Origin: an uncultured Candidatus Saccharibacteria bacterium
Lineage (GTDB): Bacteria; Patescibacteriota; Minisyncoccia; Phycocordibacterales; PCTT01
DNA length: 64,000 nt
Direction of reading: 5' to 3'
Assembly (NCBI GenBank): GCA_964566505.1
Contig: CAZMIM010000001.1
Location: 132,581 to 196,580, forward strand
Numbering within the stretch: the stretch's first letter is position 1; the number at the start of each line of letters is the position of its first letter. The position numbers and the translations under genes were made by a program. This document shows positions 1-64,000 of this stretch, piece after piece. A model generated the notes under the pieces. The model had not been told where the DNA came from, ran no database searches, and saw nothing but the letters and a program-made list of their open reading frames with translations.

Positions 1-8470: not shown

Positions 8471-9739
8471 ATGGCGACAAAGACGATGCAACGAGAGGGC
8501 CATCGAAGCCGAAAGGCTCCAACTCTAATTCAACACTCCAAGTCTGGGAGCTGGTATGCCAGGTTTCGAAGAGAAGGAGTCAGTCTACCAATTGGGCTTC
8601 GAACCCCGGTTCGTTCCAAGTCCCTGAAGCCTCCAACAACAGGCCAAGACGCGTGGATTCAAGTGGGCAACTACTTCTACCCCCGGCACGTGTATGACCG
8701 ATTCACCGCAGACTTTGTAACCCCATACTTACGTGGGGACTTTGAGCCCGGTCATCCATCCGGAGATATCCGCGTTGCGGAAGCCATCGAGAAATTCGTG
8801 AGTCGAACGGACCTGACCGTTAATACTCGTGAAAGCTACAGGGCGACATTCAGGCTGTTTCTTAACTCAATTCCCGACAGGCGGATGAAAATGACCGAGT
8901 TGAGGAAGGAGGATCTTTTGCAATTCTCGAATCGAGTCCACCTTTCCGCTGCCTCTAGGGCTTCATACCGCAGGCAGATAAACGCGCTTATCAACTGGTG
9001 CTACCGAGAGAAGTATCTGGACAACCGTGACCTTGTTCTTCCAGTCTCTACCCTAAAGTCTGGCCGTCTAGGAAGGAAGATGTTCCTGTCGCCTGAGCAA
9101 TATCTTGAGATTAGGAGATTGATTGAAGCCGCGTCTGAGGAAATTCCAGACTATCGGAAGAAGCGAAGGTTTTTGTCCTGGACCCTAGACGTTTACGATC
9201 TGGCCCTCTCCACGGGACTCAGACTTGAAGAACTGGTCCAGCTTCAATGGCAGGATGTCAACATTGAACGTGGTGTTCTCGAAGTTCGCCCTAAGAACCA
9301 GAATGACGATGGGTTAGATTTCACACCCAAAAGCAAGAGGGCAAGATGGGTAGAGCTCCAGCCTCTAGCCATTGACGTACTGCAGCGCCCCCATATCAGC
9401 GCGAGGTCTGACAGTTCACATTCAAGAGTGTTGGTCGGCCCGCTGAGCACCGGTGGCCAGCTGGAAGAAATTCGCGGTGAGCGGGCAAGCAAGGTGTGGC
9501 GGAAGTACCGAAAATTAGTTCCGTATTGCGACCCATTACCCTTCCACGGGCTTAGGCACCTGTACGTAACCTACTGCCTAATTCTTGGATACAAGCCGTT
9601 CTTCGTTCAAAACTGGGCCGGGCATTCCTCGTTCTCAACCACCGAGCAGTATGCTCAGTTTGCTTCTCAGCTTTGCTCGAGAAACGAGCGAAATAAGCTG
9701 ATTGACGATATCTTGAACCTGGGTTTCAGGCTCCCATAA
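8471..9739 (+). CDS. int: Tyrosine-type site-specific integrase
   Basis: 422 aa. Box I STGLRLEEL, box II HGLRHLYVT, catalytic region GHSSFSTTEQYA (His...Tyr). Adjacent to a tRNA 3' fragment. True start may be downstream of the track start. Confidence 0.85.
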   Translation: MATKTMQREGHRSRKAPTLIQHSKSGSWYARFRREGVSLPIGLRTPVRSKSLKPPTTGQDAWIQVGNYFYPRHVYDRFTADFVTPYLRGDFEPGHPSGDIRVAEAIEKFVSRTDLTVNTRESYRATFRLFLNSIPDRRMKMTELRKEDLLQFSNRVHLSAASRASYRRQINALINWCYREKYLDNRDLVLPVSTLKSGRLGRKMFLSPEQYLEIRRLIEAASEEIPDYRKKRRFLSWTLDVYDLALSTGLRLEELVQLQWQDVNIERGVLEVRPKNQNDDGLDFTPKSKRARWVELQPLAIDVLQRPHISARSDSSHSRVLVGPLSTGGQLEEIRGERASKVWRKYRKLVPYCDPLPFHGLRHLYVTYCLILGYKPFFVQNWAGHSSFSTTEQYAQFASQLCSRNERNKLIDDILNLGFRLP

Positions 9740-9753
9740 CCTGAGGAGACCGT

Positions 9754-10251
9754 TTAAAACACTTTGCTTGCTTCAAGCATTACGAACTCGGCGCGAGCAC
9801 TTGCGACAAGTTCACCCTCTTGAACGAGCTCAGAAGTGCACGAAATTCTATTGGTGGATTTGGGACTTGTTTCAACACGACCAACAGCCACAGCGGATTT
9901 TCCGGGACGCAATGGCTTCAAAAATTTCATCTCTAGAGAATGAGTCAGCACAGCGTTATCAACAACGGCCGAGCTTAACAGCGCCGCAATTCCTGCAGCG
10001 CTGTCAAGATAGAAGGAAACCTCTCCTCCATGCGTGATTCCAGGATAAGCACACTGCATTGATTCGGCACGAACTTCAATTCTGGTACAGAGATTTTGGG
10101 TGCTGACAACAACGTCTCTTTTTAGGTCCACATTGTGCCGCTCATAGACATGAATTGAGGATCTGAGATAGCTGCCCAGAACTTTGGCTTGTCTTGCCTC
10201 AGAGTGCACGAAACTGCCTAAGGCTTCATAAGTGCTTGTTTCTGAATCCAC
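9754..10251 (-). CDS. Hotdog-fold acyl-CoA thioesterase (PaaI/YbgC-like)
   Basis: 165 aa. ...PGITHGGEVSFYLDSAAGIA... HGG-type hotdog motif. Confidence 0.55.
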   Translation of the reverse strand: MDSETSTYEALGSFVHSEARQAKVLGSYLRSSIHVYERHNVDLKRDVVVSTQNLCTRIEVRAESMQCAYPGITHGGEVSFYLDSAAGIAALLSSAVVDNAVLTHSLEMKFLKPLRPGKSAVAVGRVETSPKSTNRISCTSELVQEGELVASARAEFVMLEASKVF

Positions 10252-10265
10252 CTGTCTCTCAGTCT

Positions 10266-11594
10266 TTACTCAGCACTCCAAAGTACAAGAATTGCTTTGG
10301 CTGACGTGTCACCTATGCTTTGAATACTGATTTCAGTAGAGTCATCGAATGACATGTGATAGTGGTTTTCGAGCAGTTCTCGTGCAGTCCGATCATCATC
10401 TTCAAATGTATAGGTGACCTTGACAATACCATCTAGTATCAGCAGGTAAGCTTCATCAAACTTTATCCCACTCCCCAACAAGTCTCCAGGGAAAGACCTA
10501 CAAGCTGAAGAACCCTCCGGCAAACAGACGGAGTAGATTGCGAAGCCATCCTGATATTGATTCACTCGTGGATACAAGATGCGAGAGACTGAAATCTGGT
10601 CTGAAGGAACGGGATCTCTACTTTCGTCTCCCACTACCTCAGCCCCCTCCTTCAATACGGCATATGGTCTCGTGTGGTCAGTTATAAGATTGTGCAGCGG
10701 TGTTTTCAACGCTGTGCGCAGCCTGAAGATGGTATCCAATTTGGGAAATACATCTCCGGATTCAATTCTTGTGATCAAGGAATTTGTAAATCCCACTTCA
10801 TACGTCACCTGTGAGAGGCTCATTCCAGTTTCGTGTCGAGCCTTTCTAAGGTTTCGATCTAGATTCAGCCAAGCAACTAAACACTGATTTTGATTCCCCT
10901 CCCACTCACTGATTTCTTGAGCGAGGGACTTTGAGGCCTTACTGACTTTGCCATTTTTCTTCGAAGGACGGTGATCTGACTTCCTTGGCGCGAAGTCTCT
11001 TTCTTCCCTCATCCAAACTACTATCTGCACTCGTCCCTCGGAAACCATCCTCACTCCGTGAGGCAAACCCGCCGGGACGTAGATCATCTGATTCTTAGCG
11101 ACGCGTTCCCTCCTAAAGTAGAATCGCTCGCTCTCGACATCTCTATCTAAGACAAAAAAGTCGAGCTCGCCCTCTGTTACACAAACAATTTCAGCACCCT
11201 CTTGCCTGTGAATACCAATTTCCTCAAAGGCTTCTACCGTGTCCCCAAACCGCTCGCCAAAATGATACTCAGCAACGAGCGCTCGAACTACTGCCCCAAT
11301 CAAGTCCGCATTGAGCCATCGGTAAGGAGGGCTCAAATCGTGTATTACACGTCGTTTAGTTTCAGGTAGTCTTCCTCCGTTGACATCAACACTTATTGGA
11401 TATCGCTTGACGTGTTCGATCTTGTTAGCGATGTCGTGAACCGTGGAGAAAACGGAGCCTTGTGCTTGATCAAACAGGTCCTTCAGCTCTAGAGGCTGAG
11501 AAAAATCCAACCCCAGGACATCTCTGAGTTTTACTAAATACTCGGTCGCCGCATCCTTGATCGGCTTCTCTCCAGCACTGGTTGTATTGGACAT
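10266..11594 (-). CDS. XRE-family HTH transcriptional regulator with cupin domains
   Basis: 442 aa. Central HTH MSLSQVTYEVGFTNSLITRIESG, flanked by cupin-like beta-barrel segments (...MIYVPAGLPHGVRMVSEG...). Confidence 0.5.
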   Translation of the reverse strand: MSNTTSAGEKPIKDAATEYLVKLRDVLGLDFSQPLELKDLFDQAQGSVFSTVHDIANKIEHVKRYPISVDVNGGRLPETKRRVIHDLSPPYRWLNADLIGAVVRALVAEYHFGERFGDTVEAFEEIGIHRQEGAEIVCVTEGELDFFVLDRDVESERFYFRRERVAKNQMIYVPAGLPHGVRMVSEGRVQIVVWMREERDFAPRKSDHRPSKKNGKVSKASKSLAQEISEWEGNQNQCLVAWLNLDRNLRKARHETGMSLSQVTYEVGFTNSLITRIESGDVFPKLDTIFRLRTALKTPLHNLITDHTRPYAVLKEGAEVVGDESRDPVPSDQISVSRILYPRVNQYQDGFAIYSVCLPEGSSACRSFPGDLLGSGIKFDEAYLLILDGIVKVTYTFEDDDRTARELLENHYHMSFDDSTEISIQSIGDTSAKAILVLWSAE

Positions 11595-11622
11595 GTTGAA
11601 ATCAATTGAATGGGATGCGCTC

Positions 11623-12714
11623 CTAAGTCAACAGGCTCTGATCAAGTTCTGAGAGAGACAGCCACGTTCCTGTCTCTTCTCTGAATCGTTTCCAGGGCCC
11701 ATAGATGGCCCGAAACGCGGGCTCCGCTAGAGACAATTCCTCATAGAGGTCAAATGCCGTGCTCCTGGCGGTCTCTAGTACGTCGCGCGGATAGATGATC
11801 GTTTGAACACCGGACTCTTTAAGTCTTTGCAATGCTGCGGCATTATGCGAATCGTATTTGGCAAGCATATCGGCGTTCGCTTCTGCGGTTGCTGCCTCAA
11901 ATGCGGCTTTGTAAAGGTCAGGAAGTTCACTCCAGTGTTGTTTGTTTATGTAGAACTCCAAAGACGATCCTGGTTCGTGCCACCCTGGATACATGTAGTA
12001 ATCTGCAACCTCCTGGAAGCCAAGCTTTTCATCATCATAGGGCGCGACAAATTCTGCAGCGTCTATGACTCCACGCTCGAGAGCCATATAGATTTCTCCT
12101 CCTGAGATGTTTTGGATGGTAGCTCCCATCCTGTCCATCACCCGTCCTCCTAGACCTGGCATCCTGATTTTCATTCCATGGAGATCATCCATTGATCGCA
12201 CTGGGCGCTTGAACCACCCCCCTGACTGAGCACCCGTGTTGCCGCCTTGAAGAGAGATGATGTTGAAATCATCTAGTAGCTCATTCACAAGCTGTCTCCC
12301 GCCTCCGACTCTTAGCCATGCGTTCTGTTGCCGTGCATTGAGTCCAAACGGCAATCCAGTAGCGAAAGCCATTGCAGGGGTCTTCCCGATATAGTAAGTA
12401 GACGCCGTGTGCCCCACGTGAACTGCACCAGAACTAACGGCATCGAAGACCTGGAGAGGAGGAACCAATTCTCCAGCAGGATGAACGGAAATCTGAAACT
12501 TACCCGCAGTCAATTGGGATACTCGATGAGCTACTTGAGGTGCCGCCCCCCATATCGCATCGAGCGTTTCAGGAAAACTAGAAGCTAGTCGCCATCTAAT
12601 CTCTGGCGATTCAGCAGTTACGTCGTCCTTCTGTTCACCTAATCCGCTACATCCGACAACACCCGTTGCCAAAGCAACCAAAGCTGAGCCTCGGACAAAG
12701 TCTCTTCGATTCAT
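11623..12714 (-). CDS. TRAP-transporter solute-binding protein (DctP-like), orphan
   Basis: 363 aa. Twin-arginine-like signal MNRRDFVRGSALVALATGVVGCSG. Periplasmic binding-protein-like body. No DctQ/DctM nearby. Confidence 0.5.
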   Translation of the reverse strand: MNRRDFVRGSALVALATGVVGCSGLGEQKDDVTAESPEIRWRLASSFPETLDAIWGAAPQVAHRVSQLTAGKFQISVHPAGELVPPLQVFDAVSSGAVHVGHTASTYYIGKTPAMAFATGLPFGLNARQQNAWLRVGGGRQLVNELLDDFNIISLQGGNTGAQSGGWFKRPVRSMDDLHGMKIRMPGLGGRVMDRMGATIQNISGGEIYMALERGVIDAAEFVAPYDDEKLGFQEVADYYMYPGWHEPGSSLEFYINKQHWSELPDLYKAAFEAATAEANADMLAKYDSHNAAALQRLKESGVQTIIYPRDVLETARSTAFDLYEELSLAEPAFRAIYGPWKRFREETGTWLSLSELDQSLLT

Positions 12715-13480
12715 GGTCGGGATTGTTTAGTGATGCATTCAGTAAGCGAGTTAGAAGCCCGAAACAACCCGATGTTTCCCCGTGCAATTTTTTTCCCGTC
12801 AATCTCTTTTCGTTTATGTTTACCCATGCAATAATTTTGCATCGCTCCAATTTATTTGTATACTGCGCTTGCCACGCGCTCGTAAGGGCGAAAAACACGT
12901 TCAATGAGACCCAAACAACCACATGCGAGGAATTCGACTCTGCGGATAAAAAAAGCCCGTGGTGATACATCTTCGAATGGATGTCCACCACGGGCGAATC
13001 TCGCCGACAATGCATTCGCGCGATAGGAAGCTGGGATGCAAGTCGACACAGACGCCGGATCGAGGTTGCAAGCACAAGTCGCCTACAGGCCCCGAAAAGC
13101 GCCTTTCGGTACTCATAATACCTTGGATGACTTCTGCTTGTCAATCGTTCTGGACACAAGACCACAGGTTGACCCTCGTGTCAAACTCCAGAATCATGCA
13201 AGCACCATCACGCGCACCAATCTCGCGAAATGGAAAGACTCAACCCCTTTCCTTTCCATCCTTTGCCCAACCAGCTCACTCGCGGCCTTCGCACTCGTTC
13301 CTAGTTGCCAAAGAACTGGAAGGGTTCAGAGCAGCTTCGAAAACTGATGGCTCATTGCAGGGACTGCGTCCCCAGCTGGCCATCGTCGAAAGCAGCATTC
13401 GATACGAACCCATGCCGTATGAGCGAAGCCATTTGGAAACCTGTCTCATAACAGCCAAACAAGAAGAAGCCGAATGGCGC

Positions 13481-14407
13481 ATGAAAAACAAGAAGGCGAG
13501 GAAAAAGCGCAAAAACAAGCGCAAACGATGTATCGGTTTGGCCCGGGATCTCGAGTCAGACAAGATCGAGAGGAGAGTTCGTCCCAGTATTGGCAGAATT
13601 GCTCTGTTCGCACAGGTAATTGTTGGAGCTCTCGCCGTGTGTTTCTACTTCGGTTCGGCAACGTTCGCTGCAATCCTCGATGAGTCATTTTACACGGCGA
13701 TTTTATCGGGGAGGCCAGAGCTAATTAGCCAGCACATGACGGTTCTCGTTCCTCACGCTTGGTCGGTGGCATTTGAATCGGGTGGAATATTTGCCGTGGT
13801 CTATTTAACAGCTATCGGCCTGGCAGTGACTTACGGCATGAAAATGCTCGCTGACCCTGATCGCCCTCGGAAGTATATCTGGCTTCCCCTGGGCATCGAT
13901 GGCGTGCTGGCTGGAATCAACGTCGGTCGGCTTTTCATCTCTGACATCTTACTGCCAACTCCCGGTGACATCCTCTTTGCCGTCAGCTCTTGGGCGGTCA
14001 TCGTGGGTATCACGTTTGCTCTATACCAAGCAACTGCCCACGCCTTGGGTGTGCTTATCGAGGAGCTTCGCTCGCCTTATTACATGGCAAAAGCTCAGCT
14101 ACGCCTTCTCCAGGGTGAGCTACAGGAATTGGAAGAGCTGATTGAACAGGCCATGCTTGAGATCAATCAACGGGTCTTTGAACAGGAGCGAATCGGCAAA
14201 CGCTTGGATGGCACCGCCATCCCATTCGAGGTGACAATTGCAGCAGTTCAAAGCTTCGCATCAGGATTCATGAACTGGGTTACCGGCGCCTTTCCGCCCG
14301 AGGAAGCAGCCCAGCAATGCGCTCGCATTGAGCAAGAGGCGAACGTCTTCCTCGATGCGGTCTCCTCCAAATACGGTTCTATCGACTCCGAACGAGGTGC
14401 TTCATGA
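13481..14407 (+). CDS. Hypothetical membrane protein with C-terminal coiled-coil (start uncertain)
   Basis: Track ORF 12959..14407. The first ~170 aa are low-complexity and likely not coding. ATG at 13481 (MKNKKARKKRKNKRKRC...) or at 13412 are candidate starts. About four TM segments, then LQGELQELEELIEQ coiled coil. Confidence 0.4.
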   Translation: MKNKKARKKRKNKRKRCIGLARDLESDKIERRVRPSIGRIALFAQVIVGALAVCFYFGSATFAAILDESFYTAILSGRPELISQHMTVLVPHAWSVAFESGGIFAVVYLTAIGLAVTYGMKMLADPDRPRKYIWLPLGIDGVLAGINVGRLFISDILLPTPGDILFAVSSWAVIVGITFALYQATAHALGVLIEELRSPYYMAKAQLRLLQGELQELEELIEQAMLEINQRVFEQERIGKRLDGTAIPFEVTIAAVQSFASGFMNWVTGAFPPEEAAQQCARIEQEANVFLDAVSSKYGSIDSERGAS

Positions 14408-15258
14408 AACTTCTCGCTACAACACTCGCACTCGCTTTCGCAATATCTGGTTGCGGCCGCGCGCCCGAAGCTCCTCCAGAACGGCCGGTCACCCACCATT
14501 TGGTGGGAGTCGATTTGTCTGATCGGATACTTCAGCCTGATCAGATCCGCCGCGACACCACGTTCTTGTTCGCCCTTGTGGATGCGTTCATTTCGGAAGG
14601 CGGTAATCGAGATCGGCTCTCGATTGAGGTCATCCCACAGTCTAGTTCTCAACTCGATTTGTATCGCCGTGCAGATCTACAGATTGACTTGGGCGCGCTC
14701 ACATTCGCCGACAGACGGCGCGGAGCAGGAATTCGTCTTGCAGAACGCGCCAAAGACGCATTGGCTGATATTTATCGTCGTGCTGAAGCTGAACAGCGCC
14801 ATTCGGGAGCAGACACCTGGACATGGATCCAAGGCCTCCAGCTTCCAGCAACAACAACAGCTGGAGACTCAATTCGCTCATCACTGCTAATACTGCACGA
14901 CGGTTACCTGCTTGCTGAAGCAAACCTGAACTGGCTAGATGGTAACCCGACGTTCATGTCTAACGAGGCGCTTCAGAATGCTCGGACACAATGCTCTTCA
15001 GGTAGGTCGTGGGACTTATCGCTTGCAACGCCGCGGAGTGATCTGGGCAATCTATGGGCGTTTTCAATCGTAGAGGTCCGCCCCCGGCTAACAACTCCGT
15101 GTGAACTCCGCTTGCTTGTCGAGACCAATGCTAACTGGGCTTCAGCGATGGGCGTCGACAACCCGCAGATCTTCACCAGCCAGGGAAACTTCGCCTCGCT
15201 TCAAGACCGAGCGCATCGACTCATCATACAGTCACATCAACCCATCAGATCCTCATGA
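14404..15258 (+). CDS. Putative lipoprotein
   Basis: 284 aa. Signal plus lipobox MKLLATTLALAFAISGCG. Start overlaps the previous stop (ATGA). Confidence 0.5.
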   Translation: MKLLATTLALAFAISGCGRAPEAPPERPVTHHLVGVDLSDRILQPDQIRRDTTFLFALVDAFISEGGNRDRLSIEVIPQSSSQLDLYRRADLQIDLGALTFADRRRGAGIRLAERAKDALADIYRRAEAEQRHSGADTWTWIQGLQLPATTTAGDSIRSSLLILHDGYLLAEANLNWLDGNPTFMSNEALQNARTQCSSGRSWDLSLATPRSDLGNLWAFSIVEVRPRLTTPCELRLLVETNANWASAMGVDNPQIFTSQGNFASLQDRAHRLIIQSHQPIRSS

Positions 15259-15395
15259 ACTACACCGACATCATTATCGCCCTCCTCGCTCTCAATCTGA
15301 TCGTGTGCTCTGCAGGCCTGATAGTTGGGATCGTGAGCTACCGAACCTGGAAGGGCAAGAGGGCGCGAACACAGACCTACAAGGGGTACTGATAT
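15255..15395 (+). CDS. Small single-TM protein (46 aa)
   Basis: MNYTDIIIALLALNLIVCSAGLIVGIVSYRTWKGKRARTQTYKGY. Below the ORF-track size cutoff. Tightly packed between the lipoprotein and the next small ORF. Confidence 0.3.
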
Positions 15396-15618
15396 GGAAG
15401 CATTCCATGATCTCCTGAGCCTTCTGATAGCGTGTTTTGGCTTGTACGTGGTTGTGTACGCGATGGGTATGGCTAAAACTCATCCCGTCGTAGCAGCTGG
15501 ACGACTTGTCGGATCATCCTTGAGGTTCGTTCTACGCTGTGTCGGCGGAGCCATGATTGGCCTCGGAGCAGGACTATTCTTTTCCTCCCGTTCTCCGAAA
15601 AGACGGCTGAAGGAATGA
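15394..15618 (+). CDS. Small two-TM membrane protein (74 aa)
   Basis: Hydrophobic segments LLSLLIACFGLYVVVYAMG and GGAMIGLGAGLFF. Its stop overlaps the coupling-protein start. Confidence 0.35.
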   Translation: MEAFHDLLSLLIACFGLYVVVYAMGMAKTHPVVAAGRLVGSSLRFVLRCVGGAMIGLGAGLFFSSRSPKRRLKE

Positions 15619-17612
15619 GTAATTCATCGTCCGTTATCCTGCTAGTTCTCCTGATCTGGATAGTGCTTCACACAGTGCTGTTCAAATTGAAGCTGGTCGA
15701 ACGGCATCCAGCCCGATTGATCGGTTTCCGTGTAGGCCGTGTGTTGCGCTTTCTGGTGTTGGCTCCTTTCGGCGGTGTTCGAATCCTGTGGCGACTGATA
15801 TCACAGAATTCAGTTCAAGCCGACTCTTCATATGGTTTCATGCCACGGTGGAGTCGGTTTTTCTTTATCAGGAAATGGTTTCGCCGCCGAGGAATTGTAG
15901 TAGACTCCTCCCTACGACGCCTGTCGGAGTCTGTGAGTCAGCGACATGTTCTTGTCTGCGCTCCGAGCGGAGCCGGGAAGTCAACCCGGGTCATTATTCA
16001 GCAATGTCTCGCAGTCGAGCGCGCTGACCATACGCTCATTCTTACGGATCCGTCAGGAGAAATCTGGAGGGCGACAAGCGGATATCTCTACTCAAAAGGA
16101 ATGCAGATCAGGGCGCTGAACCTAAGCGATCCCAGCCTCTCAATATTGTACAACCCTCTGGCTCGTTGCGAGACCAAGAACGACGCACTCCAACTCGCAC
16201 GGATCCTTATAGACTCAGCCTATCCCTCTCAGAAAGGTGACATTTTTTGGACGGAGGCTGCAGTTGGATTCTTAGGCTGCATTCTGACAATGTTGAGGAA
16301 CGGACCTGCTGAGTATCGAAATCTCGCAAACGCGTATCGCCTGATTCTCAAAGCCGGATCCGACATAAGGGCACTCGACGATCCCATGTCCAAGTATGCA
16401 GACGAAGACACTTTTGCTTCCTATGCATCGACCGTCGCTTCACCGGAGAAGGTCTTTCTGAGCATTGTGGCAACCGCACGTGTCGCCCTGCAGCCACTTT
16501 CGAACCCTATCCTTTCAAGATTGACCTCAGATGATTCACTTGACATCGCTTGTCTAAGGGAGTCACCCTCCTGCCTCTATGTGATCATCGAGGAGACCGA
16601 ACTCAAGTACTACTCCTTCCTCCTCAATTGCCTCTACACCCAGCTGTTCACAGCCTTCTCCAAATCACAGGACGATCAGCTTCCTGCCTACGTACTGCTT
16701 GATGAGTTCGCACATACTCGAATCCCAAACTTCCCATTGATGGCCACAACACTCCGAAAACGAGGCGTAAGCTTGCTGATGGCAATACAGTCGACAGGAC
16801 AGCTTGATGCGGCATACACGCCAACAGGAGCGCGCATCATCCGAGAGGGAGGCTCAAACACTCAAATATTTTTCCCCGGCTTGCCGCATTCAACTTGTGT
16901 CGAGATATCTCACATGCTTGGTCGAAACCGGCGTGACTCGGGAATCGGCAAAGTATCCGCTTCAGCTGGACCTCTCATGGCTCCAGAAGAAATTCGAACG
17001 CTTCCTGAAGATCGAGCGCTATTGGTGAGCACGAATAGGCAACCGGTTTTACTTCGAACAAAGCCCTACTTCCGCAACCGCCGATTGAAAAAGAGAGCAG
17101 AGCTTCCACCCGTCGATTCCTTCCCGGAAACCGTCCTGACCGGGCAAACCGCTCCTGAGATCCAATACATGCCTTTGCCATCTCCTCAACGTCAGACAGA
17201 TGGGCGCAGTACAGCCAACCCCGGAAGCTCACTTGCCGACCACAGCGGCACAGAGAAACCGGCAGATCCTGTTCCCACGATGGATCAACTGTCTGAATCG
17301 GTTGTGAAGCAGGTAGCTCAACGGGTATGTGAGCTCACAGGACCTGCCCTGAAGCAATCCATCCTACTCAATCAAATTGGATCCGATGCTGTCGTACCTA
17401 TGACAGATCTGATGGAAGCCCTGGGTATTTCGAGAGACGTAGCCGACCGGCTGCGAAACGAAGGCAAACTCCGTCCGGTCGTAACGAAGAATGCCAGGAA
17501 CAGCCGTCTCTACGTGTCGATCGGTCACGCCAGAAATCTGTGCCGGCAACTCAAAGAGGCTCCGATTCCATCGAAGCGAAGAAGTATGAGTCGCACTAAA
17601 CCTAAAAAATAG
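15615..17612 (+). CDS. Type IV coupling protein (VirD4/TraG/TraD-like conjugative ATPase)
   Basis: 665 aa. N-terminal TM helices, Walker A VLVCAPSGAGKSTRV, Walker B-like YVLLDEFAH. Followed directly by MobC-like and relaxase genes. Confidence 0.7.
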   Translation: MSNSSSVILLVLLIWIVLHTVLFKLKLVERHPARLIGFRVGRVLRFLVLAPFGGVRILWRLISQNSVQADSSYGFMPRWSRFFFIRKWFRRRGIVVDSSLRRLSESVSQRHVLVCAPSGAGKSTRVIIQQCLAVERADHTLILTDPSGEIWRATSGYLYSKGMQIRALNLSDPSLSILYNPLARCETKNDALQLARILIDSAYPSQKGDIFWTEAAVGFLGCILTMLRNGPAEYRNLANAYRLILKAGSDIRALDDPMSKYADEDTFASYASTVASPEKVFLSIVATARVALQPLSNPILSRLTSDDSLDIACLRESPSCLYVIIEETELKYYSFLLNCLYTQLFTAFSKSQDDQLPAYVLLDEFAHTRIPNFPLMATTLRKRGVSLLMAIQSTGQLDAAYTPTGARIIREGGSNTQIFFPGLPHSTCVEISHMLGRNRRDSGIGKVSASAGPLMAPEEIRTLPEDRALLVSTNRQPVLLRTKPYFRNRRLKKRAELPPVDSFPETVLTGQTAPEIQYMPLPSPQRQTDGRSTANPGSSLADHSGTEKPADPVPTMDQLSESVVKQVAQRVCELTGPALKQSILLNQIGSDAVVPMTDLMEALGISRDVADRLRNEGKLRPVVTKNARNSRLYVSIGHARNLCRQLKEAPIPSKRRSMSRTKPKK

Positions 17613-17717
17613 GGCAACTCAGCAAGTACGCGCTACTTCCGGAGTCATTTTGAGAACTGACCCTGCGGTAGCGCCTGGCCTTGGCCAGCTTGCTCAGGAA
17701 ACCTGAGAGCGAAGTCG

Positions 17718-18101
17718 ATGAGCTCGACACTGAAAGACAGAAAACGAAAATATCTTCAGGAGCTTCGTCGCACCTATACCAGAGTGGATTTGATGATTCC
17801 GCCCGAGGAGGCAATCGTGATTCAGTCGGCTGCCCGGAAGCACGGAATCAAAGTTGGAAAGCTTCTTCGTGTGGCAACGCTCGCGTACCTGAATCAAGAA
17901 TTTGTGGTACCGGATCCGGAGGTCGTTCGTGCCTTAGAGCTACAGATCCGAAGAATTGGAACCAACATCAATCAAATTGCTCGTGCTGCGAATCGGAGCC
18001 GCTCGGTTTCAACTCAGAATATCGAAGATGCGTTTCACCTTCTAGCCGAACTGGAGGACGTCATTGATCAAGCATTTAGGCACCCGGATCAAAATCGATG
18101 A
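17718..18101 (+). CDS. mobC: MobC-family mobilization (relaxosome accessory) protein
   Basis: 127 aa. RRTYTRVDLMIPPEEAIVIQSAARKHGIKVGKLLRVATLAYL matches the MobC pattern (RRT..v.vRls.eE...lk..A...g.svs..lR). Confidence 0.55.
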   Translation: MSSTLKDRKRKYLQELRRTYTRVDLMIPPEEAIVIQSAARKHGIKVGKLLRVATLAYLNQEFVVPDPEVVRALELQIRRIGTNINQIARAANRSRSVSTQNIEDAFHLLAELEDVIDQAFRHPDQNR

Positions 18102-18676
18102 TCATCAAGTCGCTTCGTTGGAAATCTGCCGGATTCAACCGCTTAGTTGACTACGTAGCCAAACATGCCGAAAACAAACAAGCGTTCCGTGTATTTCACA
18201 ACATGCTGCCTCACAGCGATTTATGTCGAGTTTCTGACGAACTGCGAACGAACGACGAGTACAGAAATGTGAGGCGGACTCCAACCGTGCTCTATCACGA
18301 AATCCTAGCGTTCCATCATCTCGACGGTGACGACCTCACTTCGCAAGCGCTTCAGGACCTAACAGAGCAGTACCTCCGAATTCGAGCGCCAAATGGCCTC
18401 GGATTCGCAATGCCACATTTTGATTGTGACCATGCACATGTGCACATTGCCTTGTCTGGAGTGGAATTCAGATCAGAGAAGAGCTTGCGAATGGACAATC
18501 GGAGATTCAAAGCCGTTCGAGAACAGATCGAGATGTACCAAATGGATAACTATCCCGAACTAACACATTCTCTCGTTTATGTTGGGAAGGATCGCATACG
18601 CGTCCAAACAAGGCTCAAAGAACTTGAGTCCATTCGATTAATTCGCGCCTTTGAACCAGGACTCGAGAAGAAGTAG
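18098..18676 (+). CDS. Relaxase/mobilization nuclease domain protein (MobA/VirD2-like, short)
   Basis: 192 aa. Starts MIIKSLRWKSAGFNRLVDYVAK..., His-triad motif HFDCDHAHVHIAL (HxDxxHxHxH). Overlaps the mobC stop. Confidence 0.55.
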   Translation: MIIKSLRWKSAGFNRLVDYVAKHAENKQAFRVFHNMLPHSDLCRVSDELRTNDEYRNVRRTPTVLYHEILAFHHLDGDDLTSQALQDLTEQYLRIRAPNGLGFAMPHFDCDHAHVHIALSGVEFRSEKSLRMDNRRFKAVREQIEMYQMDNYPELTHSLVYVGKDRIRVQTRLKELESIRLIRAFEPGLEKK

Positions 18677-18766
18677 TTCCGTTTCTAGAGAGCCGTTACT
18701 TTCAGTTCGGAATACGATACGAATTTGAAAACGGCGCCCAGTGATTAGTCACTGGACGCCTGGGGT

Positions 18767-19252
18767 TTACACGAATCCTCTTTCCGCCAGACTCACATAG
18801 TCATCGTCTCCGAGTATCAAGTGGTCGCGGACAGGTATCGCCAATAGCTTTCCGGCTTTGACGAGCTGCTTCGTGATGTGTATGTCTTCACGGCTTGGCT
18901 CGGGGTTTCCTGACGGATGGTTGTGAGCCGCAATCAGACATGAGGCATTCGCCAGGATTGCTGCTTTGAATACCGCCCTTGGCTCAACAACGCTTTGACT
19001 CAAACCTCCAACCGATACTGAGCACATGCCCGTCAACGTCATCGCTGTGTCCAAGAAGCAGATGATGAACTCTTCACGGTCGTGCAGAATGAAATAGGCT
19101 TTTAGAAGCTTTGCCAGTTTCCCCGGCGTGTTGATCTTTTCCCGCTTGGCGAACGAAAGGGTTCGCTCCCGAATCAAGCGAGATGAATAGATAGGAATGA
19201 TAAGTCCAGGCTTCTCACTCTCAACCTCTTCGTCTAGGGGTTCTTTGTCCAT
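18767..19252 (-). CDS. radC: RadC-like JAB/MPN domain protein
   Basis: HNHPSGNPEPSREDIHITKQL JAB motif. Track ORF runs to 19441, but the likely start is MDKEPLDEEV at 19252; the upstream extension overlaps the neighbouring ATPase 3' end. Confidence 0.6.
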   Translation of the reverse strand: MDKEPLDEEVESEKPGLIIPIYSSRLIRERTLSFAKREKINTPGKLAKLLKAYFILHDREEFIICFLDTAMTLTGMCSVSVGGLSQSVVEPRAVFKAAILANASCLIAAHNHPSGNPEPSREDIHITKQLVKAGKLLAIPVRDHLILGDDDYVSLAERGFV

Positions 19253-19373
19253 CGTATTGACCTCCTGATATGAAATGATCTGTGGGCTAGAGGCACATCG
19301 TGTGGTGCACATCCTCGTCCATCGTATCGGGAAGTCGATGTGGCAAGTAGACGGTTTTTCGGGGTGAACCTGT

Positions 19374-20570
19374 CTACTTGTCAAAGGGGTATCGTCTGGG
19401 GTCAAGTGTATCGGCACTGAATGGCTTGGACACAGCACCATCGATCATCATTCTGAGGTAGATCGAGTGGTTCGGCAGATTTTCGAAGTCTTCGAACGAG
19501 AACTTGGGATAGAACTCCTTCGCCATGATTCTGGAATCAGTCGAACCCAACCTAAATGAGATTATGGTGCCCACGTTTCCAAGAATGGCTTCTCTCATTT
19601 CTCGGTCTCCTTGCCCTGTGTATTGCTGGCAAATCGCCAAACATACCTTGTATTTACGAGCCTCAGAGAACATCTGGTAGAAAACAGGGGATGAGTAAGC
19701 ATGGACCTCATCTAAATAGGCCGAAAAGTCTCTTCGTCGTTCCTCAGGAGTGTCTGCTCGCGCTAGTGTTGCAGTCTCCAAAGATGCCATCAGCAAGCCT
19801 CCGATTAGGTAGGCAGTATCTTCTCCGACTTTTCCTTTCGCCAGGTTGACCAACAGTATTTTTTCACTGTCGATGATGTCTCGAAGGTCGACGCTTTCCC
19901 CTTTGCCCGTCAGGAGGTCAAATGAAACGGGATTGGCAAGAAATGCCCCTGTTCTGTTCAGAATTGGTGCAATGGTTTCGGCTCTGTATCGAAGAGGAAT
20001 TTTCTCATATTCAAGTCGCCAGAATCTTCGCACTTCCTCATGTTTGATGTATGGAATGACCCCGTTACGAAACGATTTGTCCTGAAGCATCCGCGGAATG
20101 TCTCGGAGCGTGGCATTAGGCAAGTACAGCAATGAAATCAGAGTCATCCTTAATTTGTGTTCCATCGCCGGTCCCCACCAGGAGCTCCATAGTTTCTTGA
20201 ATGTGTTTAGGAGGCTTGAGGCAACAAGAACCCTCTTGTCTTCGGGGACATCTCTCAGTGGATTGAATGAAAGCAGCATGGATGCATGCGGCAGATTGAG
20301 ATCCACGAGCCGATGCTGATCTGCAGGTCCAATACGACGCTTCACATTTTCGTAAAGGTCGCCGTGGGGATCAACGAGCATAAATCCGCGCCCACGCCGG
20401 ATGTCTTCCGCTGCGAATATCTCTAGCAGACTGGATTTCCCGGTTCCTGTTTTTCCGAGAATGTAGATGTGTGACCGCCTATCGATACCATTTCGGATGC
20501 CAAACACCGTTTGGCGGCCTCGGTGATTGGTCCGGGCGAAATATGCAATTTGATCCTCGTCATTTCGCAT
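19374..20570 (-). CDS. P-loop NTPase of conjugative/mobile-element type (TraD/TrwB-like or HerA/DUF87-like)
   Basis: 398 aa. Walker A ILGKTGTGKSSLL, Walker B-like SAYLDEVHAY. No TM helices. Confidence 0.5.
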   Translation of the reverse strand: MRNDEDQIAYFARTNHRGRQTVFGIRNGIDRRSHIYILGKTGTGKSSLLEIFAAEDIRRGRGFMLVDPHGDLYENVKRRIGPADQHRLVDLNLPHASMLLSFNPLRDVPEDKRVLVASSLLNTFKKLWSSWWGPAMEHKLRMTLISLLYLPNATLRDIPRMLQDKSFRNGVIPYIKHEEVRRFWRLEYEKIPLRYRAETIAPILNRTGAFLANPVSFDLLTGKGESVDLRDIIDSEKILLVNLAKGKVGEDTAYLIGGLLMASLETATLARADTPEERRRDFSAYLDEVHAYSSPVFYQMFSEARKYKVCLAICQQYTGQGDREMREAILGNVGTIISFRLGSTDSRIMAKEFYPKFSFEDFENLPNHSIYLRMMIDGAVSKPFSADTLDPRRYPFDK

Positions 20571-20911
20571 TCTCTCATTGTTTCATCAGGGTCTACCTAG
20601 TGAAGGCGGTGGGTTAGGTGGTTGCCGATCTTCATCCACTACCGGAGCACATTGGAGGTAGTGACGCCACTATTGACGAACATATTTTAGCCACACACCC
20701 CCACTTTCGTCCTCGTTCCCGAATTGTCAAATCAACATGTATTTAGCCTATTCAAAGGCGCAGACCCAATGCAATTAGTCTACATGGGGTAATTCGTTCG
20801 ATGACAAATAGTTGGACAGTTGACTAAAGCAGACGTTTTGCATGAACGCATGGATTTGTTTGCTAGAATCACCCTCGGCCCAAAGAGCAAATCACTCGTA
20901 TTGGGCAGGTC

Positions 20912-20939
20912 AGTGGTTCGAGTCCGCTCATTGGCTCCA
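20912..20939 (+). other. tRNA 3' fragment (T-arm plus acceptor 3' strand plus CCA) with no foldable 5' part; probable att-site remnant
   Basis: agtgg-ttcgagt-ccgct T-arm, cattggc-t-cca. Upstream sequence does not give an anticodon or D arm or a complementary acceptor strand. Confidence 0.4.
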
Positions 20940-20945
20940 TTAAAA

Positions 20946-20978
20946 AAGCCCTTTCTGATGTCAGAAAGGGCTTTTTTG
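20946..20978 (+). terminator. Rho-independent terminator
   Basis: aagccctttctga-tg-tcagaaagggctttttt. Confidence 0.6.
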
Positions 20979-21032
20979 AATTATTGCCTTTGCTGAGGCA
21001 AAGGATGGTGCAAGATAGGTGCACGAAAAACA

Positions 21033-21428
21033 CTATCCCTGCTGCACTTTCTCTTGGGCAAACAAGAACTTGACCATCACATTTGTAAGTTGCCACAAAG
21101 GCCCAAACGAGGAGCCGATAAATATTCTCCAGGCCCATTCGTCGACATCAAGTTCGTAAAGGTTGAAAGCGTCCACGACGAACAGCGTTGCCACTAACCC
21201 AAGCCAGACGCTAATCCAAATAAGTGACATCCAGAGAAAGCAGCCTCGAAATGAGTGTCTCTGGTTACCATCTCGAATCTTTTGCCTACCCAATTCGTCA
21301 CCAAATCGCCGTGTTCTTGCCTCGACATCTTTCCTGTCCTCGTCGGACAAGTGGCTGAGAACCGACAATTCATCGATTGACCCAGAACTGATGAGGTCAT
21401 ATTTGGTGTCTTGCTCAGCCTTTGCCAC
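21033..21428 (-). CDS. Small membrane protein; candidate toxin partner of the upstream Panacea-domain protein
   Basis: 131 aa. Charged N-terminus, two C-terminal TM helices (CFLWMSLIWISVWLGLVATLFVV). Overlaps the upstream gene by 14 nt. Confidence 0.4.
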   Translation of the reverse strand: MAKAEQDTKYDLISSGSIDELSVLSHLSDEDRKDVEARTRRFGDELGRQKIRDGNQRHSFRGCFLWMSLIWISVWLGLVATLFVVDAFNLYELDVDEWAWRIFIGSSFGPLWQLTNVMVKFLFAQEKVQQG

Positions 21429-21921
21429 CGCCTTCGCCCCCTTGTCTTTCTTTCAGGAGCTTCTCGTAGTGCTCCTTAATAAGATCATCGCCAATAGGCT
21501 CGCCGGATGGGGGATTTCCTTCAAACATCACCTTAAAGACTTCATACCAAGGCGTCCCAGGCATATGGGTGATGTCGGAGAGTGTGAATGCGTCCATCTT
21601 CTTGTACGCATTCCATACGGACTTGACGAAAGATCTCGTCGAAGTGTCATCAAGCGGGATCTCATCGTCTCCGATAGGTGCAGTTACAGCGCCTCTTCCG
21701 TATCGCTTGGTGCTTTTGTAGAGGTCACTGAAGACTGGTCCATAAGGCCAAGCCTCCGGAGCCCTGTCGACCAGTCGTCGTCCTCTTAATCCAAGGCTCC
21801 AACCATGGGCCACATAAACGAGCTTGATCAGCTTCATGGGCGACAAAGATTGACCTTCTTCGCTTGCCAGCTTGAGAAACTCGTTTGCTATACTTGCAAC
21901 AGAATAGGGGCGATCCATCAC
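21415..21921 (-). CDS. Panacea-domain (SocA/GepA/DUF4065-like) protein, putative antitoxin
   Basis: 168 aa. MKLIKLVYVAHGWSLGL...EAWPYGPVFSDLY matches the DUF4065 signature (KL.KLlY...G...W..GPV...Y). Confidence 0.55.
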   Translation of the reverse strand: MMDRPYSVASIANEFLKLASEEGQSLSPMKLIKLVYVAHGWSLGLRGRRLVDRAPEAWPYGPVFSDLYKSTKRYGRGAVTAPIGDDEIPLDDTSTRSFVKSVWNAYKKMDAFTLSDITHMPGTPWYEVFKVMFEGNPPSGEPIGDDLIKEHYEKLLKERQGGEGGGKG

Positions 21922-22009
21922 GGTAGTGGCTCAATGGATTTTGTTGTACGACAATTGGCCTCGGATGTTTTACTTTCCACGTAACCACTAAACCTCATTC
22001 AGAGTTCAA

Positions 22010-22603
22010 ATGGCACTATTGGATGCACATATCCGAGAAGCGATCATGTTAAACTTGCTGAGCGATGAGGATGGGAATTCCGATGTCGTAGTTGAGGAAT
22101 TGGCAGTTTGCAATGGTAGAGCTCGTGTAGATCTTAGCTTGATAAATGGGGCTCTGCACGGATTCGAAATCAAGAGCGAGGCAGACTCTCTCAAGCGCCT
22201 GAAAACTCAGAGTGTCCATTACTCAGCTGTCTTGGACTATGTGAGTTTGGTTGCGGCTCCAAAGCACATCGAAAGCGCGGCAGAGATAGTTCCAGATTGG
22301 TGGGGGATTATAGAGGTTGAGGATGCAAGCTCTGGGGTACAATTCAGAGTAGTTCGAGACGGTGAAATTAATCCAGATCCGCACCTTCCAAGCATAGTTC
22401 AATTGCTGTGGCGATCCGAGATGGAAGAAGTGATTTCCAACTACTTCCCAGAATTGAAGGTTACGAGATGGAATAAGCGAGAGATATCGGAATACCTGGG
22501 ACAAAATCTTTCCCGCCAGATACTTTCTTCGGAGGTGAGGAGATTGATCAAATCGAGAGAAGACTGGAGACTTGATCAACCACTTTCCGGATATGGTGAT
22601 TAG
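22010..22603 (+). CDS. PD-(D/E)xK-like protein resembling the sce7726 family
   Basis: 197 aa. EELAVCNGRARVDLSLINGALHGFEIKSEADSLKRL has an E...D...E-x-K arrangement. Convergent with and overlapping the next gene. Confidence 0.45.
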   Translation: MALLDAHIREAIMLNLLSDEDGNSDVVVEELAVCNGRARVDLSLINGALHGFEIKSEADSLKRLKTQSVHYSAVLDYVSLVAAPKHIESAAEIVPDWWGIIEVEDASSGVQFRVVRDGEINPDPHLPSIVQLLWRSEMEEVISNYFPELKVTRWNKREISEYLGQNLSRQILSSEVRRLIKSREDWRLDQPLSGYGD

Positions 22604-23633
22604 TGCCAATTTCAATCCATGATGTAGCATTCCCGGTGCCAGAATATTCTTCAGCGATATCCTTGATACGCTTGTCGCCCCACGAATAGTCCTCTCCTTC
22701 GTAGTAACCTGAATTAATGATCTCGGATGCGATGTCAATGTATTGCTTGTAGCCTCTCGGCGAGTGCTTGAACGGCTTGCCTCGGTGAATGGCCCAAGTC
22801 TCATTCAATGTATATTTCACCTTCGGTCCCATAACGTTGACCATTGCAGGGAAATTCAAGTCGCGTAAATCTGGTGGGTCAATACCATAATCAGAAAAAG
22901 TGGGTGTCTTTGTCCCAGGCGTTAGTTGAGCCAATAGATCTCGATAGAGGGTCCATCCAGTTCTTGCGATTTCTCCTTCACTCTCGGTTGGTATTCCACT
23001 GCTGGTCAAGTTGAGTGGCATGCCAGTTCCAGAAACCGAGGTACTTCTCCAGTCGCTCGTAGTTGGCAATGATTCGAGAAATGTCTTCGCCCATTTGATA
23101 TAGGTGGCTACCTGGGAGCTTGACACGGACTCAAAGTCGAGTAGTAGGTCTACCTCGGATGCCGAAACATCAAAATTGGTCAGTGTCTGAGCCAAGGTCG
23201 AGACGGTAACAGCTGGATCGTCATCCATCTCGTCAGTCAAGATTCTGATGCAAAGTCCATTGGCACCGGTAGCGAGGCATTCCTTGACTGCACCTTCGTA
23301 CTGACTTGATCGACTGAGCGAAGTTGCAGGTGTGAGAGTTGGGTTGAGAGGGCGAATGTGGTTGTGAAAAGCGAAAAGACAATGTGAATCATCATCACAA
23401 AGTTCGTCCACCATTCTCATGTCGACAATTAGTCGTCTGTCAGTATTTAAGAACCTCTTTATATATCCTGCTTTACTCTCAATAAATGAGTCTACGGAGT
23501 CCTTGTTGCGCTCGTGCGGCTGAATATGTGGTACATCTAATAGTGGCACGATGAGAGAACTCGTAATCGAGTCGAGTTCTCGAATTGCTCGGCATTCTCC
23601 TGTTTTGCCTTTGATAATTGGGAAGTAAATCAC
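22548..23633 (-). CDS. Protein resembling the sce7725 / Beta-protein (PF14350-like) family
   Basis: 361 aa. N-terminus MIYFPIIKGKTGECRAIRELD resembles the Beta-protein family start (YVPILKxKxGEfxAL). This assignment is from memory. Confidence 0.4.
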   Translation of the reverse strand: MIYFPIIKGKTGECRAIRELDSITSSLIVPLLDVPHIQPHERNKDSVDSFIESKAGYIKRFLNTDRRLIVDMRMVDELCDDDSHCLFAFHNHIRPLNPTLTPATSLSRSSQYEGAVKECLATGANGLCIRILTDEMDDDPAVTVSTLAQTLTNFDVSASEVDLLLDFESVSSSQVATYIKWAKTFLESLPTTSDWRSTSVSGTGMPLNLTSSGIPTESEGEIARTGWTLYRDLLAQLTPGTKTPTFSDYGIDPPDLRDLNFPAMVNVMGPKVKYTLNETWAIHRGKPFKHSPRGYKQYIDIASEIINSGYYEGEDYSWGDKRIKDIAEEYSGTGNATSWIEIGTNHHIRKVVDQVSSLLSI

Positions 23634-24019
23634 TCTCTTGTGCCGCTCATTAGTAGTTGTGTCGCAAGGGCCAAGGTCCTTAAGAAATCAGGCGAACCAC
23701 TAAGCCTATTACTTGCTGAGACCAATTGCAAGGATAATACTACCCATTTTCAGAACATGTGGGGTGCCTATGGTGCTGCGGCAACTATCAGGAATAGGGA
23801 TCACGGAATAGTTACCAATCAAGCGCTTTTGAGCCTTACTGAAGAACCACTGAGAGCCGCTGAGACACTAGTATATTTGTACCATTCTTTGACTCAACGT
23901 TGACAGCGGGAACACAGAAGGCATACTGAAAGATGTAACAGTAAACCTAACAAACCCCCTAGCATCATGACACGTATCAAAGGAAACAATGACGGCCCCA
24001 ACGGCCGAAATGAATCATC

Positions 24020-24586
24020 TCAAATTGGAAGTAGAAAGAATGTGTCGAGGACACAGACTGTACGAGAGGTAAAAGCAGGAAAACACCCTGGAGCGCACGT
24101 AGTGAAGATCAATAAGCGCGAGTATGTCAGAGACAACCCCGACAGATCAAAGAAAGACAACGTAAACAGAAATCGGTAATTGATATGTCTGTATTTATTG
24201 TCACATGGGATCTGAATAAAGAAGGATTGAACGGCTCCGTGTAGTACTGAGCGCGCACGACGAACCGATACCCGGTACTCGTCGATTAGGTGCTGAGCCA
24301 ATACTCTGCGACGTGCTGGCCCTATAGTTTTTTTGATAACGTCCTGCAGCATCTGCTTATCCAGGGACAAGTCAGCCACCAGCTTCTTCAATTGGTTGTT
24401 CTCGGCTTCAAGCTGGCGTAGACGGCGAAGCTCAGAGGTCCCAAGACCTCCGTACTTCTTCTTCCAATTGTAAAAGGTAGCCTCGCTGATGCCCATCTTG
24501 CGGCAAACCTCGGCTACCTTGGTCCCGCTCTCTGCTTGGCGCAGGGCGAAGATGATCTGGCTCTCGGTAAACTTCGACTTCTTCAT
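24020..24586 (-). mobile_element. IS3-family transposase OrfA remnant (HTH plus leucine zipper; OrfB truncated after its first residues)
   Basis: MKKSKFTESQIIFALRQAESGTKVAEVCRKMGISEATFYNWKKKYGG...LEAENNQLKKLVADLSLDKQMLQDV, then LIDEYRVSVRRARSVL (OrfB start), then unrelated sequence. No DDE domain follows. Confidence 0.6.
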
Positions 24587-25058
24587 GGCAATCACGTTTT
24601 TGTCTGATTGTACGTAATCGCCCGGAAACTCTACTATTGAATGGACCAGTTTATGGGAAGAGGTCATATGGTACGACGTCCACGGGAGCCCGGTAACCGT
24701 GCGCCATACGGGGCCGATGGTGGTTGCAATCTCGTTGCCATTCGACGGCTTTGTCGAGTGGCGCTGATAGACTATTTCATAATTGCGCAGGACAGATAGT
24801 GCTGAACCATAACCTATAGAAGTACGAGATTCGCCTGACCGAGCACCTGTGGTGGGACACCTGTACTCTTAGATAGTAAAGCCACTTACTGGACCTAAAC
24901 AACAAAGCTTTTAGACCATTTCGCCCAATACACTTAAGATGCCTTACGCCATGACTCCCTTGAAGGCCTCTGCCTGCCCTCTTTTCACTATAGTCTAGAA
25001 ATGCATGTCTAGAAAAAACCTATCGGGTTTCACTCCCGATAGGTTTTAACACCTTGCC

Positions 25059-25352
25059 TCAACCTGCGTGAGACAAGACATCGATTACTTGATAGTAGGC
25101 CCCTTCTTTCTTGAGCAGCCCATATATCTCTAATTCTCTAAGAAGGTCACGCAGAGACAATGTTCTGTCAACTTCATGAAAACCATTGGGAAGTCTCCTC
25201 AGAAATACCTCCTCAAGCTCAGATGCCGTAAACGGTGTATCTAGTGAGTAAATGGTGTCAAACAGAATCTGACGATTCTGCTCATACTTGTCTATAGCGG
25301 TCATGTGATTACCTCCACAGGTGCAGTCATTTGATTTAGGAATTCGTCCCAA
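25059..25352 (-). CDS. Small hypothetical protein, 3' partner of the HD-domain gene
   Basis: 97 aa. Start overlaps the HD gene stop by about 50 nt. No recognisable motif. Confidence 0.3.
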   Translation of the reverse strand: MGRIPKSNDCTCGGNHMTAIDKYEQNRQILFDTIYSLDTPFTASELEEVFLRRLPNGFHEVDRTLSLRDLLRELEIYGLLKKEGAYYQVIDVLSHAG

Positions 25353-27295
25353 AGCAATTCGCCCAAACGCCTTCGCATTTCTGGCAATGCCTTATCCATA
25401 TCAATGCCGAAAACAAAAACATAAAATGGTGGAATAAAAAGGGATCTTTCTTTTAATCTCTTCGCCACATCCGACACATCTGAGATTGGCACAGTCGATG
25501 CCGAATCACCACCTTCTTCTTTCTCCCCATCGCTCTGATTAATTGCGAGAGGATCTGAAGGACTCACTCCAGGTTTTACCTTTATGGGAGCATAGAAAGC
25601 GTCCTCGATTTTATACTCAGCCACGAGACGTTTAATGGCCTTGTCCAGTGAAGTGTACAGCCACGACTCTTTTCTCTTACCCAAATAGAAGAACGTCTGC
25701 TCAAGATGTGACAGCAACAATCCTCCTCCATTGTAACCTTCTTCCCGAGATTTAATCAACTTCACAATCTCCAATAGATGTGGTTGAACTCTGGCTTTAA
25801 GATCCTCCATTCCTGAAGAAATGATGTCACCGAGCGATGCCCAATTAGTACCGCTAGATGCCTCCTGAAACGCTTTATCCACCTCCCAAAAATCGTCTAA
25901 CCTCTTGTAAAGGGTTACGTATCCTTTTCGCCCCGAAAGCAACTCATCAAGCATCTTTTTGACAGCTTGAGACGTTTGGGGGGAATGATTATAGTGACGC
26001 AAAACAGTAATCAACCACGAATCATCCCACTGAGACACTCTAGTTGCAAAGTCGGCGGGCGTATCTGCCATTCCGCCCTCAAAGGCTATCCACAGGCCCG
26101 AAATATCAATAGGTAGTTGGGTGCCCCTAAATGCCTTTCTCTTTTGCTGACCGGCTTCAGATCTATTTTCGAGTTGGTCCTGGGCCAAATGTCTAATCGC
26201 ACGCCTCATGAGGCCGTCAGTCTTTTTAACCCTATGATGAGATACAGCATACCTATAAAACTCAAAACGCCGCTCCAACACCTCCTCCACTGTACTAATA
26301 GACCTTGCAGATGGGAGAAACAAGAATGGTGAAACGCCTTTATTATCGTCATCAAAGCTAGGGTTCTTAACTAGCTGAAATGAGCTTAACAACCTCTCTA
26401 TTCCTACGGGCTGCCTCCCCAAGGCCGTCATGACTCTATCCCTAGACACAAAGTCCAGCCTATCGACGTCAATTACGCCGTCTATCATTGACTTCAGACT
26501 GCTTTCTCTACCGATCCCATTCTTTCTCAATGCCCTCAACGCCAACTGGCCAACTATAAATTCGTTATATCTTGACTGCCTCGATGTCAGTCTTTTGGTT
26601 GCTTGAGTAATTATCTCTCGCGATAAACGCTCACTAACTCCTTCATGAAAAGACGGAGGGTTAAACGGAGATAGCAGGTCAACAAAATTTTTCTTCGCTG
26701 ATTCGTCTTCTAGGTCCTCTTTGATGTACTCGTTGTAAATGTCAGTAAGTGCAAATTCCGCGACATGAGAGAAAGGTGGATGACCAACATCATGAAGCAA
26801 TGCCGCTATTCTGGCAGCTTGATAGCTGGCCAATAACAGATTGGCCCGTTCGCCATGTCGGGTGTTCTCTAGGTTTGTTAGAACTCCCTGATAGAATGGG
26901 TGATCAAAAATAAGATCACCGTTATCCTTAAAATCTACTTGCTGTCCCCCTCTGCCATCTAAATCACTAAAAGTATGCGCGTAGTGCGAACCAAAAGTTT
27001 GCTCGTCTTGCTCTATTTCCGATATTTCCTCACCAATTGAATCTAGAAATTCAGAAACCGTCTTCTGAGAGGCATTTTTAATCCCCGAAAGAAACACTTT
27101 TCCGGCGATGTGCATGCATCCGATTGAATGGCTAAATCTTGAGTGCCGAGCTGACGGGAATGTTAAGTAGAGAGTAGAGGTTTGCAGCACATTGTGAAGC
27201 CGATTGAAAATTGTGGTCGACAATACTGCTTTTTCAAAAGGACTTACAGGAATAGACTCATGTATGCTATCCGCTATATTCGTAATCTTGAGCAT
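25301..27295 (-). CDS. HD-domain phosphohydrolase, dGTPase (Dgt/SAMHD1-like dNTP triphosphohydrolase) family
   Basis: 664 aa. FSHSIGCMHIAGKV (first His) and LLHDVGHPPFSH (HD...H) match the dNTPase HD signature. Confidence 0.6.
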   Translation of the reverse strand: MLKITNIADSIHESIPVSPFEKAVLSTTIFNRLHNVLQTSTLYLTFPSARHSRFSHSIGCMHIAGKVFLSGIKNASQKTVSEFLDSIGEEISEIEQDEQTFGSHYAHTFSDLDGRGGQQVDFKDNGDLIFDHPFYQGVLTNLENTRHGERANLLLASYQAARIAALLHDVGHPPFSHVAEFALTDIYNEYIKEDLEDESAKKNFVDLLSPFNPPSFHEGVSERLSREIITQATKRLTSRQSRYNEFIVGQLALRALRKNGIGRESSLKSMIDGVIDVDRLDFVSRDRVMTALGRQPVGIERLLSSFQLVKNPSFDDDNKGVSPFLFLPSARSISTVEEVLERRFEFYRYAVSHHRVKKTDGLMRRAIRHLAQDQLENRSEAGQQKRKAFRGTQLPIDISGLWIAFEGGMADTPADFATRVSQWDDSWLITVLRHYNHSPQTSQAVKKMLDELLSGRKGYVTLYKRLDDFWEVDKAFQEASSGTNWASLGDIISSGMEDLKARVQPHLLEIVKLIKSREEGYNGGGLLLSHLEQTFFYLGKRKESWLYTSLDKAIKRLVAEYKIEDAFYAPIKVKPGVSPSDPLAINQSDGEKEEGGDSASTVPISDVSDVAKRLKERSLFIPPFYVFVFGIDMDKALPEMRRRLGELLWDEFLNQMTAPVEVIT

Positions 27296-27322
27296 GGCTT
27301 GAAGGCCCAGAAAGCAACCTGT

Positions 27323-27685
27323 TTATTTGGTGGACTCCTTCTCTTTGTCTTCTCGGTAAGAGATCAGTGCCCTCTTTGCCTTCTCCATGTATTCCTGAGG
27401 AAAAACCGTAACCTTTTGAGTACCTCTGTATTTCACAGGCGGCTGAGGAATAACCTTTTTATCAATCCAATCATAAATGGTCTTTTTCTGCACTCCAAAT
27501 GTTTCGGCGGCGTCAGAAACTGTGGGGTATTCAACCCCTTCGATTACCATCATATCCCCATCCCAGTGTTTGTAGTGGTTTACCACCGTTACGTTATTCA
27601 CTTCTGTTACGTGATGAAGGTAACAAGCCTGGCCGTGTTGTACAAGTATACCTCGGTGTTTGAGCGACCGGATTACTCGAAGCAT
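27323..27685 (-). CDS. HTH DNA-binding protein (excisionase/MerR-like HTH)
   Basis: 120 aa. VSDAAETFGVQKKTIYDWIDKKVIP helix-turn-helix. Immediately upstream of the HD gene on the same strand. Confidence 0.4.
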   Translation of the reverse strand: MLRVIRSLKHRGILVQHGQACYLHHVTEVNNVTVVNHYKHWDGDMMVIEGVEYPTVSDAAETFGVQKKTIYDWIDKKVIPQPPVKYRGTQKVTVFPQEYMEKAKRALISYREDKEKESTK

Positions 27686-28078
27686 GCGGAATTTCTGTTC
27701 GCATAGATAGTGACTTAGGCTACCCTAGGCATCTGGCTTGATAAATGGCATGAGATGCCCCAGGAGTTTCGAAGGGGTAGCCCATAGCTCATTTTTTCTG
27801 CGTTACAAGTACGAGTTGGCAATGGCCTGCGGCCTGTTTTGGACACGCCGCTTGGTGCTTGGAGTGGCAGACCTGAGAAAAAGCAAATTGCTCATCTTTT
27901 ACGAGTCTGTGAATCTCCAAACTGTCGGTAGTTCATCTCGACCATGGCCGGTTATTCCTCCGGATAATTAAGGATCGGACACGCGGAATGCGTAGATCTA
28001 CGCACTTGACAAATATGGCCGGGGATTTCTAAATCGCCCTCGTATCGACGTGTTACGCTACCATTTGAGGCTGCCATC

Positions 28079-28474
28079 GTGGACCCTAACCTATTTGTTG
28101 CGGACTGGGAGAAGATCTTCGAGGCATTGATGTTCATCATCGTGTCTTCTTTCATTGTCGAACGATTTCTGGCATTGTTGTTCGAAAGCCGATTTTGGAT
28201 TGAAAAGGTTGAATCCAAAGGATCCAGCCTCAAAGAAGTCTTGGCACTGATTGTTAGCGTAACCATCTGTGTTTACTGGAGCTTCGATGCAGTTAGCATG
28301 ATAATCCCATCTCAACCTACGACTACCCTTCTTGGAGAAATAGTCACCGGAGGTGTGATCGCAGGAGGTAGCAAAGCATCCGTGAAGCTCTTCCATGATC
28401 TTCTGAAGATTCAAAGCTCCGCTAGGGCTGCAAAGAAGAAGGGCGACCAACCAACCAACGAAAGTCAGTCATGA
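28079..28474 (+). CDS. Hypothetical membrane protein
   Basis: 131 aa, about three hydrophobic segments. Stop overlaps the nuclease gene start. Confidence 0.35.
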   Translation: MDPNLFVADWEKIFEALMFIIVSSFIVERFLALLFESRFWIEKVESKGSSLKEVLALIVSVTICVYWSFDAVSMIIPSQPTTTLLGEIVTGGVIAGGSKASVKLFHDLLKIQSSARAAKKKGDQPTNESQS

Positions 28475-29547
28475 TTGGATCAAATCCTTTCTCGAATTGC
28501 AGGTTTTGGCTTCTCTTGTTCGTTCTCTTTGGCTCTGCGAGTACCACAGTGAGCTCGGAAATCACCCTGGACTATCTGGAAGTGAGAAGAACCACTTCGA
28601 TTCGTGGAGAACCTGTCGCAGGAGGAATAGAAATTGCCCAGGTGGAGAAAGGGGAATTCTTGATTCTGCTAGACAATGGAGACCAGATGGGTGGTTTCTA
28701 CCACGTTAGAACACGTTCAAACGCTGATGGGTGGATTTACCGGTCTATGGTCAGACGGTACAGAGGCGAAATGCCTTCTCCCAATATCACCGGTGACGAC
28801 GCATTTGACGACCCAACGTATGCACTCCCACAAACCCTCCAGGAGGCAGCAGCCGCCCATTTGAGACACGGCAAACCACAGGGAACTTACGAGCGAGTTA
28901 GAGCGGGATACGCCTATGCTGTTGATCCTCGTCTAAGAATCCCGATTTGGGTGCAGTATGAACTCAAAGCATCAGACCTTGGCCGAGAAACGCAGCGATC
29001 AAATGACTTCAGGCAAGACACCTCTCTTCCAGATATCGCTCGAGCCGCGCTAGAGGATTATGCCGGAAGCGGGTTCGATCGGGGGCACATGGCACCTGCT
29101 GGAGACATGGTCAGAGACAATAATGTCATGTCGGAGAGTTTCTACTTGTCAAACATGGCACCGCAAGTTGGAATAGGTTTCAACAGGCACATATGGCGAG
29201 ACTTTGAATCAAGCGTACGCTCATGGACAGAATTGATCGGAACAGTCACCATCATCACCGGCCCGGTATTTATGGCGTCGAATGGAATGGTTGAGTACGA
29301 AGTCATAGGTGATCGAAATGTCGCAGTGCCAACGCACTTCTTTAAAATTGTCGTCGACTTTAGCGACCCCACCCAACCACAGTCAGTCGCGATTCTGATG
29401 CCCAACGAATCCCTTACTGGTCACACTTACCTGGAATTTGTGACCACAATCGATGTTATCGAAGATCTCACGGGACTTGATTTTTTTAACCGGATTCCGC
29501 TGCCTGTTCAAGAGCAATTTGAAAGCATAGCCAATCCAAGTTTGTAG
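28471..29547 (+). CDS. Secreted DNA/RNA non-specific endonuclease (NucA/EndoG family) with N-terminal SH3-like domain
   Basis: 358 aa. Signal peptide FWLLLFVLFGSAST. Catalytic DRGHMAPAGD and SNMAPQ (metal-binding Asn) as in Serratia nuclease. Confidence 0.65.
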   Translation: MIGSNPFSNCRFWLLLFVLFGSASTTVSSEITLDYLEVRRTTSIRGEPVAGGIEIAQVEKGEFLILLDNGDQMGGFYHVRTRSNADGWIYRSMVRRYRGEMPSPNITGDDAFDDPTYALPQTLQEAAAAHLRHGKPQGTYERVRAGYAYAVDPRLRIPIWVQYELKASDLGRETQRSNDFRQDTSLPDIARAALEDYAGSGFDRGHMAPAGDMVRDNNVMSESFYLSNMAPQVGIGFNRHIWRDFESSVRSWTELIGTVTIITGPVFMASNGMVEYEVIGDRNVAVPTHFFKIVVDFSDPTQPQSVAILMPNESLTGHTYLEFVTTIDVIEDLTGLDFFNRIPLPVQEQFESIANPSL

Positions 29548-29761
29548 CGCTTACAATCTAAAATCCATTTCCCACATTCCGCTATTCTATTCGATGGTAG
29601 GAGTCACCGTGGTACACCATAATGTCTCGTGCGAGACTTCTGCTTATGAAATCGATTTCCTGGGACTCAAGCTATATCCCGAAAATTCTTGTCGAAGCCC
29701 TCCCTGAGGCCGACTAGCCACCGGCTATCTAGCTTTTCCCCTAGAACCATTCTAGATTCAA

Positions 29762-30391
29762 ATGACTACTGTAGTCCAAGTTCTCCTGAAGCGAGTCAAG
29801 GTCATTGAAAACGGAGAGTTCGAGCCAAACGTTGATGGAGATAACAAGTTGATCGCCACGCTTTTCTACCCAAGAGAGGGTATTCCTGCGTTGACTTCTA
29901 TGCGGTCTCTCGAGCTAGAAGACGAGGTAGCATTCGACTATTCTACAAAGCCAATTTCAGAGAGACTTCTGTTCAAAGAAGTTGTCAGAGGAAGCACCAT
30001 GCTAGAGTTTTCGCTTACTGCAATCGATGCCCCTAGCAAGTTCGAAAAGCTATTCTCCAAGGTAGTTGTTGGGGCGCTGAAGACTGCTGTGGGTGCAATT
30101 CCGGGAGCGGGCAAAGTTCTTACGGCGGCAACTACTATGGCTGTAGACACCTTGTTCGACTCCAATGGAAACGACGAAGAGAAGGTGACAATAATTGGAA
30201 AGGGGGCTTTGCCAATCACGGCCGATACCGATGAAGGGGAGATTGCGTTTCAACTTGCTGTGCCCCGTGAAGTGACCTTAAGCAAAACCATCCTGAATGC
30301 TGATGGCCTGAAAGAAACTCACAACCGCACGCTAGAAGAGGGATTTGTCAACGCAGAGGTTGTCGTAGACTTCTCAAGAATTGCCTTGTAG
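29762..30391 (+). CDS. Hypothetical soluble protein (no recognisable domain)
   Basis: 209 aa. Overlaps the downstream membrane-protein gene by 11 nt. Confidence 0.4.
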   Translation: MTTVVQVLLKRVKVIENGEFEPNVDGDNKLIATLFYPREGIPALTSMRSLELEDEVAFDYSTKPISERLLFKEVVRGSTMLEFSLTAIDAPSKFEKLFSKVVVGALKTAVGAIPGAGKVLTAATTMAVDTLFDSNGNDEEKVTIIGKGALPITADTDEGEIAFQLAVPREVTLSKTILNADGLKETHNRTLEEGFVNAEVVVDFSRIAL

Positions 30392-31289
30392 TCAAGCAGA
30401 AGTGGTGATGCCGAAATCCTATCTAACCACACTTGTCCCAGCGTTGATCGGAATAGCGGCAGGGAGTGTTATCGTTGGATCGCTTCCTGAAGGTGGTTCC
30501 CTGACGTATGACTTTTCGGAGTTTAGTCTTTGGCGAGTGATGGTGATTTCCCAAACTGCCATCTACAGCGTATTAATCGTATACCTAGCGGCAAGGATAC
30601 GCGCGTCCCAAAAGAAAAAGAATCGTCGCATCAAAACGTCATCCATTCTGGCAGGGCTGGTGTTCCTTGTCCTTGTAGCCGTACCCCACGTGCTTGTCGA
30701 GTTACAAGACTCGCGTTCAGATGACGAGGCATTGACTCAGAGCAATACGGTACTGGCCTATCCTCCCTCTTACCTACAAGACTCTGAAAACATTGTCTCG
30801 ACCGAAGATGTCCTTGCCAAGAGAATGTTTGTAGTCGTAATAATCGGAGCGGCTTTTGCCTATCTGATCGTTGTACTCGTTTCAGAGTTATACGAAGACC
30901 TCATGTCGGTATCAAAGAGGGAAATCCTCGCCCGAATTTGTAACGACAGTCGTGACCTGATCCTGCTTGCAAGTATCGTCGTAACTCTTTCTGTGATTGG
31001 GGCGGGGATTTATCAATCCTCTCTGGAGACCCTCGGATCGACCAAGTATGTCGGTACAGACGTGGTCTCGTATGGCCTCTATAACTCTCTACTTCTCGCG
31101 CTAATCTTCTCGCCACTTTTGGCTGCAGAGCAGCGTGCTGTTCAACGCATAAAGGATCACTTACCAGCCCAACAACCTGTAGACCAGCCGGGGGAGAAAG
31201 GCACGCATTCGCTGGCTTACGTCAAGTCAGGCCTCGGCATTCTATCTCCTTTGGTGGGAGCTCTTCTGACACAAATTGTACCCTGGTAG
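30381..31289 (+). CDS. Hypothetical polytopic membrane protein
   Basis: 302 aa, about six TM helices. Likely start at the MPKSYL ATG 9 codons in. Confidence 0.45.
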   Translation: MPCSQAEVVMPKSYLTTLVPALIGIAAGSVIVGSLPEGGSLTYDFSEFSLWRVMVISQTAIYSVLIVYLAARIRASQKKKNRRIKTSSILAGLVFLVLVAVPHVLVELQDSRSDDEALTQSNTVLAYPPSYLQDSENIVSTEDVLAKRMFVVVIIGAAFAYLIVVLVSELYEDLMSVSKREILARICNDSRDLILLASIVVTLSVIGAGIYQSSLETLGSTKYVGTDVVSYGLYNSLLLALIFSPLLAAEQRAVQRIKDHLPAQQPVDQPGEKGTHSLAYVKSGLGILSPLVGALLTQIVPW

Positions 31290-31455
31290 GGCCTATTAAA
31301 CTGCTAGAAGACCGCAGGGTCACTCCTCCGAGAAAACAGAAGGTTGCACTCGAGGTATGAATACCCTCCAACCGCTGAATTAGGGTAAAGCTGTTGCAAC
31401 TACGGGCCAATCAGTCACTCGGCCGCTATGGCGTAAGAGCGCATCAAAATGTTGA

Positions 31456-32859
31456 CTACCACTTGTTGCGAATGTAGCGCATCAAATTGAAGAGGTGAGT
31501 ATAATTTTGCTCGCCTGGCTTGTGCTTCAGAGAAGCCCCAGAGTTGTGAGAGGCCTCCTCATTTACAATCTGAGCGATGATTCTACTCGATTCATGGTCG
31601 GGTAGCATCTGATAAACAGACGGAATGAGGAAATCATGCCGAAAGGGCTGAATACGCTTGTTCTTTGGCTTGCTCTTCAGAACTTTCGCTCCATGGATAT
31701 ATCTGCTTCTTAGCTCCTTTGGCCAAAAATCAGGATCCTCATCATCGTAGTCATCGTCTAGGATCGCTTTCTGGGAATAAATATTCCGCGCCGTTTTGAG
31801 GTTGTTTCCAATCTTGTGTCCAAAAAGCTTGCCAGCCTTTACGCGAGAGTAGGCGATCTTCTTGATGGGAGATCCTATGAGTGATCCAAGAATCTCGTCG
31901 ACACTGTCATTGGCTGAAATGATGTTTGCCAGCCAAACACCCTGTGAGGACAAACTGTACTCAGGGGAATTGATCAAGGACAATACAGAGAAACGATTGT
32001 CTGGTAAGTAGTTGGTTGTGCTTAGGTCTTTAAATGCACTCTTGGGGTCACCGTACAATCCGCTAAACCACTTTATGGCAGTGCCCAAGAATTCTGCCCA
32101 CTCCGTGTTGCCGGTGCTTCTCGCGTCTTCATATCCCGCCGTAACGAGCTTATACAATTGCTCAAAATTTATGGCATCGGGCAATGCTGCAGCTAGAGAG
32201 GGAAACACATTTGTGTTGACGGACAAGAGAGAAACGACGAACTCGAGAAGCGTACCGGTTACGTGCTCCTGATTCATGGGATTGGCAAACGGAGCTCCTT
32301 GGTTTGGGCTGTTGATAGTAATGACTGCCGACACCTTGTTTTCCTTGAACACATACCTATCCAGGAATGCCAAGTATCTCGCAACGGTACCTCCTTGAGA
32401 GTAGCCAACGAGGATATTGAAATCGGCCTCCTCGATTAGATCATAGTACCCGACTCCACGTGGGGTAGCCATGTAGCGGCCGTTCTCGATGTCAAAAATA
32501 TCGTAGTTGTTTGCCTTGTCCCACCACGAATAAAATAGCTCGTCACTTTCGTACAGGTCGTGATAATGAGCTAGAATGCCGTTCAGTATCTCTTTCCCTG
32601 ATTCGTCCAAGCCAGCCGTGTCTTGATATCGGTCCCCAATGCACTTGATCGGAAATGGCACGAAGTACTCAACCTTCGGCATGAGCTGATACTTGCTTTC
32701 TCCATCGGGATTACTCCGCGTACAGAAAGTCGGCCGGAATCGTTTTCTCACCTCTCCATCGCTAAGATGAGTAAACATATTTCTCAGTTCGCCCAGCTTC
32801 CCTGATACGAGATCAACCGAGCGGTTGATGAACCATATTTTGACAGTTTGACGGGCCAT
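31456..32859 (-). CDS. Alpha/beta-hydrolase fold protein (lipase/esterase-like)
   Basis: 467 aa. GxSxG nucleophile elbow GYSQGG. Start overlaps the stop of the upstream hydrolase gene. Confidence 0.5.
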   Translation of the reverse strand: MARQTVKIWFINRSVDLVSGKLGELRNMFTHLSDGEVRKRFRPTFCTRSNPDGESKYQLMPKVEYFVPFPIKCIGDRYQDTAGLDESGKEILNGILAHYHDLYESDELFYSWWDKANNYDIFDIENGRYMATPRGVGYYDLIEEADFNILVGYSQGGTVARYLAFLDRYVFKENKVSAVITINSPNQGAPFANPMNQEHVTGTLLEFVVSLLSVNTNVFPSLAAALPDAINFEQLYKLVTAGYEDARSTGNTEWAEFLGTAIKWFSGLYGDPKSAFKDLSTTNYLPDNRFSVLSLINSPEYSLSSQGVWLANIISANDSVDEILGSLIGSPIKKIAYSRVKAGKLFGHKIGNNLKTARNIYSQKAILDDDYDDEDPDFWPKELRSRYIHGAKVLKSKPKNKRIQPFRHDFLIPSVYQMLPDHESSRIIAQIVNEEASHNSGASLKHKPGEQNYTHLFNLMRYIRNKW

Positions 32860-34352
32860 CAGTAGTCCTTTCGATCTAGGTTCAATCGATCACGGAGAAT
32901 CTGCAAGTGATCTGCCTTCTCGCCTTCTGCAGTATTCACATCCCAGTATTTTGTGTGTTGGAATCCTTTCGGTTTGGCTCCAAGTGATACTTTGATATCA
33001 GCAACGCCTGGTCCGAATAGAGGGCCAACCGGCCCTCCAATTGGGTCCCCCTTATACAGATATCCCTCGGGAAAGTAGAGGTTGGTCCATCTCGTGGAGC
33101 CGAATACTGCAGCATGATGTGCTTTCCAAAAGCTGTCATCGTTGCCTTCGCTTCGCGATCTGTAGGAAAATCGTTCTCTCGAATCGAAGGTCTCCATCTG
33201 CGGCGGATCGGTCGGAAACCAACGCTGGTTAACTTTTTCACTGAAAGCTTCCTGGGACGCTACGACAAGCATATTTGCATGAGCCAGCGGCGAACCCAAG
33301 GTTATGAAGTCAGAAATTTTCCAAGGAGGATCCGACTTGGAAAGTTGCTCACGATACCGATGCTTAGCTGCCAAGTATGCGCTGGAAGCGGCTTGAAGCT
33401 CATCTTTCAGACCTTTCTGTTCAAAGTCGTCAGAGGAAAGCGTCTCCGTCGGTGCTGCCTGGTTTCTCTGCCTCTCCCGAATCCTCTCTAGCCCTTCCGC
33501 TGCTTTCTCTACTTCCCTCAGAACACTCAGCGCCTCTGAACCCTGATTGTCCCTACTCTCAAGATTGGGAAACCTATAATTCGCCCAGAGGGCGCTCAGA
33601 GCATCGTAGGCGACCAAACTACCTAAACTATGGCCCACCAATACCACTCGATCGTAATCACCACTATCATGAACTGACCTAAGCAGATCGATAGCTCGCT
33701 TCCTTATATGATTGCGAATAGAAACATTGCCTGCACTGTTGTGCAAATATCTTGCAGCATCTCCTATGTATTTTACAAAGGCACCCTTCCAGATGAATAG
33801 CATCGCTGCAATAAAGAGGAATATGTTGGGTAGATACTGGACGATAGAACTTCCAAACCCATTGTATCCCTCTAGCCAGTCGAAAAGGCCAAAATCAGGC
33901 AGAAACCAGCTAGCGAGTGAAAGTCCCAGGATGGGCAAAAGTGCGATCACTGCCCACCATATTTTTCGTACCGACCCCGTCAGAGTGGTTGGCGCCCTGC
34001 CAAGTAGTGGAAGCAGCCATCCAATGACATGAGTGAGCGTATTGCCACCCATCATATCTTGCCAGTAGACCTCGTAAAAATCAGTTCTCACAGTTCCACC
34101 TTCACCACCTTTAATCACGGCTGAGTTGGTAGTAATTCGTCTCATTTCGTGAGAGTCATACTTAGTATCTGGCATGATCCAGTACTTTGGCCGCGCCCCC
34201 TCTTGTGCAATTCGAATATTTCCGTTTGTGCTCCATACGGCTTCAACGAATCCCATGATTGACTCCATTGGCTTTTGGTCACCAATGCCATGGATCAATA
34301 CTACCGCTTGCTTTTTTTTCATCGGAACGCCTCCTATCGTTCTTCGAGCCAA
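32859..34352 (-). CDS. Alpha/beta-hydrolase fold protein (lipase-like) with internal TM segments
   Basis: 497 aa. VVLIHGIGDQ (HG oxyanion-hole motif) and VLVGHSLGSLVA (GHSLGS nucleophile elbow). Two hydrophobic helices between them. Confidence 0.5.
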   Translation of the reverse strand: MARRTIGGVPMKKKQAVVLIHGIGDQKPMESIMGFVEAVWSTNGNIRIAQEGARPKYWIMPDTKYDSHEMRRITTNSAVIKGGEGGTVRTDFYEVYWQDMMGGNTLTHVIGWLLPLLGRAPTTLTGSVRKIWWAVIALLPILGLSLASWFLPDFGLFDWLEGYNGFGSSIVQYLPNIFLFIAAMLFIWKGAFVKYIGDAARYLHNSAGNVSIRNHIRKRAIDLLRSVHDSGDYDRVVLVGHSLGSLVAYDALSALWANYRFPNLESRDNQGSEALSVLREVEKAAEGLERIRERQRNQAAPTETLSSDDFEQKGLKDELQAASSAYLAAKHRYREQLSKSDPPWKISDFITLGSPLAHANMLVVASQEAFSEKVNQRWFPTDPPQMETFDSRERFSYRSRSEGNDDSFWKAHHAAVFGSTRWTNLYFPEGYLYKGDPIGGPVGPLFGPGVADIKVSLGAKPKGFQHTKYWDVNTAEGEKADHLQILRDRLNLDRKDY

Positions 34353-34847
34353 TCTCTATTGCTCGAAAGAGCCAGCATCTCATTGAGTCGAGGTGTGGCT
34401 CCGAGGTAGCCGGTTTGATAAACCTAAAAACTAAGAGTTATGGTACAACATTGAACTGTCATATTTCCAGAAGCTGGACTAATCTAAGTAGATTACCATC
34501 TTGGAGACTCACTATCAGAATCTGGGTCGCTAGGGATTCAAGAATCCAACATCTTGCGTTTTCGACTAAGGTTCTGATTGGATAGTAGAGGCATCTGCCA
34601 ATTTGAAAAAGCGCTTTGAACAATAACCTTATCCGACCATGTTGTGATTAGTCCGAAACAGGGCCCAGTGCCGATTTACTGTATGCCCCAAATTATAGGT
34701 GAGCATTCAACTTGTTTTCATTCACTAATAGAATCATCGAGCAGACAAAGAAAGCTCTGCTCTATACACTCAACGCCTTACATGCGCAGAGAACTCGCTA
34801 CACATGTTTTGGCGATTGTTGCGAAAGCCGGATAGTTTGAGGTTAAA

Positions 34848-35960
34848 ATGCGTGTGAGTGCTCGGCGCAGACCCACCCATCTTGAGGCAAGAGTATCGCT
34901 CAACCGCAACCATGAATCTTTTCATTCATACACCATGACCAAAGAAGACGGTATACTTCGTGACGCTTTTAGGATTATTGGTGATACTATAAACATCGCT
35001 GGTTCCGAAGGCGTACTGATTGATCGCGATACGCTAGCAAAATATCTGCTGGGCTCTGAACTTCGAGAGCGCATTCTGGCCAGATCGGAATATAACTTCC
35101 ATGGAAAAGACAGCCCATTCGAAACAGCTGCCAACTATGTGGACTGGTTCAGTTCGTATGTGACACAAAGATCCGAAATAACGAAGAGTTGGAATAGAAG
35201 TATCTACCGGGCACGTGTGATCACTCAATCAGAGGCTACTGGGAAGGAACGCGAAATTTGGGCGTACTCAGTACGTTCGCCGACCACAAGAGGGCGACTG
35301 ATCTTCAGAGTTGGTGAAGGAGGTATAATTCGAGTTGGCCTAATCGGCAAAGACGGTAGATGGACAAATAGTGATGGACTCGAACAACTGCCTTGCGGAC
35401 TTTATACGGTTAATTTTGGACGGTGGGCGGCCACTCTGAAAGAGTTGGAGGATAGGATCAACGACCCGAATTGCTCTGAAGACGATTTGCAATCCTTCTT
35501 TGAAGAGAATCGTGAATTGCTTCAGGATACGAGGTATAAATCCGTAATTCCCGAAGCGGTCATTCATAGAGAGAGCGGGGAGGTTACTGCACCTTGGGAA
35601 GCCGACTTCATCCTCTCTCCTGCTGATCAAGAGGCATTCTGTAAAATCATTGAGTTGAAGCGCCCGCAATTTGGCACCATAAAAAAAGAACGACGAGGCC
35701 ACGCTAAGTTTTATCGTGAATTGCATGAGGCAATTTCACAACTCAGAGACTACCACGAGGCTTTCGATTCGATCAGCACGCGCGAAAAGTTTCAAGATCG
35801 ATATGGTGTAGAGGTTTTTAAGCCAGACCTTCAACTTATTATTGGTCGCCGATGGACATCAAAGGAACACCAAGCCATGCTAGTACTGCAACGAAGGCAG
35901 CATGTTGAAATACGAAGTTGGGACGGAGAGCTGGATCGACTTCGGAGGCTTTTTACCTAG
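34848..35960 (+). CDS. sduA: Shedu-like (DUF4263 nuclease domain) defense protein
   Basis: 370 aa. C-terminal half ...FFEENRELL...EADFILSPADQEAFCKIIELKRPQ...ISQLRDYHEAF...PDLQLIIGR...VEIRSWDGELDRL parallels the DUF4263 core (D...E-x-K, LIIGR block). Confidence 0.5.
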   Translation: MRVSARRRPTHLEARVSLNRNHESFHSYTMTKEDGILRDAFRIIGDTINIAGSEGVLIDRDTLAKYLLGSELRERILARSEYNFHGKDSPFETAANYVDWFSSYVTQRSEITKSWNRSIYRARVITQSEATGKEREIWAYSVRSPTTRGRLIFRVGEGGIIRVGLIGKDGRWTNSDGLEQLPCGLYTVNFGRWAATLKELEDRINDPNCSEDDLQSFFEENRELLQDTRYKSVIPEAVIHRESGEVTAPWEADFILSPADQEAFCKIIELKRPQFGTIKKERRGHAKFYRELHEAISQLRDYHEAFDSISTREKFQDRYGVEVFKPDLQLIIGRRWTSKEHQAMLVLQRRQHVEIRSWDGELDRLRRLFT

Positions 35961-36234
35961 CGACTGGATTGAATCGGCAAGATTTGCCTTAGAGGAAAAC
36001 CATGACTTGCGCAGAAGGGGTTTCCCCCAACGGCCACCGAACATTAGCGGAGCTTGATCCCGATAACCTAGTTCGTTTAATACTGAAATTTGCAGCCTCT
36101 TGTTTAAGGGCTAGAAAATATAGTCTTACTTCTGGCAAGGTGACGTTGGGGACTTCAAGGATGTCTGTCGAGTAGAGCTGTCACGCATGTCTTCGACAAT
36201 GGAGGTTCGTACTAATTCTAGTCCTGCGCACAAG

Positions 36235-36290
36235 AAAACAGCCTGCCCAAATTTTGTATTACAAAACTTGGGCAGGCTGTTTTTATTTTT
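36235..36290. terminator. Bidirectional rho-independent terminator at the composition boundary
   Basis: Perfect 13-bp stem acagcctgcccaa / ttgggcaggctgt with A-run before and T-run after, between convergent genes. Confidence 0.6.
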
Positions 36291-36831
36291 CAAATAATTT
36301 ATTTTTTCTTGAGATTGCTATAAACGAAACAATTATCACAACCATTAAATACACAAACAAAATCTCCAAAGAGCTATATGGCAATGAGCGGAGCGCGCCA
36401 AGAATAATTGTTGCAAGCCAAGACACGATAGACACGACACCACTAATCACTAGAAATGATGTGTTTTGCATAAACTCTTTTGAGCGATAGAAATATTTAC
36501 CAGACTCTTTTCGCATCTTTGGGAAATGATAAAAGTGCAAAATAATTCCGTTTATAAATATCACCGCGACAATAGCCATCTTTGCTATAAATTTTGTGGA
36601 CTCGCTAAATCCTTCTGGGTTTTGATAGAAAAGTCCAACCCCTGAAAGAACAAGAAGTACAAACCCGCTCCACACCGCCACACTACCGACATGCAAAAAT
36701 GTAAGCTCTGACTTTGTAAGCTTTTTATCTCTGATGGCTGTAAAAAACATCAAGTCACTCATAATTGCACCACCTGCACCCAGTGCAGTACCAATCAGAT
36801 GCACTATGAGAAATAGTGTGCTTGGTTCCAT
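36283..36831 (-). CDS. Hypothetical membrane protein
   Basis: 182 aa, five or six TM helices, AT-rich codon usage. Confidence 0.4.
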   Translation of the reverse strand: MEPSTLFLIVHLIGTALGAGGAIMSDLMFFTAIRDKKLTKSELTFLHVGSVAVWSGFVLLVLSGVGLFYQNPEGFSESTKFIAKMAIVAVIFINGIILHFYHFPKMRKESGKYFYRSKEFMQNTSFLVISGVVSIVSWLATIILGALRSLPYSSLEILFVYLMVVIIVSFIAISRKNKLFEK

Positions 36832-36833
36832 AA

Positions 36834-38003
36834 TTAAATTGATTTATCTACATTACTAATACGTTCGCCAAAAATATTCATCAAAACAGGGCTCGCTGTT
36901 ACCGTAACAATACTCAAGACAATCATCGCACTAATGAGAGTCTCGTCTACAAAACCAAAAGATAGTGCAGAGAGTGCTACCGCAAGTGTTGTAGAGAGCT
37001 GCGGCATAGATGAAATACCAAATAGAAGCGACTGGTCTTTGGTAAACCCAACTAGCCGAGCTCCAAAGAAACCGCTGGCTATCTTTGAAATAATAGACCC
37101 AAGCACAATAGCAACTATCATCCATAATGCTCCTTGTGCAGAAACAGCATCTACAATATTTGCCTGTGCTCCAGCGATAACAAAAAATGTTGGTATGAAA
37201 ATACTATAACTGACTGTGCGAATTTTCTCTTTGAGCTTATCACTCTGTATAGAATCTGAAAGCACTAGTCCCGCAAAGAATCCCGCGATAATAGGGTGAA
37301 GCCCTAAAAACTCAAATACAATAACTGTGCCTAAAATAATAATAAGAATTGAACGAAACTCTTGCTGGAAAAATGTATCTTCGCTTCGTGAGCGCTTTGT
37401 AAAGAAAGAGCTTGCGCGTGGAAGAAGTAGACGGAACACAAAAAGAGTTAGAAGTGTGAGTGGATAGAAAATCACGAGCGGTAGTGATGTTACTGGGTCT
37501 ACATTTTGAAGTACTACTGAAAGCAAAAGTAGGCTCGCGATATCTTGAAGTACAGTGGTCATAATCACTGACTGACCAAGGCGAGTTCTCATGAGGCCAT
37601 ACTTTTCAAGAGATGGAATAATCACCGCAACAGAAGATGAGATGAAAATAATACCCACCAAAAGTGATGAGATATATCCGTAACCAAAGTACTGAGCAAT
37701 ACCATATCCAATCACAAAAGGCACCGCCCCGTTTATAAATGATAGCCACCCCAGCTTGATACGAAAATTATCAAAACTCGAAAGCTTGGTCTCGAGACCC
37801 GCCATAAACATCAAGAATATCAGACCAATCTGACCCAAGAACTCTACGGTCGGCGTAATAGAGAGTACATCAAAACCATCAGGACCTATGGCTATTCCCG
37901 CCAAAATAAGAGCCACCACCCATGGAATATGGATACGCTTGAATGCGATTGAGAAAAATACTCCAGCAAAAATAATAATGAAAAACGGAAAGAGATCTGT
38001 CAT
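36834..38003 (-). CDS. Cation:proton antiporter (Na+/H+ exchanger, CPA family)
   Basis: 389 aa, about 11 TM helices, typical CPA1/2 layout. Confidence 0.6.
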   Translation of the reverse strand: MTDLFPFFIIIFAGVFFSIAFKRIHIPWVVALILAGIAIGPDGFDVLSITPTVEFLGQIGLIFLMFMAGLETKLSSFDNFRIKLGWLSFINGAVPFVIGYGIAQYFGYGYISSLLVGIIFISSSVAVIIPSLEKYGLMRTRLGQSVIMTTVLQDIASLLLLSVVLQNVDPVTSLPLVIFYPLTLLTLFVFRLLLPRASSFFTKRSRSEDTFFQQEFRSILIIILGTVIVFEFLGLHPIIAGFFAGLVLSDSIQSDKLKEKIRTVSYSIFIPTFFVIAGAQANIVDAVSAQGALWMIVAIVLGSIISKIASGFFGARLVGFTKDQSLLFGISSMPQLSTTLAVALSALSFGFVDETLISAMIVLSIVTVTASPVLMNIFGERISNVDKSI

Positions 38004-38042
38004 ATATTGCCTCTATTATAATACATACAGCACTCTTTAAGT

Positions 38043-38990
38043 GTGGTATATTCCCCACATATGAAAAAACATAAACTCATTGCAATAGTTGGAGCAACAG
38101 CCACAGGTAAAAGTGGTCTTGGTATAGAGCTTTCAAAAAAATATAGCGGTGAAGTTGTTTCAGCTGATTCAAGACAAGTTTTTCGTGGGCTCGATATCGG
38201 CTCAGGAAAAGTTACAAAAAAAGAGATGGATGGAGTACCCCACCACATGCTTGATGTGGTAGAACCAGAAGAAGAATATAGTGTGTCGCTATTTAAGATA
38301 GATGCAGAGAATAAAATAGAAGAGATTGTAAAACGCTCAAATGTGCCATTTATTGTGGGTGGAACCGGGCAATATGTAGAAGCAATAGTTTCTGGCATGG
38401 AATACCCAGAGGTGCCACCAAATGAGGAGCTTCGAACAGAGCTTGAGAAAAAAGATACTGAAGAGCTGTTTTCTATTTTAAAAAAGCTAGACCCCAAAAG
38501 AGCAGAGAGTATAGACCCTCAAAATAAACGAAGGCTCGTAAGAGCTATTGAGATAGCAAAACACCTTGGATCTGTACCAAAAATAAAAAAGAATCCTCAA
38601 TATGAAGTACTACAAATAGGACTAGAGCTTCCTGATGATGAGCTACGAGAGAAGATAGAGAAAAGGCTACATGAACGCATTGATGAGGGAATGATAGAAG
38701 AAGTTGAAAAACTTATTGAAGACGAAGTTTCTAAAGAGTGGCTTAAAAACCTTGGCCTTGAATATAGATATATAACAGAGCATCTTGAAGGAGAGTTTTC
38801 AAAAGAAGAAATGATTGAAATACTTTCTGCAAAAATTTGGCAATTTTCACGAAGGCAAATGAGATGGTTTAAGCGTGATGAAAATATTCACTGGTTCCAC
38901 CCAACACAAGCAAAAGAAATTGACTCTTTGGTAGCTGATTTTCTTTCATCGTTTGGCAAGACCAAGTCTTGCCATTTGACTCTTTTATAA
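38043..38990 (+). CDS. miaA: tRNA dimethylallyltransferase
   Basis: LIAIVGATATGKSGLGIELSKKYSGEVVSADSRQVFRGLDIGSGK, the MiaA P-loop and signature. Confidence 0.8.
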   Translation: MVYSPHMKKHKLIAIVGATATGKSGLGIELSKKYSGEVVSADSRQVFRGLDIGSGKVTKKEMDGVPHHMLDVVEPEEEYSVSLFKIDAENKIEEIVKRSNVPFIVGGTGQYVEAIVSGMEYPEVPPNEELRTELEKKDTEELFSILKKLDPKRAESIDPQNKRRLVRAIEIAKHLGSVPKIKKNPQYEVLQIGLELPDDELREKIEKRLHERIDEGMIEEVEKLIEDEVSKEWLKNLGLEYRYITEHLEGEFSKEEMIEILSAKIWQFSRRQMRWFKRDENIHWFHPTQAKEIDSLVADFLSSFGKTKSCHLTLL

Positions 38991-39036
38991 AGAGCGAGTA
39001 TTCTCGAATACGGAATAAACACCAAGGAGGTGTCTT

Positions 39037-39180
39037 ATGTGGGAGAACCTTTTAACAATCCTTCTCATATTCCTGCCTGTTGCAATACTTATTGTGTTGT
39101 TTCTGAGAGGGGTCGGGAGGATTTCATCAACTCGCTGTTATGACGAACACGGCGATCAAATTCTGAAGGAGGAACAATGA
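39037..39180 (+). CDS. Small single-TM peptide (47 aa)
   Basis: MWENLLTILLIFLPVAILIVLFLRGVGRISSTRCYDEHGDQILKEEQ. Perfect SD aaggagg 7 nt upstream. Stop overlaps the next ATG (ATGA). Confidence 0.35.
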   Translation: MWENLLTILLIFLPVAILIVLFLRGVGRISSTRCYDEHGDQILKEEQ

Positions 39181-39338
39181 ACAGGGAGACTGGATGGATG
39201 ATTGCTTTTGGAGCAATCATTACGGCAAGTGTCGTTGTGCTCGTATGGGGCGGACAACTACGTGTTGCAGCCTCACAGCTCAGTGAGCGTTTTCAGAGGC
39301 ACGATGAACGAGATGAGGATGATGTCACCGAAGACTGA
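39177..39338 (+). CDS. Small single-TM peptide (53 aa)
   Basis: MNRETGWMIAFGAIITASVVVLVWGGQLRVAASQLSERFQRHDERDEDDVTED. SD aaggagg upstream. Followed by a terminator. Confidence 0.35.
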   Translation: MNRETGWMIAFGAIITASVVVLVWGGQLRVAASQLSERFQRHDERDEDDVTED

Positions 39339-39359
39339 ATCCTATCAAACTCAAAGAGT

Positions 39360-39388
39360 GGGAGAACCTGGTTCTCCCACTCTTTTTC
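39360..39388 (+). terminator. Rho-independent terminator
   Basis: gggagaac-ctg-gttctccc followed by ctcttttt. Confidence 0.55.
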
Positions 39389-39403
39389 AATATTTAATTT
39401 TTG

Positions 39404-39475
39404 CGGGCGTGGAGGGACTCGAACCCCCAGCACGACTTTTGGAGAGTCGCCGCTTACCAATTAACGAACACGCCC
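39404..39475 (-). tRNA. trnW: tRNA-Trp (anticodon CCA)
   Basis: Reverse complement gggcgtg...cgact-ctCCAaa-agtcg...gggggttcgagtccctc-cacgccc-g folds as a cloverleaf. CCA 3' end not encoded. Confidence 0.8.
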
Positions 39476-40135
39476 AGTGTTCTCCATGTAGACTCTTGCT
39501 AGTGTAACGAGTTGTCGCTGTAAGTCAACATCGTGATACCTAACTGAAATACATCCTTCATAGTCTTCTTTTTTCCTAGTTTGAGTATTTCTTTTTTGAT
39601 ATGTCTTTAAAAATTGATTTTTTGACATACCCGTAACATTTGACCAAAACTGTTTTTGTTTCTCTTCATTATGATAAGAATGTAAATGCATTAATACTCT
39701 AAATTTAGATTCATCAATGTCATAAACACTCCTTAAAAGTGTGAGAAATGTTTTTATCAATTCTGGGTCAGAATTAGTAAAATCAACTTTTCCATCTAAA
39801 TCAGATGCGCCCTCACACCAATATATTAAAGAACACAATACTTTCTTTGAGGTTTTTGTTTCAGATAATGAATCTACAATCTTTTGAGAGTTCTTTTTTA
39901 TGTTCGCTTTTTTATGATTTGTGTTTAGCTTTTTGATTTTATAGGCCTTTTCACGGCCTTTTCTTTTTTTATCTTTTATTTTTTGCTGTGCATTTTCAGA
40001 TAATGTAATATGGCTAACCCATGAAGAAACAGAACCTTTTGAAACGCCAAGCTTCTTGTATATTTCATTTATTGAGTACCCCTGACGACGCAAACTTATT
40101 GCCTGCGCTTTCTCTTTTAACTTTGCTTTAGACAT
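39461..40135 (-). CDS. Hypothetical basic DNA-binding protein (N-terminal HTH)
   Basis: 224 aa. LRRQGYSINEIYKKLGVSKGSVSSWV HTH. Lys-rich. 3' end overlaps tRNA-Trp by about 15 nt. Confidence 0.4.
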   Translation of the reverse strand: MSKAKLKEKAQAISLRRQGYSINEIYKKLGVSKGSVSSWVSHITLSENAQQKIKDKKRKGREKAYKIKKLNTNHKKANIKKNSQKIVDSLSETKTSKKVLCSLIYWCEGASDLDGKVDFTNSDPELIKTFLTLLRSVYDIDESKFRVLMHLHSYHNEEKQKQFWSNVTGMSKNQFLKTYQKRNTQTRKKEDYEGCISVRYHDVDLQRQLVTLARVYMENTGRVR

Positions 40136-40216
40136 AGTAAGTTATATAACCTATCTTGATAGTTTATATAATATCATATATCACAAATAAAAATTTCCTC
40201 ATATACGAGGAAATTT

Positions 40217-40402
40217 TTATTTCTTCTTTTTCTTTTTAGAAAGCTTTTTCACTTCCTTAAACACCACATGCTTTTTAAGCTTGGGGCTGTATTTTTTGAT
40301 TTCGATTTTTTGATCTGCCTTGTCGCCCTTCTTGTTTCGTCGAGTATAGTATGTCTCTTTCGTGTCTGGGTTTTGCAGAATTACTAATGCTTTTTGTGCC
40401 AT
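40217..40402 (-). CDS. rpmG: 50S ribosomal protein L33 (bL33)
   Basis: MAQKALVILQNPDTKETYYTRRNKKGDKADQKIEIKKYSPKLKKHVVFKEVKK matches the bL33 pattern (Y.T.KNK....LELKKYCP..KH..H.E.K). Track start is 10 codons upstream. Confidence 0.7.
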   Translation of the reverse strand: MAQKALVILQNPDTKETYYTRRNKKGDKADQKIEIKKYSPKLKKHVVFKEVKKLSKKKKKK

Positions 40403-40486
40403 AGTGTTTCGTATATTACTAAAAAACCCCAAAAAAGCAAGAAACCCGCGATTCCGAAGAACCGCGGGTTTGAAAGCCGTTAATAT

Positions 40487-41098
40487 TCACGCAACCGAAA
40501 TTGCAGGAACATTAAAACGATTTCTGAAGAGCAGAGCCACAACAGCTGTAGTACCTATAAACGCTCTCACGATATAGATATAAGCTTCGAGATCTGCATC
40601 TGCGAATGCGGGGTAAATGGCAACCAGGTTGGCTACCCAGATTGAAAGCCAGAGAATGAGAGAATCATCATGCTGTCGTTTGTGTAAGCTTTTTACAATT
40701 GGCCAGTAGCCAACAAGTGCCAAAGCTTGTAGTAACACATACGACACGAAAGGATCATCAGTGAAGAGCCAAAAGATGACAATGCATCCGGCTCCTATCA
40801 TGGTTCTTTTCTGTGTTGTGTTAAAAGAAACAGCAAGCGTTCCTTTTACCAACAACTTAAGGATGATTACTCCTGTAAGGCTCCATACGCTGATTACAGC
40901 AGATAGGAGACCAACATTCCCAGTGTAACTCCATTCAGGAGTCTGCGTGTACATAAACCACGCAAGACCAAATGAAGCTGAGAGTATAATGAACGCACCA
41001 GGAGGTGGCCCAAATACTCCGCGTACAATCTGCACCGCATAGTAGAGAGTGCCTGACAACATCACAAATGCTGTCAGATAGACCATTGAAAGGTACAT
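40487..41098 (-). CDS. Hypothetical membrane protein (about six TM)
   Basis: 203 aa, hydrophobic throughout. Confidence 0.4.
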   Translation of the reverse strand: MYLSMVYLTAFVMLSGTLYYAVQIVRGVFGPPPGAFIILSASFGLAWFMYTQTPEWSYTGNVGLLSAVISVWSLTGVIILKLLVKGTLAVSFNTTQKRTMIGAGCIVIFWLFTDDPFVSYVLLQALALVGYWPIVKSLHKRQHDDSLILWLSIWVANLVAIYPAFADADLEAYIYIVRAFIGTTAVVALLFRNRFNVPAISVA

Positions 41099-41239
41099 TT
41101 CGTTCCTCCAGGTGAAGTAGTGAGTATCTATATATATTATAACATAATATATTACATATTGTCAAGATATACCCAAAGGCCTCTATGCCCTCTTTTTCTT
41201 TGAGTTTTTGTGTATTTTCTAGTATAGTTTCCTGTACGC

Positions 41240-41322
41240 GCGTCGGTGGCGGAGTGGTCAATCGCATTAGACTGTAAATCTAACGGCTTATGCCTACGCA
41301 GGTTCGAATCCTGCCCGGCGCA
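41240..41322 (+). tRNA. trnY: tRNA-Tyr (anticodon GUA), long variable arm
   Basis: Acceptor gcgtcgg/ccggcgc (one G-U), anticodon arm ttaga-ctGTAaa-tctaa, variable arm cggcttatgcctacg, T-arm gcagg-ttcgaat-cctgc. Confidence 0.8.
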
Positions 41323-41330
41323 CAACAAAA

Positions 41331-41356
41331 AATCACCCCTTGGGGTGATTTTTCTT
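41331..41356. terminator. Rho-independent terminator (serves tRNA-Tyr and convergent clpB)
   Basis: aatcacccc-ttg-gggtgattttt. Confidence 0.55.
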
Positions 41357-44045
41357 ATGCCTTTACTGTTTCTTTTTTCTTCTTTGTAGCAGGTTTTTTC
41401 TTCTTCCCTGTTCCCTGCTTTTTCACTGTAAATGAAAGTTCACCTGCTTTTATTCCTACAGACACCTTTCCTCCACTCATTACACCCTTCTCTACCATCA
41501 AGTTTGCAAGTGGTGTAAGAATCTTATTCTGGATAAGACGCTTAAGTGGTCGTGCTCCATATTGTGGGTCATAACCTTTTTGAGCCAAGTATGTAAGTGC
41601 TTCTTTGCTTACTGAAACATCAATATTTTTATCAGCAAGTCTCTCTTTTACTTTATCGATTTGAATATCTACAATCTCTCGAATTGACTCTTCTGTAAGC
41701 ACATTGAAGATAACAACCTCATCAAGTCGGTTAAGAAATTCTGGTCGGAAATAATCCTTGAGTGCTTTTCCAACGCGCTCTTTTGCATCTTCGTACTCTT
41801 CTTGTGTATCAGCATTTGAAAATCCAAGACGCTCCATCTTCTCAATATGTTGTGAGCCAATGTTTGAGGTCATAACAATTATTGTGTTTTTGAAGTTTAC
41901 CTTTCGCCCCTTTGCATCTGTAAGGTGTCCTTCATCAAGAACCTGAAGAAGAATATTAAATACATCTGGGTGTGCTTTTTCAATCTCATCAAATAGAACC
42001 ACAGCGTATGGTCGGTGTCGTACTTTCTCTGTAAGGTTTCCTGCATCTTCGTATCCCACATATCCTGCTGGTGCACCAATCATCTTTGAGATTGAGTGCT
42101 TCTCCATAAACTCTGACATGTCTACTCGAATCAAGGCATCTTCATCATCAAACATAAACTCTGCAAGGGCCTTTGTAAGCTCTGTCTTTCCTACCCCTGT
42201 TGGGCCAAGGAACATAAATGAACCGATTGGTCGATTTGGATCTGAGATACCTACTCGAGAACGCTTTACAGCGTCTGATACAGCCACCACCGCGTCGTCT
42301 TGGCCTATTACTCGCTCCTTTAGCTCCTCTTCCATTCGTGCAAGCTTTTGTGTCTCTGCCTCAAGCATTCTATTTACTGGGATACCAGTCCATCTTGAAA
42401 TAACATCTGCAATATCTGTTTCTGTTACCTCTTCTCGAAGCACGCGACGCTTTCCTTGTAGCTTCTTGAGCCGTCGTGATTTTTTCTCTATTTCATTTTC
42501 AAGCTCCGGGATGTCTGCATAACGGATCTCTGCTGCACGTGAAAGGTCTGCCATTGCCTCTGCTGCATCTGCCTCAATCCGAAGAGTCTCTAGCTCTTTT
42601 TTCATTTCTTTTATTTCTGCAAGAACCTCCTTTTCGTTTTTCCATCGAAGCTCTAGCTCGCTTGTCTTCTCACGAAGCTCTCCGATTTGTTTATCAATAG
42701 CCTCTACACGCTCTCGTGCATCTGTGTTTTCCTCATCTGAAGCTTCTTTTGCAAGTGCTCGCTTCTCAATCTCAAGTCGCAAAATTGTTCGATGTGCTAT
42801 CTCAAGCTCCTCTGGCTTGTTCTCTAGTGACATTCGTAGTGATGAACATGCCTCATCCACAAGATCTACTGCCTTATCAGGAAGAAATCTGCTTGTTATG
42901 TATCGAGATGAAAGTTTTACTGCAGATATAAGAGCTTCATCGAGAATTCTTACCCCATGGAAAAGCTCATACTTCTCCTTGATACCTCGCATAATAGAAA
43001 TAGCGTCAGTTATGCTTGGCTCATTTACATACACTGGCTGGAACCGCCGAGTAAGTGCGGGGTCTTTTTCAATATGTTTTTGATATTCTTTGAGTGTTGT
43101 TGCTCCAATCGCACGAAGCTCTCCTCGAGCAAGTGCTGGCTTGAGCATGTTTGATGCGTCCATAGCACCCTCTGCTGCTCCAGCTCCTACAATCGTATGA
43201 ATCTCATCGATAAATAGAATGATGTTTCCTTTTGATTTATCAATCTCTTTCATGATTGACTTAAGGCGCTCTTCAAACTCTCCTCTGTATTTTGTGCCAG
43301 CGATAAGTGAGCCAAGATCAAGAGAAACAAGCTCTTTGCCTTTTAGTGACTCAGGCACATCACCTGTTGCCATTCTTTGAGCAAGACCCTCTACCACCGC
43401 TGTCTTTCCTACACCCGCTTCTCCAATTAGTATTGGGTTGTTTTTTGTTCTTCGTGAAAGAATCTGAATGATTCGGTTTATTTCTGTATCGCGACCAATT
43501 ACTGGGTCTAGTTTGTTCTCTTGTGCGTACTTTGTAAGGTTTCGAGTGTATTTGTTGATTGCTCGAAATGTTGGCTTTCCTGGAACATCTGTAACCTTTC
43601 CTTCTTTAAGCTCTTCAAGTACTTCCATCACGCTGTCTGATGTGACTTTGAATCGAAGTAGAAGATCCTTTGACTGATTTGGAGTCTCTGTAAGTGCAAG
43701 AAATAGGTGCTCTGTTGCAACAAACTCCTCACCAAGTCGTCCAGCGATTTGTGTTGATGCTTCAAATATTCTCGCAAGCTCTGGAGTGAGATAGATTTGG
43801 TATGAAGGAGAAAGCACTGATGATGCCTCTGGTGCTTCAAGCGACTCTACCACTGAGTCTGTCAAAAGCATTACATCCACACCAAGACGCTCTAATACGG
43901 AGTACACCACACCCTCTTCTTGCAATATCAAAGCAGCAAGCAGGTGAGCGGGCGTAACATGGTTTTGTCCGCGCTCTATTGCAAGCTCATGTGAACGTTT
44001 TACAACCTCTTTTGCTTTTGTTGTGAATTTTCCAAATGGTGGCAT
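41355..44045 (-). CDS. clpB: ATP-dependent chaperone ClpB
   Basis: 896 aa. Two AAA+ modules (GEAGVGKTA; GPTGVGKTE), Clp N domain, long middle coiled coil. Confidence 0.9.
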
Positions 44046-44147
44046 ATTTCCTTAAATATTAATGTTTTTGAGCTTATAAAAAGGCACAAAAACTATACTC
44101 ATATGTGAGTTTGTATAATACAATCAAAAAAATGTTGGGTCAATATT

Positions 44148-45011
44148 TTAATTTTCCTCTGGTTCTTCATCTGAAAGACCATCTTTGTATGCTTGTAGTG
44201 TGGATACAATCTTCCCTGCTGGTACTACAAAACTTTCAGTATCTGAGCTTACCCCTACTCCTATCATTTCACCAAATACATTGAAGTTTGGGTTTCCTGT
44301 GAGCTTGTTGCCCGTAACTGTAGTGCTGATTTGTGCAAGAACTTTTGTCTCTTCCTCATCAACAACACGGATATCATCTACGAGTGCAGATATAACTCCC
44401 ATGTGTACTGTATTTCGCCCCGCCCCTCCGATAGTAATCACGGTTTGTCCAAGCTTTAGATCTTTTTGGTCTACAAATGAAACTGGCTTGAATGTTCGCT
44501 CATCCTCTTGTGTCATCATAATCTGCAACAAGGCCAAGTGAGCATCGTCGTCTATATAAAGTACTTTAAATGGAAAACGTTCTCCTCCAATACGCGCAAT
44601 AAATTCTGTCTCTGGAGCAATAACGCCTGAATCAGCTACTGCCATGCCTGACTCTGAGATGAGTGTTGCAAGGCCAACTGTTTTATAGAGTGTCTTTTGG
44701 TCTTCTGATAGAGATGTTGTTTCTATTCGTACAAGTGATTGTGAGCCATCTGCTATAGCTTCTGTGATGAGATCCTCTTCTTTCACGACCACGGTTGTCT
44801 CTTTTGTAATTACTGAAGCTGCTTGCTGTGAGTCATCCTCAACAACTCGCTCAACTGTGCGTTCAACCACTCGGTTTACTGTGTTTGTAACTGCAGGAGG
44901 TGCTTGATCTACAAGCGTAACAGTCACAATACCTGTTGCAATAGAGGTAACAAAGCTCACCAAAAGTGTGAGCAAAACGATCTGGTGTGTAGTTAGTTTT
45001 TCCAAATCCAT
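44148..45011 (-). CDS. Hypothetical membrane-anchored protein
   Basis: 287 aa. N-terminal TM IVLLTLLVSFVTSIATGIVTVTLV. No clear catalytic motif. Confidence 0.4.
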   Translation of the reverse strand: MDLEKLTTHQIVLLTLLVSFVTSIATGIVTVTLVDQAPPAVTNTVNRVVERTVERVVEDDSQQAASVITKETTVVVKEEDLITEAIADGSQSLVRIETTSLSEDQKTLYKTVGLATLISESGMAVADSGVIAPETEFIARIGGERFPFKVLYIDDDAHLALLQIMMTQEDERTFKPVSFVDQKDLKLGQTVITIGGAGRNTVHMGVISALVDDIRVVDEEETKVLAQISTTVTGNKLTGNPNFNVFGEMIGVGVSSDTESFVVPAGKIVSTLQAYKDGLSDEEPEEN

Positions 45012-45050
45012 ATACTCTAAAGTATAGAGGATTGGGATAGGCTGAGCAAG

Positions 45051-46220
45051 CTAGCTTTTGAGTATTTTCTGTAAAACTTTTATCACCGTATCGACGTCTT
45101 TTTTAGTAGTCTCTTTCCCAAGAGAAAAGCGTACTGCGCTCGGGTTTCTGTGGTCAAATAGAGCCTGAAGTGTAGCTGAAGGGTCGTCGTTTGACTGAGT
45201 ACAAGCACTTCGAGTCGAAGTATAGATATTGTTCATATCAAGAGACACCACGATAAACTCATGGTTCTCTCCTGGGAATGTAACGCTAACATTGTGAGGG
45301 GCGCGAAGCACTTTGTCTCCATTTATACGCGCCTTTGGAAAATGGGCCTCAATCTCTTTAAAGAAATAGTCTCTTACGGCTTCTACTTTTTCTTTATATT
45401 CACCTTGTTCTGTCTGCGCTATCTCAAATGCTTTTGCAAAACCTACAATAAGAGGCATTGCTGGAGTACCGTGTCGTACATATGACTTTGTTGAAAGCCC
45501 CAAAAGAATTGGCTTTAGGGTGATGTCTTTTCGTACATAAAGAGCTCCAACACCTTTTGGCCCATACATCTTGTGTGCATCAAGTGTCATCATGTCTACT
45601 CGGAGTTTTGTAGCATCACACGGTAGATATAGTGCTGCTTGTGATGCATCTGTATGAAAAATGATATTGCTACCGTGCTCTTGGTTGTATTTTTCTATAG
45701 CACGACCTATAAGCTGTATTGGCTGTATTGTGCCGATTTCGCTGTTTACATACAAAATAGAAACCAAAAGTGTATCCTCTGAAAGAAGCTCTTTGAAATG
45801 GTCTGTATCTACAATACCGGCTTCGTTGACACGTGCTATGTCCACATGCAAATCATTTGCATTTGCATATTCTACTATTCCCCCTACTGATGGATGCTCT
45901 ATAGCACTAAGAATGATTCGCTTGCCGGAAATTTCTCCCTTCTCTTTTTGAGCTTCTAGATAGCCAACAAGTGCTTGGGTTGAGCTTTCTGTTCCATTTC
46001 CAGTAAATATAATCTCTTCAGGCCTACAATCGATAAAACGAGCACATGTGCGCTGTGCATTCTCAAAAACCTCTCGTGCTTCTACTCCCATAGAATGAAT
46101 CGCCCAAGGGTGAGCAAATACATCACTCCAGTATGGCTCCATAGCTTTTTGTACACGCGCATCAACTGGCGTGGTGGCCATGTAGTCGAGGTATATTCCT
46201 TTGTTTTTCTTATTAAGCAT
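45051..46220 (-). CDS. Cysteine desulfurase / class V aminotransferase (IscS/NifS-like)
   Basis: PLP-lysine region TLDAHKMYGPKGVGALY. Track ORF extends to 46313, but MLNKKNKGIYLDYMATTP at 46220 is the likelier start. Confidence 0.7.
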   Translation of the reverse strand: MLNKKNKGIYLDYMATTPVDARVQKAMEPYWSDVFAHPWAIHSMGVEAREVFENAQRTCARFIDCRPEEIIFTGNGTESSTQALVGYLEAQKEKGEISGKRIILSAIEHPSVGGIVEYANANDLHVDIARVNEAGIVDTDHFKELLSEDTLLVSILYVNSEIGTIQPIQLIGRAIEKYNQEHGSNIIFHTDASQAALYLPCDATKLRVDMMTLDAHKMYGPKGVGALYVRKDITLKPILLGLSTKSYVRHGTPAMPLIVGFAKAFEIAQTEQGEYKEKVEAVRDYFFKEIEAHFPKARINGDKVLRAPHNVSVTFPGENHEFIVVSLDMNNIYTSTRSACTQSNDDPSATLQALFDHRNPSAVRFSLGKETTKKDVDTVIKVLQKILKS

Positions 46221-46301
46221 GCTCTTTATTATTCTCATACTATATTGTATAGTAAGGATTACATCAACAGCACCAGGTGCTGTTTTAGCTTGATTTATAC
46301 C

Positions 46302-47804
46302 ATGAGTGCACAATCAAAGACAGAGAATAATATCACTCGACCGCCCGTAATCGTTGTTATGGGTCATATTGACCATGGGAAATCAAAACTCCTTGATTAT
46401 ATCCGCAAATCACATGTAGTGGAATCAGAAGCTGGGGGTATCACACAGCATATCTCTGCATACGAAGTAGAACACGAAAAAGATGGTGAAAAACACCGAA
46501 TCACTTTTCTGGACACTCCAGGTCATGAGGCTTTTTCTGGAATGCGAGCGCGAGGAGCTCAAGTAGCAGATATTGCTATTTTGGTGGTGGCAGCAGATGA
46601 CGGAGTAAATACACAAACTGTGGAAGCGCTCGAAGCTATAAAAGGAGCTGATGTTCCTTATGTGGTTGCTATCAACAAGATTGATAAACCAGACGCAGAT
46701 ATAAATAAAACAATCCAAAGCCTTATCGAGCACGAGGTCTATGTGGAAGGATATGGAGGAGATATTCCGTATGCAAAGATAAGTGCCAAAGAAGGTGATG
46801 GTGTGGATGAGCTTCTGGATATTTTGCTACTCGTAGCAGAGCTTGAAGAGCTGAGCGCAAACCCAAACACTCCAGCAGAAGGCGTGGTGATAGAAACACG
46901 GCTCGACCCAAAGAAAGGAATCTCTGCAACACTTGTGATTACTTCAGGGACTATCAAACAAGGAATGCATGTGGTGGCAGAAAAAGCTACATCACCCGTG
47001 CGAATCATGGAAGACTTTAGCGGGAAGAAAATCTCAGAAGCAACATTTTCATCACCTATTATGATTACTGGCTTCAATGAGACACCAAATGTTGGTGCAC
47101 GATTTAAAACATTTGAAAAACGAAAAGATGCAGAGAAGTATGCTCTTGAATATGGAGAAGCTTCAACAAAACAAGAAGCTGAGGTTGTATCTGATGATAT
47201 TCATACTATTCCTGTAGTGGTAAAGGGAGATGTGGTGGGAACACAAGAAGCTCTCATGCTAAAGCTTAAAGAGCTAGAGACAGAGCGAGTAAAACTAAAA
47301 ATAGTACACACGGGTATTGGAACCATTACTGAAGGTGATGTGAAGCTTGCTGGAACAAGTGAAAATGCTTACATCATCGGGTTTAATGTTGATATTGAAC
47401 GAACGGCAGAAGAGCTTGCAGAGCGCATGGGTGTAAAAACACAAACATCAAATATTATCTACGAGCTTATTGAGTGGTTTGAAAAAGTTGTAGAAGAGGA
47501 AACTCCTAGAGAAGAAACAGAAGTAGAGATAGGGCGACTAAAAGTACTAAAAACATTTAGCCAAGTTAAAGACAAGCAAGTGATTGGTGGAAAGGTGAGC
47601 GGTGGAGTTATAAAGAAAGGTGCACGATTTAATATCATGCGACGAAATGAGAATGTGGGAGTTGGTAAGATAAATGGTATCCAACAGCAAAAATCTAGCG
47701 TGTCAGAGGCGCACGAAGGAGGTGAAGCAGGTCTTGAGGTAGAGTCTAAGACAACTATTGCCGAGAGCGATCACCTTTCTGTCTTTGTAATAGAAAAACG
47801 ATAA
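46302..47804 (+). CDS. infB: Translation initiation factor IF-2 (short form lacking the long N-terminal region)
   Basis: G-domain VIVVMGHIDHGKSKLLD, DTPGHEAF, NKIDK. Start at MSAQSK; the upstream part of the track ORF overlaps the desulfurase gene. Confidence 0.85.
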   Translation: MSAQSKTENNITRPPVIVVMGHIDHGKSKLLDYIRKSHVVESEAGGITQHISAYEVEHEKDGEKHRITFLDTPGHEAFSGMRARGAQVADIAILVVAADDGVNTQTVEALEAIKGADVPYVVAINKIDKPDADINKTIQSLIEHEVYVEGYGGDIPYAKISAKEGDGVDELLDILLLVAELEELSANPNTPAEGVVIETRLDPKKGISATLVITSGTIKQGMHVVAEKATSPVRIMEDFSGKKISEATFSSPIMITGFNETPNVGARFKTFEKRKDAEKYALEYGEASTKQEAEVVSDDIHTIPVVVKGDVVGTQEALMLKLKELETERVKLKIVHTGIGTITEGDVKLAGTSENAYIIGFNVDIERTAEELAERMGVKTQTSNIIYELIEWFEKVVEEETPREETEVEIGRLKVLKTFSQVKDKQVIGGKVSGGVIKKGARFNIMRRNENVGVGKINGIQQQKSSVSEAHEGGEAGLEVESKTTIAESDHLSVFVIEKR

Positions 47805-47805
47805 T

Positions 47806-48129
47806 ATGACACTCCGACAAGAAAAACTTTCATCAAGAATACGAGAGATTGCGTCGGAGTTTTTTGCGAGAGAGTCAAACCGTTCATCTCTTATTACAAT
47901 TACGCGCGCAAGTGTGTCGAAAGACATGGCAAAAGCGACAATATACATAAGTGTGTTCCCAGAAACAAATGAGGAGACTGCTCTTGATTTTTGTAGACGA
48001 AAAATGGGAGACTTTCGTGCATACGCAAAGCCACAGCTTCCACTGAAGCGAATTCCTTTCTTTTCATGCGAATTAGATATTGGAGAGAAAAACCGGCAAG
48101 CGATTGACGAAATAGAGTCTGATTCGTAG
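47806..48129 (+). CDS. rbfA: Ribosome-binding factor A
   Basis: 107 aa. RIREIASEFFARESNRSSLITITRASVSKDMAKATIYISV, typical RbfA. Immediately 3' of infB. Confidence 0.75.
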   Translation: MTLRQEKLSSRIREIASEFFARESNRSSLITITRASVSKDMAKATIYISVFPETNEETALDFCRRKMGDFRAYAKPQLPLKRIPFFSCELDIGEKNRQAIDEIESDS

Positions 48130-48152
48130 TATAATGCTTTAAAACATAATAT

Positions 48153-48224
48153 GGCTCGGTGGCGAAGTGGTAACGCTGGGGACTGCAAATCCTCCATGCG
48201 CGGGTTCGATTCCCGCCCGGGCCT
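48153..48224 (+). tRNA. trnC: tRNA-Cys (anticodon GCA)
   Basis: Acceptor ggctcgg/ccgggcc, anticodon loop ctGCAaa, T-arm cgggttcgattcccg. Confidence 0.8.
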
Positions 48225-48242
48225 CACTGTATTTTTATACAT

Positions 48243-48324
48243 GCCCGGGTGGTGGAATTGGTATACACGCTCGACTTAAGATCGAGTGCCGCAAGGCATG
48301 AGGGTTCGACTCCCTCCCCGGGCA
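48243..48324 (+). tRNA. trnL: tRNA-Leu (anticodon UAA), long variable arm
   Basis: Acceptor gcccggg/cccgggc, anticodon arm ctcga-ctTAAga-tcgag, T-arm gaggg-ttcgact-ccctc. Confidence 0.8.
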
Positions 48325-48382
48325 CATTAAACAAAATGAGCTGATTTTTAATCAGAGAATATTGTTTAAGTCTGGGAGAGCT

Positions 48383-48428
48383 GAGTCGAACGACTCCCTG
48401 CCTGCCGGCAGGCAGGCCTCCCCGGGCA
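48383..48428 (+). repeat. Degenerate second copy of the tRNA-Leu 3' end (cgactccct...cctccccgggcaca) interrupted by a palindrome gcctgccggcaggc
   Basis: Read directly in the sequence. It lies 58 nt downstream of tRNA-Leu(TAA), and both sides match the tRNA 3' end. Confidence 0.4.
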
Positions 48429-48479
48429 CAGCATAGGTAGAATATTTTGAAAGAAAATGATATGCTACTGTGTTATAAT

Positions 48480-48555
48480 CCGCCCATAGCTCAGTTGGTA
48501 GAGCATCCGGCTCTTAACCGGCAGGTCGTAGGTTCGAATCCTACTGGGCGGACCA
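48480..48555 (+). tRNA. trnK: tRNA-Lys (anticodon CUU)
   Basis: Acceptor ccgccca/tgggcgg, anticodon loop ctCTTaa, T-arm gtagg-ttcgaat-cctac, CCA encoded. Confidence 0.75.
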
Positions 48556-48637
48556 GGGCGAGTGGCGTAATTGGTAGCCGCGCTAGTCTTAGGAACTAGT
48601 GGAGTAATCCGTGGAGGTTCGAGTCCTCTCTCGCCCA
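48556..48637 (+). tRNA. trnL: tRNA-Leu (anticodon UAG), long variable arm
   Basis: Acceptor gggcgag/ctcgccc, anticodon arm ctagt-ctTAGga-actag, T-arm ggagg-ttcgagt-cctct. Confidence 0.8.
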
Positions 48638-48651
48638 CATAAAATAGTTGG

Positions 48652-48678
48652 ACCCCGATGCGTAAGCATTGGGGTTTT
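48652..48678 (+). terminator. Rho-independent terminator after the tRNA cluster
   Basis: ccccgatgc-gtaa-gcattgggg followed by tttt. Confidence 0.6.
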
Positions 48679-49040
48679 ACTATTTTAGTAAACTCATACA
48701 CCAGCCAACAAAAAACACCCGGTCTGATGCCGAATGTTCATAGTCTTCTACAGTGAGTGTTTTTTGAACGGATGAACCCAATGAGACATTCCAATTTCTA
48801 GGTGTCTCTGACCACGCAATCAGACACTAATTACACGGCCAGCAAGAAATCTTCATTCTTCTCTTATGGTGATCAATTGTCAATCTCCAGGTAAGTAGGT
48901 CGCCCCACACGAACGTAATCGACTGAACTAGTCAGTATGTACGAAGAATAGCCTTAAATAAGACTATCTACCCAGCAATAATTATATATCTTGAAATAAT
49001 TTGGTCAAATATTGTGCTCCAAGACTTCATAAAGTAATAT

Positions 49041-49556
49041 GTGTGTAATATGTCAAAACTTCCTTTTTACAAATCCTTTAAAAATTTTTGGATTAATCAA
49101 TTTTCACAAATAAGGCAGGCTTGGGAAAATAAAGAGCTAGTTTGGATACTTTTTTATATATTTGCAATTCTTATATTAATAATGCCTGGAATAGGGTATT
49201 TTGTAGGAGGGGTTGATAATTTAATTACTACTTCAAGAAAATACATCCCTATTATATTCGAGGCAGAATACCCACCAAAAAAATTAAGCTATGAGCTTAT
49301 TAAAAGAAACAAGACTGAAGAAGGGTTGCACAGAACACTTTTTAAAATATCAATAGAATCTTATCCTGGAGATAAAAGAAACCAAACTTTATATGGCATC
49401 AATTTAGGTCAAGATGCTGAATGTGAAAGAGGTAGTGATAAATTTGAAGCGAAAATTTTAGCTGGCATTGCAACCTCAACTCAAGAGTTTTTGTTTGACT
49501 GTCTAACAAAAGAACCTCTTTTGGATAACGGAAAACTCTTCTCTATATTTGAATAG
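49041..49556 (+). CDS. Hypothetical protein with N-terminal TM
   Basis: 171 aa, hydrophobic segment LVWILFYIFAILILIMPGIGYFVGG, very AT-rich. Confidence 0.4.
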   Translation: MCNMSKLPFYKSFKNFWINQFSQIRQAWENKELVWILFYIFAILILIMPGIGYFVGGVDNLITTSRKYIPIIFEAEYPPKKLSYELIKRNKTEEGLHRTLFKISIESYPGDKRNQTLYGINLGQDAECERGSDKFEAKILAGIATSTQEFLFDCLTKEPLLDNGKLFSIFE

Positions 49557-49621
49557 TCTTAAAACACCCGCATGACGCGGGTGTTTTTATTATGTAATTG
49601 GAAACAATATCCACTATTGTT

Positions 49622-49864
49622 TTACACTCCGATACTACTTTTTATAAATGCGAGAATTCCCCATGCGGCTACCATAATAAACATTCCTAGTATTCCCCAA
49701 ATCATATGCCGTGTTCCCTCTTTTCGTTTTTCTGGATTTTCAGCACCAGCAATAAACTTCACAATTCCCCATACAAAATAGAGAAGTGCTAATGCAAATA
49801 TCAAACTTATGAGCGGATTAATAATCGCATCTCCAAGTCGCTGAATGATTCTCTCTGTTGTCAT
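49622..49864 (-). CDS. Small two-TM pilin-like protein (TrbC/VirB2-like), paralog 1 of 6
   Basis: 80 aa. ...LLYFVWGIVKFIAGAENPEKRKEGTRHMIWGILGMFIMVAAWGILAFI, two helices around a charged loop. Confidence 0.5.
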   Translation of the reverse strand: MTTERIIQRLGDAIINPLISLIFALALLYFVWGIVKFIAGAENPEKRKEGTRHMIWGILGMFIMVAAWGILAFIKSSIGV

Positions 49865-49867
49865 ACA

Positions 49868-50233
49868 CTATTGTGGAATTCGTGGCACGCTTATAACGCT
49901 CTCTGCGCTTCTATTGTCTTTGATACCAAGAGAGTTTTGCAAAAATGCAACCAACCCCCATACAGATACCATCACAAATAGAGCAACGATTCCCCACAAC
50001 ATTTGTTGCTTTGCGTCCTCTCGTGCACCTGAGTCTCCTGACTTGCGGATAAAGTTCGCCACACCCCACAAAAAGTAGAGTAGTGAGAGCCCCACCACAA
50101 TAGGAATAATCCACTCAACCCAAATACCAACACTAATGATTAGGTTCTCGATTGTTTGTGCGTATGCAACGCTTGGCAGTGCGAATATAGACAATAACAC
50201 TCCATTTATAATTGTTCCTTTTTGATTCTTCAT
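49868..50233 (-). CDS. Small secreted/two-TM pilin-like protein, paralog 2
   Basis: 121 aa. Signal peptide, then LWGVANFIRKSGDSGAREDAKQQMLWGIVALFVMVSVWGLVAFL. Confidence 0.5.
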   Translation of the reverse strand: MKNQKGTIINGVLLSIFALPSVAYAQTIENLIISVGIWVEWIIPIVVGLSLLYFLWGVANFIRKSGDSGAREDAKQQMLWGIVALFVMVSVWGLVAFLQNSLGIKDNRSAESVISVPRIPQ

Positions 50234-50291
50234 ACAATTCCCATATACGCCAAAAACACCTCATTACGAGGCGTTCTGGTCGTTATAAACG

Positions 50292-50702
50292 TTATCGGAG
50301 GTCAACTGTTGGGATATCACCTCTATCCACATTTCCTCCTGAGCTAATTCCAAGTGTGTTTCCAAGGAATGCTACCAATCCCCATACAGATACCATCACA
50401 AAAAGTGCGATGATTCCCCAGATCATGATGCCTTTTGCCTCTTCTCGAGCATCTCCACTCGATACAACATACTTCACAAGTCCCCATAGGAAGTATAGAA
50501 GTGCTAGCGCAACCACGATTGGAAGGAGCGTGTTGATCCATCCTGCAATTTTCAAAAGAAAATCATCAAGATTTCGTGTTTGGTTTGAAACTCCTTGTGC
50601 AAATGCAAAGAACGGTGTCATGAAATATAGAGATACCATTCCTGCTGCGATTGTTAAATATCTTTTCATATTTGTATTAATAATGTGTAATAAATAAATC
50701 AA
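50292..50702 (-). CDS. Small secreted/two-TM pilin-like protein, paralog 3
   Basis: 136 aa. LWGLVKYVVSSGDAREEAKGIMIWGIIALFVMVSVWGLVAFL. Confidence 0.5.
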   Translation of the reverse strand: MIYLLHIINTNMKRYLTIAAGMVSLYFMTPFFAFAQGVSNQTRNLDDFLLKIAGWINTLLPIVVALALLYFLWGLVKYVVSSGDAREEAKGIMIWGIIALFVMVSVWGLVAFLGNTLGISSGGNVDRGDIPTVDLR

Positions 50703-50788
50703 TATACACGAGCCAAAAACGACCTCTGACTCAGTTTATATTAGGATACCATGTCAAAAACAATAGCGAAAACAAGCTTTGTGGATAG

Positions 50789-51115
50789 CTATCGTGTAGG
50801 AATACCCAGACTTGAGCCAACAAATGACACAAGCCCCCAAAGAGAAAGTAGAACAAAAAGCCCTACAACTCCCCAGACCATACGCTGTTTTCCCTCTTCG
50901 CGCCCTGTAGAACTCTCTGCATTTCGTACAAAGTCTGCTATTCCCCATAGAAATACCAATAGTGCCGCACCTGAAAGGATGGGAATAATAGATGTAATCA
51001 TGCCTGTAATAGAATCTGCAAGTTGTCGAAAGTTTTGGGGTGCAGCATGAGCCACTCGTGGAAACACAGAGTAGAAAAGCACACTATATACAAAATAATA
51101 ATAGTGATAGTCCAT
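50789..51115 (-). CDS. Small secreted/two-TM pilin-like protein, paralog 4
   Basis: 108 aa. LWGIADFVRNAESSTGREEGKQRMVWGVVGLFVLLSLWGLVSFV. Confidence 0.5.
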   Translation of the reverse strand: MDYHYYYFVYSVLFYSVFPRVAHAAPQNFRQLADSITGMITSIIPILSGAALLVFLWGIADFVRNAESSTGREEGKQRMVWGVVGLFVLLSLWGLVSFVGSSLGIPTR

Positions 51116-51453
51116 TAGAGTAGTTCTGTTACTGTATTACTGATAAGCGTACTTAGAACTGTAGCCCCAAGTAGAACCGCCGCACCAATAGCTGTATATG
51201 TAAATGCCCGTCGTGCCTCTGAGATTTTCTCTGGGTTACCTTGTGCTCGCACAAAAAGGAATCCTGCGTATATAAAACCAAGAATAATAAGTGGTGTACC
51301 AAGCTGTACTACAATATCAAGAATAGCTGCCAGTAGCTCTTGTAGGTTTCTGCTCTTTATCGGATTTGTAACACCTTGCCCAAATACAATCATTGGAGCA
51401 AATGCAATCACAGACAGTACCGAAGTATATAGAAATATTGCTTTCTTTTTCAT
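51115..51453 (-). CDS. Small secreted/two-TM pilin-like protein, divergent paralog 5
   Basis: 112 aa. Signal peptide, AGFLFVRAQGNPEKISEARRAFTYTAIGAAVLLGATVL. Confidence 0.45.
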   Translation of the reverse strand: MKKKAIFLYTSVLSVIAFAPMIVFGQGVTNPIKSRNLQELLAAILDIVVQLGTPLIILGFIYAGFLFVRAQGNPEKISEARRAFTYTAIGAAVLLGATVLSTLISNTVTELL

Positions 51454-51455
51454 AT

Positions 51456-51857
51456 TTATTGCTGATCTAGCGGTATATCTATGTTAGCACGCGGGTCAAT
51501 AAAACTCTCTAGCAGTGTGTTAACAACGAGCCACGCTGAAAGCATGATTAAAAGCCCTATAACAGTCTTTTTGAATACATTTTTAGCCTGATCTTTCTTA
51601 CCTGGGCTACCTCCAGAAGTAATAAGTAGAAAACCTGCATATACAAACAGAAGTGGGGCAATAATCGTTACAGACCAGAAAATAAGGGTATTTATGACAG
51701 TATTAAGAAGTACCATGAACTGATTAAAGTCACATACTGGCTCACCATCACCTCCACATGGAACCAATCCTGCAGCTGAAGTAAGAAGTGGTAAAACAAA
51801 AACCACCAATATTAGCAATCCTGAAAATATATGAAGTATAAGCTTTCTTTTATTCAT
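51456..51857 (-). CDS. Small secreted/two-TM pilin-like protein, divergent paralog 6
   Basis: 133 aa. AGFLLITSGGSPGKKDQAKNVFKKTVIGLLIMLSAWLVV. Confidence 0.45.
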   Translation of the reverse strand: MNKRKLILHIFSGLLILVVFVLPLLTSAAGLVPCGGDGEPVCDFNQFMVLLNTVINTLIFWSVTIIAPLLFVYAGFLLITSGGSPGKKDQAKNVFKKTVIGLLIMLSAWLVVNTLLESFIDPRANIDIPLDQQ

Positions 51858-51967
51858 CCCTTTAGAAATTATTGATAACTAGGTTTAATTTATTTAGGTA
51901 TATATTACCCATTATACGTATTTTATGTTTTCCCGTTTATGTATGAAATTTCTAACGGGACTCATAA

Positions 51968-53257
51968 TTATTGTCCAAGTAGAATATCCATCAAATCACT
52001 TGCTCTGTTTACCGACTCTCCTATTCTCAATCGCCCAGATGTAACATCCTCTACCATTTCTTGGAATATTCCTCGTGAACCTGCTGGATTTGGGTCTAGC
52101 CATGATCGAGCAATGACAGCACTCTCATAAAATACACTCTTGTATGCGTCATCTGCTGGCTCACGAAGCAATCGTCTCTGTACCGGTGCTACATTTCTAT
52201 TTACTACAAAAAGCTCTCCTGCGTCTCTCTCAGAGAGAATAAGTGCAAGAGCAAGCGCTCCATTTGGATCTTGGGCTCGTTTTAGAACAGATAGTGCTCC
52301 AATGTGCCCAAGTGTCATTCGAGTATTTGCGCTTCTGATTTGTGGAAATGGTGCTACATCAAAATTCAGGTTTGGATTTACTAGCCGAATATCATCAATC
52401 TCTGACGCAAAACCAAAGTACATTGCCAAATCACCTGATGAGAACATTCGTGATGCTCTTGGGAGTGAGCGGTTCCATGAATAAATAGGTTTTACTGGGT
52501 CTGAAAATTCTGTATAGAAACGAAGCGCTGTCTCTGCTGGGACCAGTGTAGAACCAAATCTCTCTCGTAGTACATTTTCAAGCTCTCCAAAACTGTTTCG
52601 CTCTACAATGGGTGTACCCGCCTGAATAAGCATTGCAGAAAGTACATCTTTTGCATTATCAACATTTCGCATTTCTCCAAACGACACACCTGCTTGCTGT
52701 ATTGTGCCATTGAAGTCACTTTCGGTAAGGTCTGGTACGACAGTATTAAACTCATCCCAATATGAAGGAGGTGATACAAGACCAGCATTTGCAAATATAT
52801 TTTTGTTCCAATACATCACAAGCGGATCTACATATAGAGGAAATCCAATTATACCCTCTTCATTTGTGAATATATCTGCCCCATCGATATATGTGTCTTT
52901 GAAATCACGCAGAGAAAATGTCTCGTATGGAATGGCGATTATTTTCTCTTGGTGTGTGAGAATCTGGTCTTCATTTATCAAAATAGCGTCAGGACCTCTG
53001 TCTTCTGCAAGCGCTTCTGTAAGCTCTATATCAAAATCATCACGAGAGAACTCCTCGTATGAAATATTTACAGCATTGTTTCCAGCAAAAAGCTCTCCTG
53101 TAACACGCTCAAACACATCTTCGTCTAGCACTCCCCATACTTCTACATTAATAGCGTCTTGTGGAGTAGAGCGCTGAAGACCCAAGAAAATCACTCCGAT
53201 AACTGCAAATGCACCGAAAATGATTGTGATTATTAGCTGAAATGTATTTCCTTTCAT
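51968..53257 (-). CDS. Extracellular solute-binding protein (ABC transporter SBP, family-1-like) with N-terminal membrane anchor
   Basis: 429 aa. N-terminal TM IITIIFGAFAVIGVIFLGL, then periplasmic binding-protein-like body. Confidence 0.55.
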   Translation of the reverse strand: MKGNTFQLIITIIFGAFAVIGVIFLGLQRSTPQDAINVEVWGVLDEDVFERVTGELFAGNNAVNISYEEFSRDDFDIELTEALAEDRGPDAILINEDQILTHQEKIIAIPYETFSLRDFKDTYIDGADIFTNEEGIIGFPLYVDPLVMYWNKNIFANAGLVSPPSYWDEFNTVVPDLTESDFNGTIQQAGVSFGEMRNVDNAKDVLSAMLIQAGTPIVERNSFGELENVLRERFGSTLVPAETALRFYTEFSDPVKPIYSWNRSLPRASRMFSSGDLAMYFGFASEIDDIRLVNPNLNFDVAPFPQIRSANTRMTLGHIGALSVLKRAQDPNGALALALILSERDAGELFVVNRNVAPVQRRLLREPADDAYKSVFYESAVIARSWLDPNPAGSRGIFQEMVEDVTSGRLRIGESVNRASDLMDILLGQ

Positions 53258-53264
53258 GTTTGTA

Positions 53265-53792
53265 TTATTTTACCGCAATAAAGCCGTAGTGATGAGCCCC
53301 CGCATCCACTGTCTTTCCTATTGTAAACCCTACTTCTTCACATATTGTGCGCACTGCATGCTCTGGAACAATGTCCTCTGTCTTTGGACCAAGTCCTCCA
53401 AACGAATCACTCCAATCTATTACAAGAAGCTTCCCACCTATTTTTAGTACTCTATATGCCTCTTTTACTAGTGCTTCTTTGTTTTCTATTTGGAAGAGTG
53501 TGTTTGAAAGCACCACTGCATCAAGTGACTGTGGTGAAAGTGTGCTTCCGTTTTCTTTCTCAAGGTCAGCCCATACTATTTCTATATTTGCGAGCTCTTG
53601 CTCTCGAGCAAAGCGCTGTGTTCGTGTGAGTAGGTCTTTTTGAATATCCACCGCATACACAACTCCCGATTTACCCACTTCTTGTGCCGCCGCAATAGTA
53701 TAAAATCCAGAACCAGAACCAAAATCAGCTACATGCATACCTGCAAGCAAATCAAGGTGTGAAATATTTTTATCTGGATCAGAAAATGACAT
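53265..53792 (-). CDS. Class I SAM-dependent methyltransferase
   Basis: Motif I VADFGSGSGFYTIAAA, motif post-I VYAVDI. Confidence 0.65.
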   Translation of the reverse strand: MSFSDPDKNISHLDLLAGMHVADFGSGSGFYTIAAAQEVGKSGVVYAVDIQKDLLTRTQRFAREQELANIEIVWADLEKENGSTLSPQSLDAVVLSNTLFQIENKEALVKEAYRVLKIGGKLLVIDWSDSFGGLGPKTEDIVPEHAVRTICEEVGFTIGKTVDAGAHHYGFIAVK

Positions 53793-53913
53793 ATATCCCT
53801 CTTGTATACTCCCTATAATACACTACCCACGCACCATATTACACACCTCTATACACAAAAGAGAACAGCGTACCACACAATGTGTGATACGCTGTTTGGA
53901 TCCTCCTGGAAAC

Positions 53914-54255
53914 CTAGCGATAAACGAAAGATCCTATTGATGTCTCCAGGCCTTCCTTTTCAAGAACAACCTTTTCAACAAACTCATCCGTCCCAATAAT
54001 AGCGACGTAAAAGTTTGCTTCAGTGGAGTCATTGAGCAACTCAATTGTATCACTCCAAATTGCAATCTTGGCAGAAGACATCCCGAATGTTTCTTCAAAT
54101 TCAACGACTGCAGTGCAGTCGTTTGCGTTGTTATCTACGCAAACGACATTGTCAATTGACGTAACTTTAGCAAGCTTCACGTCATTGAATTCACATCCGG
54201 TGAGAATGCAAGTTGAGAAAACAATCAGTACGAGTATGAAAACGATGTTTTTCAT
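53914..54255 (-). CDS. Putative lipoprotein
   Basis: MKNIVFILVLIVFSTCILTGCEF, signal plus lipobox. Confidence 0.4.
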   Translation of the reverse strand: MKNIVFILVLIVFSTCILTGCEFNDVKLAKVTSIDNVVCVDNNANDCTAVVEFEETFGMSSAKIAIWSDTIELLNDSTEANFYVAIIGTDEFVEKVVLEKEGLETSIGSFVYR

Positions 54256-54398
54256 TGTAGTTACTCCGTAGAAGGAGTGGTTGGTTCATGTATCTACGTG
54301 TATTATACTATATTTAAAGTATATTGTCAATGTTTAATATTAAAATAGCAAAATATAGCTCAACTTCAACACAAAACCCCGCATATGCGGGGTTTTGG

Positions 54399-56870
54399 TT
54401 ATACGCAGATAAGTGTTGCTACACTGTCGCCTGCTTTTAGCTTCATGATTCGTACTCCTTGTGTTGAGCGACCAAGTGTTGGTACCTCACCAGAATCGAG
54501 TCGTATTACTTGCGATTTCTTAGACATTGCTACAATCTCTTGCTCGTCATTGAAAATAATCTTTGCCCCCATCAAATCTCCTGTCTTTGCTGTGAGGTTT
54601 ACAGTCTTTATACCGCTTCCTCCTCGCTTTTGTACTTTGTACTCAGAAAGACTTGTTCTCTTTCCGTATCCATTTGCACTAATAACAAATAGGTCTCCGT
54701 CTTTCTTCTCATCATTTATAACCGTTGCATCTATCACTTCGTCTTTTGCTCCAAGCTTGATTCCCTTTACACCTGCCGCTGAGCGACCCATTTCTCGAAC
54801 ATCGCTTGCTTTAAATCGAATTGATTGTCCCTTTCTAGTCATAATCATCAGATCATCACTGTCTTTTGCAAAAGATGCTGAAACAAGTGTGTCCCCCTTC
54901 TTGAGTGAAATGGCGATAAGTCCGCTTCGTCGTACATCATGGAAGCTTTCTGCATCTACACGCTTTGTAACTCCGTTCTTAGTAATCATTGCAAGAGTTG
55001 TATCTTTTTTCTTGATTACCTTTGGCATTGGCAGAATAGATGTCACCACCTCACCTTCTTCAAGCGCAATAAAGTTTGCGATTGATTTTCCTCGTGTAGC
55101 TCTACGTCCTTCTGGAAGCTCGTACATCTTTAGCTTGTACACCTTTCCTGCGCTTGTGAAGAATAGAATGTCGCTGTGAAGCGTGGTGTAAATAAGTGAT
55201 GTAATAAAGTCCTCATCCTTTGTGTTTAGGTCTACCACACCAACACCTCCTCGCTTTTGCTTTTTGTACTCACTTGGGTTTGTGCGCTTTACATAACCTC
55301 CTGATGTGTATACAAGTACACTCTCCTCATCTGGAATAAGGTCTTCATCTGAGATATCTTTTGCTTTTGTTGCTACCACCTTTGTGCGTCTGTCGTCTGC
55401 ATGCTTATCTCGCACCTCAAGTAGCTCTTTCTTTACTTGATTTCGAATCTTTGTATCGCTTGCAAGAAGCGCCTTTAGCTCTTTTATAAGTGCTTGGATA
55501 GATTTGAGCTCGTCCTCAATCTTCTTTCGCTCAAGTCCAGCGAGTCGTTGAAGTTTCATCTCAAGAATAGCTGTTGCTTGTTTCTCTGAGAATTTGAACT
55601 TCTTCATCAAGTTTGCGTGCGCAACTTGTGTATCCTTTGAAGCTTTAATGAGCTTGATAATCTCATCGATATGATCGAGCGCCTTTTTAAGACCAAGAAG
55701 AATGTGCTCTCGTGCCTCTGCTTTGTCCAAATCATACTGAGTTCGACGTGTAATCACTGTAATTCGGTGTGATACGAACTCTTCAAGAATTGCCTTTAGT
55801 GAAAGTGTTTGTGGTACACCATCTACTAGCGCAACCATGTTGAAGTGGAAACGCTCTTCTAGCTGTGTGTGTTTGTATAGTGAGTTGAGTAGCTTGTTTG
55901 GATGTGCGCTTGATTTTAGCTCTATAACAATACGAATATCTTTTGTAGACTCATCTCGAATGTCTTTTATGCCTTCTAGTTTTTTAGCTCTCAGTAAATC
56001 AGCCATCTTCATAATAAGCGCTGATTTGTTTACTCGATATGGGATTGATGTAATAACAATCTCAAACTGTCCTGCCTTTTTCTCTACAATCTCTGCATGA
56101 CCTCGCGTGAGTACACCTCCTCGCCCACTTGCGTATGCATGTGCAATATCATTTTTACCAAAAATCATTCCTCCTGTTGGGAAGTCTGGACCTTTTACAA
56201 ACTGTAGTAGGTCTTCTGTGGTTGCACTCTTGTTTTCAATAAGGTGCACTGTGGCATCAATAACTTCACCAAGGTTATGTGGTGGAATGTTGGTTGCCAT
56301 ACCCACAGCAATACCAAGTGTTCCATTGAGAAGTAGATTTGGAACAGCTGCTGGCAATACTGACGGCTCTTTCTTTGTGCCGTCGTAGTTTTCACGAAAA
56401 TCTACTGTGTTTTTGTTGAGGTCAGAAAGCAGGTCTGCTGAGATTTTTGACATCTTTGCCTCAGTATATCGATACGCAGCTGGTGCATCACCATCGATAG
56501 AACCAAAGTTACCTTGTCCGATTACGAGCGGATATCTGTATGAAAAATCTTGTGCCATTTTCACCATGGCATCATATGCTGCGGCGTCACCATGTGGGTG
56601 ATAACTACCAAGAACGTGTCCGATAACAGTCGCTGACTTTCGGAATTTTGCTCCTGCAGTAAGTCCCATCTCATTCATAGAATAGAGAATTCGTCGGTGC
56701 ACTGGCTTTAGACCATCACGCACATCAGGAAGCGCTCGAGAGGTAATAACGGACATCGCATAGTCGAGATACGCCTCGCGCATTTCGCTCACAATAGGGC
56801 GGTCAATTACGCCCTCTTTTACCACCTTTACATCCTCTGGTTTTTCGTTTTTATCGCTCTTTTTAGCCAT
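54399..56870 (-). CDS. gyrA: DNA gyrase subunit A
   Basis: [26 protein letters not shown], active-site region, C-terminal beta-pinwheel repeats. Confidence 0.9.
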
Positions 56871-56942
56871 ATTTAAAGTGTAATTATATCATATTTGGAT
56901 ACAAAAATCGAGCGCAAAAACGCCTCTTTATACCCATATTTA

Positions 56943-57260
56943 CTACTCGTTTTCTTGTCTATATTCTGTCTTCCCAAAAAGACTTAGTACATCGTCCCAG
57001 ACACCCTGAACCTCTTTTGTGATTACTTTGAAATCACTCCCAATAGCCTCCATTGGAGACGCCATATATACATCAGGCTCGTGTTCGATAACCTCTTCTT
57101 GTGTTTGTGGCTGTGTATTTCCACCAAAGAAGAAGTTCTTAACAGCCACAAATGAGTTGTATGAAGTGGTGCTAGACCACAAAGACACAATAAGCGCTGT
57201 GATGACCAGTGCTGAGAAAAACGCAATGTGTTTTTTATATCGTATCTCTTTGTGTCGCAT
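56943..57260 (-). CDS. Hypothetical protein with N-terminal TM
   Basis: 105 aa. HIAFFSALVITALIVSLW. Confidence 0.35.
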   Translation of the reverse strand: MRHKEIRYKKHIAFFSALVITALIVSLWSSTTSYNSFVAVKNFFFGGNTQPQTQEEVIEHEPDVYMASPMEAIGSDFKVITKEVQGVWDDVLSLFGKTEYRQENE

Positions 57261-57262
57261 TG

Positions 57263-57901
57263 TTATGCATTTGATGAGAGAAGGACCGCCACATCTCCTT
57301 CTTTGTCTGAAATATCTCTTTGCTTGATAGTGAGCTTATCAACTCCTTTCACGTCTTCTGCGCTCATTTCTTTTAGAAATGTTTGAAGAGCTTTATCTTT
57401 TTCATCTTTGAAGTGCATTGGGATAACAAGTTTTGAAGAGAGCTTTACTGCAAGCTTTGAAGCCTCTACTGCATCTAGTACTCCTTCGCCAGAAATTGGT
57501 ACAAAAAGAATATCTATCTCATCGATTGCCTCCAATACGTTTTGTGGAAGATCTTTGGTAGATAGCGCCCCTAGAAAGCAGAGCATCATGTCTTCTAGTT
57601 TTACAAAATACACTGTGTTGTTTCGTTTTTTCCCATCGTACTCTGACTCAGTCAAAAATCCTTTAACAAAAACTCCTTTTACTTCGTATTCACCTGGACC
57701 AACTATAGAAAAGACCTCGTCATTCTTTGCTGACATGTCGTCTGACCCATTAAAGTCGGGGTGCATAATGGATGAAAGTGTAATATCAGCTCCAAATCGT
57801 ACTGATGAGTGCTTTGATTTTTTTGATGGTGGGTTGAATGCCAAAACAGTGTCCCCAAACTGTACTCTAAAGCACTGTAATCCGTGGTGTGTGATAATCA
57901 T
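57263..57901 (-). CDS. Metallo-beta-lactamase-fold metal-dependent hydrolase (UPF0173-like)
   Basis: 212 aa. MIITHHGLQCFRVQFGDTVLAFNP..., MBL-like fold inferred from general pattern. Confidence 0.45.
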   Translation of the reverse strand: MIITHHGLQCFRVQFGDTVLAFNPPSKKSKHSSVRFGADITLSSIMHPDFNGSDDMSAKNDEVFSIVGPGEYEVKGVFVKGFLTESEYDGKKRNNTVYFVKLEDMMLCFLGALSTKDLPQNVLEAIDEIDILFVPISGEGVLDAVEASKLAVKLSSKLVIPMHFKDEKDKALQTFLKEMSAEDVKGVDKLTIKQRDISDKEGDVAVLLSSNA

Positions 57902-58028
57902 AGTAGTAATATATTAGCAGAATATAACCGTAATTCAAACGGCTCAGCTTCTAGAAGCTGAGCCGTTGCTTTTTTTAATGGCTTTACAAAGCCCTTTTCA
58001 ACGGCTCAACCGGTTGAGCCGTTGAAAA

Positions 58029-64000: not shown

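Follow-up and report, generated by a model that had tools for sequence, protein, structure and literature searches.

Kurata et al. (2022, PMC8832971) validated nine PanAT toxin-antitoxin pairs, three of which have membrane-spanning toxins. These membrane-spanning PanTs stop transcription, translation and replication together, and for two of them, PanT(Esc. col.) and PanT(Bar. api.), membrane depolarization and SYTOX Green uptake were demonstrated. In the validated pairs, PanA is found in complex with its toxin, and the toxins of clusters T3 and T12 are described as having a charged N-terminus followed by C-terminal transmembrane (TM) segments. The E. coli pair, listed in Table 1 of that study as PanA WP_000287252.1 and PanT WP_000019185.1, has a gap of 22 nt in the dataset, and its toxin belongs to cluster T3. 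In the NetFlax study, Ernits et al. (2023, PMC10440598) found that a standalone Panacea protein neutralizes a TM toxin directly in the PanT(D11):PanA pair of B. choladocola: the predicted contact involves the N-terminal region of the toxin and a short helix ahead of the TM segment, and the PanA substitutions Y56A and H120E abolish neutralization. The same authors hypothesized a sensor role for Panacea.

The locus compared here with these systems lies on the minus strand of the window, by which we mean the whole 64,000-nucleotide stretch of DNA that was analyzed. Both open reading frames (ORFs) of the original prediction are present, as is the 14-nt overlap described for them: panA (21415..21921), encoding a putative standalone Panacea-domain antitoxin of 168 aa (GTG start) or 167 aa (ATG at 21918), is followed by the candidate panT (21033..21428), encoding a small membrane protein of 131 aa with a GTG start. 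The overlap between the panA stop and the panT start (21415..21428, minus strand; GTGGCAAAGGCTGA) suggests translational coupling of the two genes, and a purine-rich stretch, AAGGGGGCGAAGGCG, is found just 5' of the candidate panT start. The assignment of that start to the GTG at 21428 is uncertain; there are also in-frame TTG codons further in.

At the downstream end, RNA folding identified an intrinsic terminator hairpin (20942..20977, minus strand) located 55 nt past the panT stop. Its 16-bp stem is flanked by an A-run and a T-run, and its folding energy of -29.3 kcal/mol (z = -6.7) was equaled by none of 200 shuffled sequences. The hairpin is usable in both directions and closes the two-gene operon; it was not called by the consensus scanner. 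It also accounts for sub-threshold matches to the Rfam families Thr_leader and PyrR. At the upstream end, panA is separated by 88 nt (21922..22009) from a divergent sce7726-family gene, so that the unit consists of two genes. This divergent region is presumed to be the promoter region. It holds a single weak inverted repeat, with 15-nt arms that are 73% complementary, and the consensus scanner recognized no sigma-70-like promoter between 20600 and 22300. Spurious ORFs of 40-200 aa are frequent in this part of the window; two antisense ORFs, 21163..21789 (plus strand, 208 aa) and 22223..22804 (minus strand), have no family match and were treated as shadow ORFs.

Judged by its sequence, the upstream gene is a standalone Panacea (PanA) antitoxin and a homologue of the validated E. 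coli PanA. The DUF4065/Panacea signature that had been reported for this ORF (KLIKLVYVAHGW and EAWPYGPVFSDLY) is found in the translation, and the Pfam search that had been proposed as a check returned PF13274 (SocA_Panacea) with 55.4 bits, well above the gathering cut-off of 25.7 bits (E 1.4e-14), the match covering residues 31-126 and all of the model (positions 1-113 of 113). The product also matches phrog_1281 (131 bits), and it carries no domain beyond Panacea: neither an N-terminal HTH nor PAD1 nor ZBD is present. It aligns with E. coli PanA WP_000287252.1 over the full length (163 residues, 37% identity, E 1e-35). Homologues of the window PanA form 107 clusters with identities of 50% or less, and PF13274 is found in all of them. 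The clade is widespread, with 526 relatives in GTDB representative genomes and at least 522 in IMG/VR, and members are also carried by cultured temperate phages of Pseudomonas and by Stx phages.

The residues that are invariant in the alignment (W57, G60-P61-V62, H118 and P123-W124) are all kept in the window PanA, for which AF2 gave a confident model (pLDDT 92.9, pTM 0.89). In this model, Y59 adjoins the second strand, and helix 110-118 ends with the invariant H118. These two residues appear to occupy the structural positions of the Tyr and His substituted in Y56A and H120E of the B. choladocola PanA, an equivalence by model position and not by alignment with that protein. A sequence-profile search of the PDB with the window PanA gave no match, and a PDB fold search gave no significant match, the best being a DarTG chain (7yk3_B, E 0.16).

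The Panacea/DUF4065 domain is shared with SocA-SocB of Caulobacter, a type VI toxin-antitoxin system in which SocB is a soluble, DnaN-binding toxin. SocA is the founding member of PF13274, and the SocA model NF047745 is the best NCBIfam match of the window PanA (87.5 bits, E 8e-25). Both facts favor a reading in which the Panacea protein would serve as a proteolytic adaptor that passes its partner to ClpXP instead of sequestering it. However, this score falls far under the equivalog cut-off of 190, and the partner in the window is a membrane protein with no match in Pfam-A or NCBIfam. Moreover, complexes of PanA with its toxin are reported for the validated pairs (PMC8832971). We therefore consider a SocAB-like adaptor mechanism very unlikely for this pair.

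The product of the downstream gene has one clear TM helix and one weakly hydrophobic helix. Its first 61 residues form an N-terminal region in which 41% of the residues are D, E, K or R. The TM helix that follows (residues ~62-88) is clear, with a Kyte-Doolittle 19-residue maximum of 2.26, but the segment at ~98-123 reaches a hydropathy peak of only 0.84, under the usual threshold of 1.6. The claim of two C-terminal TM helices is thus just partly upheld: the first helix stands, while the second segment is too weakly hydrophobic to be counted as a TM helix by this measure. The AF2 model, obtained with 44 family sequences in the input alignment, consists of a helix (29-87), a loop (88-96) and a second helix (97-123) that together form a helical hairpin, with pLDDT values of 80-88 in the helices. 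R57, H58 and R61 lie ahead of TM1, the loop at 88-97 is acidic (DAFNLYELDVDE), and K120 and K127 are C-terminal; by the positive-inside rule, this charge pattern fits an N-in/C-in topology. A viral fold search with the model gave no match. Apart from the weak hydrophobicity of the second helix, the overall architecture is that published for toxins of T3 and T12.

To place this protein among the partners of related antitoxins, we surveyed the best 80 genome loci of PanA relatives, taking as the partner a same-strand ORF located -60 to +60 nt from the PanA stop. A small ORF was found within 60 nt of the stop in 70 of the 80 loci. A strongly hydrophobic segment is present in 66 of these 70 partners, and 35 have two such segments. 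The partners have a median length of 131.5 aa, with an N-terminal region of 68.5 aa (median) that is 32% charged. Overlap with PanA is the most frequent arrangement: the commonest gap is -4 (17 loci), and a gap of -14 occurs in 5 loci. In position, strand, overlap, length and architecture, panT agrees with the partner conserved in 66 of the 70 related loci.

At least five motif families, labeled a to e, can be distinguished among the partners; those encoded with the nearest relatives of the window PanA belong to family a or family b. Among 70 partners in IMG/VR, 61 are hydrophobic and 33 are members of family b, the commonest partner of the window PanA clade in the viral contigs examined. A profile search with family b recovered 64 clusters, which are called "hypothetical" wherever they are named and none of which has a Pfam domain. 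As a reciprocal check, we looked up three family-b members found by profile; all three lie directly 3' of a PF13274 gene, in neighborhoods that are otherwise unrelated.

Family a resembles the window protein in overall architecture and in its position downstream of closely related PanAs. It includes the partners from Rugamonas rubra ATCC 43154 and Pseudomonas gingeri, which Kurata et al. (PMC8832971) assigned to T12, the cluster of the validated Bartonella apis PanT, and to T3, respectively. It differs in a loop motif, W-H..P..W-W-L, and has no demonstrable homology to the window panT (17.5% by hhalign, used as a control, and 7.9 bits by HMM). Homology between families a and b themselves was not supported: the profile-profile comparison by hhalign gave a probability of 7.7%.

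Single-sequence searches with panT returned only the protein itself, both among 1.84 billion representative proteins and among 5.8 billion proteins; panT forms a singleton cluster and has no match in Pfam-A, NCBIfam, PADLOC or PHROGs. Its relationship to family b emerges from profiles. Against the family-b HMM built without it, panT scores 18.8-22.2 bits, compared with 6.9 bits for the best of 2000 panT shuffles and -2.1 bits for reversed panT; on the HMMs of families c, d and e it scores below 0. Of the 324 stop-to-stop segments in the window that reach 60 aa or more, panT alone matched the family-b HMM (18.7 bits, next best 4.3 bits). Members of a family score at least 113 bits on their own HMM, and the cross-family medians are near 0-8 bits, but the cross-family maximum is 20.9 bits, and scores of 17-21 bits are also seen between different two-TM partner families. 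Because of these cross-family maxima, the HMM score is borderline by itself, and we therefore applied hhalign. With a family-b alignment that contained the E. coli partner but from which panT had been left out, hhalign gave a probability of 92.9% (E 3.7e-7) over columns 51-126 (76 columns), a span that runs from the juxtamembrane arginines through TM1, the loop and helix 2 to the C-terminal K-x-L-F.

Family b can in turn be tied to the E. coli system. On the family-b HMM, the protein encoded next to E. coli PanA WP_000287252.1, an allele of the validated membrane-depolarizing PanT, reaches 52.9 bits (E 1.7e-18), whereas no HMM of another family gives it more than 2.6 bits; this identifies family b as the E. 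coli-type membrane PanT family, a part of cluster T3. Compared pairwise by BLASTP, panT and this E. coli protein show no significant similarity (E 0.31). On the profile evidence, panT belongs to the same partner family, b, as the gene downstream of WP_000287252.1.

These comparisons also bear on the question of whether the downstream ORF is a gene at all. Chance open frames are common here (many spurious ORFs of 40-200 aa occur nearby, among them the 208-aa antisense frame), the ORF starts with GTG, and no homologue is found in databases by single-sequence search, as would be expected of a random frame beside an orphan Panacea gene. Against this, the profile similarity is specific to panT, which was the single match among the window segments, its placement and architecture are those of the conserved partner, and the terminator comes after panT and not after panA. 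We consider it extremely improbable that this ORF is non-genic.

For the comparison with E. coli, we inspected the genomic setting of the validated antitoxin. WP_000287252.1 is present in five E. coli chromosomes, in each of which a 182-aa partner is encoded 22 nt downstream; the partner alleles are WP_000019186.1, WP_000019187.1, WP_000089360.1, WP_032209643.1 and WP_059274466.1. The exact validated toxin, WP_000019185.1, is absent from the six alleles inspected, and we used as proxies WP_000019186.1 and WP_000019187.1, which are paired with the identical validated PanA, and WCJ00123.1. A close variant of the E. coli pair occurs in phage phiSTEC1575-Stx2k, and its partner belongs to family b by HMM; a tblastn search of cultured phages with one family-b member gave no match, despite this membership. 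Four further E. coli PanA loci were rejected as comparators: L088, L090 and L091 have a soluble partner of a different kind, and L089 has no adjacent partner.

The window pair and the E. coli pair share their basic design. In both, a standalone Panacea antitoxin comes first and a small toxin gene lies directly 3' of it, the (candidate) toxin combines a charged N-terminal region with C-terminal hydrophobic helices, and the pair resides in mobile DNA, that of E. coli being in a prophage region adjoining a PrtN-family gene. The antitoxins are 37% identical, and panT and the proxy alleles belong to one profile family. The differences are also clear. The window toxin has 131 aa and the E. coli toxin 182 aa, with no significant pairwise similarity; the window genes overlap by 14 nt, while the E. 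coli genes are separated by a 22-nt gap; the host lineage of the window has ~40% GC; and membrane depolarization and SYTOX permeability have been tested for the E. coli pair only. In addition, helix 2 of the window protein is much more polar and is without the residues of the G-T/S-T-T...G-L motif.

This last difference deserves closer consideration. Among 56 related PanA partners that have a second segment, its hydropathy peak has a median of 1.92 and a lowest value of 0.87; helix 2 of panT is thus the least hydrophobic of those compared. Where the family has the near-invariant residues V99, L100, T106, T108, N110, V111 and G113, panT carries A, W, S, F, P, L and Q instead, and its helix 2 has turned polar (R101, P110, Q113, N116 and K120). 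The weak hydrophobicity of helix 2 and the seven substitutions mean that the toxin could be attenuated, inactive or act in another way, and whether it is active, given so polar a second helix, is the main uncertainty of our interpretation. One reading is that the module has decayed: PanA would be intact, and panT would be an attenuated or inactive remnant of family b kept only as an ORF. The low hydrophobicity of helix 2, the loss of seven near-invariant positions (N110P and G113Q among them) and the isolation of panT as a singleton cluster are all consistent with decay. However, its frame is open over 131 codons and has the usual overlap with panA, the family residues R57, R61, W75, L76, K120, L122 and F123 are kept, the predicted hairpin is reasonably confident, and PanA itself has no sign of decay. 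On balance, we regard decay as improbable.

Taken together, the results indicate that the locus is probably a horizontally acquired bicistronic PanA-PanT module of the same type as PanAT(Esc. col.) of E. coli, comprising a membrane toxin and an antitoxin that binds it directly. The original proposal of a PanA/PanT-type pair is supported by the PF13274 match, the homology to E. coli PanA, the hhalign probability of 92.9% and the conservation of the pair. We infer toxicity and neutralization from homology and gene order; membrane depolarization, direct binding and the trigger are likewise inferences. In the mechanism we propose, the cytosolic standalone Panacea protein would be translated first, with translation of panT probably coupled to its own by means of the 14-nt overlap. 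The panT product would insert in the inner membrane and adopt there an N-in/C-in helical hairpin, leaving its charged 61-residue N-terminus on the cytosolic side and accessible to PanA. PanA would neutralize panT by direct binding (type II), most likely to this charged region and to the juxtamembrane helix ahead of TM1. Free panT would be expected to depolarize or permeabilize the membrane, probably once oligomerized. It could be set free by loss or inactivation of PanA, either when the element is lost or, if Panacea is a sensor, in response to a phage-derived cue.

The surroundings of the pair are informative about its origin. The GC content is 46-54% over 8-36 kb of the window, compared with ~40% from 36 kb onward (the core genome), which places panA and panT in foreign DNA. 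Eight core proteins of the host, none of them named, are all singletons when clustered at 90% identity. To the left of the pair, directly past the terminator, a degenerate tRNA-Thr(CGU) (20862..20939, plus strand), which lies outside the module, separates the pair from the remnant of a conjugative element that includes genes for a T4SS coupling protein, a relaxase fragment, RadC and a HerA/TraD-like ATPase. The 3' part of this tRNA is intact, with a unique 25-nt match to the T-arm and acceptor, and its 5' half is unpaired; ARAGORN called it at the relaxed 80% threshold alone and not in the default run. We found no second copy of the tRNA-Thr fragment that would delimit an island. To the right of the pair are sce7726, a Beta protein matching PD-Lambda-2_C, an IS3 fragment, an HD protein, an Endonuclease_NS gene, two alpha/beta hydrolases and a Shedu SduA_C protein. 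The foreign DNA around the pair carries Shedu, sce7725/7726 and nuclease genes, and the defense-like genes that had been noted in its neighborhood are indeed present, as sce7726, the PD-Lambda-2_C-like Beta protein, HD, Endonuclease_NS and Shedu SduA_C.

This setting raises the possibility that the pair acts mainly in phage defense, as an abortive-infection or superinfection-exclusion module in which Panacea senses a phage cue and frees the membrane effector. Such a role would extend our main explanation and not replace it. It is consistent with the neighbors of the pair in the foreign DNA, namely Shedu, sce7725/7726 (PD-Lambda-2_C-like), HD and nuclease genes, with the abundance of the PanA clade in viral contigs (at least 522 relatives), temperate Pseudomonas phages and Stx phages, and with the sensor role hypothesized by Ernits et al. 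(2023, PMC10440598). On the other hand, no PADLOC model matches PanA or panT, co-location with defense genes does no more than suggest such a role, and the PanAT papers cited here report no phage-defense phenotype for a pair of PanA and membrane PanT. We consider a mainly defensive role possible, though not probable. A more specific version would also give a meaning to the unusual second helix: its polarity could change the action of the toxin, for example to that of an amphipathic, interfacial or gated helix, in a pair that, from its place at the edge of a defense island, carries out phage-triggered abortive infection with Panacea as the sensor. This proposal is speculative, and we think it unlikely. 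If it were true, the locus would provide a tractable two-gene test case for the unexplained sensor role of Panacea.

Our preferred reading, a PanA-PanT module of the E. coli type, makes this locus a divergent new member of an already described type of Panacea toxin-antitoxin system and not a new type. Because the pair is a very divergent relative of one tested in E. coli, the outcome is a sound annotation and not a discovery. Its value lies mainly in improved annotation: a 131-aa ORF without any match in ordinary searches becomes a probable PanT-type membrane toxin, and the partner of WP_000287252.1 links the unannotated family b, with its 64 clusters, to a toxin tested in E. coli. Within that family, panT stands out as an extreme variant in sequence. 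Should it prove toxic, it would reveal the family positions that can be dispensed with; should it prove non-toxic, it would exemplify the decay of a toxin next to an intact antitoxin.

Positions 15615-20570 of the window hold what is left of an element that was conjugative or mobilisable: genes for a T4SS coupling protein (15615-17612), a MobA/VirD2 relaxase fragment (18098-18676), RadC (18767-19441) and a HerA/TraD-like ATPase (19374-20570), the last of which also matches PADLOC mad8. To the right of this element lies a degenerate tRNA-Thr(CGU) (20862-20939, forward strand), detected by ARAGORN at a relaxed threshold only, with no second copy of this tRNA within the window. This tRNA probably represents what remains of an attachment site used by the conjugative element on its left. 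Its sequence is intact from the anticodon loop to the CCA, and its 5' half is unpaired.

To the right of the tRNA lie, among others, defence-like and nuclease genes. At 22010-23633, a forward-strand sce7726-family gene converges on a reverse-strand gene for a Beta protein (PF14350), and the two share 56 nt at their 3' ends. PADLOC PD-Lambda-2_C is matched by the Beta protein (198 bits), and both products match PHROGs of unknown function. An IS3-family OrfA-like fragment (24020-24667, reverse strand) is overlapped by a small DUF3892 ORF on the forward strand (23967-24179). The 664-aa HD-domain protein encoded at 25301-27295 (reverse strand) shows a similarity to anti-phage dGTPases that is weak and confined to about 50 residues around the HD motif. 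The stretch 28079-29547 holds, on the forward strand, a gene for a DNA/RNA non-specific endonuclease (PF01223, 173 bits) and, just before it, an ORF of 131 aa that overlaps its start by 4 nt and for which no family match was found; the two could be a nuclease with its immunity or partner protein. Next come two adjoining genes for PGAP1-like alpha/beta hydrolases (31456-34352, reverse strand) and, after them, a gene encoding a Shedu SduA_C domain (34848-35960, forward strand).

GC content is 46-54% across 8000-36000 but about 40% across 36000-64000, and the drop near 36 kb marks where a foreign segment of about 28 kb ends. Eight core proteins were tested and every one was a singleton at 90% identity, indicating that the collection contains no sequenced close relative of the host.

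The E. coli Panacea pairs vary in their partners. On E. coli chromosomes (loci L180-L184), at least five alleles of the 182-aa membrane partner accompany an identical PanA, WP_000287252.1; thus the toxin is variable while the antitoxin is fixed. In E. coli this pair adjoins a PrtN-family gene, and a related locus (L177) is that of phage phiSTEC1575-Stx2k. E. coli also has another Panacea gene, WP_000954425.1, and there the partner, encoded 4 nt downstream, is a 139-aa soluble, non-membrane protein (L088, L090 and L091, all P22-like prophage regions of E. coli). This second pairing represents partner switching inside a single species.

Follow-up and report, generated by a model that had tools for sequence, protein, structure and literature searches.

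The closest described relatives of the locus analysed here are two anti-phage systems. The gop-beta-cII locus of satellite phage P4 protects against lambda and P1, and its genes are non-essential for P4 itself; gop is toxic without beta, the two genes are described as toxin-antitoxin-like, and it is the membrane protein Gop, rather than cII, that beta counteracts (Rousset et al. 2022, PMC9122126). Toxicity of the system is set off by the phage gene orf184 (bioRxiv 10.1101/2023.04.06.535777). The second system, PD-lambda-2, consists of a HigB-like component A, an Xre-HTH/peptidase component B and a Beta-like component C. Defence depends on the last of these, a Beta homologue, whereas neutralisation of the toxic component does not (Vassallo et al. 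2022, PMC9519451). The toxins of the two systems look unrelated, and the Beta protein is common to both.

The locus lies in a stretch of 64,000 nucleotides from an uncultured Candidatus Saccharibacteria bacterium (hereafter the window). From its sequence alone, an initial annotation had described a convergent, 3'-overlapping pair of genes resembling the sce7726 and Beta-protein/sce7725 families, to which no function had been assigned. The last statement is outdated at the family level, since the annotations of P4 beta ('beta family protein') and P4 cII ('sce7726 family protein') name the same two families as in the window, gop-beta-cII is anti-phage, and component C of PD-lambda-2 is a Beta homologue. 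The overlapping pair itself is real. Both reading frames are intact in the ORF map, exactly at the following coordinates:

22010..22603, + strand: sce7726-family (P4 cII-like) gene, ATG start, 197 aa
22548..23633, - strand: Beta-family (P4 beta / PD-lambda-2 component C-like) gene, GTG start, 361 aa
22548..22603, both strands: stretch coding on both strands, 56 nt, both stop codons included
21922..22009, + strand: spacer between the divergent Panacea antitoxin gene and sce7726 (88 nt, ORF map), presumed to hold the sce7726 promoter and 5' UTR
23634..24019, - strand: non-coding stretch upstream of Beta, 386 nt with only short unconserved ORFs, presumed Beta promoter region

The N-terminus of Beta in its 361-aa form is MIYFPIIKGKTGECRAIREL. 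The shared stretch contains the last 18 codons and the stop of sce7726 against the last 17 codons and the stop of Beta, in an antisense phase that pairs codon positions 1-1, 2-3 and 3-2. From the codon of Beta H347 (22593-22595) to that of sce7726 W186 (22565-22567) the distance is 28 nt. Three further ORFs, 22223..22804 (-), 22006..22194 (-) and 23640..23903 (+), which are antisense to the pair or adjoin it, had no family matches and were rejected as genes. No match to the sigma-70 consensus in 21922..22009 passed the promoter scan, and a single weak promoter-like site was detected upstream of Beta (23897..23870).

The sce7726 family corresponds to the NCBIfam model NF033832. In a profile search, this model matched the 197-aa protein with 157.6 bits (3.2e-46; cut-off 70), aligning residues 5-184 to profile positions 3-183 of 184, and the proposed family assignment was thereby confirmed. 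In precomputed annotations the family appears as Pfam PF26915, which was carried by all of the 100+ homologues. The protein was also recognized by the PADLOC model 'cll' (PDLC02989, 3.6e-31). The E...D...EIKS arrangement that had been noticed in this protein is present as E30, D41 and E53-I-K55-S56, all of them without exception in 26 homologues. They belong to a motif set E...D...ExKS..D...R...QxxxY (E30, D41, E53, K55, S56, D59, R63, Q67 and Y71) that this protein has in full and that does not vary within the family. Motif sets of this QxxxY-type PD-(D/E)xK kind are common to lambda-Exo/RecB/Cas4-type nucleases. When 149 loci were compared, the catalytic motif was invariant in all 142-143 ungapped copies, and E30, D41, E53, K55 and Q67 were essentially invariant throughout.

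The AlphaFold (AF2) model of sce7726 is confident (pLDDT 91.3) and has an alpha-beta-beta-beta-alpha-beta core, in which D41 belongs to strand 38-45 and both E53 and K55 belong to strand 49-55. The LLWR and R183..W186-R187 motifs are found in a helical bundle at the C-terminus. No match to solved structures was found at the sequence level. Foldseek matched the model to 3dnx, SfsA, YaeQ, Bax1 and the Can2 nuclease domain, with 3dnx (SPO1766, function unknown) as the top match (E-value 3.6e-5, probability 1.0), and one homologue showed a weak match to the Pfam MmcB-like DNA repair family. Model and structural matches agree with the restriction-endonuclease-like fold suggested initially. The sce7726 protein is a PD-(D/E)xK protein of this fold with predicted nuclease activity.

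Of the double assignment of the second protein to Beta-protein/sce7725, only the first half held. Pfam PF14350 (Beta_protein) matched over the full length (208.1 bits, 3.2e-61; cut-off 27), with residues 3-352 aligned to profile positions 1-341 of 342. No NCBIfam model, sce7725 included, matched at E <= 0.1, and by its sequence Beta appears to fall outside sce7725 as narrowly modelled. NCBI's call of the Beta gene (P0001, 333 aa) begins 28 codons too late and loses the invariant E13; the PF14350 match begins at residue 3 of the protein in its 361-aa form. In PADLOC, both PD-Lambda-2_C models matched at full length (PDLC03983, 6.2e-59; PDLC03984, 3.5e-54), and the 'beta' model (PDLC02985) gave a weaker match (1.4e-12). 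The closest relatives of the window Beta are just 30-35% identical to it.

The AF2 model of Beta, also confident (pLDDT 94.3, pTM 0.93), is a (beta/alpha)8 TIM barrel. Foldseek returned many TIM barrels with probabilities of 0.97-1.0 and TM scores of 0.3-0.4, which indicates a generic similarity only; UV-damage and AP endonucleases were among these weak matches, and neither Foldseek nor further comparisons allowed assignment to a specific TIM-barrel family. Across the 149 loci, E13, D71, R130, D166, R224, D248, Y274 and H347 are essentially invariant, and D320 and H346 are near-invariant. In the model, D71, R130, D166, D248 and Y274 are placed at the C-termini of strands, E13 and R224 just past strands, and D320 and H346/H347 in C-terminal helices. 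The conservation of this predicted pocket is enzyme-like, and the fold gives no clue to the substrate.

To describe the arrangement in relatives, we used 146 loci with both genes, namely 69 genome loci collected via sce7726 and 77 metagenome loci collected via Beta. Beta and sce7726 are convergent neighbours in 145 of these pairs and overlap in 143. In 144/146 pairs the distance between the two stops is 2 mod 3, which gives the same overlap phase, and in 135/143 loci the final conserved codon of one gene is exactly 28 nt from that of the other. Phase and spacing are conserved in phages as well as across many phyla of bacteria, and the overlap is far beyond chance. The two families had been called obligate neighbours, and near-obligate they are: 69 of the 76 loci picked through sce7726 also have Beta (two of the seven others end too early to tell), and 77 of the 78 picked through Beta with enough DNA have sce7726.

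Loci with only these two genes are common (36/62 informative genome loci). They occur in the E. coli lambdoid prophage Rac-SA53, in 93 of 5426 complete E. coli genomes as one prophage module with at least 97.9% identity (at least 99.6% in all but one), in Gordonia phage Powerball, where the pair stands beside the integrase and HicAB and the homologue is annotated 'exonuclease', and on plasmids. RefSeq likewise annotates overlapping convergent 'beta family protein'/'sce7726 family protein' pairs in plasmids and E. coli prophages. A blastn search of the 5426 E. coli genomes with an E. coli Beta/sce7726 module, aimed at a convergent sce7726 in the PD-lambda-2 locus of E. coli ECOR42, returned only the prophage two-gene variant, and ORF clustering over 47 two-gene loci revealed no conserved small third ORF upstream of Beta. 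Of the metagenome loci nearest to the window Beta, 64 include sufficient sequence upstream of it, and in 56 of these an Xre-peptidase gene is directly upstream, usually adjoining the reading frame of Beta or overlapping with it. Loci of this kind also have the convergent overlapping sce7726, and the nearest relatives of the window pair are an interleaved mixture of two-gene and four-gene loci.

In the window, the pair is flanked on one side by a SocA/Panacea antitoxin gene and a small membrane protein gene, and on the other by an IS3 OrfA remnant, which has the same orientation as Beta and begins 386 nt away on its upstream side. This corresponds to the placement described in the initial annotation. 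Together with an integrase, a type IV coupling protein, the Panacea toxin-antitoxin pair and a Shedu-like gene in the window, this context puts the pair inside an acquired island, probably as cargo of an integrated mobile element. PADLOC found no match to gop, HigB or Xre-peptidase in the flanking ORFs (23640-23903 and 23967-24179 among them), and a tblastn search of the whole window with P4 Gop, 26 Xre-peptidases and 16 HigB-like proteins returned nothing near the pair. The PADLOC check that had been proposed thus gave matches to the components 'cll', 'beta' and PD-Lambda-2_C, but the window does not hold the complete set of genes in the three-gene definition of either gop-beta-cII or PD-lambda-2.

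Taking these results together, we put at about 60% the probability that the window carries an intact two-gene Beta/sce7726 module, which is the constant core of gop-beta-cII and PD-lambda-2, travels as mobile-element cargo and works as outlined here. Its most likely function would be that of a mobile-element-borne abortive-infection or defence module, with a nuclease effector and Beta as sensor or regulator. In this mechanism, sce7726 would be an active RecB/Cas4-like PD-(D/E)xK DNase and the effector, as its fold and invariant residues suggest. Beta would be its partner as sensor, regulator or antidote, silencing the nuclease in uninfected cells and releasing or activating it on infection. 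We infer this role because P4 beta neutralises a toxin and component C of PD-lambda-2 is needed for defence; the partnership itself is supported by the co-occurrence shown above. The expected outcome would be abortive infection or destruction of the invading DNA.

The overlap may add a further level of control. The genes are transcribed toward each other and share a 3' end without a terminator; therefore, each mRNA should carry antisense to the other. No RNA hairpin or terminator was detected in the 56-nt stretch by a consensus scan or by folding of the window and related loci: the z values for the two strands in the window were +1.06 and -1.69, and the mean z across 50 related loci was about 0. 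The phase-locked overlap would make the two genes genetically inseparable and probably couples their expression through transcriptional interference or duplex RNA. Several points count against this mechanism. The known toxic component of the validated systems is Gop or Xre-peptidase B, not a nuclease, and the antisense-regulation step has no promoter or terminator signal in the scans and folding. The unspecific TIM-barrel matches of Beta, the incomplete gene sets by PADLOC's definitions and the short PD-lambda-2 clone described below, which gave defence even if it truncated a convergent sce7726, also weigh against it. In the literature searched, we found no experiment on the two-gene module, and papers mentioning sce7725, sce7726, PF14350 or 'beta family protein' contained incidental annotations only.

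A bolder version, which we offer only tentatively, regards the pair as a self-sufficient, ancient immune module. The overlap would then be its control element and the transcripts mutually obligatory antisense RNAs; Beta would be an enzyme that senses or converts a small-molecule or nucleic-acid cue, with sce7726 as effector, whereas gop and HigB/Xre-peptidase would be later add-ons and sce7726 the overlooked fourth gene of PD-lambda-2. The opposite history appears rather unlikely, namely that the pair is left over from a decayed system of the PD-lambda-2 type with four genes (HigB-like, Xre-peptidase, Beta and convergent sce7726), which lost its two upstream genes in an IS-mediated rearrangement and may now be inactive or partly functional. 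PD-Lambda-2_C (6.2e-59) is the best PADLOC match of Beta, far above 'beta' (1.4e-12), the Xre-peptidase is upstream in 56/64 of the nearest metagenome loci, and the IS3 OrfA remnant 386 nt upstream of Beta, on its strand, would fit such a loss. However, both ORFs are full length and retain every invariant residue, tblastn revealed no trace of Xre-peptidase, HigB or gop near the pair, and the two-gene form is common and stable, as seen in 36/62 genome loci and in the near-identical E. coli module of 93 genomes. The interleaving of two-gene and four-gene loci among the nearest relatives also speaks against decay.

Other explanations assign the pair a different task. An intact nuclease active site next to a TIM barrel with a conserved acidic, Arg and His pocket could belong to a restriction-modification-like system, in which Beta marks host DNA as TIM-barrel DNA transglycosylases do and sce7726 cuts unmodified DNA; the genes of type II restriction-modification systems are often convergent, and UV-damage and AP endonucleases are among the weak matches of Beta. 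This is improbable, as Beta has generic matches only and no specific similarity to DNA-modifying TIM barrels, the validated relatives act by toxin-antitoxin-like abortive infection rather than restriction, and P4 beta counteracts Gop, a membrane protein, and not cII. We likewise give little credence to a post-segregational addiction module that mainly stabilises the mobile element, with an incidental anti-phage effect: the relatives show measurable phage protection, and a TIM barrel of 361 aa that is conserved like an enzyme does not resemble a labile antitoxin, even though the pair is always on mobile elements, its physical overlap enforces co-inheritance and gop/beta has been described as toxin-antitoxin-like (PMC9122126). 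Least probable of all is a role in recombination or repair for the phage or element, with an exonuclease and an accessory protein instead of immunity. The QxxxY motif set of lambda-Exo/RecB/Cas4-type nucleases, the 'exonuclease' annotation in Powerball, the top structural match 3dnx and the weakly MmcB-like homologue would agree with it, but the partner is a TIM barrel and not an annealase, the pair occupies accessory, moron or hotspot positions and not recombination modules, and the P4 genes are non-essential.

Read as an intact defence core, the locus has consequences beyond the window. Beta is almost always accompanied by a convergent overlapping sce7726, and what stays constant in the systems is this pair and not the toxins. 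The window holds a clean, intact two-gene version in which it can be asked what the core does alone. The overlap is one of the more striking deeply conserved antisense gene overlaps in bacteria and offers a direct handle on the regulation of an immune module by convergent transcription. Our results also suggest that neither the two-gene form nor a fourth PD-lambda-2 gene is covered by the definitions now used in PADLOC/DefenseFinder.

Compared with gop-beta-cII, the window contains the beta and cII components and lacks gop. P4 beta and cII are convergent, tail to tail, like the window pair, and both loci are on mobile elements. The P4 genes do not overlap, however, but are separated by a 27-nt gap with an annotated cII terminator, whereas the window genes overlap by 56 nt; the motif spacing is 339 nt in P4 and 28 nt in the window. 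P4 cII (264 aa) retains the nuclease motifs E, D, ExK, S, D, R and Q, as does the window sce7726, and differs in having a C-terminal extension of ~70 aa and in lacking the WWG and WR motifs. The two Beta proteins are about 19% identical and have E13, D71, R130, D166, D248 and H347 in common.

At the level of single proteins, the window sce7726 shares with RecB/Cas4/lambda-Exo-type nucleases and SPO1766 (3dnx) the alpha-beta-beta-beta-alpha-beta core of its model, in which strand 2 carries D, strand 3 carries ExK and the next helix carries QxxxY. In contrast to Cas4, it has no Fe-S cysteine cluster, and it has a C-terminal helical bundle of its own. With respect to the conserved sce7725/sce7726 pair of NCBIfam, the first protein of the window passes the sce7726 model and Beta appears to lie outside the sce7725 model.

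Of the PD-lambda-2 components, C is matched over its full length by the window Beta, and the window has neither A nor B, although most of the closest metagenomic relatives of this Beta sit in HigB / Xre-peptidase / Beta operons. PD-lambda-2 was defined as three genes without sce7726, and its experimental clone extends just 396 nt beyond Beta. If a convergent sce7726 lies beyond the PD-lambda-2 Beta, it was therefore truncated in that clone, though defence worked. Given that related loci with an Xre-peptidase gene before Beta also have the convergent overlapping sce7726, this gene looks like an unlisted fourth member of PD-lambda-2-type loci.

Both genes of the pair are intact in the window and keep all invariant residues:

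22010..22603, + strand: ORF1, sce7726-family gene, ATG start, 197 aa
22548..23633, - strand: ORF2, Beta gene, GTG start, 361 aa, N-terminus MIYFPIIKGKTGECRAIREL

They are convergent and have 56 nt in common (22548..22603). The positions in the initial annotation, which had proposed a pair of sce7726 and sce7725/Beta families, match the ORF map exactly. ORF1 matched the NCBIfam sce7726 model NF033832 (3.2e-46, 157.6 bits; cut-off 70), confirming its assignment, and the newer Pfam family PF26915 is present on all ORF1 homologues. ORF2 is a full-length Beta_protein (PF14350; 3.2e-61, 208 bits; cut-off 27). The Beta assignment thus held; no NCBIfam model matched ORF2, which leaves membership of the narrower sce7725 family unsupported. 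PADLOC assigned ORF1 to 'cll' (3.6e-31) and ORF2 to PD-Lambda-2_C (6.2e-59), with a weaker match to 'beta' (1.4e-12). The pair is real and was correctly identified. The public call for ORF2 (P0001, 333 aa) starts at V29, 28 codons downstream. This start is too late: in the 361-aa form the Pfam match already begins at residue 3, and the omitted stretch contains the invariant E13. With the GTG start the alignment runs from profile position 1, whereas P0001 lacks the conserved N-terminus.

In the AF2 model of ORF1 (pLDDT 91.3), an alpha-beta-beta-beta-alpha-beta core leads into a helical bundle. Strand 2 bears D41, strand 3 bears E53-x-K55, and the helix after it bears Q67xxxY71; this is the motif arrangement of PD-(D/E)xK nucleases of the RecB/Cas4/lambda-Exo type. 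The best Foldseek match was 3dnx (E 3.6e-5, probability 1.0), followed by SfsA, YaeQ, Bax1 and the Can2 nuclease domain. For ORF2 (pLDDT 94.3, pTM 0.93), many TIM barrels were found with high probability and low TM scores (0.3-0.4), pointing to no particular family. Its invariant residues E13, D71, R130, D166, R224, D248 and Y274 sit at strand C-termini or directly behind them, on the usual active-site face of TIM barrels, and the C-terminal helices carry the near-invariant D320 and H346 and the invariant H347. A sequence search for solved structures related to either family detected none.

GC content is 0.46-0.54 between ~8 and 36 kb (~8400-36000), compared to ~0.40 beyond, and the pair lies inside this region. 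The region resembles an integrated element of mobilisable or conjugative type, probably partly decayed, that carries defence-like cargo:

8471-9739: tyrosine integrase
15615-17612: type IV coupling protein
18098-18676: relaxase fragment
18767-19441, - strand: RadC/JAB protein, directly downstream of the HerA-like ATPase gene
19374-20570, - strand: HerA/DUF87-like P-loop ATPase (PADLOC mad8 3.9e-13, weak HerA)
21033-21428, - strand: 131-aa ORF with a putative membrane segment (a hydrophobic stretch in the sequence), no family match
21415-21921, - strand: SocA/Panacea-domain antitoxin (PF13274, 1.4e-14)
23967-24179, + strand: 70-aa DUF3892 ORF, overlapping the tail of the OrfA remnant
24020-24667: IS3-family OrfA remnant (HTH_Tnp_1 at residues 28-98, then unrelated sequence)
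within 25059-27295, - strand: 664-aa HD-domain protein (weak PADLOC dGTPase match, 4e-06)
28471-29547: DNA/RNA non-specific endonuclease (7e-51)
31456-34352: two large alpha/beta-hydrolase-like proteins
34848-35960: Shedu SduA-like DUF4263 protein (PADLOC 2e-11)
39403-39475: tRNA-Trp, ~3.4 kb past the high-GC region, which ends at ~36 kb

Further tRNAs bring the tRNA stretch to 39403-48638. The RadC/JAB and HerA-like genes overlap by 68 nt and could be conjugation- or defence-related. The antitoxin gene overlaps the 131-aa ORF, and together (21033-21921) they probably form a toxin-antitoxin pair of the Panacea type, in which the toxin would be a membrane protein. The HD-domain protein may act in defence, by depleting nucleotides or in another HD-type way; a 97-aa ORF without matches overlaps its gene downstream. 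The genes at 28471-35960 add cargo suggestive of defence or nuclease functions.

An sce7726 alignment, used to scan a single genome of each species, yielded 76 loci from Verrucomicrobiota, Bacteroidota, Bacillota, Actinomycetota, Acidobacteriota, Patescibacteria, Planctomycetota, Spirochaetota, Chloroflexota, Pseudomonadota and other phyla. A Beta gene was found in 69, always convergent and immediately downstream. Two of the other seven end too soon to tell and three are partial sce7726 matches; the remaining two (L058, L068) have a strong match and room for a neighbour, yet lack Beta. Reciprocally, we took the 80 metagenome contigs nearest to the window Beta; downstream DNA was sufficient in 78, and 77 of these carry a convergent sce7726. 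The families had been described as obligate neighbours, and here the pairing is near-obligate.

The co-occurrence and the overlap together are the most striking result; the convergent overlap is phase-locked family-wide. Its length varies from 19 to 179 nt but equals 2 mod 3 in 144 of 146 pairs, including the window. From the Beta H347 codon to the sce7726 W186 codon the distance is exactly 28 nt in 135/143 loci, the window and an E. coli prophage among them, indicating that the conserved cores abut; the last conserved element of each gene is traversed in antisense by the C-terminal tail of the other. No RNA hairpin or terminator was detected in the overlap of the window or of 50 relatives, so each transcript would be expected to enter the opposite gene. 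The palindrome TTGATCAA occurs twice here, at 22544-22551 and, within 22565-22585, at 22572-22579. At the latter site both reading frames specify Asp-Gln (D189-Q190 of sce7726, D353-Q354 of Beta), which probably just results from dual coding.

In many related loci Beta is preceded by a same-strand Xre-HTH/peptidase gene (~400 aa), often along with a HigB-like gene (~105 aa), which is the arrangement of PD-lambda-2. Such an upstream module was present in 26 loci of the genome set (25 with Xre-peptidase, one with HigB only) versus 36 with neither, and in 56 metagenome loci versus 8 without. Neither HigB nor Xre-peptidase was found in the window, and no conserved hidden ORF was found upstream of Beta in two-gene loci. 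The pair might be what is left of a decayed four-gene (PD-lambda-2-type) system, since only 386 nt separate Beta from the IS3 OrfA remnant upstream of it. Among the nearest relatives of the window (~30% identity), two-gene and four-gene loci both occur. However, both window genes are intact with every invariant residue present, and we consider such decay rather unlikely. Reading the two genes as a restriction-modification-like pair or as an addiction module appears improbable, and a recombination function more improbable still.

We favour the view that the locus is a core module of two intact genes, of the gop-beta-cII/PD-lambda-2 kind, most likely serving abortive infection or defence (probability roughly 0.6). 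Family memberships, folds, enzyme-like conservation, near-obligate pairing and the phase-locked overlap are regarded as established. In such a module, sce7726 would be an active DNase and the effector, Beta might restrain or activate it, the overlap may couple expression of the two, and both proteins together could suffice. Two-gene pairs do occur elsewhere. One with a 41-nt overlap adjoins hok on plasmid pSTEC1024_3 and in E. coli phage Rac-SA53, and the same module is present in 93/5426 complete E. coli genomes. The temperate actinophage Powerball of Gordonia (L160, 2009-3821) has gp33/gp32 with an 89-nt overlap beside integrase and HicAB, gp32 being annotated as 'exonuclease'. Pairs are also annotated on plasmids of several other genera. 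On Acinetobacter plasmid pNDM-AP_882 (L162, 2857-4300) the overlap is 62 nt and Beta is truncated by IS30. Our literature searches turned up no work dealing with the two-gene pair alone.

The PADLOC names 'cll' and 'beta' lead to satellite phage P4 (NC_001609):

247-648, + strand: gop
651-1718, + strand: beta, RefSeq 'beta family protein'
1746-2540, - strand: cII, RefSeq 'sce7726 family protein', convergent to beta

The gop-beta-cII locus protected E. coli from both lambda and P1, and gop without beta is toxic (PMC9122126); the coliphage gene orf184 triggers toxicity of the system (bioRxiv 10.1101/2023.04.06.535777). P4 is an exception to the fixed spacing, with 339 nt between the H347 and W186 codons compared to 28 nt in the window, and its beta and cII are separated by a 27-nt gap with a terminator instead of the 56-nt overlap. 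A mutation of the cII terminator, reportedly described by Ghisotti et al. (J Virol 1990), is said to cause a temperature-sensitive phenotype ascribed to reduced beta expression. If true, this would be a direct precedent for antisense interference between the two genes.

PD-lambda-2 has three components: A is HigB-like, B is an Xre-HTH/peptidase with toxicity of its own, and C is 'related to a P4 phage antitoxin', required for defence and dispensable for neutralising B (PMC9519451). The published three-gene definition lacks sce7726, whereas the Xre-peptidase-carrying relatives have it in convergent orientation: HigB-like/Xre-peptidase/Beta operons with an overlapping sce7726 were found at L004, L005, L008-L010, L021, L034, L036, L039, L041, L050, L060, L064, L071 and others, and at L078-L157. 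Only 396 nt beyond Beta are included in the published clone, and any convergent sce7726 there would be cut off. The sce7726 gene is a probable fourth PD-lambda-2 gene. This and the family-wide overlap merit follow-up. No gop was found in the window, and the pair lacks the toxin modules of both systems. The initial view that it has no assigned function is outdated at family level: the window copy adds to a gene pair that is already annotated, and relatives of this pair, in gop-beta-cII and PD-lambda-2, are known defence components.

Follow-up and report, generated by a model that had tools for sequence, protein, structure and literature searches.

A SAMHD1/EF1143-class HD protein and its predicted winged-helix partner in a bacterial mobile island: a candidate nucleotide-depletion module

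Nucleotide depletion is an antiviral strategy of both bacteria and animals, and how such toxic enzymes stay off until infection is a central question. To our knowledge, the bacterial nucleotide-depletion defences are of Dgt type, acting alone or, in Clover, controlled by a nucleotide-synthesizing partner. The anti-phage dGTPase of NCBIfam NF041026 is reportedly the type of Tal et al. 2022. Bacterial dNTPases defend against phages, some of them with accessory regulators, such as Clover CloA/CloB (PMC12265719) and Vdg (PMC13519002), the latter being an octameric dGTPase (PMC13519002).

Here we describe a minus-strand operon found in a 64,000-nt stretch of the genome of an uncultured Candidatus Saccharibacteria bacterium (the window). 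We see about an even chance that it is a nucleotide-depletion anti-phage module, made of a SAMHD1-class enzyme and a winged-helix regulatory subunit.

Gene organization of the operon

A preliminary description of this DNA had proposed a three-gene operon with an HTH regulator, an HD enzyme and a small ORF overlapping the stop codon of the latter. All three minus-strand ORFs were found (Table 1), the small one also as the longer frame 25059-25352, with 97 aa from a TTG. However, the small ORF starts at the ATG at 25304, in agreement with the public annotation, and has 81 aa; the junction, read directly, is an ATGA in which start and HD stop codon overlap by 4 nt, not by 52 nt. Through this stop/start overlap, the small ORF is translationally coupled to the HD gene, and a GGAGG Shine-Dalgarno is placed 6 nt 5' of its ATG. 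The strong operon terminator begins 12 nt past the small-ORF stop codon and has a 13-bp stem with five G-C pairs, a 7-nt loop and then a U-run. The terminator scan did not pick it up, probably because the stem is extended into the T-run by A/U pairs, which is our reading of the scan rule; direct folding of the RNA confirmed it (-19.2 kcal/mol, z = -4.3 against shuffles). The promoter scan returned no more sites than in shuffled sequence, so no promoter was assigned.

Table 1. Features of the operon, in window positions.
Feature	Coordinates	Strand	Basis
HD triphosphohydrolase gene, SAMHD1/EF1143 class (assigned by profile and model), long-form family, 664 aa	25301..27295	-	ORF, Pfam HD, PDB profile, AF2
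Predicted winged-helix partner gene, 81 aa	25059..25304	-	public annotation, junction, homologues, leave-one-out profile, AF2
Shine-Dalgarno GGAGGT of the small ORF, within the 3'-terminal part of the HD gene	25311..25316	-	read from sequence: GGAGGTAATCACATGA
Intrinsic terminator closing the operon	25012..25047	-	sequence and RNA folding
120-aa ORF with weak excisionase/MerR-type HTH (residues 55-88), not part of the conserved module	27323..27685	-	HTH_17, TIGR01764, PHROG

The upstream ORF, 27 nt from the HD gene in the window, had been regarded as an excisionase-like HTH gene flanking the enzyme. The adjacency stands and the HTH match is weak, with scores of 25.5 bits for HTH_17 (cut-off 27) and 22.9 for TIGR01764 (cut-off 28.8), and an E-value of 3e-4 against PHROG excisionase families. 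The association is not conserved, on the other hand: no homologue was found near any of 68 related HD loci or in the plasmid and phage collections, nor did any unrelated HTH recur upstream in 33 pair loci. With no counterpart at related loci, the ORF was rejected as a module member. The HTH is specific to the window and only the HD gene and the small ORF are co-conserved among the 68 loci, so that the conserved unit is composed of two genes, not three.

Class, catalytic residues and architecture of the HD protein

Both histidine motifs pointed out in the preliminary description are present in the HD protein, RFSHSIGCMH at residues 53-62 and LLHDVGHPPFSH at 166-177. Far from being degenerate, they have invariant key residues in an alignment of 29 homologues, and the idea of an intact HD enzyme of the dNTP-triphosphohydrolase type is borne out by the conserved catalytic residues. 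Mapping through profile-vs-PDB alignments onto SAMHD1 and EF1143 places the metal tetrad at H56, H168, D169 and D278, aligned to SAMHD1 H167, H206, D207 and D311 and invariant in 29 of 29 homologues; H172, the H177-x-x-E180 dyad, H217/E218, R53, R279, R343 and H353/H354/K358 are invariant or nearly so in the same alignment. In these alignments, the catalytic and triphosphate-binding residues correspond to H210, H215, H233, R164, K312 and R366 of SAMHD1.

The label "Dgt-type" given to these motifs did not hold. HDxGHxPFSH is common to SAMHD1/EF1143 and hence not diagnostic of Dgt, and the N-terminal region and the DxDRxDY..RD and Y..HHRV.K motifs agree with the SAMHD1/EF1143 branch. The HD protein passes the Pfam HD model (23.6 bits, cut-off 22), but all curated dGTPase models fail far below their cut-offs (TIGR01353, 26.9 against 152 bits; NF041026, 23.2 against 400; NF003701, 22 against 383), with matches confined to residues ~136-207, and the PADLOC models gave no match beyond dGTPase (E 4e-6, 33 residues). 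Compared with the PDB, the family profile retrieves 2hek (5e-30), BT4208 (6e-26), EF1143 (8e-22) and SAMHD1 (2e-20), whereas E. coli Dgt has an E-value of only 6.6e-5. The AF2 model (pLDDT 82.3, pTM 0.88) finds EF1143, SAMHD1 and BT4208 by Foldseek (E 2.5e-12 to 6e-10, target TM 0.6-0.7), with EF1143 and SAMHD1 as top matches at probability 1.0; EF1143 with bound dNTPs and the fungal, worm and human SAMHD1 proteins are among the matches. Profiles and model thus assign the protein to the SAMHD1/EF1143 class of triphosphohydrolases, and a Dgt-type dGTPase was rejected on the failed curated models together with the SAMHD1-branch profile scores.

The protein is, as previously noted, longer than typical enzymes, exceeding the solved bacterial relatives (EF1143, 2hek, BT4208) by ~200 aa. 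This surplus is not a C-terminal extension as had been supposed, but consists of several insertions and an enlarged C-terminal half, with no appended domain. One insertion of ~75 aa separates the first His from the HD motif and a second one precedes the HE motif, while the C-terminal half is ~160 aa larger and bears the family-specific ISGLW...QWDDxWL motif.

Differences are also seen in residues that bind nucleotides in SAMHD1. Its guanine-binding allosteric triad D137/Q142/R145 (site 1), retained in 2hek and partly in EF1143, aligns with S26/N31/H34 in the HD protein, of which N31 and H34 are invariant or nearly so within the family (29-homologue alignment). L150 and Y374, which reject the ribose 2'-OH in SAMHD1, align with T39 and S352, and Y315 aligns with F282; because of these three replacements, specificity for dNTPs is not assured. 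The enzyme could act instead on NTPs, on nucleotides that are modified or serve as signals, or on the ends of nucleic acids, with the winged helix delivering or recognizing the substrate. Besides the changed sugar-discriminating positions and the replaced allosteric triad, this reading draws on an outgroup clade where the HD gene is paired with a PurZ/archaeal-type adenylosuccinate synthetase, a hint at a link with non-standard purine chemistry, and on the nucleic acid binding reported for SAMHD1 itself (PMC10711556). We nevertheless regard it as quite improbable, considering that the HD protein retains every catalytic residue of a triphosphohydrolase as well as the arginines that bind the triphosphate, that most family members keep Y at the two variable positions, and that the neighbouring genes include neither a nuclease nor a signalling partner.

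The small partner and the distribution of the family

The small downstream ORF, suggested before as an accessory partner, is a real and conserved protein. A single-sequence search with it retrieved only itself, and its homologues were reached with a profile built from locus-derived homologues. Of the 68 related loci, 27 have such a homologue just 3' of the HD gene and in the same orientation, to which 5 divergent cases can be added (about half of the loci). The three closest metagenomic relatives also have a partner homologue directly 3' of the HD gene and on its strand, a position occupied by partner homologues wherever they were found. In the HD tree, nearly every deep branch includes proteins with a partner. 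With a leave-one-out profile made from 26 other partners, the small ORF ranks best of the 728 ORFs of the window (E 1e-7). In Clostridium sporogenes, HD protein and partner are fused in a single ORF of the assembly (hhalign probability 95%, E 4e-8), this being the only such case among ~240 family proteins.

Structure prediction gave a winged-helix topology for the partner, H1-b-H2-H3-b-hairpin, at moderate confidence (pLDDT 73), with helices at residues 4-20, 27-37 and 51-60, a two-residue strand-like segment at 25-26, and strands at 64-67 and 70-73. The top Foldseek matches are all winged-helix domains (TM up to 0.70, probability >= 0.9, E ~0.05), and the sequence-profile matches to BlaI, AraR and FokI-D3 are not significant. 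We therefore predict a winged-helix fold for the partner. Interface residues were sought among positions conserved in the presence of the partner and switched in the partner-less clade, and only G65->S, which is uninformative, was obtained.

Winged-helix domains usually bind DNA, and the partner could be an autoregulating transcription factor beside a housekeeping or metabolic enzyme that regulates the dNTP pool or works in nucleoside salvage. Roles of this kind, dNTP-pool trimming or nucleoside salvage, were proposed for EF1143 and TT1383-type enzymes, and the closest solved relatives of the HD protein are general bacterial dNTPases. However, the partner of the window is acidic (pI 4.85, net charge -5) and the family, with a median pI of 5.6 and both acidic and basic members, is not consistently basic; an acidic protein is more in keeping with a winged helix that binds proteins than with a classical repressor. 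The translational coupling and the natural fusion also favour a subunit over a free repressor.

The distribution of the family bears on the same alternative. A search of 1.84 billion representative proteins gave 396 relatives of the HD protein at E <= 1e-30; together with the leave-one-out match of the partner mentioned above, this means that the features of both proteins are not due to chance. The exact proteins of the window form singleton clusters. The family is rare but widespread, with ~400 sequence clusters in several phyla, and this rare and patchy occurrence is not what would be expected for a housekeeping enzyme. A species-representative genome collection returned 80 loci, the window's own genome not being among them. 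Only one clear member (E 5e-41) was found among 72,556 plasmids and none in the phage sequence collection, while in viral structure models only giant-virus SAMHD1-like proteins matched.

Neighbourhoods elsewhere are highly variable and contain no third conserved gene, a variability that also argues against a housekeeping role. Strong PADLOC matches among the neighbours (about 17-19 of 161) comprise RmrT/A, DpdE/ZorD-like, SspC, IetA, PD-T4-6, ApeA, pAgo/SIR2, PDC-S58 and PDC-S01. Hits to PADLOC models numbered 186 for these 161 neighbours, and the partner-less clade, taken as an internal control, gave 48 with 139 neighbours. The comparison is crude, as it relies on home-made gene calls and counts redundant models, and pAgo, DRT2 and AbiLi also occur in the control. 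On the other side, some close relatives adjoin metabolic genes such as nucleoside phosphorylase, the pyruvate dehydrogenase complex and ribonucleotide reductase, and a whole Lachnospiraceae clade, vertically inherited, has the HD gene without the partner in conserved housekeeping surroundings; the neighbourhoods are ordinary metabolic ones in this clade and in some metagenomic relatives. The possibility raised at the outset, of housekeeping homologues with no island association, thus applies to part of the family and not to the window's locus, where the copy lies within a mobile island, with an IS fragment on one side and defence genes on the other. Overall, we consider it unlikely that the operon of the window is a housekeeping regulator of the dNTP pool with an autoregulating repressor.

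The island, the proposed function and comparison with known systems

A mobile, defence-rich island of ~28 kb carries the operon as cargo. Mobility genes in the window encode a tyrosine integrase beside a tRNA-like remnant, a VirD4/TraG coupling protein, a relaxase and an IS3 fragment, and the defence-type genes encode SocA/Panacea, sce7726 with a Beta-protein (PD-Lambda-2_C-like), an NS endonuclease and Shedu SduA. Our operon is located between the IS fragment and the defence genes. No direct repeats of at least 11 nt are shared by the presumed island ends, and the boundaries are therefore set only by integrase, tRNA-like remnant and GC shift.

The layout, two genes in an operon on a mobile island with a partner that is small, acidic and tightly coupled, could also be that of a toxin-antitoxin-like addiction module, where a nucleotide-starving HD toxin would be freed from a labile acidic antitoxin by loss of the element or shut-off of host expression. 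Uncontrolled dNTPase activity is toxic (PMC12265719), and SocA/Panacea, of toxin-antitoxin type, is encoded nearby. This reading seems clearly unlikely to us: an antitoxin that must be degraded on its own is hard to square with the fusion of partner and enzyme in one genome, a large clade lacks the partner and apparently suffers no harm from its HD gene, and the family is nearly absent from plasmids. Addiction of this kind and abortive-infection defence overlap and do not exclude each other.

An anti-phage role is plausible from the context, and we suggest that in the nucleotide-depletion module the HD enzyme would most likely hydrolyse (deoxy)nucleoside triphosphates to nucleoside and triphosphate, the winged-helix partner most likely binding it at a ratio of about one to one and serving as its regulatory or sensor subunit. 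The partner would sense, or release, a cue during phage infection, upon which the enzyme would drain the pool of dNTPs and thereby stall the replication of phage DNA. A more specific version, in which the winged-helix subunit gates a SAMHD1-branch anti-phage system by sensing a phage protein or nucleic acid and the guanine allosteric site has been rebuilt, is possible but rather doubtful.

None of the curated families and PADLOC defence models covers the HD-partner family, and no description of it was found in the literature searched. The pair probably represents a variant, not described before, of anti-phage immunity by nucleotide depletion. If defence is its function, control of a dNTPase by a protein subunit could be studied in a simple two-protein system, as could the evolutionary origin of SAMHD1-type immunity; otherwise, it is still a conserved, unannotated enzyme-partner pair that deserves family definition.

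Among known defences, the anti-phage dGTPase (NF041026) and Vdg share with the HD protein the HD superfamily and the HDxGHxPF[GS]HxxE core, and they are nucleotide-depleting enzymes of defence islands. Unlike the pair of the window, they belong to the Dgt branch, have 430-500 aa and act alone, and the HD protein covers the anti-phage dGTPase models over only 30-50 residues, well under the cut-offs. Clover is similar in being a two-gene defence operon where a dNTPase effector (CloA) is under a co-encoded accessory protein (CloB) (PMC12265719). However, CloA is Dgt-like and CloB is a nucleotidyltransferase making an inhibitory nucleotide, whereas the partner described here is a predicted non-enzymatic winged helix of 81 aa; no nucleotidyltransferase occurs among the window neighbours or the 25 most frequent neighbour Pfam families at related loci, on which ground a Clover-type system was rejected.

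The best matches to the HD protein by both sequence profile and fold are EF1143 of Enterococcus faecalis, BT4208 and the Aquifex protein 2hek, all of which share with it the N-terminal beta-hairpin/FxRL, the H...HD...D, DxDRxDY..RD and Y..H.K motifs. These proteins are stand-alone enzymes of 370-480 aa, in contrast to the 664 aa and the dedicated partner of the window. Eukaryotic SAMHD1 is of the same class and fold, despite a sequence identity of ~12-15%, and combines antiviral dNTP depletion with an extra non-catalytic module, which in SAMHD1 is an N-terminal SAM domain in the same chain and in the window a separate protein encoded downstream. If gating by this subunit is true, immune dNTPases would have a third mode of control, beside allostery by nucleotides and the nucleotide signal used in Clover, and no bacterial counterpart studied so far would be as close to eukaryotic SAMHD1 as this pair.

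The HD protein and its enzyme class

The three minus-strand ORFs of the preliminary description are present in the window, with products of 664, 120 and 97 aa, the last (25059-25352) when read from a TTG. The 664-aa HD protein had been taken for a Dgt-type dGTPase, an identity we reject. Curated dGTPase models, including that of the anti-phage dGTPase, gave 16 to 27 bits against cut-offs of 152 to 511, covering 30 to 50 residues around the HD motif, and the HDxGHxPFSH motif is common to the Dgt and SAMHD1/EF1143 branches. Pfam returned only a marginal HD match (23.6 bits) and PADLOC only a 33-residue dGTPase match. Used as a single query against solved structures, the protein matched SAMHD1, Aquifex 2hek, BT4208 and EF1143 with its N-terminal region. 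A profile of 29 homologues recovered 2hek (5e-30), BT4208 (6e-26), EF1143 (8e-22) and SAMHD1 (2e-20), versus 6.6e-5 for E. coli Dgt. AlphaFold2, run on the family alignment, gave a confident model (pLDDT 82.3, pTM 0.88). In the PDB it most resembles dNTP-bound EF1143 and the SAMHD1 proteins of fungi, worm and human (probability 1.0, target TM 0.6-0.7). Profile scores and structure matches place the protein, by fold and catalytic residues, in the SAMHD1/EF1143 branch of HD triphosphohydrolases, with the activity being predicted.

In the 29-sequence alignment, the metal ligands (H56, H168/D169, D278), the catalytic residues (H172, the H177-x-x-E180 dyad, H217/E218), the basic residues R53, R279 and R343 and a Y347...H353-H354-R-V-x-K358 motif are invariant or nearly so, and the conserved active-site residues align to counterparts in SAMHD1 and EF1143. 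In SAMHD1 numbering, the guanine-specific allosteric triad D137/Q142/R145 corresponds to S26/N31/H34 in the window copy, N31 and H34 being fixed across the long-form family. The sugar-discriminating L150, Y374 and Y315 correspond to T39, S352 and F282 in the window copy, Tyr being retained in most relatives at the positions of S352 and F282. It is fairly probable that dNTPs are the substrate, the alternative being an enzyme that acts on a non-dNTP substrate.

The extra length described initially is real, but it does not amount to a plain extension of the C-terminus. Aligned with 2hek and EF1143, the protein has an insertion of some 75 aa separating the first His from the HD motif and a second insertion ahead of the HE motif; its C-terminal half is about 160 aa larger and contains a family-specific ISGLW...QWDDxWL motif. 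The final 180 residues are weakly conserved.

Homologues of 590-790 aa (26-44% identical), annotated only as 'HD domain-containing' or 'hypothetical', were found in Bacillota, Bacteroidota, Verrucomicrobiota, Chloroflexota, Pseudomonadota and many metagenomes. Members are few, yet the family is genuine: searching 1.84 billion representatives exhaustively at E <= 1e-30 yielded 396 clusters (50% identity), with no close relative of the window protein among them. The phage collection contained no member and 72,556 plasmids one clear member (E 5e-41); among viral structure models, this fold occurs in SAMHD1-like proteins of giant viruses. Within the long-form family, an alphaproteobacterial outgroup clade has a short PurA-like gene 3-21 nt downstream of the HD gene; the best match of this gene is archaeal-type adenylosuccinate synthetase (E 4e-49), and phage PurZ was also matched. 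This pairing, here on bacterial chromosomes, recalls phage Z-genomes, in which PurZ is paired with DatZ, an HD dATPase.

The small partner gene and the HTH ORF

At the junction between the HD gene and the small ORF (GGAGGTAATCACATGACC), an ATG at 25304 overlaps the TGA stop of the HD gene and has a GGAGG Shine-Dalgarno 6 nt 5' of it. The public annotation starts an 81-aa product at this ATG, and the 97-aa form is absent from the record. The overlap, the Shine-Dalgarno and the annotated start together indicate an 81-aa gene, translationally coupled to the HD gene, in place of the 97-aa ORF proposed earlier. Twelve nt past its stop codon comes a hairpin with a 13-bp stem and a U-run behind it (-19.2 kcal/mol, z = -4.3); the consensus terminator scan overlooked it, probably owing to A/U pairing that lengthens the stem into the T-run. 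The promoter scan gave no convincing sigma-70-type site. We have high confidence in this gene anatomy and in the enzyme class.

The upstream 120-aa HTH ORF, separated from the HD start codon by 27 nt, shows weak, sub-threshold similarity to excisionase/MerR-type proteins. It has no homologue near any of 68 related HD loci, nor on the plasmids and phages of the collections searched, and at other pair loci this position is taken up by unrelated genes or by 100-280 nt of non-coding DNA. The HTH ORF is thus no part of the module and the suggested three-gene operon does not hold, although given the tight spacing it may be co-transcribed with the HD gene in this genome, as a local arrangement.

The small gene itself, regarded from the start as a possible accessory gene, is a conserved partner. 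Starting from the window protein, we surveyed 68 full-length loci from species-representative genomes, taking all ORFs of 35 aa or more up to 2.5 kb from the HD gene. All 27 homologues found are immediately downstream on the same strand (gap -15 to +174 nt), and 5 additional loci have divergent versions in the same position. All three closest metagenomic relatives have a gene of 78-96 aa directly downstream. A profile made without the window sequence ranked the window small ORF first of 728 window ORFs (E 1e-7). A profile search of a large protein database gave 17 partner-type proteins, all unnamed, several on contigs equal in length to a contig bearing an HD homologue. In a neighbour-joining HD tree the partner occurs on almost all deep branches, the window clade included. 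Its absence is largely confined to a single shallow Lachnospiraceae clade, which suggests that the pair is ancestral in the family. No HD-protein residues tracking partner presence were found. Most partner proteins start with Met-Cys (MCKV, MCRV, MCVV and others; loci L001, L005-L007, L010, L012, L013, L015, L020, L039, L049, L053, L055-L057, L059, L062, L064 and others), with Cys2 conservation above 90% in the database set; the window copy starts with MTAI.

No family model of Pfam, PADLOC, NCBIfam or PHROGs matched the partner, and its profile matches to BlaI and AraR were not significant. The structure prediction called for at the outset gave a winged-helix topology (AlphaFold2, pLDDT 73). 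The leading Foldseek matches are all winged-helix domains (Rok, Fur, cullin WHB, Rpa2-WH, FokI D3, FOXO, Z-alpha), with TM up to 0.70 and E only about 0.05. The window partner is acidic (pI 4.85), in a family of acidic and basic members with a median pI of 5.6. Protein binding is at least as likely a role as DNA binding.

The island and the neighbourhoods of related loci

GC content lies at 0.45-0.54 between about 8 kb and 36 kb of the window and is about 0.40 further on. The region, rich in defence-type genes, is the cargo part of an integrative element, mobilisable or conjugative, and the tRNA-like match and integrase are probably the integration end of a mobilisable island of about 28 kb with a coupling protein and a relaxase. 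A terminator-like hairpin was seen by eye between that match and the integrase gene. No flanking direct repeats were found, nor a repeat at the far end matching the integrase end.

Features of the window and of the alphaproteobacterial outgroup loci (L-numbered loci carry long-form HD genes)
Feature	Position	Strand	Remarks
tRNA-like match	8253-8318		marginal, 29.7 bits; uncalled by ARAGORN
Tyrosine integrase	8471-9739
VirD4/TraG coupling protein	15615-17612
Relaxase	18098-18676
RadC	18767-19441		overlaps next gene
HerA/DUF87-like ATPase	19374-20570
131-aa ORF	21033-21428		overlaps next gene
SocA/Panacea antitoxin-domain protein	21415-21921
sce7726-family protein	22010-22603	+	PADLOC 'cll'
Beta-protein PF14350/PD-Lambda-2_C-like	22548-23633	-	convergent overlap with sce7726 gene
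IS3-family transposase orfA (HTH_Tnp_1) fragment	24020-24667		C-terminal third degenerate by eye
HD pair	25059-27295	-
Small partner gene	25059-25304	-	81 aa
HD gene	25301-27295	-	664 aa
HTH ORF	27323-27685	-	120 aa
131-aa ORF and NS endonuclease	28079-29547		divergent from HTH/HD genes
DNA/RNA non-specific (NS) endonuclease	28471-29547		secreted-type, 358 aa; N-terminal signal-like segment, weak SH3 match
Two ORFs	29762-31289
Two alpha/beta-hydrolase-like proteins	31456-34352		467 and 497 aa; weak PGAP1-like/DUF7379 matches
Shedu SduA	34848-35960		SduA_C domain, E 2e-14; right edge of high-GC island, just before GC drop
PurA-like/HD locus L072	11896-12945
PurA-like/HD locus L074	8326-9483
PurA-like/HD locus L075	11814-12872
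PurA-like/HD locus L077	6625-7731
PurA-like/HD locus L078	11794-12888

The sce7726 and Beta-protein genes are probably a separate defence module adjoining the HD operon. The IS3 fragment, about 350 nt downstream of the operon terminator, is probably an IS remnant and suggests separate acquisition of the operon within the island. The ORF overlapping the SocA/Panacea gene may encode the toxin of that protein. The 131-aa ORF that overlaps the NS endonuclease by 4 nt is membrane-like by eye. The 467- and 497-aa proteins and the two ORFs preceding them received no confident family assignment. The low-GC part (36000-64000) carries six tRNA genes, located at 39.4, 41.2 and 48.1-48.6 kb. The core-genome proteins checked there are all unnamed singletons at 90% identity among 15 billion proteins, which indicates a host lineage with very sparse sampling.

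Around the pair at 30 loci, crude gene calling gave 161 genes within 4 kb, and no third gene recurs among them. Many neighbours belong to families of defence or mobile-element genes. Frequent Pfam neighbours are Schlafen/AlbA_2, ApeA-HEPN, AAA_15, SMC_N, SNF2, HerA, coupling proteins and transposases, and strong PADLOC neighbours are RmrT/A, DpdE/ZorD-like, SspC, IetA, PD-T4-6, PDC-S58, PDC-S01 and pAgo/SIR2. PADLOC model matches number 186 for these 161 neighbours versus 48 for 139 neighbours in the partner-less Lachnospiraceae clade, which points to a defence association of the branch that carries the pair, although the comparison falls short of rigorous statistics; pAgo, DRT2 and AbiLi also occur beside the partner-less genes. 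Ordinary metabolic genes adjoin some close HD relatives, as would suit a housekeeping nucleotide-pool regulator with its autoregulator. The pair could also be an addiction (toxin-antitoxin-like) module of the island. We give a defence role an even chance.

Proposed action and comparison with known systems

In the mechanism we consider most likely, the operon would encode an enzyme of two subunits, with a SAMHD1-type (d)NTP triphosphohydrolase for catalysis. The winged-helix protein, synthesised in step with this catalytic subunit, would dock near its C-terminal half. In one Clostridium sporogenes assembly, the sole case, the partner is fused to the HD C-terminus in a single 748-aa ORF, which brings its N-terminus within about 15 residues of that end. 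We lean towards a physical complex of the two proteins. On an infection cue, the partner would control the activity or assembly of the enzyme, dNTPs would be drained, and phage replication would stop.

PADLOC v2, Pfam, NCBIfam and PHROGs contain no model for the long HD family or for the partner. The winged-helix partner is unmentioned in two recent papers on immune dNTPases (PMC12265719, PMC13519002) and in full-text literature searches. The HD protein falls outside the Dgt-type anti-phage dGTPases and the pair outside Clover; fold and catalytic residues put the predicted enzyme in the same class as EF1143 and SAMHD1.

Follow-up and report, generated by a model that had tools for sequence, protein, structure and literature searches.

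Abrupt switch within one contig from mobile and defence-gene DNA to a Patescibacteria chromosome: a possible, very recent large island

The 64-kb stretch of DNA analysed here (the window) consists of two halves that meet near position 36,224. The first right-type genes (36,283–38,497, reverse strand) encode a 182-aa membrane protein, a Na+/H+ exchanger of NhaP/KefB type (Pfam Na_H_Exchanger), and a 165-aa ORF. The best named homologues of NhaP were from Parcubacteria, Pacebacteria and Patescibacteria MAGs (55–61% identity). The sequence at 38,043–63,963 is of Patescibacteria chromosome type, with MiaA, six tRNAs, ClpB, a NifS-like protein, a short IF-2, pilin paralogs of family PF18895, GyrA, YceG and LeuRS. 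The IF-2 ORF has at most 569 aa, and its GTPase domain begins at residue 85. At least three and up to six small PF18895 pilin paralogs lie at 49.6–51.9 kb: three ORFs have PF18895 matches, and four ORFs of the pilin cluster, two of them with such a match, share an 80-nt repeat family (D1). The first-pass annotation had associated this AT-rich half, with its housekeeping genes, short IF-2 and pilin-like paralogs, with CPR/Patescibacteria. The core genes, the PF18895 matches and the NhaP homologues bore out that view and support the prediction that the right half is a Patescibacteria chromosome.

The left half begins with a peptide-export region on the reverse strand. Two precursor-peptide genes (1,519–2,127; ~92 and up to 104 aa) have double-glycine leaders ending in IHGG and ISGG and cores rich in Cys, Thr and Ser. 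The adjacent gene (2,221–4,296) encodes a C39-peptidase ABC exporter for bacteriocin-type maturation and export (Pfam Peptidase_C39, ABC_membrane and ABC_tran), and the peptides are predicted to be its RiPP- or bacteriocin-type substrates. No modification enzyme for them was found in the window. A duplicated FtsX/MacB-type ABC permease with a weak DarB/ADOP-like match follows (4,765–7,125, reverse strand); its matches to NCBIfam NF038008 and TIGR03434 were both far below cut-offs, and it had no Pfam match. Six-frame translation of 7,750–8,150 (reverse strand) revealed a decayed IS3-family transposase (OrfB-like) pseudogene with stops and frameshifts. It was assigned by eye from rve-like motifs interrupted by stops rather than by HMM score.

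An integrase module lies beside this pseudogene. Positions 8,276–8,325 (forward strand) are a remnant of tRNA-Gln(CTG) that retains its last 50 nt (anticodon stem through 3′ CCA) and lacks everything 5′ of them (weak Rfam tRNA match). This fragment is the predicted attachment core of the adjacent tyrosine integrase (8,471–9,739, forward strand; Pfam Phage_integrase 1.7e-15, residues 214–397). Behind the integrase are a 4HBT thioesterase, an HTH-cupin regulator and an orphan TRAP DctP solute-binding protein (9,754–12,637, reverse strand; Pfam); DctP was ~52% identical to proteobacterial DctP. The module was 95–100% identical to contigs of other samples, in which it continued into different DNA. 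Contig L006 was 99.86% identical to window positions 8,296–12,637 and unrelated beyond them, which places the end of this 4.3-kb module at 12,637. In ENA contig L008 the module DNA was ~95% identical and lay at an intact tRNA-Gln(CTG) beside a TonB-dependent receptor, in a host of GC 0.57 and with variable cargo behind the integrase; the 3′ part of that tRNA was identical to 8,276–8,325. An identical integrase protein was present in Logan runs SRR28004140 and SRR15635857. The only relative of the integrase in GTDB genomes had 25% identity, plasmid-borne genes gave at most 25% identity, and the tRNA–integrase junction pattern was absent from JGI metagenomes. No second copy of the tRNA-Gln fragment was found in the window at up to 3 mismatches, including near 36 kb, and no direct repeat connected the fragment or integrase region with the 36-kb join.

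Next comes a mobilisation backbone. It includes a highly divergent Type IV coupling protein (T4CP) of the VirD4/TraG family (15,615–17,612, forward strand; Pfam T4SS-DNA_transf, TraG-D_C and TrwB_AAD_bind). Its best match reached 38% identity; the best named matches were a Bacteroidota MAG (37%) and a Calditrichaeota MAG (35%), and nothing above 28% was found among 72,556 plasmids. A MobC/NikA-like accessory protein and a MobA/VirD2-type relaxase of 192 aa (Pfam) are encoded at 17,718–18,676 (forward strand). The relaxase homologue in contig L016 has 306 aa and is ~50% identical over 147 aa; the relaxase of the left half is thus probably C-terminally truncated. A RadC-like JAB protein and a DUF87/HerA-type ATPase (Pfam; weak PADLOC match to mad8/HerA) are encoded at 18,767–20,570 (reverse strand). 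By tblastx, the ATPase belongs to the mobilisation backbone also present in L016; its TraD/HerA likeness is weak. Neither VirB4 nor other mating-pair-formation genes were found in the left half. Judged by gene content, the T4CP/MobC/relaxase set would be at most a mobilisable remnant, not a self-transmissible ICE.

The remainder of the left half carries defence-type and IS genes. A candidate defence pair (22,010–23,633) consists of a cll-like protein (forward strand; PADLOC cll 4e-31) and a Beta_protein/PD-Lambda-2_C-like protein (reverse strand; Pfam Beta_protein 3e-61, PADLOC PD-Lambda-2_C 6e-59). It is followed by an IS3-type transposase OrfA without an intact OrfB downstream (24,020–24,667, reverse strand; Pfam HTH_Tnp_1). 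An HD-domain protein (25,301–27,295, reverse strand; Pfam HD) has a weak dGTPase-like match, with PADLOC and NCBIfam dGTPase matches far below cut-offs, and is possibly defence-related. A non-specific DNA/RNA endonuclease (28,471–29,547, forward strand; Pfam Endonuclease_NS 7e-51) precedes two PGAP1-like proteins of alpha/beta-hydrolase fold (31,456–34,352, reverse strand), which had weak Pfam matches and no PADLOC match. The last left-type gene encodes Shedu (SduA), a predicted defence nuclease (34,848–35,960, forward strand; Pfam SduA_C [DUF4263] 2e-14; PADLOC SduA). A Shedu homologue with 81% identity occurs in unrelated defence-island contigs (L001–L005). These share just the Shedu gene with the window, and its neighbours were rejected as a taxonomic clue. 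Known plasmids gave no nucleotide match for 11.3–36.25 kb. The first-pass annotation had described the left half as mobile and defence DNA with biosynthetic-gene-cluster, integrase, mobilisation and defence functions, and Pfam, PADLOC and the translations agree with it on this gene content. The 36 kb of the left half contains accessory and mobile genes throughout and not one housekeeping gene.

The two halves meet downstream of Shedu. A non-coding spacer of left type (35,961–36,233; GC ~0.47), with the change-point of 36,224 ±100 at its right end, leads to a predicted bidirectional intrinsic-terminator hairpin (36,234–36,284). The hairpin has 23 pairs, one internal mismatch and a 3-nt loop (dG −34 kcal/mol, z = −7.9), with an A-run on its left and a T-run on its right. 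It lies directly 3′ of the stop codon of the first right-type gene (the 182-aa ORF), and the change-point falls at its foot. A perfect 13-bp-stem bidirectional terminator had been claimed at the switch; the hairpin is real and is at the switch, but it is longer than claimed and not perfect. The Shedu gene, the 182-aa ORF and the terminator are all intact, and the breakpoint is in unique intergenic DNA. No tRNA, tRNA fragment or other RNA family was found at the join or in the spacer, and no repeat of 12 nt or more, direct or inverted, is common to the join and the rest of the window. No att site, target duplication, IS end or conserved gene was seen at the join, and there is no N anywhere in the window. 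A foldback misassembly driven by the hairpin was considered and rejected, because the two sides are not inverted copies of one another.

Compositional analysis was performed across the join. GC content changed from 0.478 left of 36,224 to 0.407 right of it. The means of 1-kb windows were 0.478 (sd 0.029, n = 36) and 0.407 (sd 0.019, n = 27), respectively (Mann-Whitney p = 3e-11). The step is modest in size (7 points), and the left half is internally heterogeneous, with segment GC from 0.44 to 0.52. GC-normalised tetranucleotide profiles correlated at r 0.8–0.9 inside each half vs 0.54 between halves, and switched in windows centred at 35–37 kb. A third-order Markov likelihood ratio placed the change-point at 36,224, with a score that drops within ~100 bp both ways. 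Synonymous codon usage was left-type in all 31 left ORFs and right-type in 25 of the 27 right ORFs; GC3 was 0.38–0.58 on the left and 0.23–0.43 on the right. The palindromes GATC, ACGT and AATT were avoided in the right half (observed/expected 0.41, 0.41 and 0.59) and not avoided in the left half (0.87–0.94). Shine-Dalgarno motifs were rare in both halves and uninformative as a discriminator. The switch at ~36,224 is real to within ~100 bases. The first-pass annotation had put an abrupt boundary at 36,000–36,300 between GC-richer and AT-rich DNA and had proposed a sliding-window profile of GC and tetranucleotides; that profile showed that the halves differ and that composition is not uniform, and codon usage, palindrome avoidance and the change-point place the boundary where it was expected.

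Left-type composition extended to base 1 of the window: the block is at least 36 kb long, and the window shows no further boundary at which Patescibacteria-type sequence would reappear on the left. The composition of the left half was similar to that of the element in L008 (r = 0.83) and of the unique part of L006 (r = 0.71); that of the right half was similar to a Patescibacteria relative (r = 0.67). When the halves were assigned by best matches, as the first-pass annotation had proposed, the left (T4CP) went to Bacteroidota and Calditrichaeota MAGs and the right (NhaP) to Patescibacteria MAGs. There is good support for the left half being foreign: it has its own composition and codon usage, lacks any housekeeping gene, and has its close or closest relatives in contexts other than Patescibacteria. 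The integrase module, at 99.86–100% identity elsewhere and with one contig showing an intact tRNA-Gln and a TonB-dependent receptor, evidently now lives in other hosts. The left block had features of a genomic island (deviant composition and codon usage, mobility genes, and accessory cargo without core genes), with host chromosome flank seen only on its right side within the window. A foreign island in a chromosome is a feature of known kind.

Public data were searched for both halves and for the junction. All tested proteins of both halves mapped to one 283,212-bp NCBI contig. The independent Logan assembly of SRR15635848 matched both halves at 100% identity, over 2.6 kb and 0.9 kb; its contig L011 was 100% identical to window positions 27,443–30,076. 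The shortness of both pieces suggests that the two halves were similarly rare in that run. The junction was not found in any independent assembly among 15 billion proteins, JGI metagenomes and GTDB genomes, and a 45-nt hairpin/junction pattern was absent from GTDB genomes and JGI metagenomes. Exact-protein look-ups of Shedu, NhaP and a 57-aa spacer ORF returned no record, and a literature search for the SRR156358xx runs yielded no paper that names them. Protein clusters of the window proteins that were found had single members, except those of the integrase and MiaA. For an empty-site comparison, the closest NhaP relatives were at most 70% identical, and the NhaP relative on the 351-kb contig L013 was not syntenic, its neighbourhood being completely different.

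The first-pass annotation had read the locus as either a very large island or an assembly chimera. The part of this reading that stood is that the left half is foreign and the right half Patescibacteria; the choice between the two was not settled, and we slightly favour a genuine, very recent island, at an even chance, over a chimeric contig, whose likelihood is appreciable but clearly below even. The judgement is likewise evenly balanced that a Patescibacteria chromosome truly continues across ~36,224 into at least 36 kb of foreign DNA lying beyond a native terminator. More tentatively, and a little short of even, we propose that the block, with its mobile, defence and peptide-export genes, came very recently and in one piece into a Patescibacteria cell from a neighbour of outer-membrane, FCB/Bacteroidota-like kind. 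On the reading as a real junction, the foreign DNA would directly follow the bidirectional terminator native to the 182-aa/NhaP operon. It would be a decayed patchwork rather than a single functional element, built in outer-membrane (FCB/Bacteroidota-like) bacteria from a cassette for GG-leader peptides and their C39 exporter; an integrase module that targets tRNA-Gln and whose own att-bearing tRNA copy is truncated beside a dead IS3; a mobilisable backbone (T4CP, MobC, shortened relaxase and DUF87 ATPase) without mating-pair genes; and predicted anti-phage genes (Shedu, the PD-Lambda-2_C-like pair and the HD/dGTPase-like protein). Arrival would have been as a single block and very recent, since neither base composition nor codon usage nor palindrome content shows signs of adaptation to the recipient. 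As the window holds just one att copy and the join no tRNA, the visible integrase did not make the 36.2-kb junction. With this integrase excluded as the inserter, the block would have entered either by means of a recombinase with an att site further left than the window, or by DNA uptake and subsequent illegitimate recombination. Patescibacteria are capable of DNA uptake. We infer both this entry route and the presence of the two halves on one molecule in the cell.

The chimeric alternative holds that a Patescibacteria chromosome was joined to the mobile/defence region of another, unrelated genome or plasmid in the sample, one of FCB/Bacteroidota-like type. The assembler would have misjoined the two, a read would have been chimeric or, had the DNA been amplified, MDA would have produced the chimera. 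GC, tetranucleotides, codon usage and palindrome avoidance all split the sequence cleanly into the two halves, and each half resembles a different kind of organism in composition, as such a join would predict. The occurrence of the integrase module in other samples in outer-membrane-bacterium contexts, the affiliation of T4CP with Bacteroidota and Calditrichaeota MAGs, and the lack of any return to Patescibacteria-type sequence on the left side within the window point the same way. These also bear on the island reading: the absence of intermixing (every left ORF is left-type), the lack of the recipient's GATC, ACGT and AATT avoidance in the left half, the lack of an att site or target duplication with a left boundary outside the window, and the failure to find the junction in independent assemblies all count against it. 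Streamlined genomes rarely keep 36 kb of pseudogene-laden DNA, which is roughly 4% of a genome of the size usual for Patescibacteria. The join itself, however, offers no repeat, conserved gene or N gap able to mislead an assembler. Inter-genome misjoins in de Bruijn graphs normally require a common sequence of at least k, and by extension this would hold here; the lack of a shared repeat, conserved gene, tRNA, IS or N at the join thus speaks for a real junction. The sharp boundary in unique intergenic DNA, with flanking genes and terminator intact, argues mildly in the same direction, as a random breakpoint would rarely fall between two complete neighbours. A block of 36 kb that is all accessory and mobile fits an island; a random piece of foreign chromosome would be expected to hold some housekeeping genes. 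Both halves were also 100% identical and similarly fragmented in SRR15635848. In a variant of the chimera, the Patescibacteria genome would truly hold no more than a small cassette (e.g., Shedu), identical to another organism's copy, and the assembler would have walked through it; Shedu is itself mobile and present in other contexts. Full absence of amelioration, together with the 99.9–100% identity of the module to other samples, argues for either a very recent event or an artefact.

It is improbable that the left half is instead a long-resident, lineage-specific variable region or native mobile element that merely differs in composition. Mobile elements commonly differ from their hosts in composition, the T4CP was just 35–38% identical to known proteins, which indicates a poorly sampled lineage, and Shine-Dalgarno motifs are little used by either half. 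Against long residence, however, stand the 99.86–100% identity of the 4.3-kb module to contigs of other contexts and samples, the identity of its att core to the tRNA-Gln of a host of GC 0.57 with a TonB-dependent receptor, the missing palindrome avoidance, and the absence of right-type codon usage from every left ORF.

Comparison with known systems showed partial likenesses. As in tRNA-targeting islands and integrative mobilisable elements, the integrase adjoins a partial tRNA gene reaching from the anticodon stem to the 3′ CCA, the same integrase and core occur in L008 at an intact tRNA-Gln with variable cargo behind them, and relaxase, MobC and T4CP are present without mating-pair genes. 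Unlike in these islands, the tRNA copy in the window is 5′-truncated beside a dead IS3 and has no second att copy, the boundary at 36.2 kb has neither tRNA nor att, and the relaxase is apparently shortened. Like a defence island, the left half intersperses IS and integrase genes with those for Shedu, the PD-Lambda-2_C-like pair, the HD/dGTPase-like protein, a HerA-like ATPase and a non-specific nuclease; it differs in that confident predictions are limited to Shedu and the Beta/PD-Lambda-2_C-like protein, the other matches being weak. As in chimeric contigs from metagenomes or amplified single cells, every compositional measure switches at one point and the sides resemble different groups of organisms; such contigs differ from this one in that the join here has no repeat, conserved gene or gap and the breakpoint lies exactly between intact genes. 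In a survey of 3,035 Patescibacteria genomes, 103 carried relaxases (109 in all, of which 39 lay near a T4CP), and the authors interpreted these as belonging to mobile elements that had been acquired from various sources (PMC12102498). The window is similar in having a relaxase close to a T4CP on a Patescibacteria-assigned contig. It differs in that the left block is at least 36 kb long, with FCB-type relatives and defence genes. Individual cases in that survey were not tested against misassembly.

If the join is an artefact, at least 36 kb of another organism's DNA stands in a public 283-kb contig under a Patescibacteria label, where it could lead to relaxases, defence systems and biosynthetic genes being wrongly reported for Patescibacteria. 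A true junction would mean that a streamlined, host-dependent bacterium had acquired DNA from another phylum in an unusually large and fresh event. To our knowledge, the partner organism is not known for most Patescibacteria. The donor-type sequences (the tRNA-Gln integrase module and the Bacteroidota/Calditrichaeota-like T4CP) would point to a partner or neighbour organism, and the locus would be a direct genomic trace of an epibiont's host or neighbour, with the module still circulating in the community at 99.9–100% identity. The type IV secretion system of Patescibacteria themselves usually lacks a relaxase (PMC12102498); a true junction would add a mobilisable backbone, Shedu and other defence systems to a Patescibacteria lineage. 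It would also mean that reduced genomes are able to take up large, unselected foreign blocks, perhaps via their DNA-uptake machinery.

Composition along the window was not uniform. GC content was 0.478 to the left of position 36,224 versus 0.407 to the right, and the means of 1-kb windows were 0.478 ± 0.029 and 0.407 ± 0.019, respectively (Mann-Whitney p = 3e-11). GC-normalised tetranucleotide profiles correlated at r = 0.8-0.9 inside each half and 0.54 across the halves, and the windows in which the profile switched had their centres at 35-37 kb. When trained on sequence taken away from the junction, a strand-symmetric, 3rd-order Markov likelihood ratio placed the change-point at 36,224, and its score dropped within ~100 bp on each side. 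Synonymous codon usage was left-type in 31/31 left ORFs (GC3 0.38-0.58) and right-type in 25 of the 27 right ORFs (GC3 0.23-0.43). The two exceptions, small unannotated ORFs at 40487-41098 (-) and 53914-54255 (-), were the only left-leaning ORFs in the right half (GC3 0.41-0.43); they had no Pfam match and may be spurious ORFs or short genes of foreign origin. The palindromes GATC, ACGT, and AATT were avoided in the right half (36225-64000; observed/expected 0.41, 0.41, and 0.59, respectively) and not in the left half (0.87-0.94); their under-representation may result from restriction-modification pressure in a Patescibacteria genome. The first-pass annotation had claimed an abrupt boundary at 36000-36300, and all of these measures bear it out. 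Left-type composition persisted to base 1 of the window; therefore, the foreign block is at least 36 kb long and its other end lies outside view.

The right half (36.28-64 kb) encodes a 182-aa membrane protein, a Na+/H+ exchanger, MiaA, ClpB, a NifS-like protein, IF-2 (at most 569 aa), GyrA, YceG, LeuRS, and tRNA-Trp, Tyr, Cys, Leu, Lys, and Leu. The best named homologues of the exchanger (55-61% identical) were Parcubacteria, Pacebacteria, and Patescibacteria MAG proteins; the closest homologue, unnamed, was 70% identical. In composition, the right half resembled L013, a contig carrying a Patescibacteria relative of the exchanger (r = 0.67). Six small tandem paralogous ORFs (80-136 aa) lie at 49622-51857 (-), three of them matching Pfam T4SS_pilin (PF18895). 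Four share an 80-nt repeat family with copies 63-80% identical, and the region is therefore an array of diverging pilin paralogs. The longest ORFs of the NifS-like gene (45051-46313, -) and IF-2 (46095-47804, +) overlap by ~220 bp, so IF-2 probably starts further downstream and is nearer 500 aa long, which is very short for this protein. The right half is an ordinary Patescibacteria chromosome segment, as expected from the compact housekeeping genes, short IF-2, and tiny pilin-like paralogs described at first reading. A 30-nt inverted repeat at 57938-58028, between two convergently ending genes, probably forms a second long terminator hairpin resembling the one at the boundary; a Logan contig covering the same region terminates inside it.

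No housekeeping genes were found in the 36 kb of the left half; its earlier labels (BGC, integrase, mobilisation, and defence) were correct in outline. Two adjacent peptide genes (1519-2127, -) next to a C39-peptidase ABC exporter encode double-glycine leaders (…RMIHGG/AEDV… and …ASISGG/AEDC…, break after GG) and Cys/Thr/Ser-rich cores ending GCC/GCCA. The window contains no modification enzyme for such peptides; one may lie further left. The exporter is followed by an FtsX-type permease, a decayed IS3 transposase pseudogene (OrfB-like, many stops; ~7750-8150, -) adjoining a tRNA fragment, and then that fragment itself (a 5′-truncated tRNA-Gln), a tyrosine integrase, thioesterase, HTH-cupin regulator, and orphan TRAP DctP. 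Two ORFs of 482 and 284 aa (12959-15258, +), with no Pfam or NCBIfam match, lie directly upstream of the T4CP, MobC, and relaxase genes; RadC, a DUF87 ATPase, and a PD-Lambda-2_C/Beta-protein pair come next. A second IS3 remnant (23640-24667, -), an OrfA without intact OrfB, shares a 17-nt repeat with the first (7918 and 23712). Beyond it are an HD/dGTPase-like protein, an excisionase-like HTH protein, a non-specific endonuclease, two alpha/beta hydrolases, and Shedu.

The integrase was the only tested protein found exact or at ≥90% identity in another sequence context in other samples. A Logan contig from run SRR28004140 of another project (L006) was 99.86% identical to window 8,296-12,637 and then continued into unrelated DNA encoding HTH genes and a DUF5128 protein. 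Identity ended at exactly that base (L006 4342), just upstream of the DctP start; window 12637 is a recombination breakpoint. A second Logan contig (L007; run SRR15635857) was 100% identical over 1.4 kb. At least one left-half module continues to circulate in related communities. In ENA contig L008 (GC 0.535), an intact tRNA-Gln(CTG) at 9765-9840 immediately precedes the integrase region (~95% DNA identity). Similarity to the window begins within this tRNA at the anticodon stem; the window therefore keeps only the 3′ 50 nt (8,276-8,325, +) as the att core, truncated exactly at the anticodon stem start. The host side of L008 encodes a CarboxypepD_reg-Plug TonB-dependent receptor with a weakly SusC/RagA-like N-terminus (NCBIfam match below cut-off), a domain architecture suggesting an outer-membrane host of FCB type. 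Because no second att core copy was present in the window at up to three mismatches and no tRNA-like sequence occurred at the join, the visible integrase did not make the 36-kb junction.

The T4CP was at most 28% identical to anything among 72,556 plasmids. Its best match among 5.8 billion proteins was 38% identical (unnamed), and its best named matches were from Bacteroidota (37%) and Calditrichaeota (35%) MAGs. The closest relative lies on contig L016 (GC 0.67), with a backbone of DUF87 ATPase, MobC-like protein, 306-aa relaxase, and T4CP at 33-50% amino-acid identity to the window. This set is a widespread mobilisation backbone; the window relaxase (192 aa) is probably truncated. L016 has unannotated ORFs of 396 and 249 aa in the equivalent place upstream of T4CP, with no clear similarity to the 482- and 284-aa ORFs. 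DctP was ~52% identical to proteobacterial DctP. In composition, the left half was similar to the L008 element (r = 0.83) and to L006 in its unique part (0.71). It is thus mosaic, its modules drawn from the mobile gene pool of bacteria other than Patescibacteria. It fits a genomic or defence island in which an integrase module directed at a tRNA gene is combined with a mobilisable backbone. It differs from a self-transmissible element in having no mating-pair genes, the backbone being mobilisable and not conjugative, and from an intact tRNA-integrated element in its truncated tRNA and single att copy. There is no new kind of system in the window.

The change-point sits at the left foot of a hairpin (36,234-36,284; 23 pairs with one mismatch, ΔG -34 kcal/mol, z = -7.9 vs shuffles) that starts 1 base past the stop codon of the first right-type gene. 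It has an A-run on one side and a T-run on the other, and is therefore predicted to end transcription from both directions; the terminator noted earlier at the switch is present and stronger than first described. The 273-bp spacer from the Shedu stop codon to the hairpin is left-type and non-coding. The join contains no N bases, and no repeat of ≥12 nt, whether direct or inverted, ties it to the rest of the window, versus ~3 expected by chance. The junction pattern was absent from GTDB genomes and JGI metagenomes, and no junction-proximal genes were found at ≥90% identity in other datasets. Right-half relatives proved too divergent to reveal an unoccupied site.

The first reading had offered either a large island in a reduced genome or an assembly chimera. 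Best hits and composition uphold its foreign left and Patescibacteria right halves; the choice between the two only slightly favours an island. A real, very recent island has about an even chance of being correct. The join falls in unique intergenic DNA, genes and terminator are intact on both sides of it, and the foreign side is purely accessory across 36 kb. Given how de Bruijn graphs work, assemblers normally cross between genomes via a shared repeat or conserved gene; neither occurs at the join, and the repeat or gap that usually marks a chimera is missing. A chimera is nonetheless a serious, if lesser, possibility: the halves are perfectly bipartite with zero amelioration, other hosts have near-identical copies of one left module, the left region is decayed and rich in pseudogenes, contrary to expectation for a streamlined genome, and Patescibacteria sequence never resumes on the left within the window. 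The separate Logan assembly of run SRR15635848 contained short, 100%-identical fragments of both halves, indicating that they co-occur there at similarly low abundance; a right-half gene was also found in run SRR15635858. Relaxase/T4CP elements have been reported in ~3% of Patescibacteria genomes (PMC12102498); we counted this, like the Logan findings, for a real junction. That the left half is a long-resident native region is very improbable, and a small remainder of probability falls to explanations outside these three. If reads prove the continuity of a real island, its donor-type sequences would indicate which organism an uncultured epibiont has as its partner.

Follow-up and report, generated by a model that had tools for sequence, protein, structure and literature searches.

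In the DNA analyzed here, a 64-kb stretch that we refer to as the window, a tandem run of six minus-strand paralogous ORFs spans positions 49622-51857, with intergenic gaps of -1 to 119 nt. On balance, we consider it probable that this array resides on the chromosome, has been passed on vertically as a cassette of six genes for VirB2-like pilins, and serves a T4SS-type structure in which the subunits have fixed roles. Sequence comparison places each of the six genes in an ancient orthologous group of its own, and many species keep these groups in the same order.

The NCBI annotation of the source genome calls all six array genes, with the start of g3 at the ATG at 50669 (P0001), and a cluster look-up returned all six products as singleton NCBI proteins. 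Pairwise amino acid identity among the array members is 15 to 48% (mean, 28%), with g2 and g3 the most similar pair (48%). The start of g4 and the stop of g5 overlap by 1 nt. A preliminary description of this DNA had reported six tandem same-strand paralogs, four of them with a common core and two more divergent. Both statements held, as all six products exceed the gathering cutoff of PF18895 and g1 to g4 share the core, from which g5 and g6 diverge. As a strict pattern, the core motif given in that description matches none of the six (0/6), but loosened forms match g1 to g4.

Table 1. Coordinates of the pilin array, its flanking elements, and the distant integrase, T4SS-type, and ATPase genes in the window.
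Feature	Position	Strand	Description
g6	51456..51857	-	Array position 1; 133 aa; PF18895 pilin-like; signal peptide plus two hydrophobic helices
g5	51115..51453	-	Array position 2; 112 aa; PF18895 pilin-like; signal peptide (VFG/Q cleavage) plus two hydrophobic helices
g4	50789..51115	-	Array position 3; 108 aa; PF18895 pilin-like; atypical aromatic-rich signal peptide ending AHA/APQNF
g3	50292..50669	-	Array position 4; 125 aa; PF18895 pilin-like; signal peptide (AFA/Q); Gly-rich C-terminal tail
g2	49868..50233	-	Array position 5; 121 aa; PF18895 pilin-like; signal peptide (AYA/Q)
g1	49622..49864	-	Array position 6 (terminal member); 80 aa; two-helix hairpin only, without signal peptide
SBP-like gene	51968..53257	-	429-aa solute-binding-protein-like product with N-terminal membrane anchor; upstream of and codirectional with the array
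SBP-g6 intergenic region	51858..51967	-	Promoter-like hexamers, including TATAAT; AAAGGG just before the g6 ATG
Likely terminator hairpin	49561..49587	.	GC-rich, A and T runs on either side, 11 pairs; 35 nt past the g1 stop
Integrase	8471-9739		In the window
VirD4-like coupling protein	15615-17612		In the window, higher-GC island
Relaxase-domain ORF	18098-18676		In the window, higher-GC island
DUF87 ATPase	19374-20570		In the window

Each product belongs to the T4SS_pilin family (PF18895; curated gathering cutoff, 26.6 bits), with scores of 50.9 bits for g1 (E = 1.7e-13, the top score in the array), 36.0 for g2 (7.7e-9), 44.5 for g3 (1.7e-11), 34.9 for g4 (1.6e-8), 43.8 for g5 (2.8e-11), and 37.9 for g6 (1.9e-9). 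The TrbC/VirB2 family (PF04956), which had been proposed earlier as the HMM check, stayed below its curated cutoff of 27.9 bits: g5 scored best at 21.1 bits (E = 3.6e-4), g4 reached 15.4 bits, and g1, g2, g3, and g6 were not reported at E <= 1. Close homologs bear the source name "pilin [Patescibacteria group bacterium]," and the relatives are all labeled as Patescibacteria lineages. With a profile of the g3 class as the query, the top PDB sequence match was the pKM101 VirB2-type pilin TraM (8cw4; E = 7e-4); PDB sequence searches with profiles of the g5, g6, and g1 classes returned no solved pilin and nothing relevant. Six contiguous PF18895 genes in a Patescibacteria genome also fall under the published definition of an array, namely, at least two PF18895 or PF04956 genes, in tandem or one gene apart, in such a genome (PMC12102498). 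The PF18895 scores, the "pilin" homologs, and the TraM profile match bear out the earlier view that these are pilin-like proteins of the Patescibacteria T4SS type, and published arrays confirm that such pilins are multicopy in this group (PMC12102498, PMC10633639). The six products were also compared with bacteriocin-type precursors for a C39 ABC transporter (2221-4296); this candidate was rejected, as the transporter lies 45 kb off, the architecture is absent, and PF18895 was passed by all six.

A further family, NCBIfam NF045849 (Mbov_0395 pilin-like conjugal transfer protein), matches all six products at E <= 0.007. Its cutoff of 40 bits is passed by g1 alone (42.4 bits), with g2 to g6 at 16 to 31 bits, and the match recurs at E <= 0.001 in 28 of the 30 g1 positional orthologs. 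Searching for homologs of g1 gave only 9 proteins, none with a non-Patescibacteria name, and the link to mycoplasma ICEs therefore comes through NCBIfam only.

Hydropathy indicates, in all six products, a hairpin in which a pair of hydrophobic helices is linked through a short charged loop that contains Lys/Arg. As judged from hydropathy and sequence, five of the six also have a signal-like N terminus with a cleavable-looking, A-x-A-type site. The exception is g1, which has just two hydrophobic segments and no signal peptide; its positional orthologs likewise lack one (30/30). Across the 80 related loci and the window, 82 pilins match g1 best among the window six; their median length is 88 aa, and 78 of them have just two hydrophobic segments. 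Many position-3 (g4) orthologs also lack a signal peptide and begin at the mature "P.NF.EL" segment, and the signal peptide is missing from many position-1 orthologs as well. The earlier claim of a signal peptide plus two transmembrane segments in every member is correct for the hydrophobic segments but fails for g1, and the signal peptide of g4 is atypical. Other features are specific to single positions: a Cys pair (C34 and C42) precedes helix 1 of g6, with both Cys residues invariant in 30 positional orthologs, and g5 carries an invariant NP motif and has positional orthologs in 30/30 arrays. An AlphaFold2 model of g3 (mean pLDDT, 75.7) predicts a signal-peptide helix and a helical hairpin made of helix 32-69 (38 residues), loop 70-73, and helix 74-105 (32 residues).

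The upstream gene encodes an SBP-like protein (PF01547 SBP_bac_1, E = 1.1e-12; PF13416, E = 3.3e-12). In all 63 of 63 related loci, such a gene shares the strand of the array and immediately precedes its first pilin gene (median gap, 2 nt); in the window, 110 nt separate it from g6. An adjoining permease or ATPase partner of the SBP-like gene was not seen. The promoter-like hexamers between this gene and g6 are only suggestive of a promoter, as the total of promoter-like matches in a consensus scan of the region is no higher than in shuffles. At the other end of the array, the hairpin past g1 is likely a bidirectional intrinsic terminator common to the array and a convergent ORF (49041-49556); the terminator scan gave 9 sites versus 2.7 expected. 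No family matches the convergent ORF, and the relatives contain no counterpart of it; the pair of Band_7 and membrane-protein genes found downstream of the array in the relatives is absent from the window. The wider gene order, MBL-GyrA-MT (methyltransferase)-SBP-array...RbfA-IF2-NifS-ClpB, is shared by 60+ related loci. Given this conserved synteny and a GC content of about 0.39 to 0.40, as in the flanks, the array is native and not mobile.

To compare the array with its relatives, we used 80 related Patescibacteria loci and, for positional tests, 30 six-gene arrays. Four to seven pilin genes are present in 73 of the 80 loci, six being the commonest number, and the order g6-g5-(2-3 middle)-g1 is kept. 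In the six-gene arrays, the best cross-genome match lies at the same array position for 170 of 180 genes (30/30 arrays for g6, 28/30 for g4, and 28/30 for g2). The best match of a pilin lies in another genome in 390 of 419 cases, and each of the six window genes is closer to another species' gene than to its array neighbors. Positional orthologs are 38 to 43% identical, similar to the nearby SBP, RbfA, methyltransferase, and IF-2 genes. These results contradict the variable surface-filament repertoire put forward in the preliminary description. Spelled out, such a repertoire would consist of interchangeable subunits, diversified and homogenized by gene conversion, would be akin to the virB2 paralog families of Anaplasma or Bartonella, and would provide host-range or antigenic variation. 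Some observations do lean toward it: g2 and g3 have the exact run described below in common, the copy number of the middle class (g2/g3/g4-like) ranges from about 1 to 4 among relatives, positions 4 and 5 score slightly higher against each other within a genome (92 bits) than across genomes (82 bits), and host adaptation has been raised as a possible role of arrays (PMC12102498). The near-identical DNA patches reported at 49955-50000 and 50380-50425 amount to one exact 23-nt run, CCCCATACAGATACCATCACAAA, at both 49956-49978 and 50380-50402, within a g2/g3 stretch of 80% identity across 80 nt. By codon resampling, the nominal P of this longest run is about 0.009 to 0.016, uncorrected for 6 pairs and 3 statistics, and it loses significance once multiple tests are corrected; the same simulations showed no excess in 5 of the 6 pairs tested. 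The run encodes FVMVSVWG, the most conserved peptide of the family, and an ortholog from another species (L015) holds the same 23-mer, with five others one base off. Identical residues of g2 and g3 use the same codon in 31 cases versus 26.7 expected from codon usage, such counts fit the expectation in 15/15 pairs, and in codon simulations the DNA identity is roughly as predicted from protein identity and codon usage. Gene conversion is therefore unsupported: DNA identity follows the codon expectation, and the 23-mer is also present in an ortholog from a different species. The repertoire reading is largely refuted for the clade of the window array, and we regard it as highly improbable.

The T4SS gene content of the region bears on two further readings. 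Neither the window array nor the arrays of the related loci examined have a VirB4, VirB6, VirB3, or VirB8 gene beside them, and no VirB4 or VirB6 occurs anywhere in the 64-kb window. Its T4SS-type genes are limited to the coupling protein and the relaxase fragment, more than 30 kb from the array in a higher-GC island. With the integrase and the DUF87 ATPase also present, the array could be read as cargo of, or a leftover from, an integrated conjugative element, in which the pilins would transfer DNA with this coupling protein and relaxase. That origin is extremely unlikely, since these genes lie at least 30 kb off at a GC content of 0.46 to 0.54, the nearest relatives of the coupling protein are 33 to 38% identical and carry non-Patescibacteria labels, and the island holds no further PF18895-like gene. 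Membership of the array in the island was rejected on the same grounds, and the housekeeping synteny common to 60+ species, without the island, refutes the conjugative-element reading by placing the array at the same chromosomal site in island-free relatives. It is also conceivable, if fairly unlikely, that the six hairpins and the SBP-like protein form a separate membrane or surface complex that works independently of a T4SS (e.g., for uptake or sensing), with the family name reflecting ancestry only. The constant SBP linkage, the SBP-like gene without an adjoining partner, and the fact that neither the window array nor those of relatives have a T4SS ATPase or channel gene nearby would fit such a complex, as would the many family members that, unlike canonical VirB2, have no signal peptide. 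However, gene order is kept over >15 kb in these reduced genomes, so adjacency of SBP and array is by itself weak functional evidence, and in the window the 110 nt with promoter-like sequence separates the two. The sequence links to TraM, TrbC, and the ICE pilin-like family favor a T4SS instead, as does the position of the pilin family next to virB4 in 1135 of 1948 Patescibacteria assemblies (PMC12102498) and within the T4SS cluster that is essential in Southlakia epibionticum (PMC10633639).

In the T4SS explanation that we favor, the cassette of this Paceibacteria-type Patescibacteria genome follows the membrane-anchored SBP-like gene and ends at the likely terminator. Like VirB2, its products may insert in the cytoplasmic membrane such that both termini face outward and the basic loop lies on the inner side. 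A VirB4/VirB6-type machine, presumably encoded elsewhere in the genome, would extract the pilins to form a pilus or an envelope-spanning conduit, in which the six members would have fixed, nonredundant structural roles (major plus minor or base subunits) rather than substitute for one another as variants. If the essential six-pilin series of S. epibionticum is taken as an analog, the structure probably serves host-cell contact or exchange. To our knowledge, a pilus has not yet been seen for any Patescibacteria T4SS, and we therefore infer the filament itself. We also know of no counterpart to the tight SBP linkage among known T4SS operons. One bolder version, which we think unlikely, is that, in this Paceibacteria-type clade, the cassette was split from its virB4 cluster and joined to an orphan, membrane-anchored SBP-like protein, giving a fixed seven-component surface device. 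Here, the VirB2-like filament or conduit would carry or feed the binding protein, the device would capture or import host-cell molecules, and, if true, this would be a role undescribed for any T4SS pilin set. As a weaker corollary, because the signal-less g1 matches the mycoplasma ICE family, its sequence suggests that pilin-like proteins may have been present in a monoderm (MPF-FATA-type) ancestor of the Patescibacteria T4SS and not borrowed from diderms.

Patescibacteria are a large, mostly uncultured share of bacterial diversity. In the only species of the group tested, S. epibionticum, the T4SS and its pilin series are essential (PMC10633639, PMC12857230). For one large clade, the stable, ordered set of distinct orthologs described here favors a multisubunit structure over a variation repertoire. 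It indicates that pilin arrays can be located away from virB4 and that, in this clade, the array is consistently paired with a solute-binding-like protein. Concrete targets follow, namely, the identity of the major subunit, the role of the signal-less member, and whether the SBP belongs to the machine, and they are open to any species of the group that becomes tractable.

VirB2-like pilin arrays have been cataloged in Patescibacteria, with 441 arrays of 2 to 11 genes each in 383 assemblies (Quiñonero-Coronel et al. 2025, PMC12102498). Like those arrays, the window array is a chromosomal, tandem, same-strand set of PF18895 genes in a Patescibacteria genome, and its low internal identity (mean 28%, maximum 48%) is comparable to theirs (mean 25%, maximum 54%). 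It differs in lying in a Paceibacteria-type genome with no virB4 within the 64-kb window and in following an SBP-like gene, a term absent from that paper's main text. Where that study proposes versatility toward different host strains, the window array consists of fixed positional orthologs. In S. epibionticum ML1, a pilin series inside the T4SS cluster (SEML1_0006-0019) is essential by Tn-seq (Wang et al. 2023, PMC10633639; PMC12857230). Both sets comprise six VirB2-like small proteins in a row, divergent in sequence and structurally similar, in a monoderm Patescibacterium, and in neither is a relaxase or coupling protein associated with the pilins. The window array, in contrast, stands apart from the T4SS genes in its 64 kb and is known here from sequence alone.

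With canonical VirB2/TrbC/TraM (PF04956; 8cw4), the products share small size, a pair of hydrophobic helices with a short charged loop, and, in five of the six, a signal-like N terminus, as well as weak but specific sequence similarity (the TraM match of the g3-class profile at E = 7e-4 and subthreshold TrbC scores). Unlike the canonical proteins, they fall short of the PF04956 cutoff, and a signal peptide is missing from several members and from whole positional classes. The host is also monoderm, virB3 and virB4 do not adjoin, and six fixed paralogs take the place of a single major pilin. With 80 aa, two helices, and no signal peptide, g1 resembles the NF045849 family (Mbov_0395/MMCAP2_0565, mycoplasma ICEs), to which it aligns over model positions 9-79. 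The model, however, is an "equivalog" for ICE-borne Mollicutes genes, whereas g1 is chromosomal and ends a six-gene Patescibacteria array; it lies in conserved synteny at host-like GC, with no adjoining ICE genes. Anaplasma phagocytophilum and Bartonella, as portrayed in PMC12102498, also have several tandem virB2-like genes per genome, and those paralogs are thought to aid immune evasion or varied host interaction. Relative to that portrayal, neither recombination nor accelerated divergence is evident in the window array, whose copies are stable orthologs across species. Arrays of VirB2-like genes had been described in Patescibacteria before (Wang 2023; Quiñonero-Coronel 2025), and the window array adds no new category. 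What it adds is fixed positional orthology, linkage to an SBP-like gene, and a signal-less terminal member that resembles the mycoplasma ICE pilin-like family.

Six consecutive minus-strand ORFs, transcribed from g6 to g1 with intergenic gaps of -1 to 119 nt, span 49622-51857. All of the exact protein sequences occur as called genes on a single 283,212-bp contig of an NCBI genome. A preliminary description of six tandem same-strand paralogs, four sharing a core and two more divergent, is borne out: a recognizable core is common to g1-g4, g5 and g6 are divergent, and pairwise identity across the six is 15-48% (mean 28%). By hydropathy, each protein has two long hydrophobic segments in a hairpin architecture. 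The same analysis showed that g2, g3, g5, and g6 begin with a signal-like segment that has an A-x-A-type site, that g4 has an atypical, aromatic-rich signal peptide, and that g1 has none, so that the proposed layout of signal peptide plus two transmembrane segments describes five of the six proteins (g4 atypically) and not g1.

Coordinates of the pilin-like array, its neighbors, and other features of the window
Feature	Position	Strand	Length (aa)	Location
g6	51456-51857	minus	133	array position 1
g5	51115-51453	minus	112	array position 2
g4	50789-51115	minus	108	array position 3
g3	50292-50669	minus	125	array position 4
g2	49868-50233	minus	121	array position 5
g1	49622-49864	minus	80	array position 6
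Hairpin terminator	49561-49587			downstream of array
Convergent ORF without known family	49041-49556		171	downstream of array
SBP, solute-binding-like protein with N-terminal membrane anchor	51968-53257		429	upstream of array
Four tRNA genes	48153-48638			between RbfA and array region
C39-peptidase ABC exporter	2221-4296
Adjoining protein	4765-7125		786
Integrase	8471-9739			island
TRAP DctP binding protein	11623-12714			island
VirD4-like coupling protein	15615-17612			island
Relaxase-domain ORF	18098-18676			island
RadC	18767-19441			island
DUF87 ATPase	19374-20570			island
Transposase HTH	24020-24667			island
NucA-type endonuclease	28471-29547			island
Shedu SduA_C defense gene	34848-35960			island

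All six proteins exceed the gathering cutoff of PF18895 ("Type IV secretion system pilin"), with E values of 1.7e-13 to 1.6e-8. PF04956 (TrbC/VirB2), the family originally expected, is instead matched by g5 and g4 alone, both below threshold. NF045849, an NCBIfam family of pilin-like conjugal transfer proteins of mycoplasma ICEs, matches g1-g6, and g1 passes its cutoff. A word-indexed search with g3 identified 557 homologs (E <= 0.001); PF18895 is present in all of the best 120 listed, and those with a name are called "pilin" or hypothetical protein and assigned to Patescibacteria, Parcubacteria, Campbellbacteria, or Paceibacterota. Among all PDB sequences, the top match of a 118-member family profile was TraM of pKM101 (8cw4; E = 7e-4), a VirB2-type pilin, with an alignment spanning the signal peptide and helix 1.

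Scanning a single genome from each species yielded 80 related loci, all from Patescibacteria MAGs, whose labels include Paceibacteria, Zambryskibacteria, Campbellbacteria, Kaiserbacteria, Parcubacteria, and, in many third-party assemblies, a generic "Saccharibacteria." Many third-party assemblies titled "uncultured Candidatus Saccharibacteria bacterium" have the GyrA-SBP-array-RbfA-IF2 synteny and identities like those of the Zambryskibacteria- and Paceibacteria-titled loci, and these titles may be generic and not accurate class assignments. Four to seven pilin-family ORFs lie on one strand in 73 of the 80 loci, most commonly six (34 loci), in a conserved order: g6-like, g5-like, two or three g4/g3/g2-like, and then a short g1-like gene. 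Among 30 clean arrays of six genes, one of them that of the window, 170 of 180 genes have their best cross-genome match at the same array position (30, 30, 28, 24, 28, and 30 of 30 for positions 1 to 6). Across all loci, 390 of 419 pilins, including g1-g6, are most similar to a pilin of another genome and not of their own array. Between the window pilins and their positional orthologs, identity is 38-43%, in the range seen for the neighboring SBP (39%), RbfA (38%), methyltransferase (44%), and IF-2 (46%). Taken together, these patterns indicate that the duplications are old and that the copies have diverged without homogenization and not unusually fast.

Pilins best matching g1 among the six window genes (n = 82) have a median length of 88 aa, and 78 of them contain just two hydrophobic segments. 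Position-6 genes (49622-49864 in the window; loci L004-L070) always lack a signal peptide: in the six-gene arrays, all 30 begin directly at the mature domain, and 28 match NF045849 at E <= 0.001. This match is a hint that Patescibacteria pilins and monoderm MPF-FATA-type elements are connected. Signal peptides are also missing from many position-3 and position-1 orthologs (about half of the latter), which argues that this family can do without them, in contrast to canonical VirB2. In the position-1 class, two cysteines right before helix 1 (C34 and C42 of g6) are invariant, which suggests a disulfide-bonded extracytoplasmic loop.

The array occupies a native chromosomal site, with a GC content (0.39-0.40) equal to that of its flanks. 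Toward lower coordinates lie the terminator, the convergent ORF, the tRNA genes, RbfA, IF-2, NifS-like, protease, and ClpB genes; toward higher coordinates lie SBP, methyltransferase, GyrA, MBL-fold protein, YceG, sigma factor, and LeuRS genes. At least 60 loci share the gene order MBL-GyrA-(methyltransferase)-SBP-array ... RbfA-IF-2-NifS-protease-ClpB, and in each of the 63 loci showing both genes, SBP immediately precedes the first pilin gene on the same strand. The gap between them has a median of 2 nt in relatives; in the window it measures 110 nt and includes promoter-like hexamers, and the array may thus be transcribed from its own promoter there.

Several features around this conserved framework vary. 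In relatives, anywhere between about 0.4 and 9 kb separates the array from RbfA, marking a variable spot within otherwise conserved synteny; in the window, the tRNA genes found there are Cys-GCA, Leu-TAA, Lys-CTT, and Leu-TAG. Several relatives encode, downstream of the array, a convergent 275- to 385-aa membrane protein and a Band_7/SPFH protein (L008:10726-12864, L015:10758-12931, L054:10663-12953, and L009:10766-13523), the L009 membrane protein carrying a PF18896 SLT_3 lysozyme-like domain. This pair is not in the window, where the unrelated convergent ORF is found instead. In its longest form, starting at 46095, the IF-2 ORF shares about 220 nt (46095-46313) with the 5' end of the NifS-like gene (45051-46313), which is divergent from it; since IF-2 relatives align from about residue 70 on, the true IF-2 start is probably further downstream. 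Elsewhere, the C39-peptidase ABC exporter adjoins a protein weakly matching the darobactin-export DarB-type duplicated permease, and 2221-7125 looks like a peptide-export locus.

The preliminary description had suggested a variable surface-filament repertoire and taken recurring stretches of near-identical DNA as consistent with gene conversion. An exact 23-mer does recur (49956-49978 and 50380-50402), within an 80-nt stretch over which g2 and g3 are 80% identical. On the coding strand, the 23-mer encodes FVMVSVWG, the family's most conserved peptide, and its 23 bases include only 5 synonymous sites. In codon alignments, identical codons at identical residues agree in number with the prediction from genome codon usage for every pair of g1-g6 (g2/g3, 31 observed versus 26.7 expected). 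Codon sequences were also resampled 5,000 times, conditional on the proteins, for six pairs and three statistics (P values uncorrected). The longest exact run of g2/g3 alone stood out (P = 0.009-0.016), with window and total identity borderline (P = 0.03-0.07); the other five pairs tested showed no excess run and a few nominally borderline window or total identities (lowest P, 0.037 for g1/g3 and 0.040 for g1/g4). The same 23-mer is found in an ortholog from another species (L015) and, with a one-base difference, in five further species. The codon counts and this recurrence indicate that the DNA identity is essentially protein conservation plus codon usage; gene conversion is not supported. 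Positional orthology, cross-genome best matches, and neighbor-like divergence contradict a variable repertoire in this clade, and we regard a recombining one as improbable.

Drawing on established knowledge of VirB2-type pilins and on the Patescibacteria literature, we think it probable that the array encodes a VirB2-like pilus or conduit. The proteins would insert into the membrane so that the basic loop faces inward and be assembled by a VirB4/VirB6 machine encoded elsewhere, and the six fixed classes suggest that the members differ in structural role, for instance as major, minor, or base subunits. The main weakness of this model is that no T4SS gene lies near the array: the 64-kb window contains no VirB4, VirB6, VirB3, or VirB8 gene, and no VirB4-sized ORF flanks any array inspected among relatives. 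A profile built from the six genes identified no further family member in the 64 kb. A T4SS-independent complex of the array proteins with the SBP-like protein, in keeping with their constant adjacency, is an unlikely alternative given the family's matches to T4SS pilins. The only T4SS-type genes in the window (coupling protein, relaxase-domain ORF, and DUF87 ATPase) all lie in a distant island (8000-36000, about 8-35 kb; GC 0.46-0.54 versus 0.40), which has no VirB4. The closest relatives of the coupling protein reach an identity of only 33-38% and carry Bacteroidota/Calditrichaeota labels, none Patescibacteria. The island seems to be of foreign origin and without relation to the array, and it is possibly a mobilizable element or an assembly chimera. 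That the array is itself part of this island as a mobile element is, considering its GC content and conserved synteny, the least credible reading, and highly improbable.

In Southlakia epibionticum, epibiotic growth requires a series of predicted pilins encoded inside the T4SS cluster (PMC10633639), and a review counts six VirB2-like pilins in this organism and speculates that a pilus might serve as a conduit to the host (PMC12857230). That such pilins are multicopy in Patescibacteria, as the preliminary description put forward, is documented by 441 published VirB2-like tandem arrays of 2-11 genes each from 383 assemblies, with a mean within-array identity of 25% (maximum, 54%) and pilin genes near virB4 in 1,135 of 1,948 assemblies (PMC12102498). 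The passages of the literature searched do not describe six classes that are strictly orthologous by array position in many species, a constant SBP-like upstream partner, or a conserved signal-less terminal member matching a mycoplasma ICE family, although all three may be reported elsewhere. The g1-g6 array fits the published description (PMC12102498), of which positional orthology, the SBP partner, and the signal-less terminal member are modest refinements. The terminal member's match to the mycoplasma ICE family also bears on a question left by that study, namely, whether these pilins were inherited along with the monoderm-type ancestor or recruited from diderm systems (PMC12102498).
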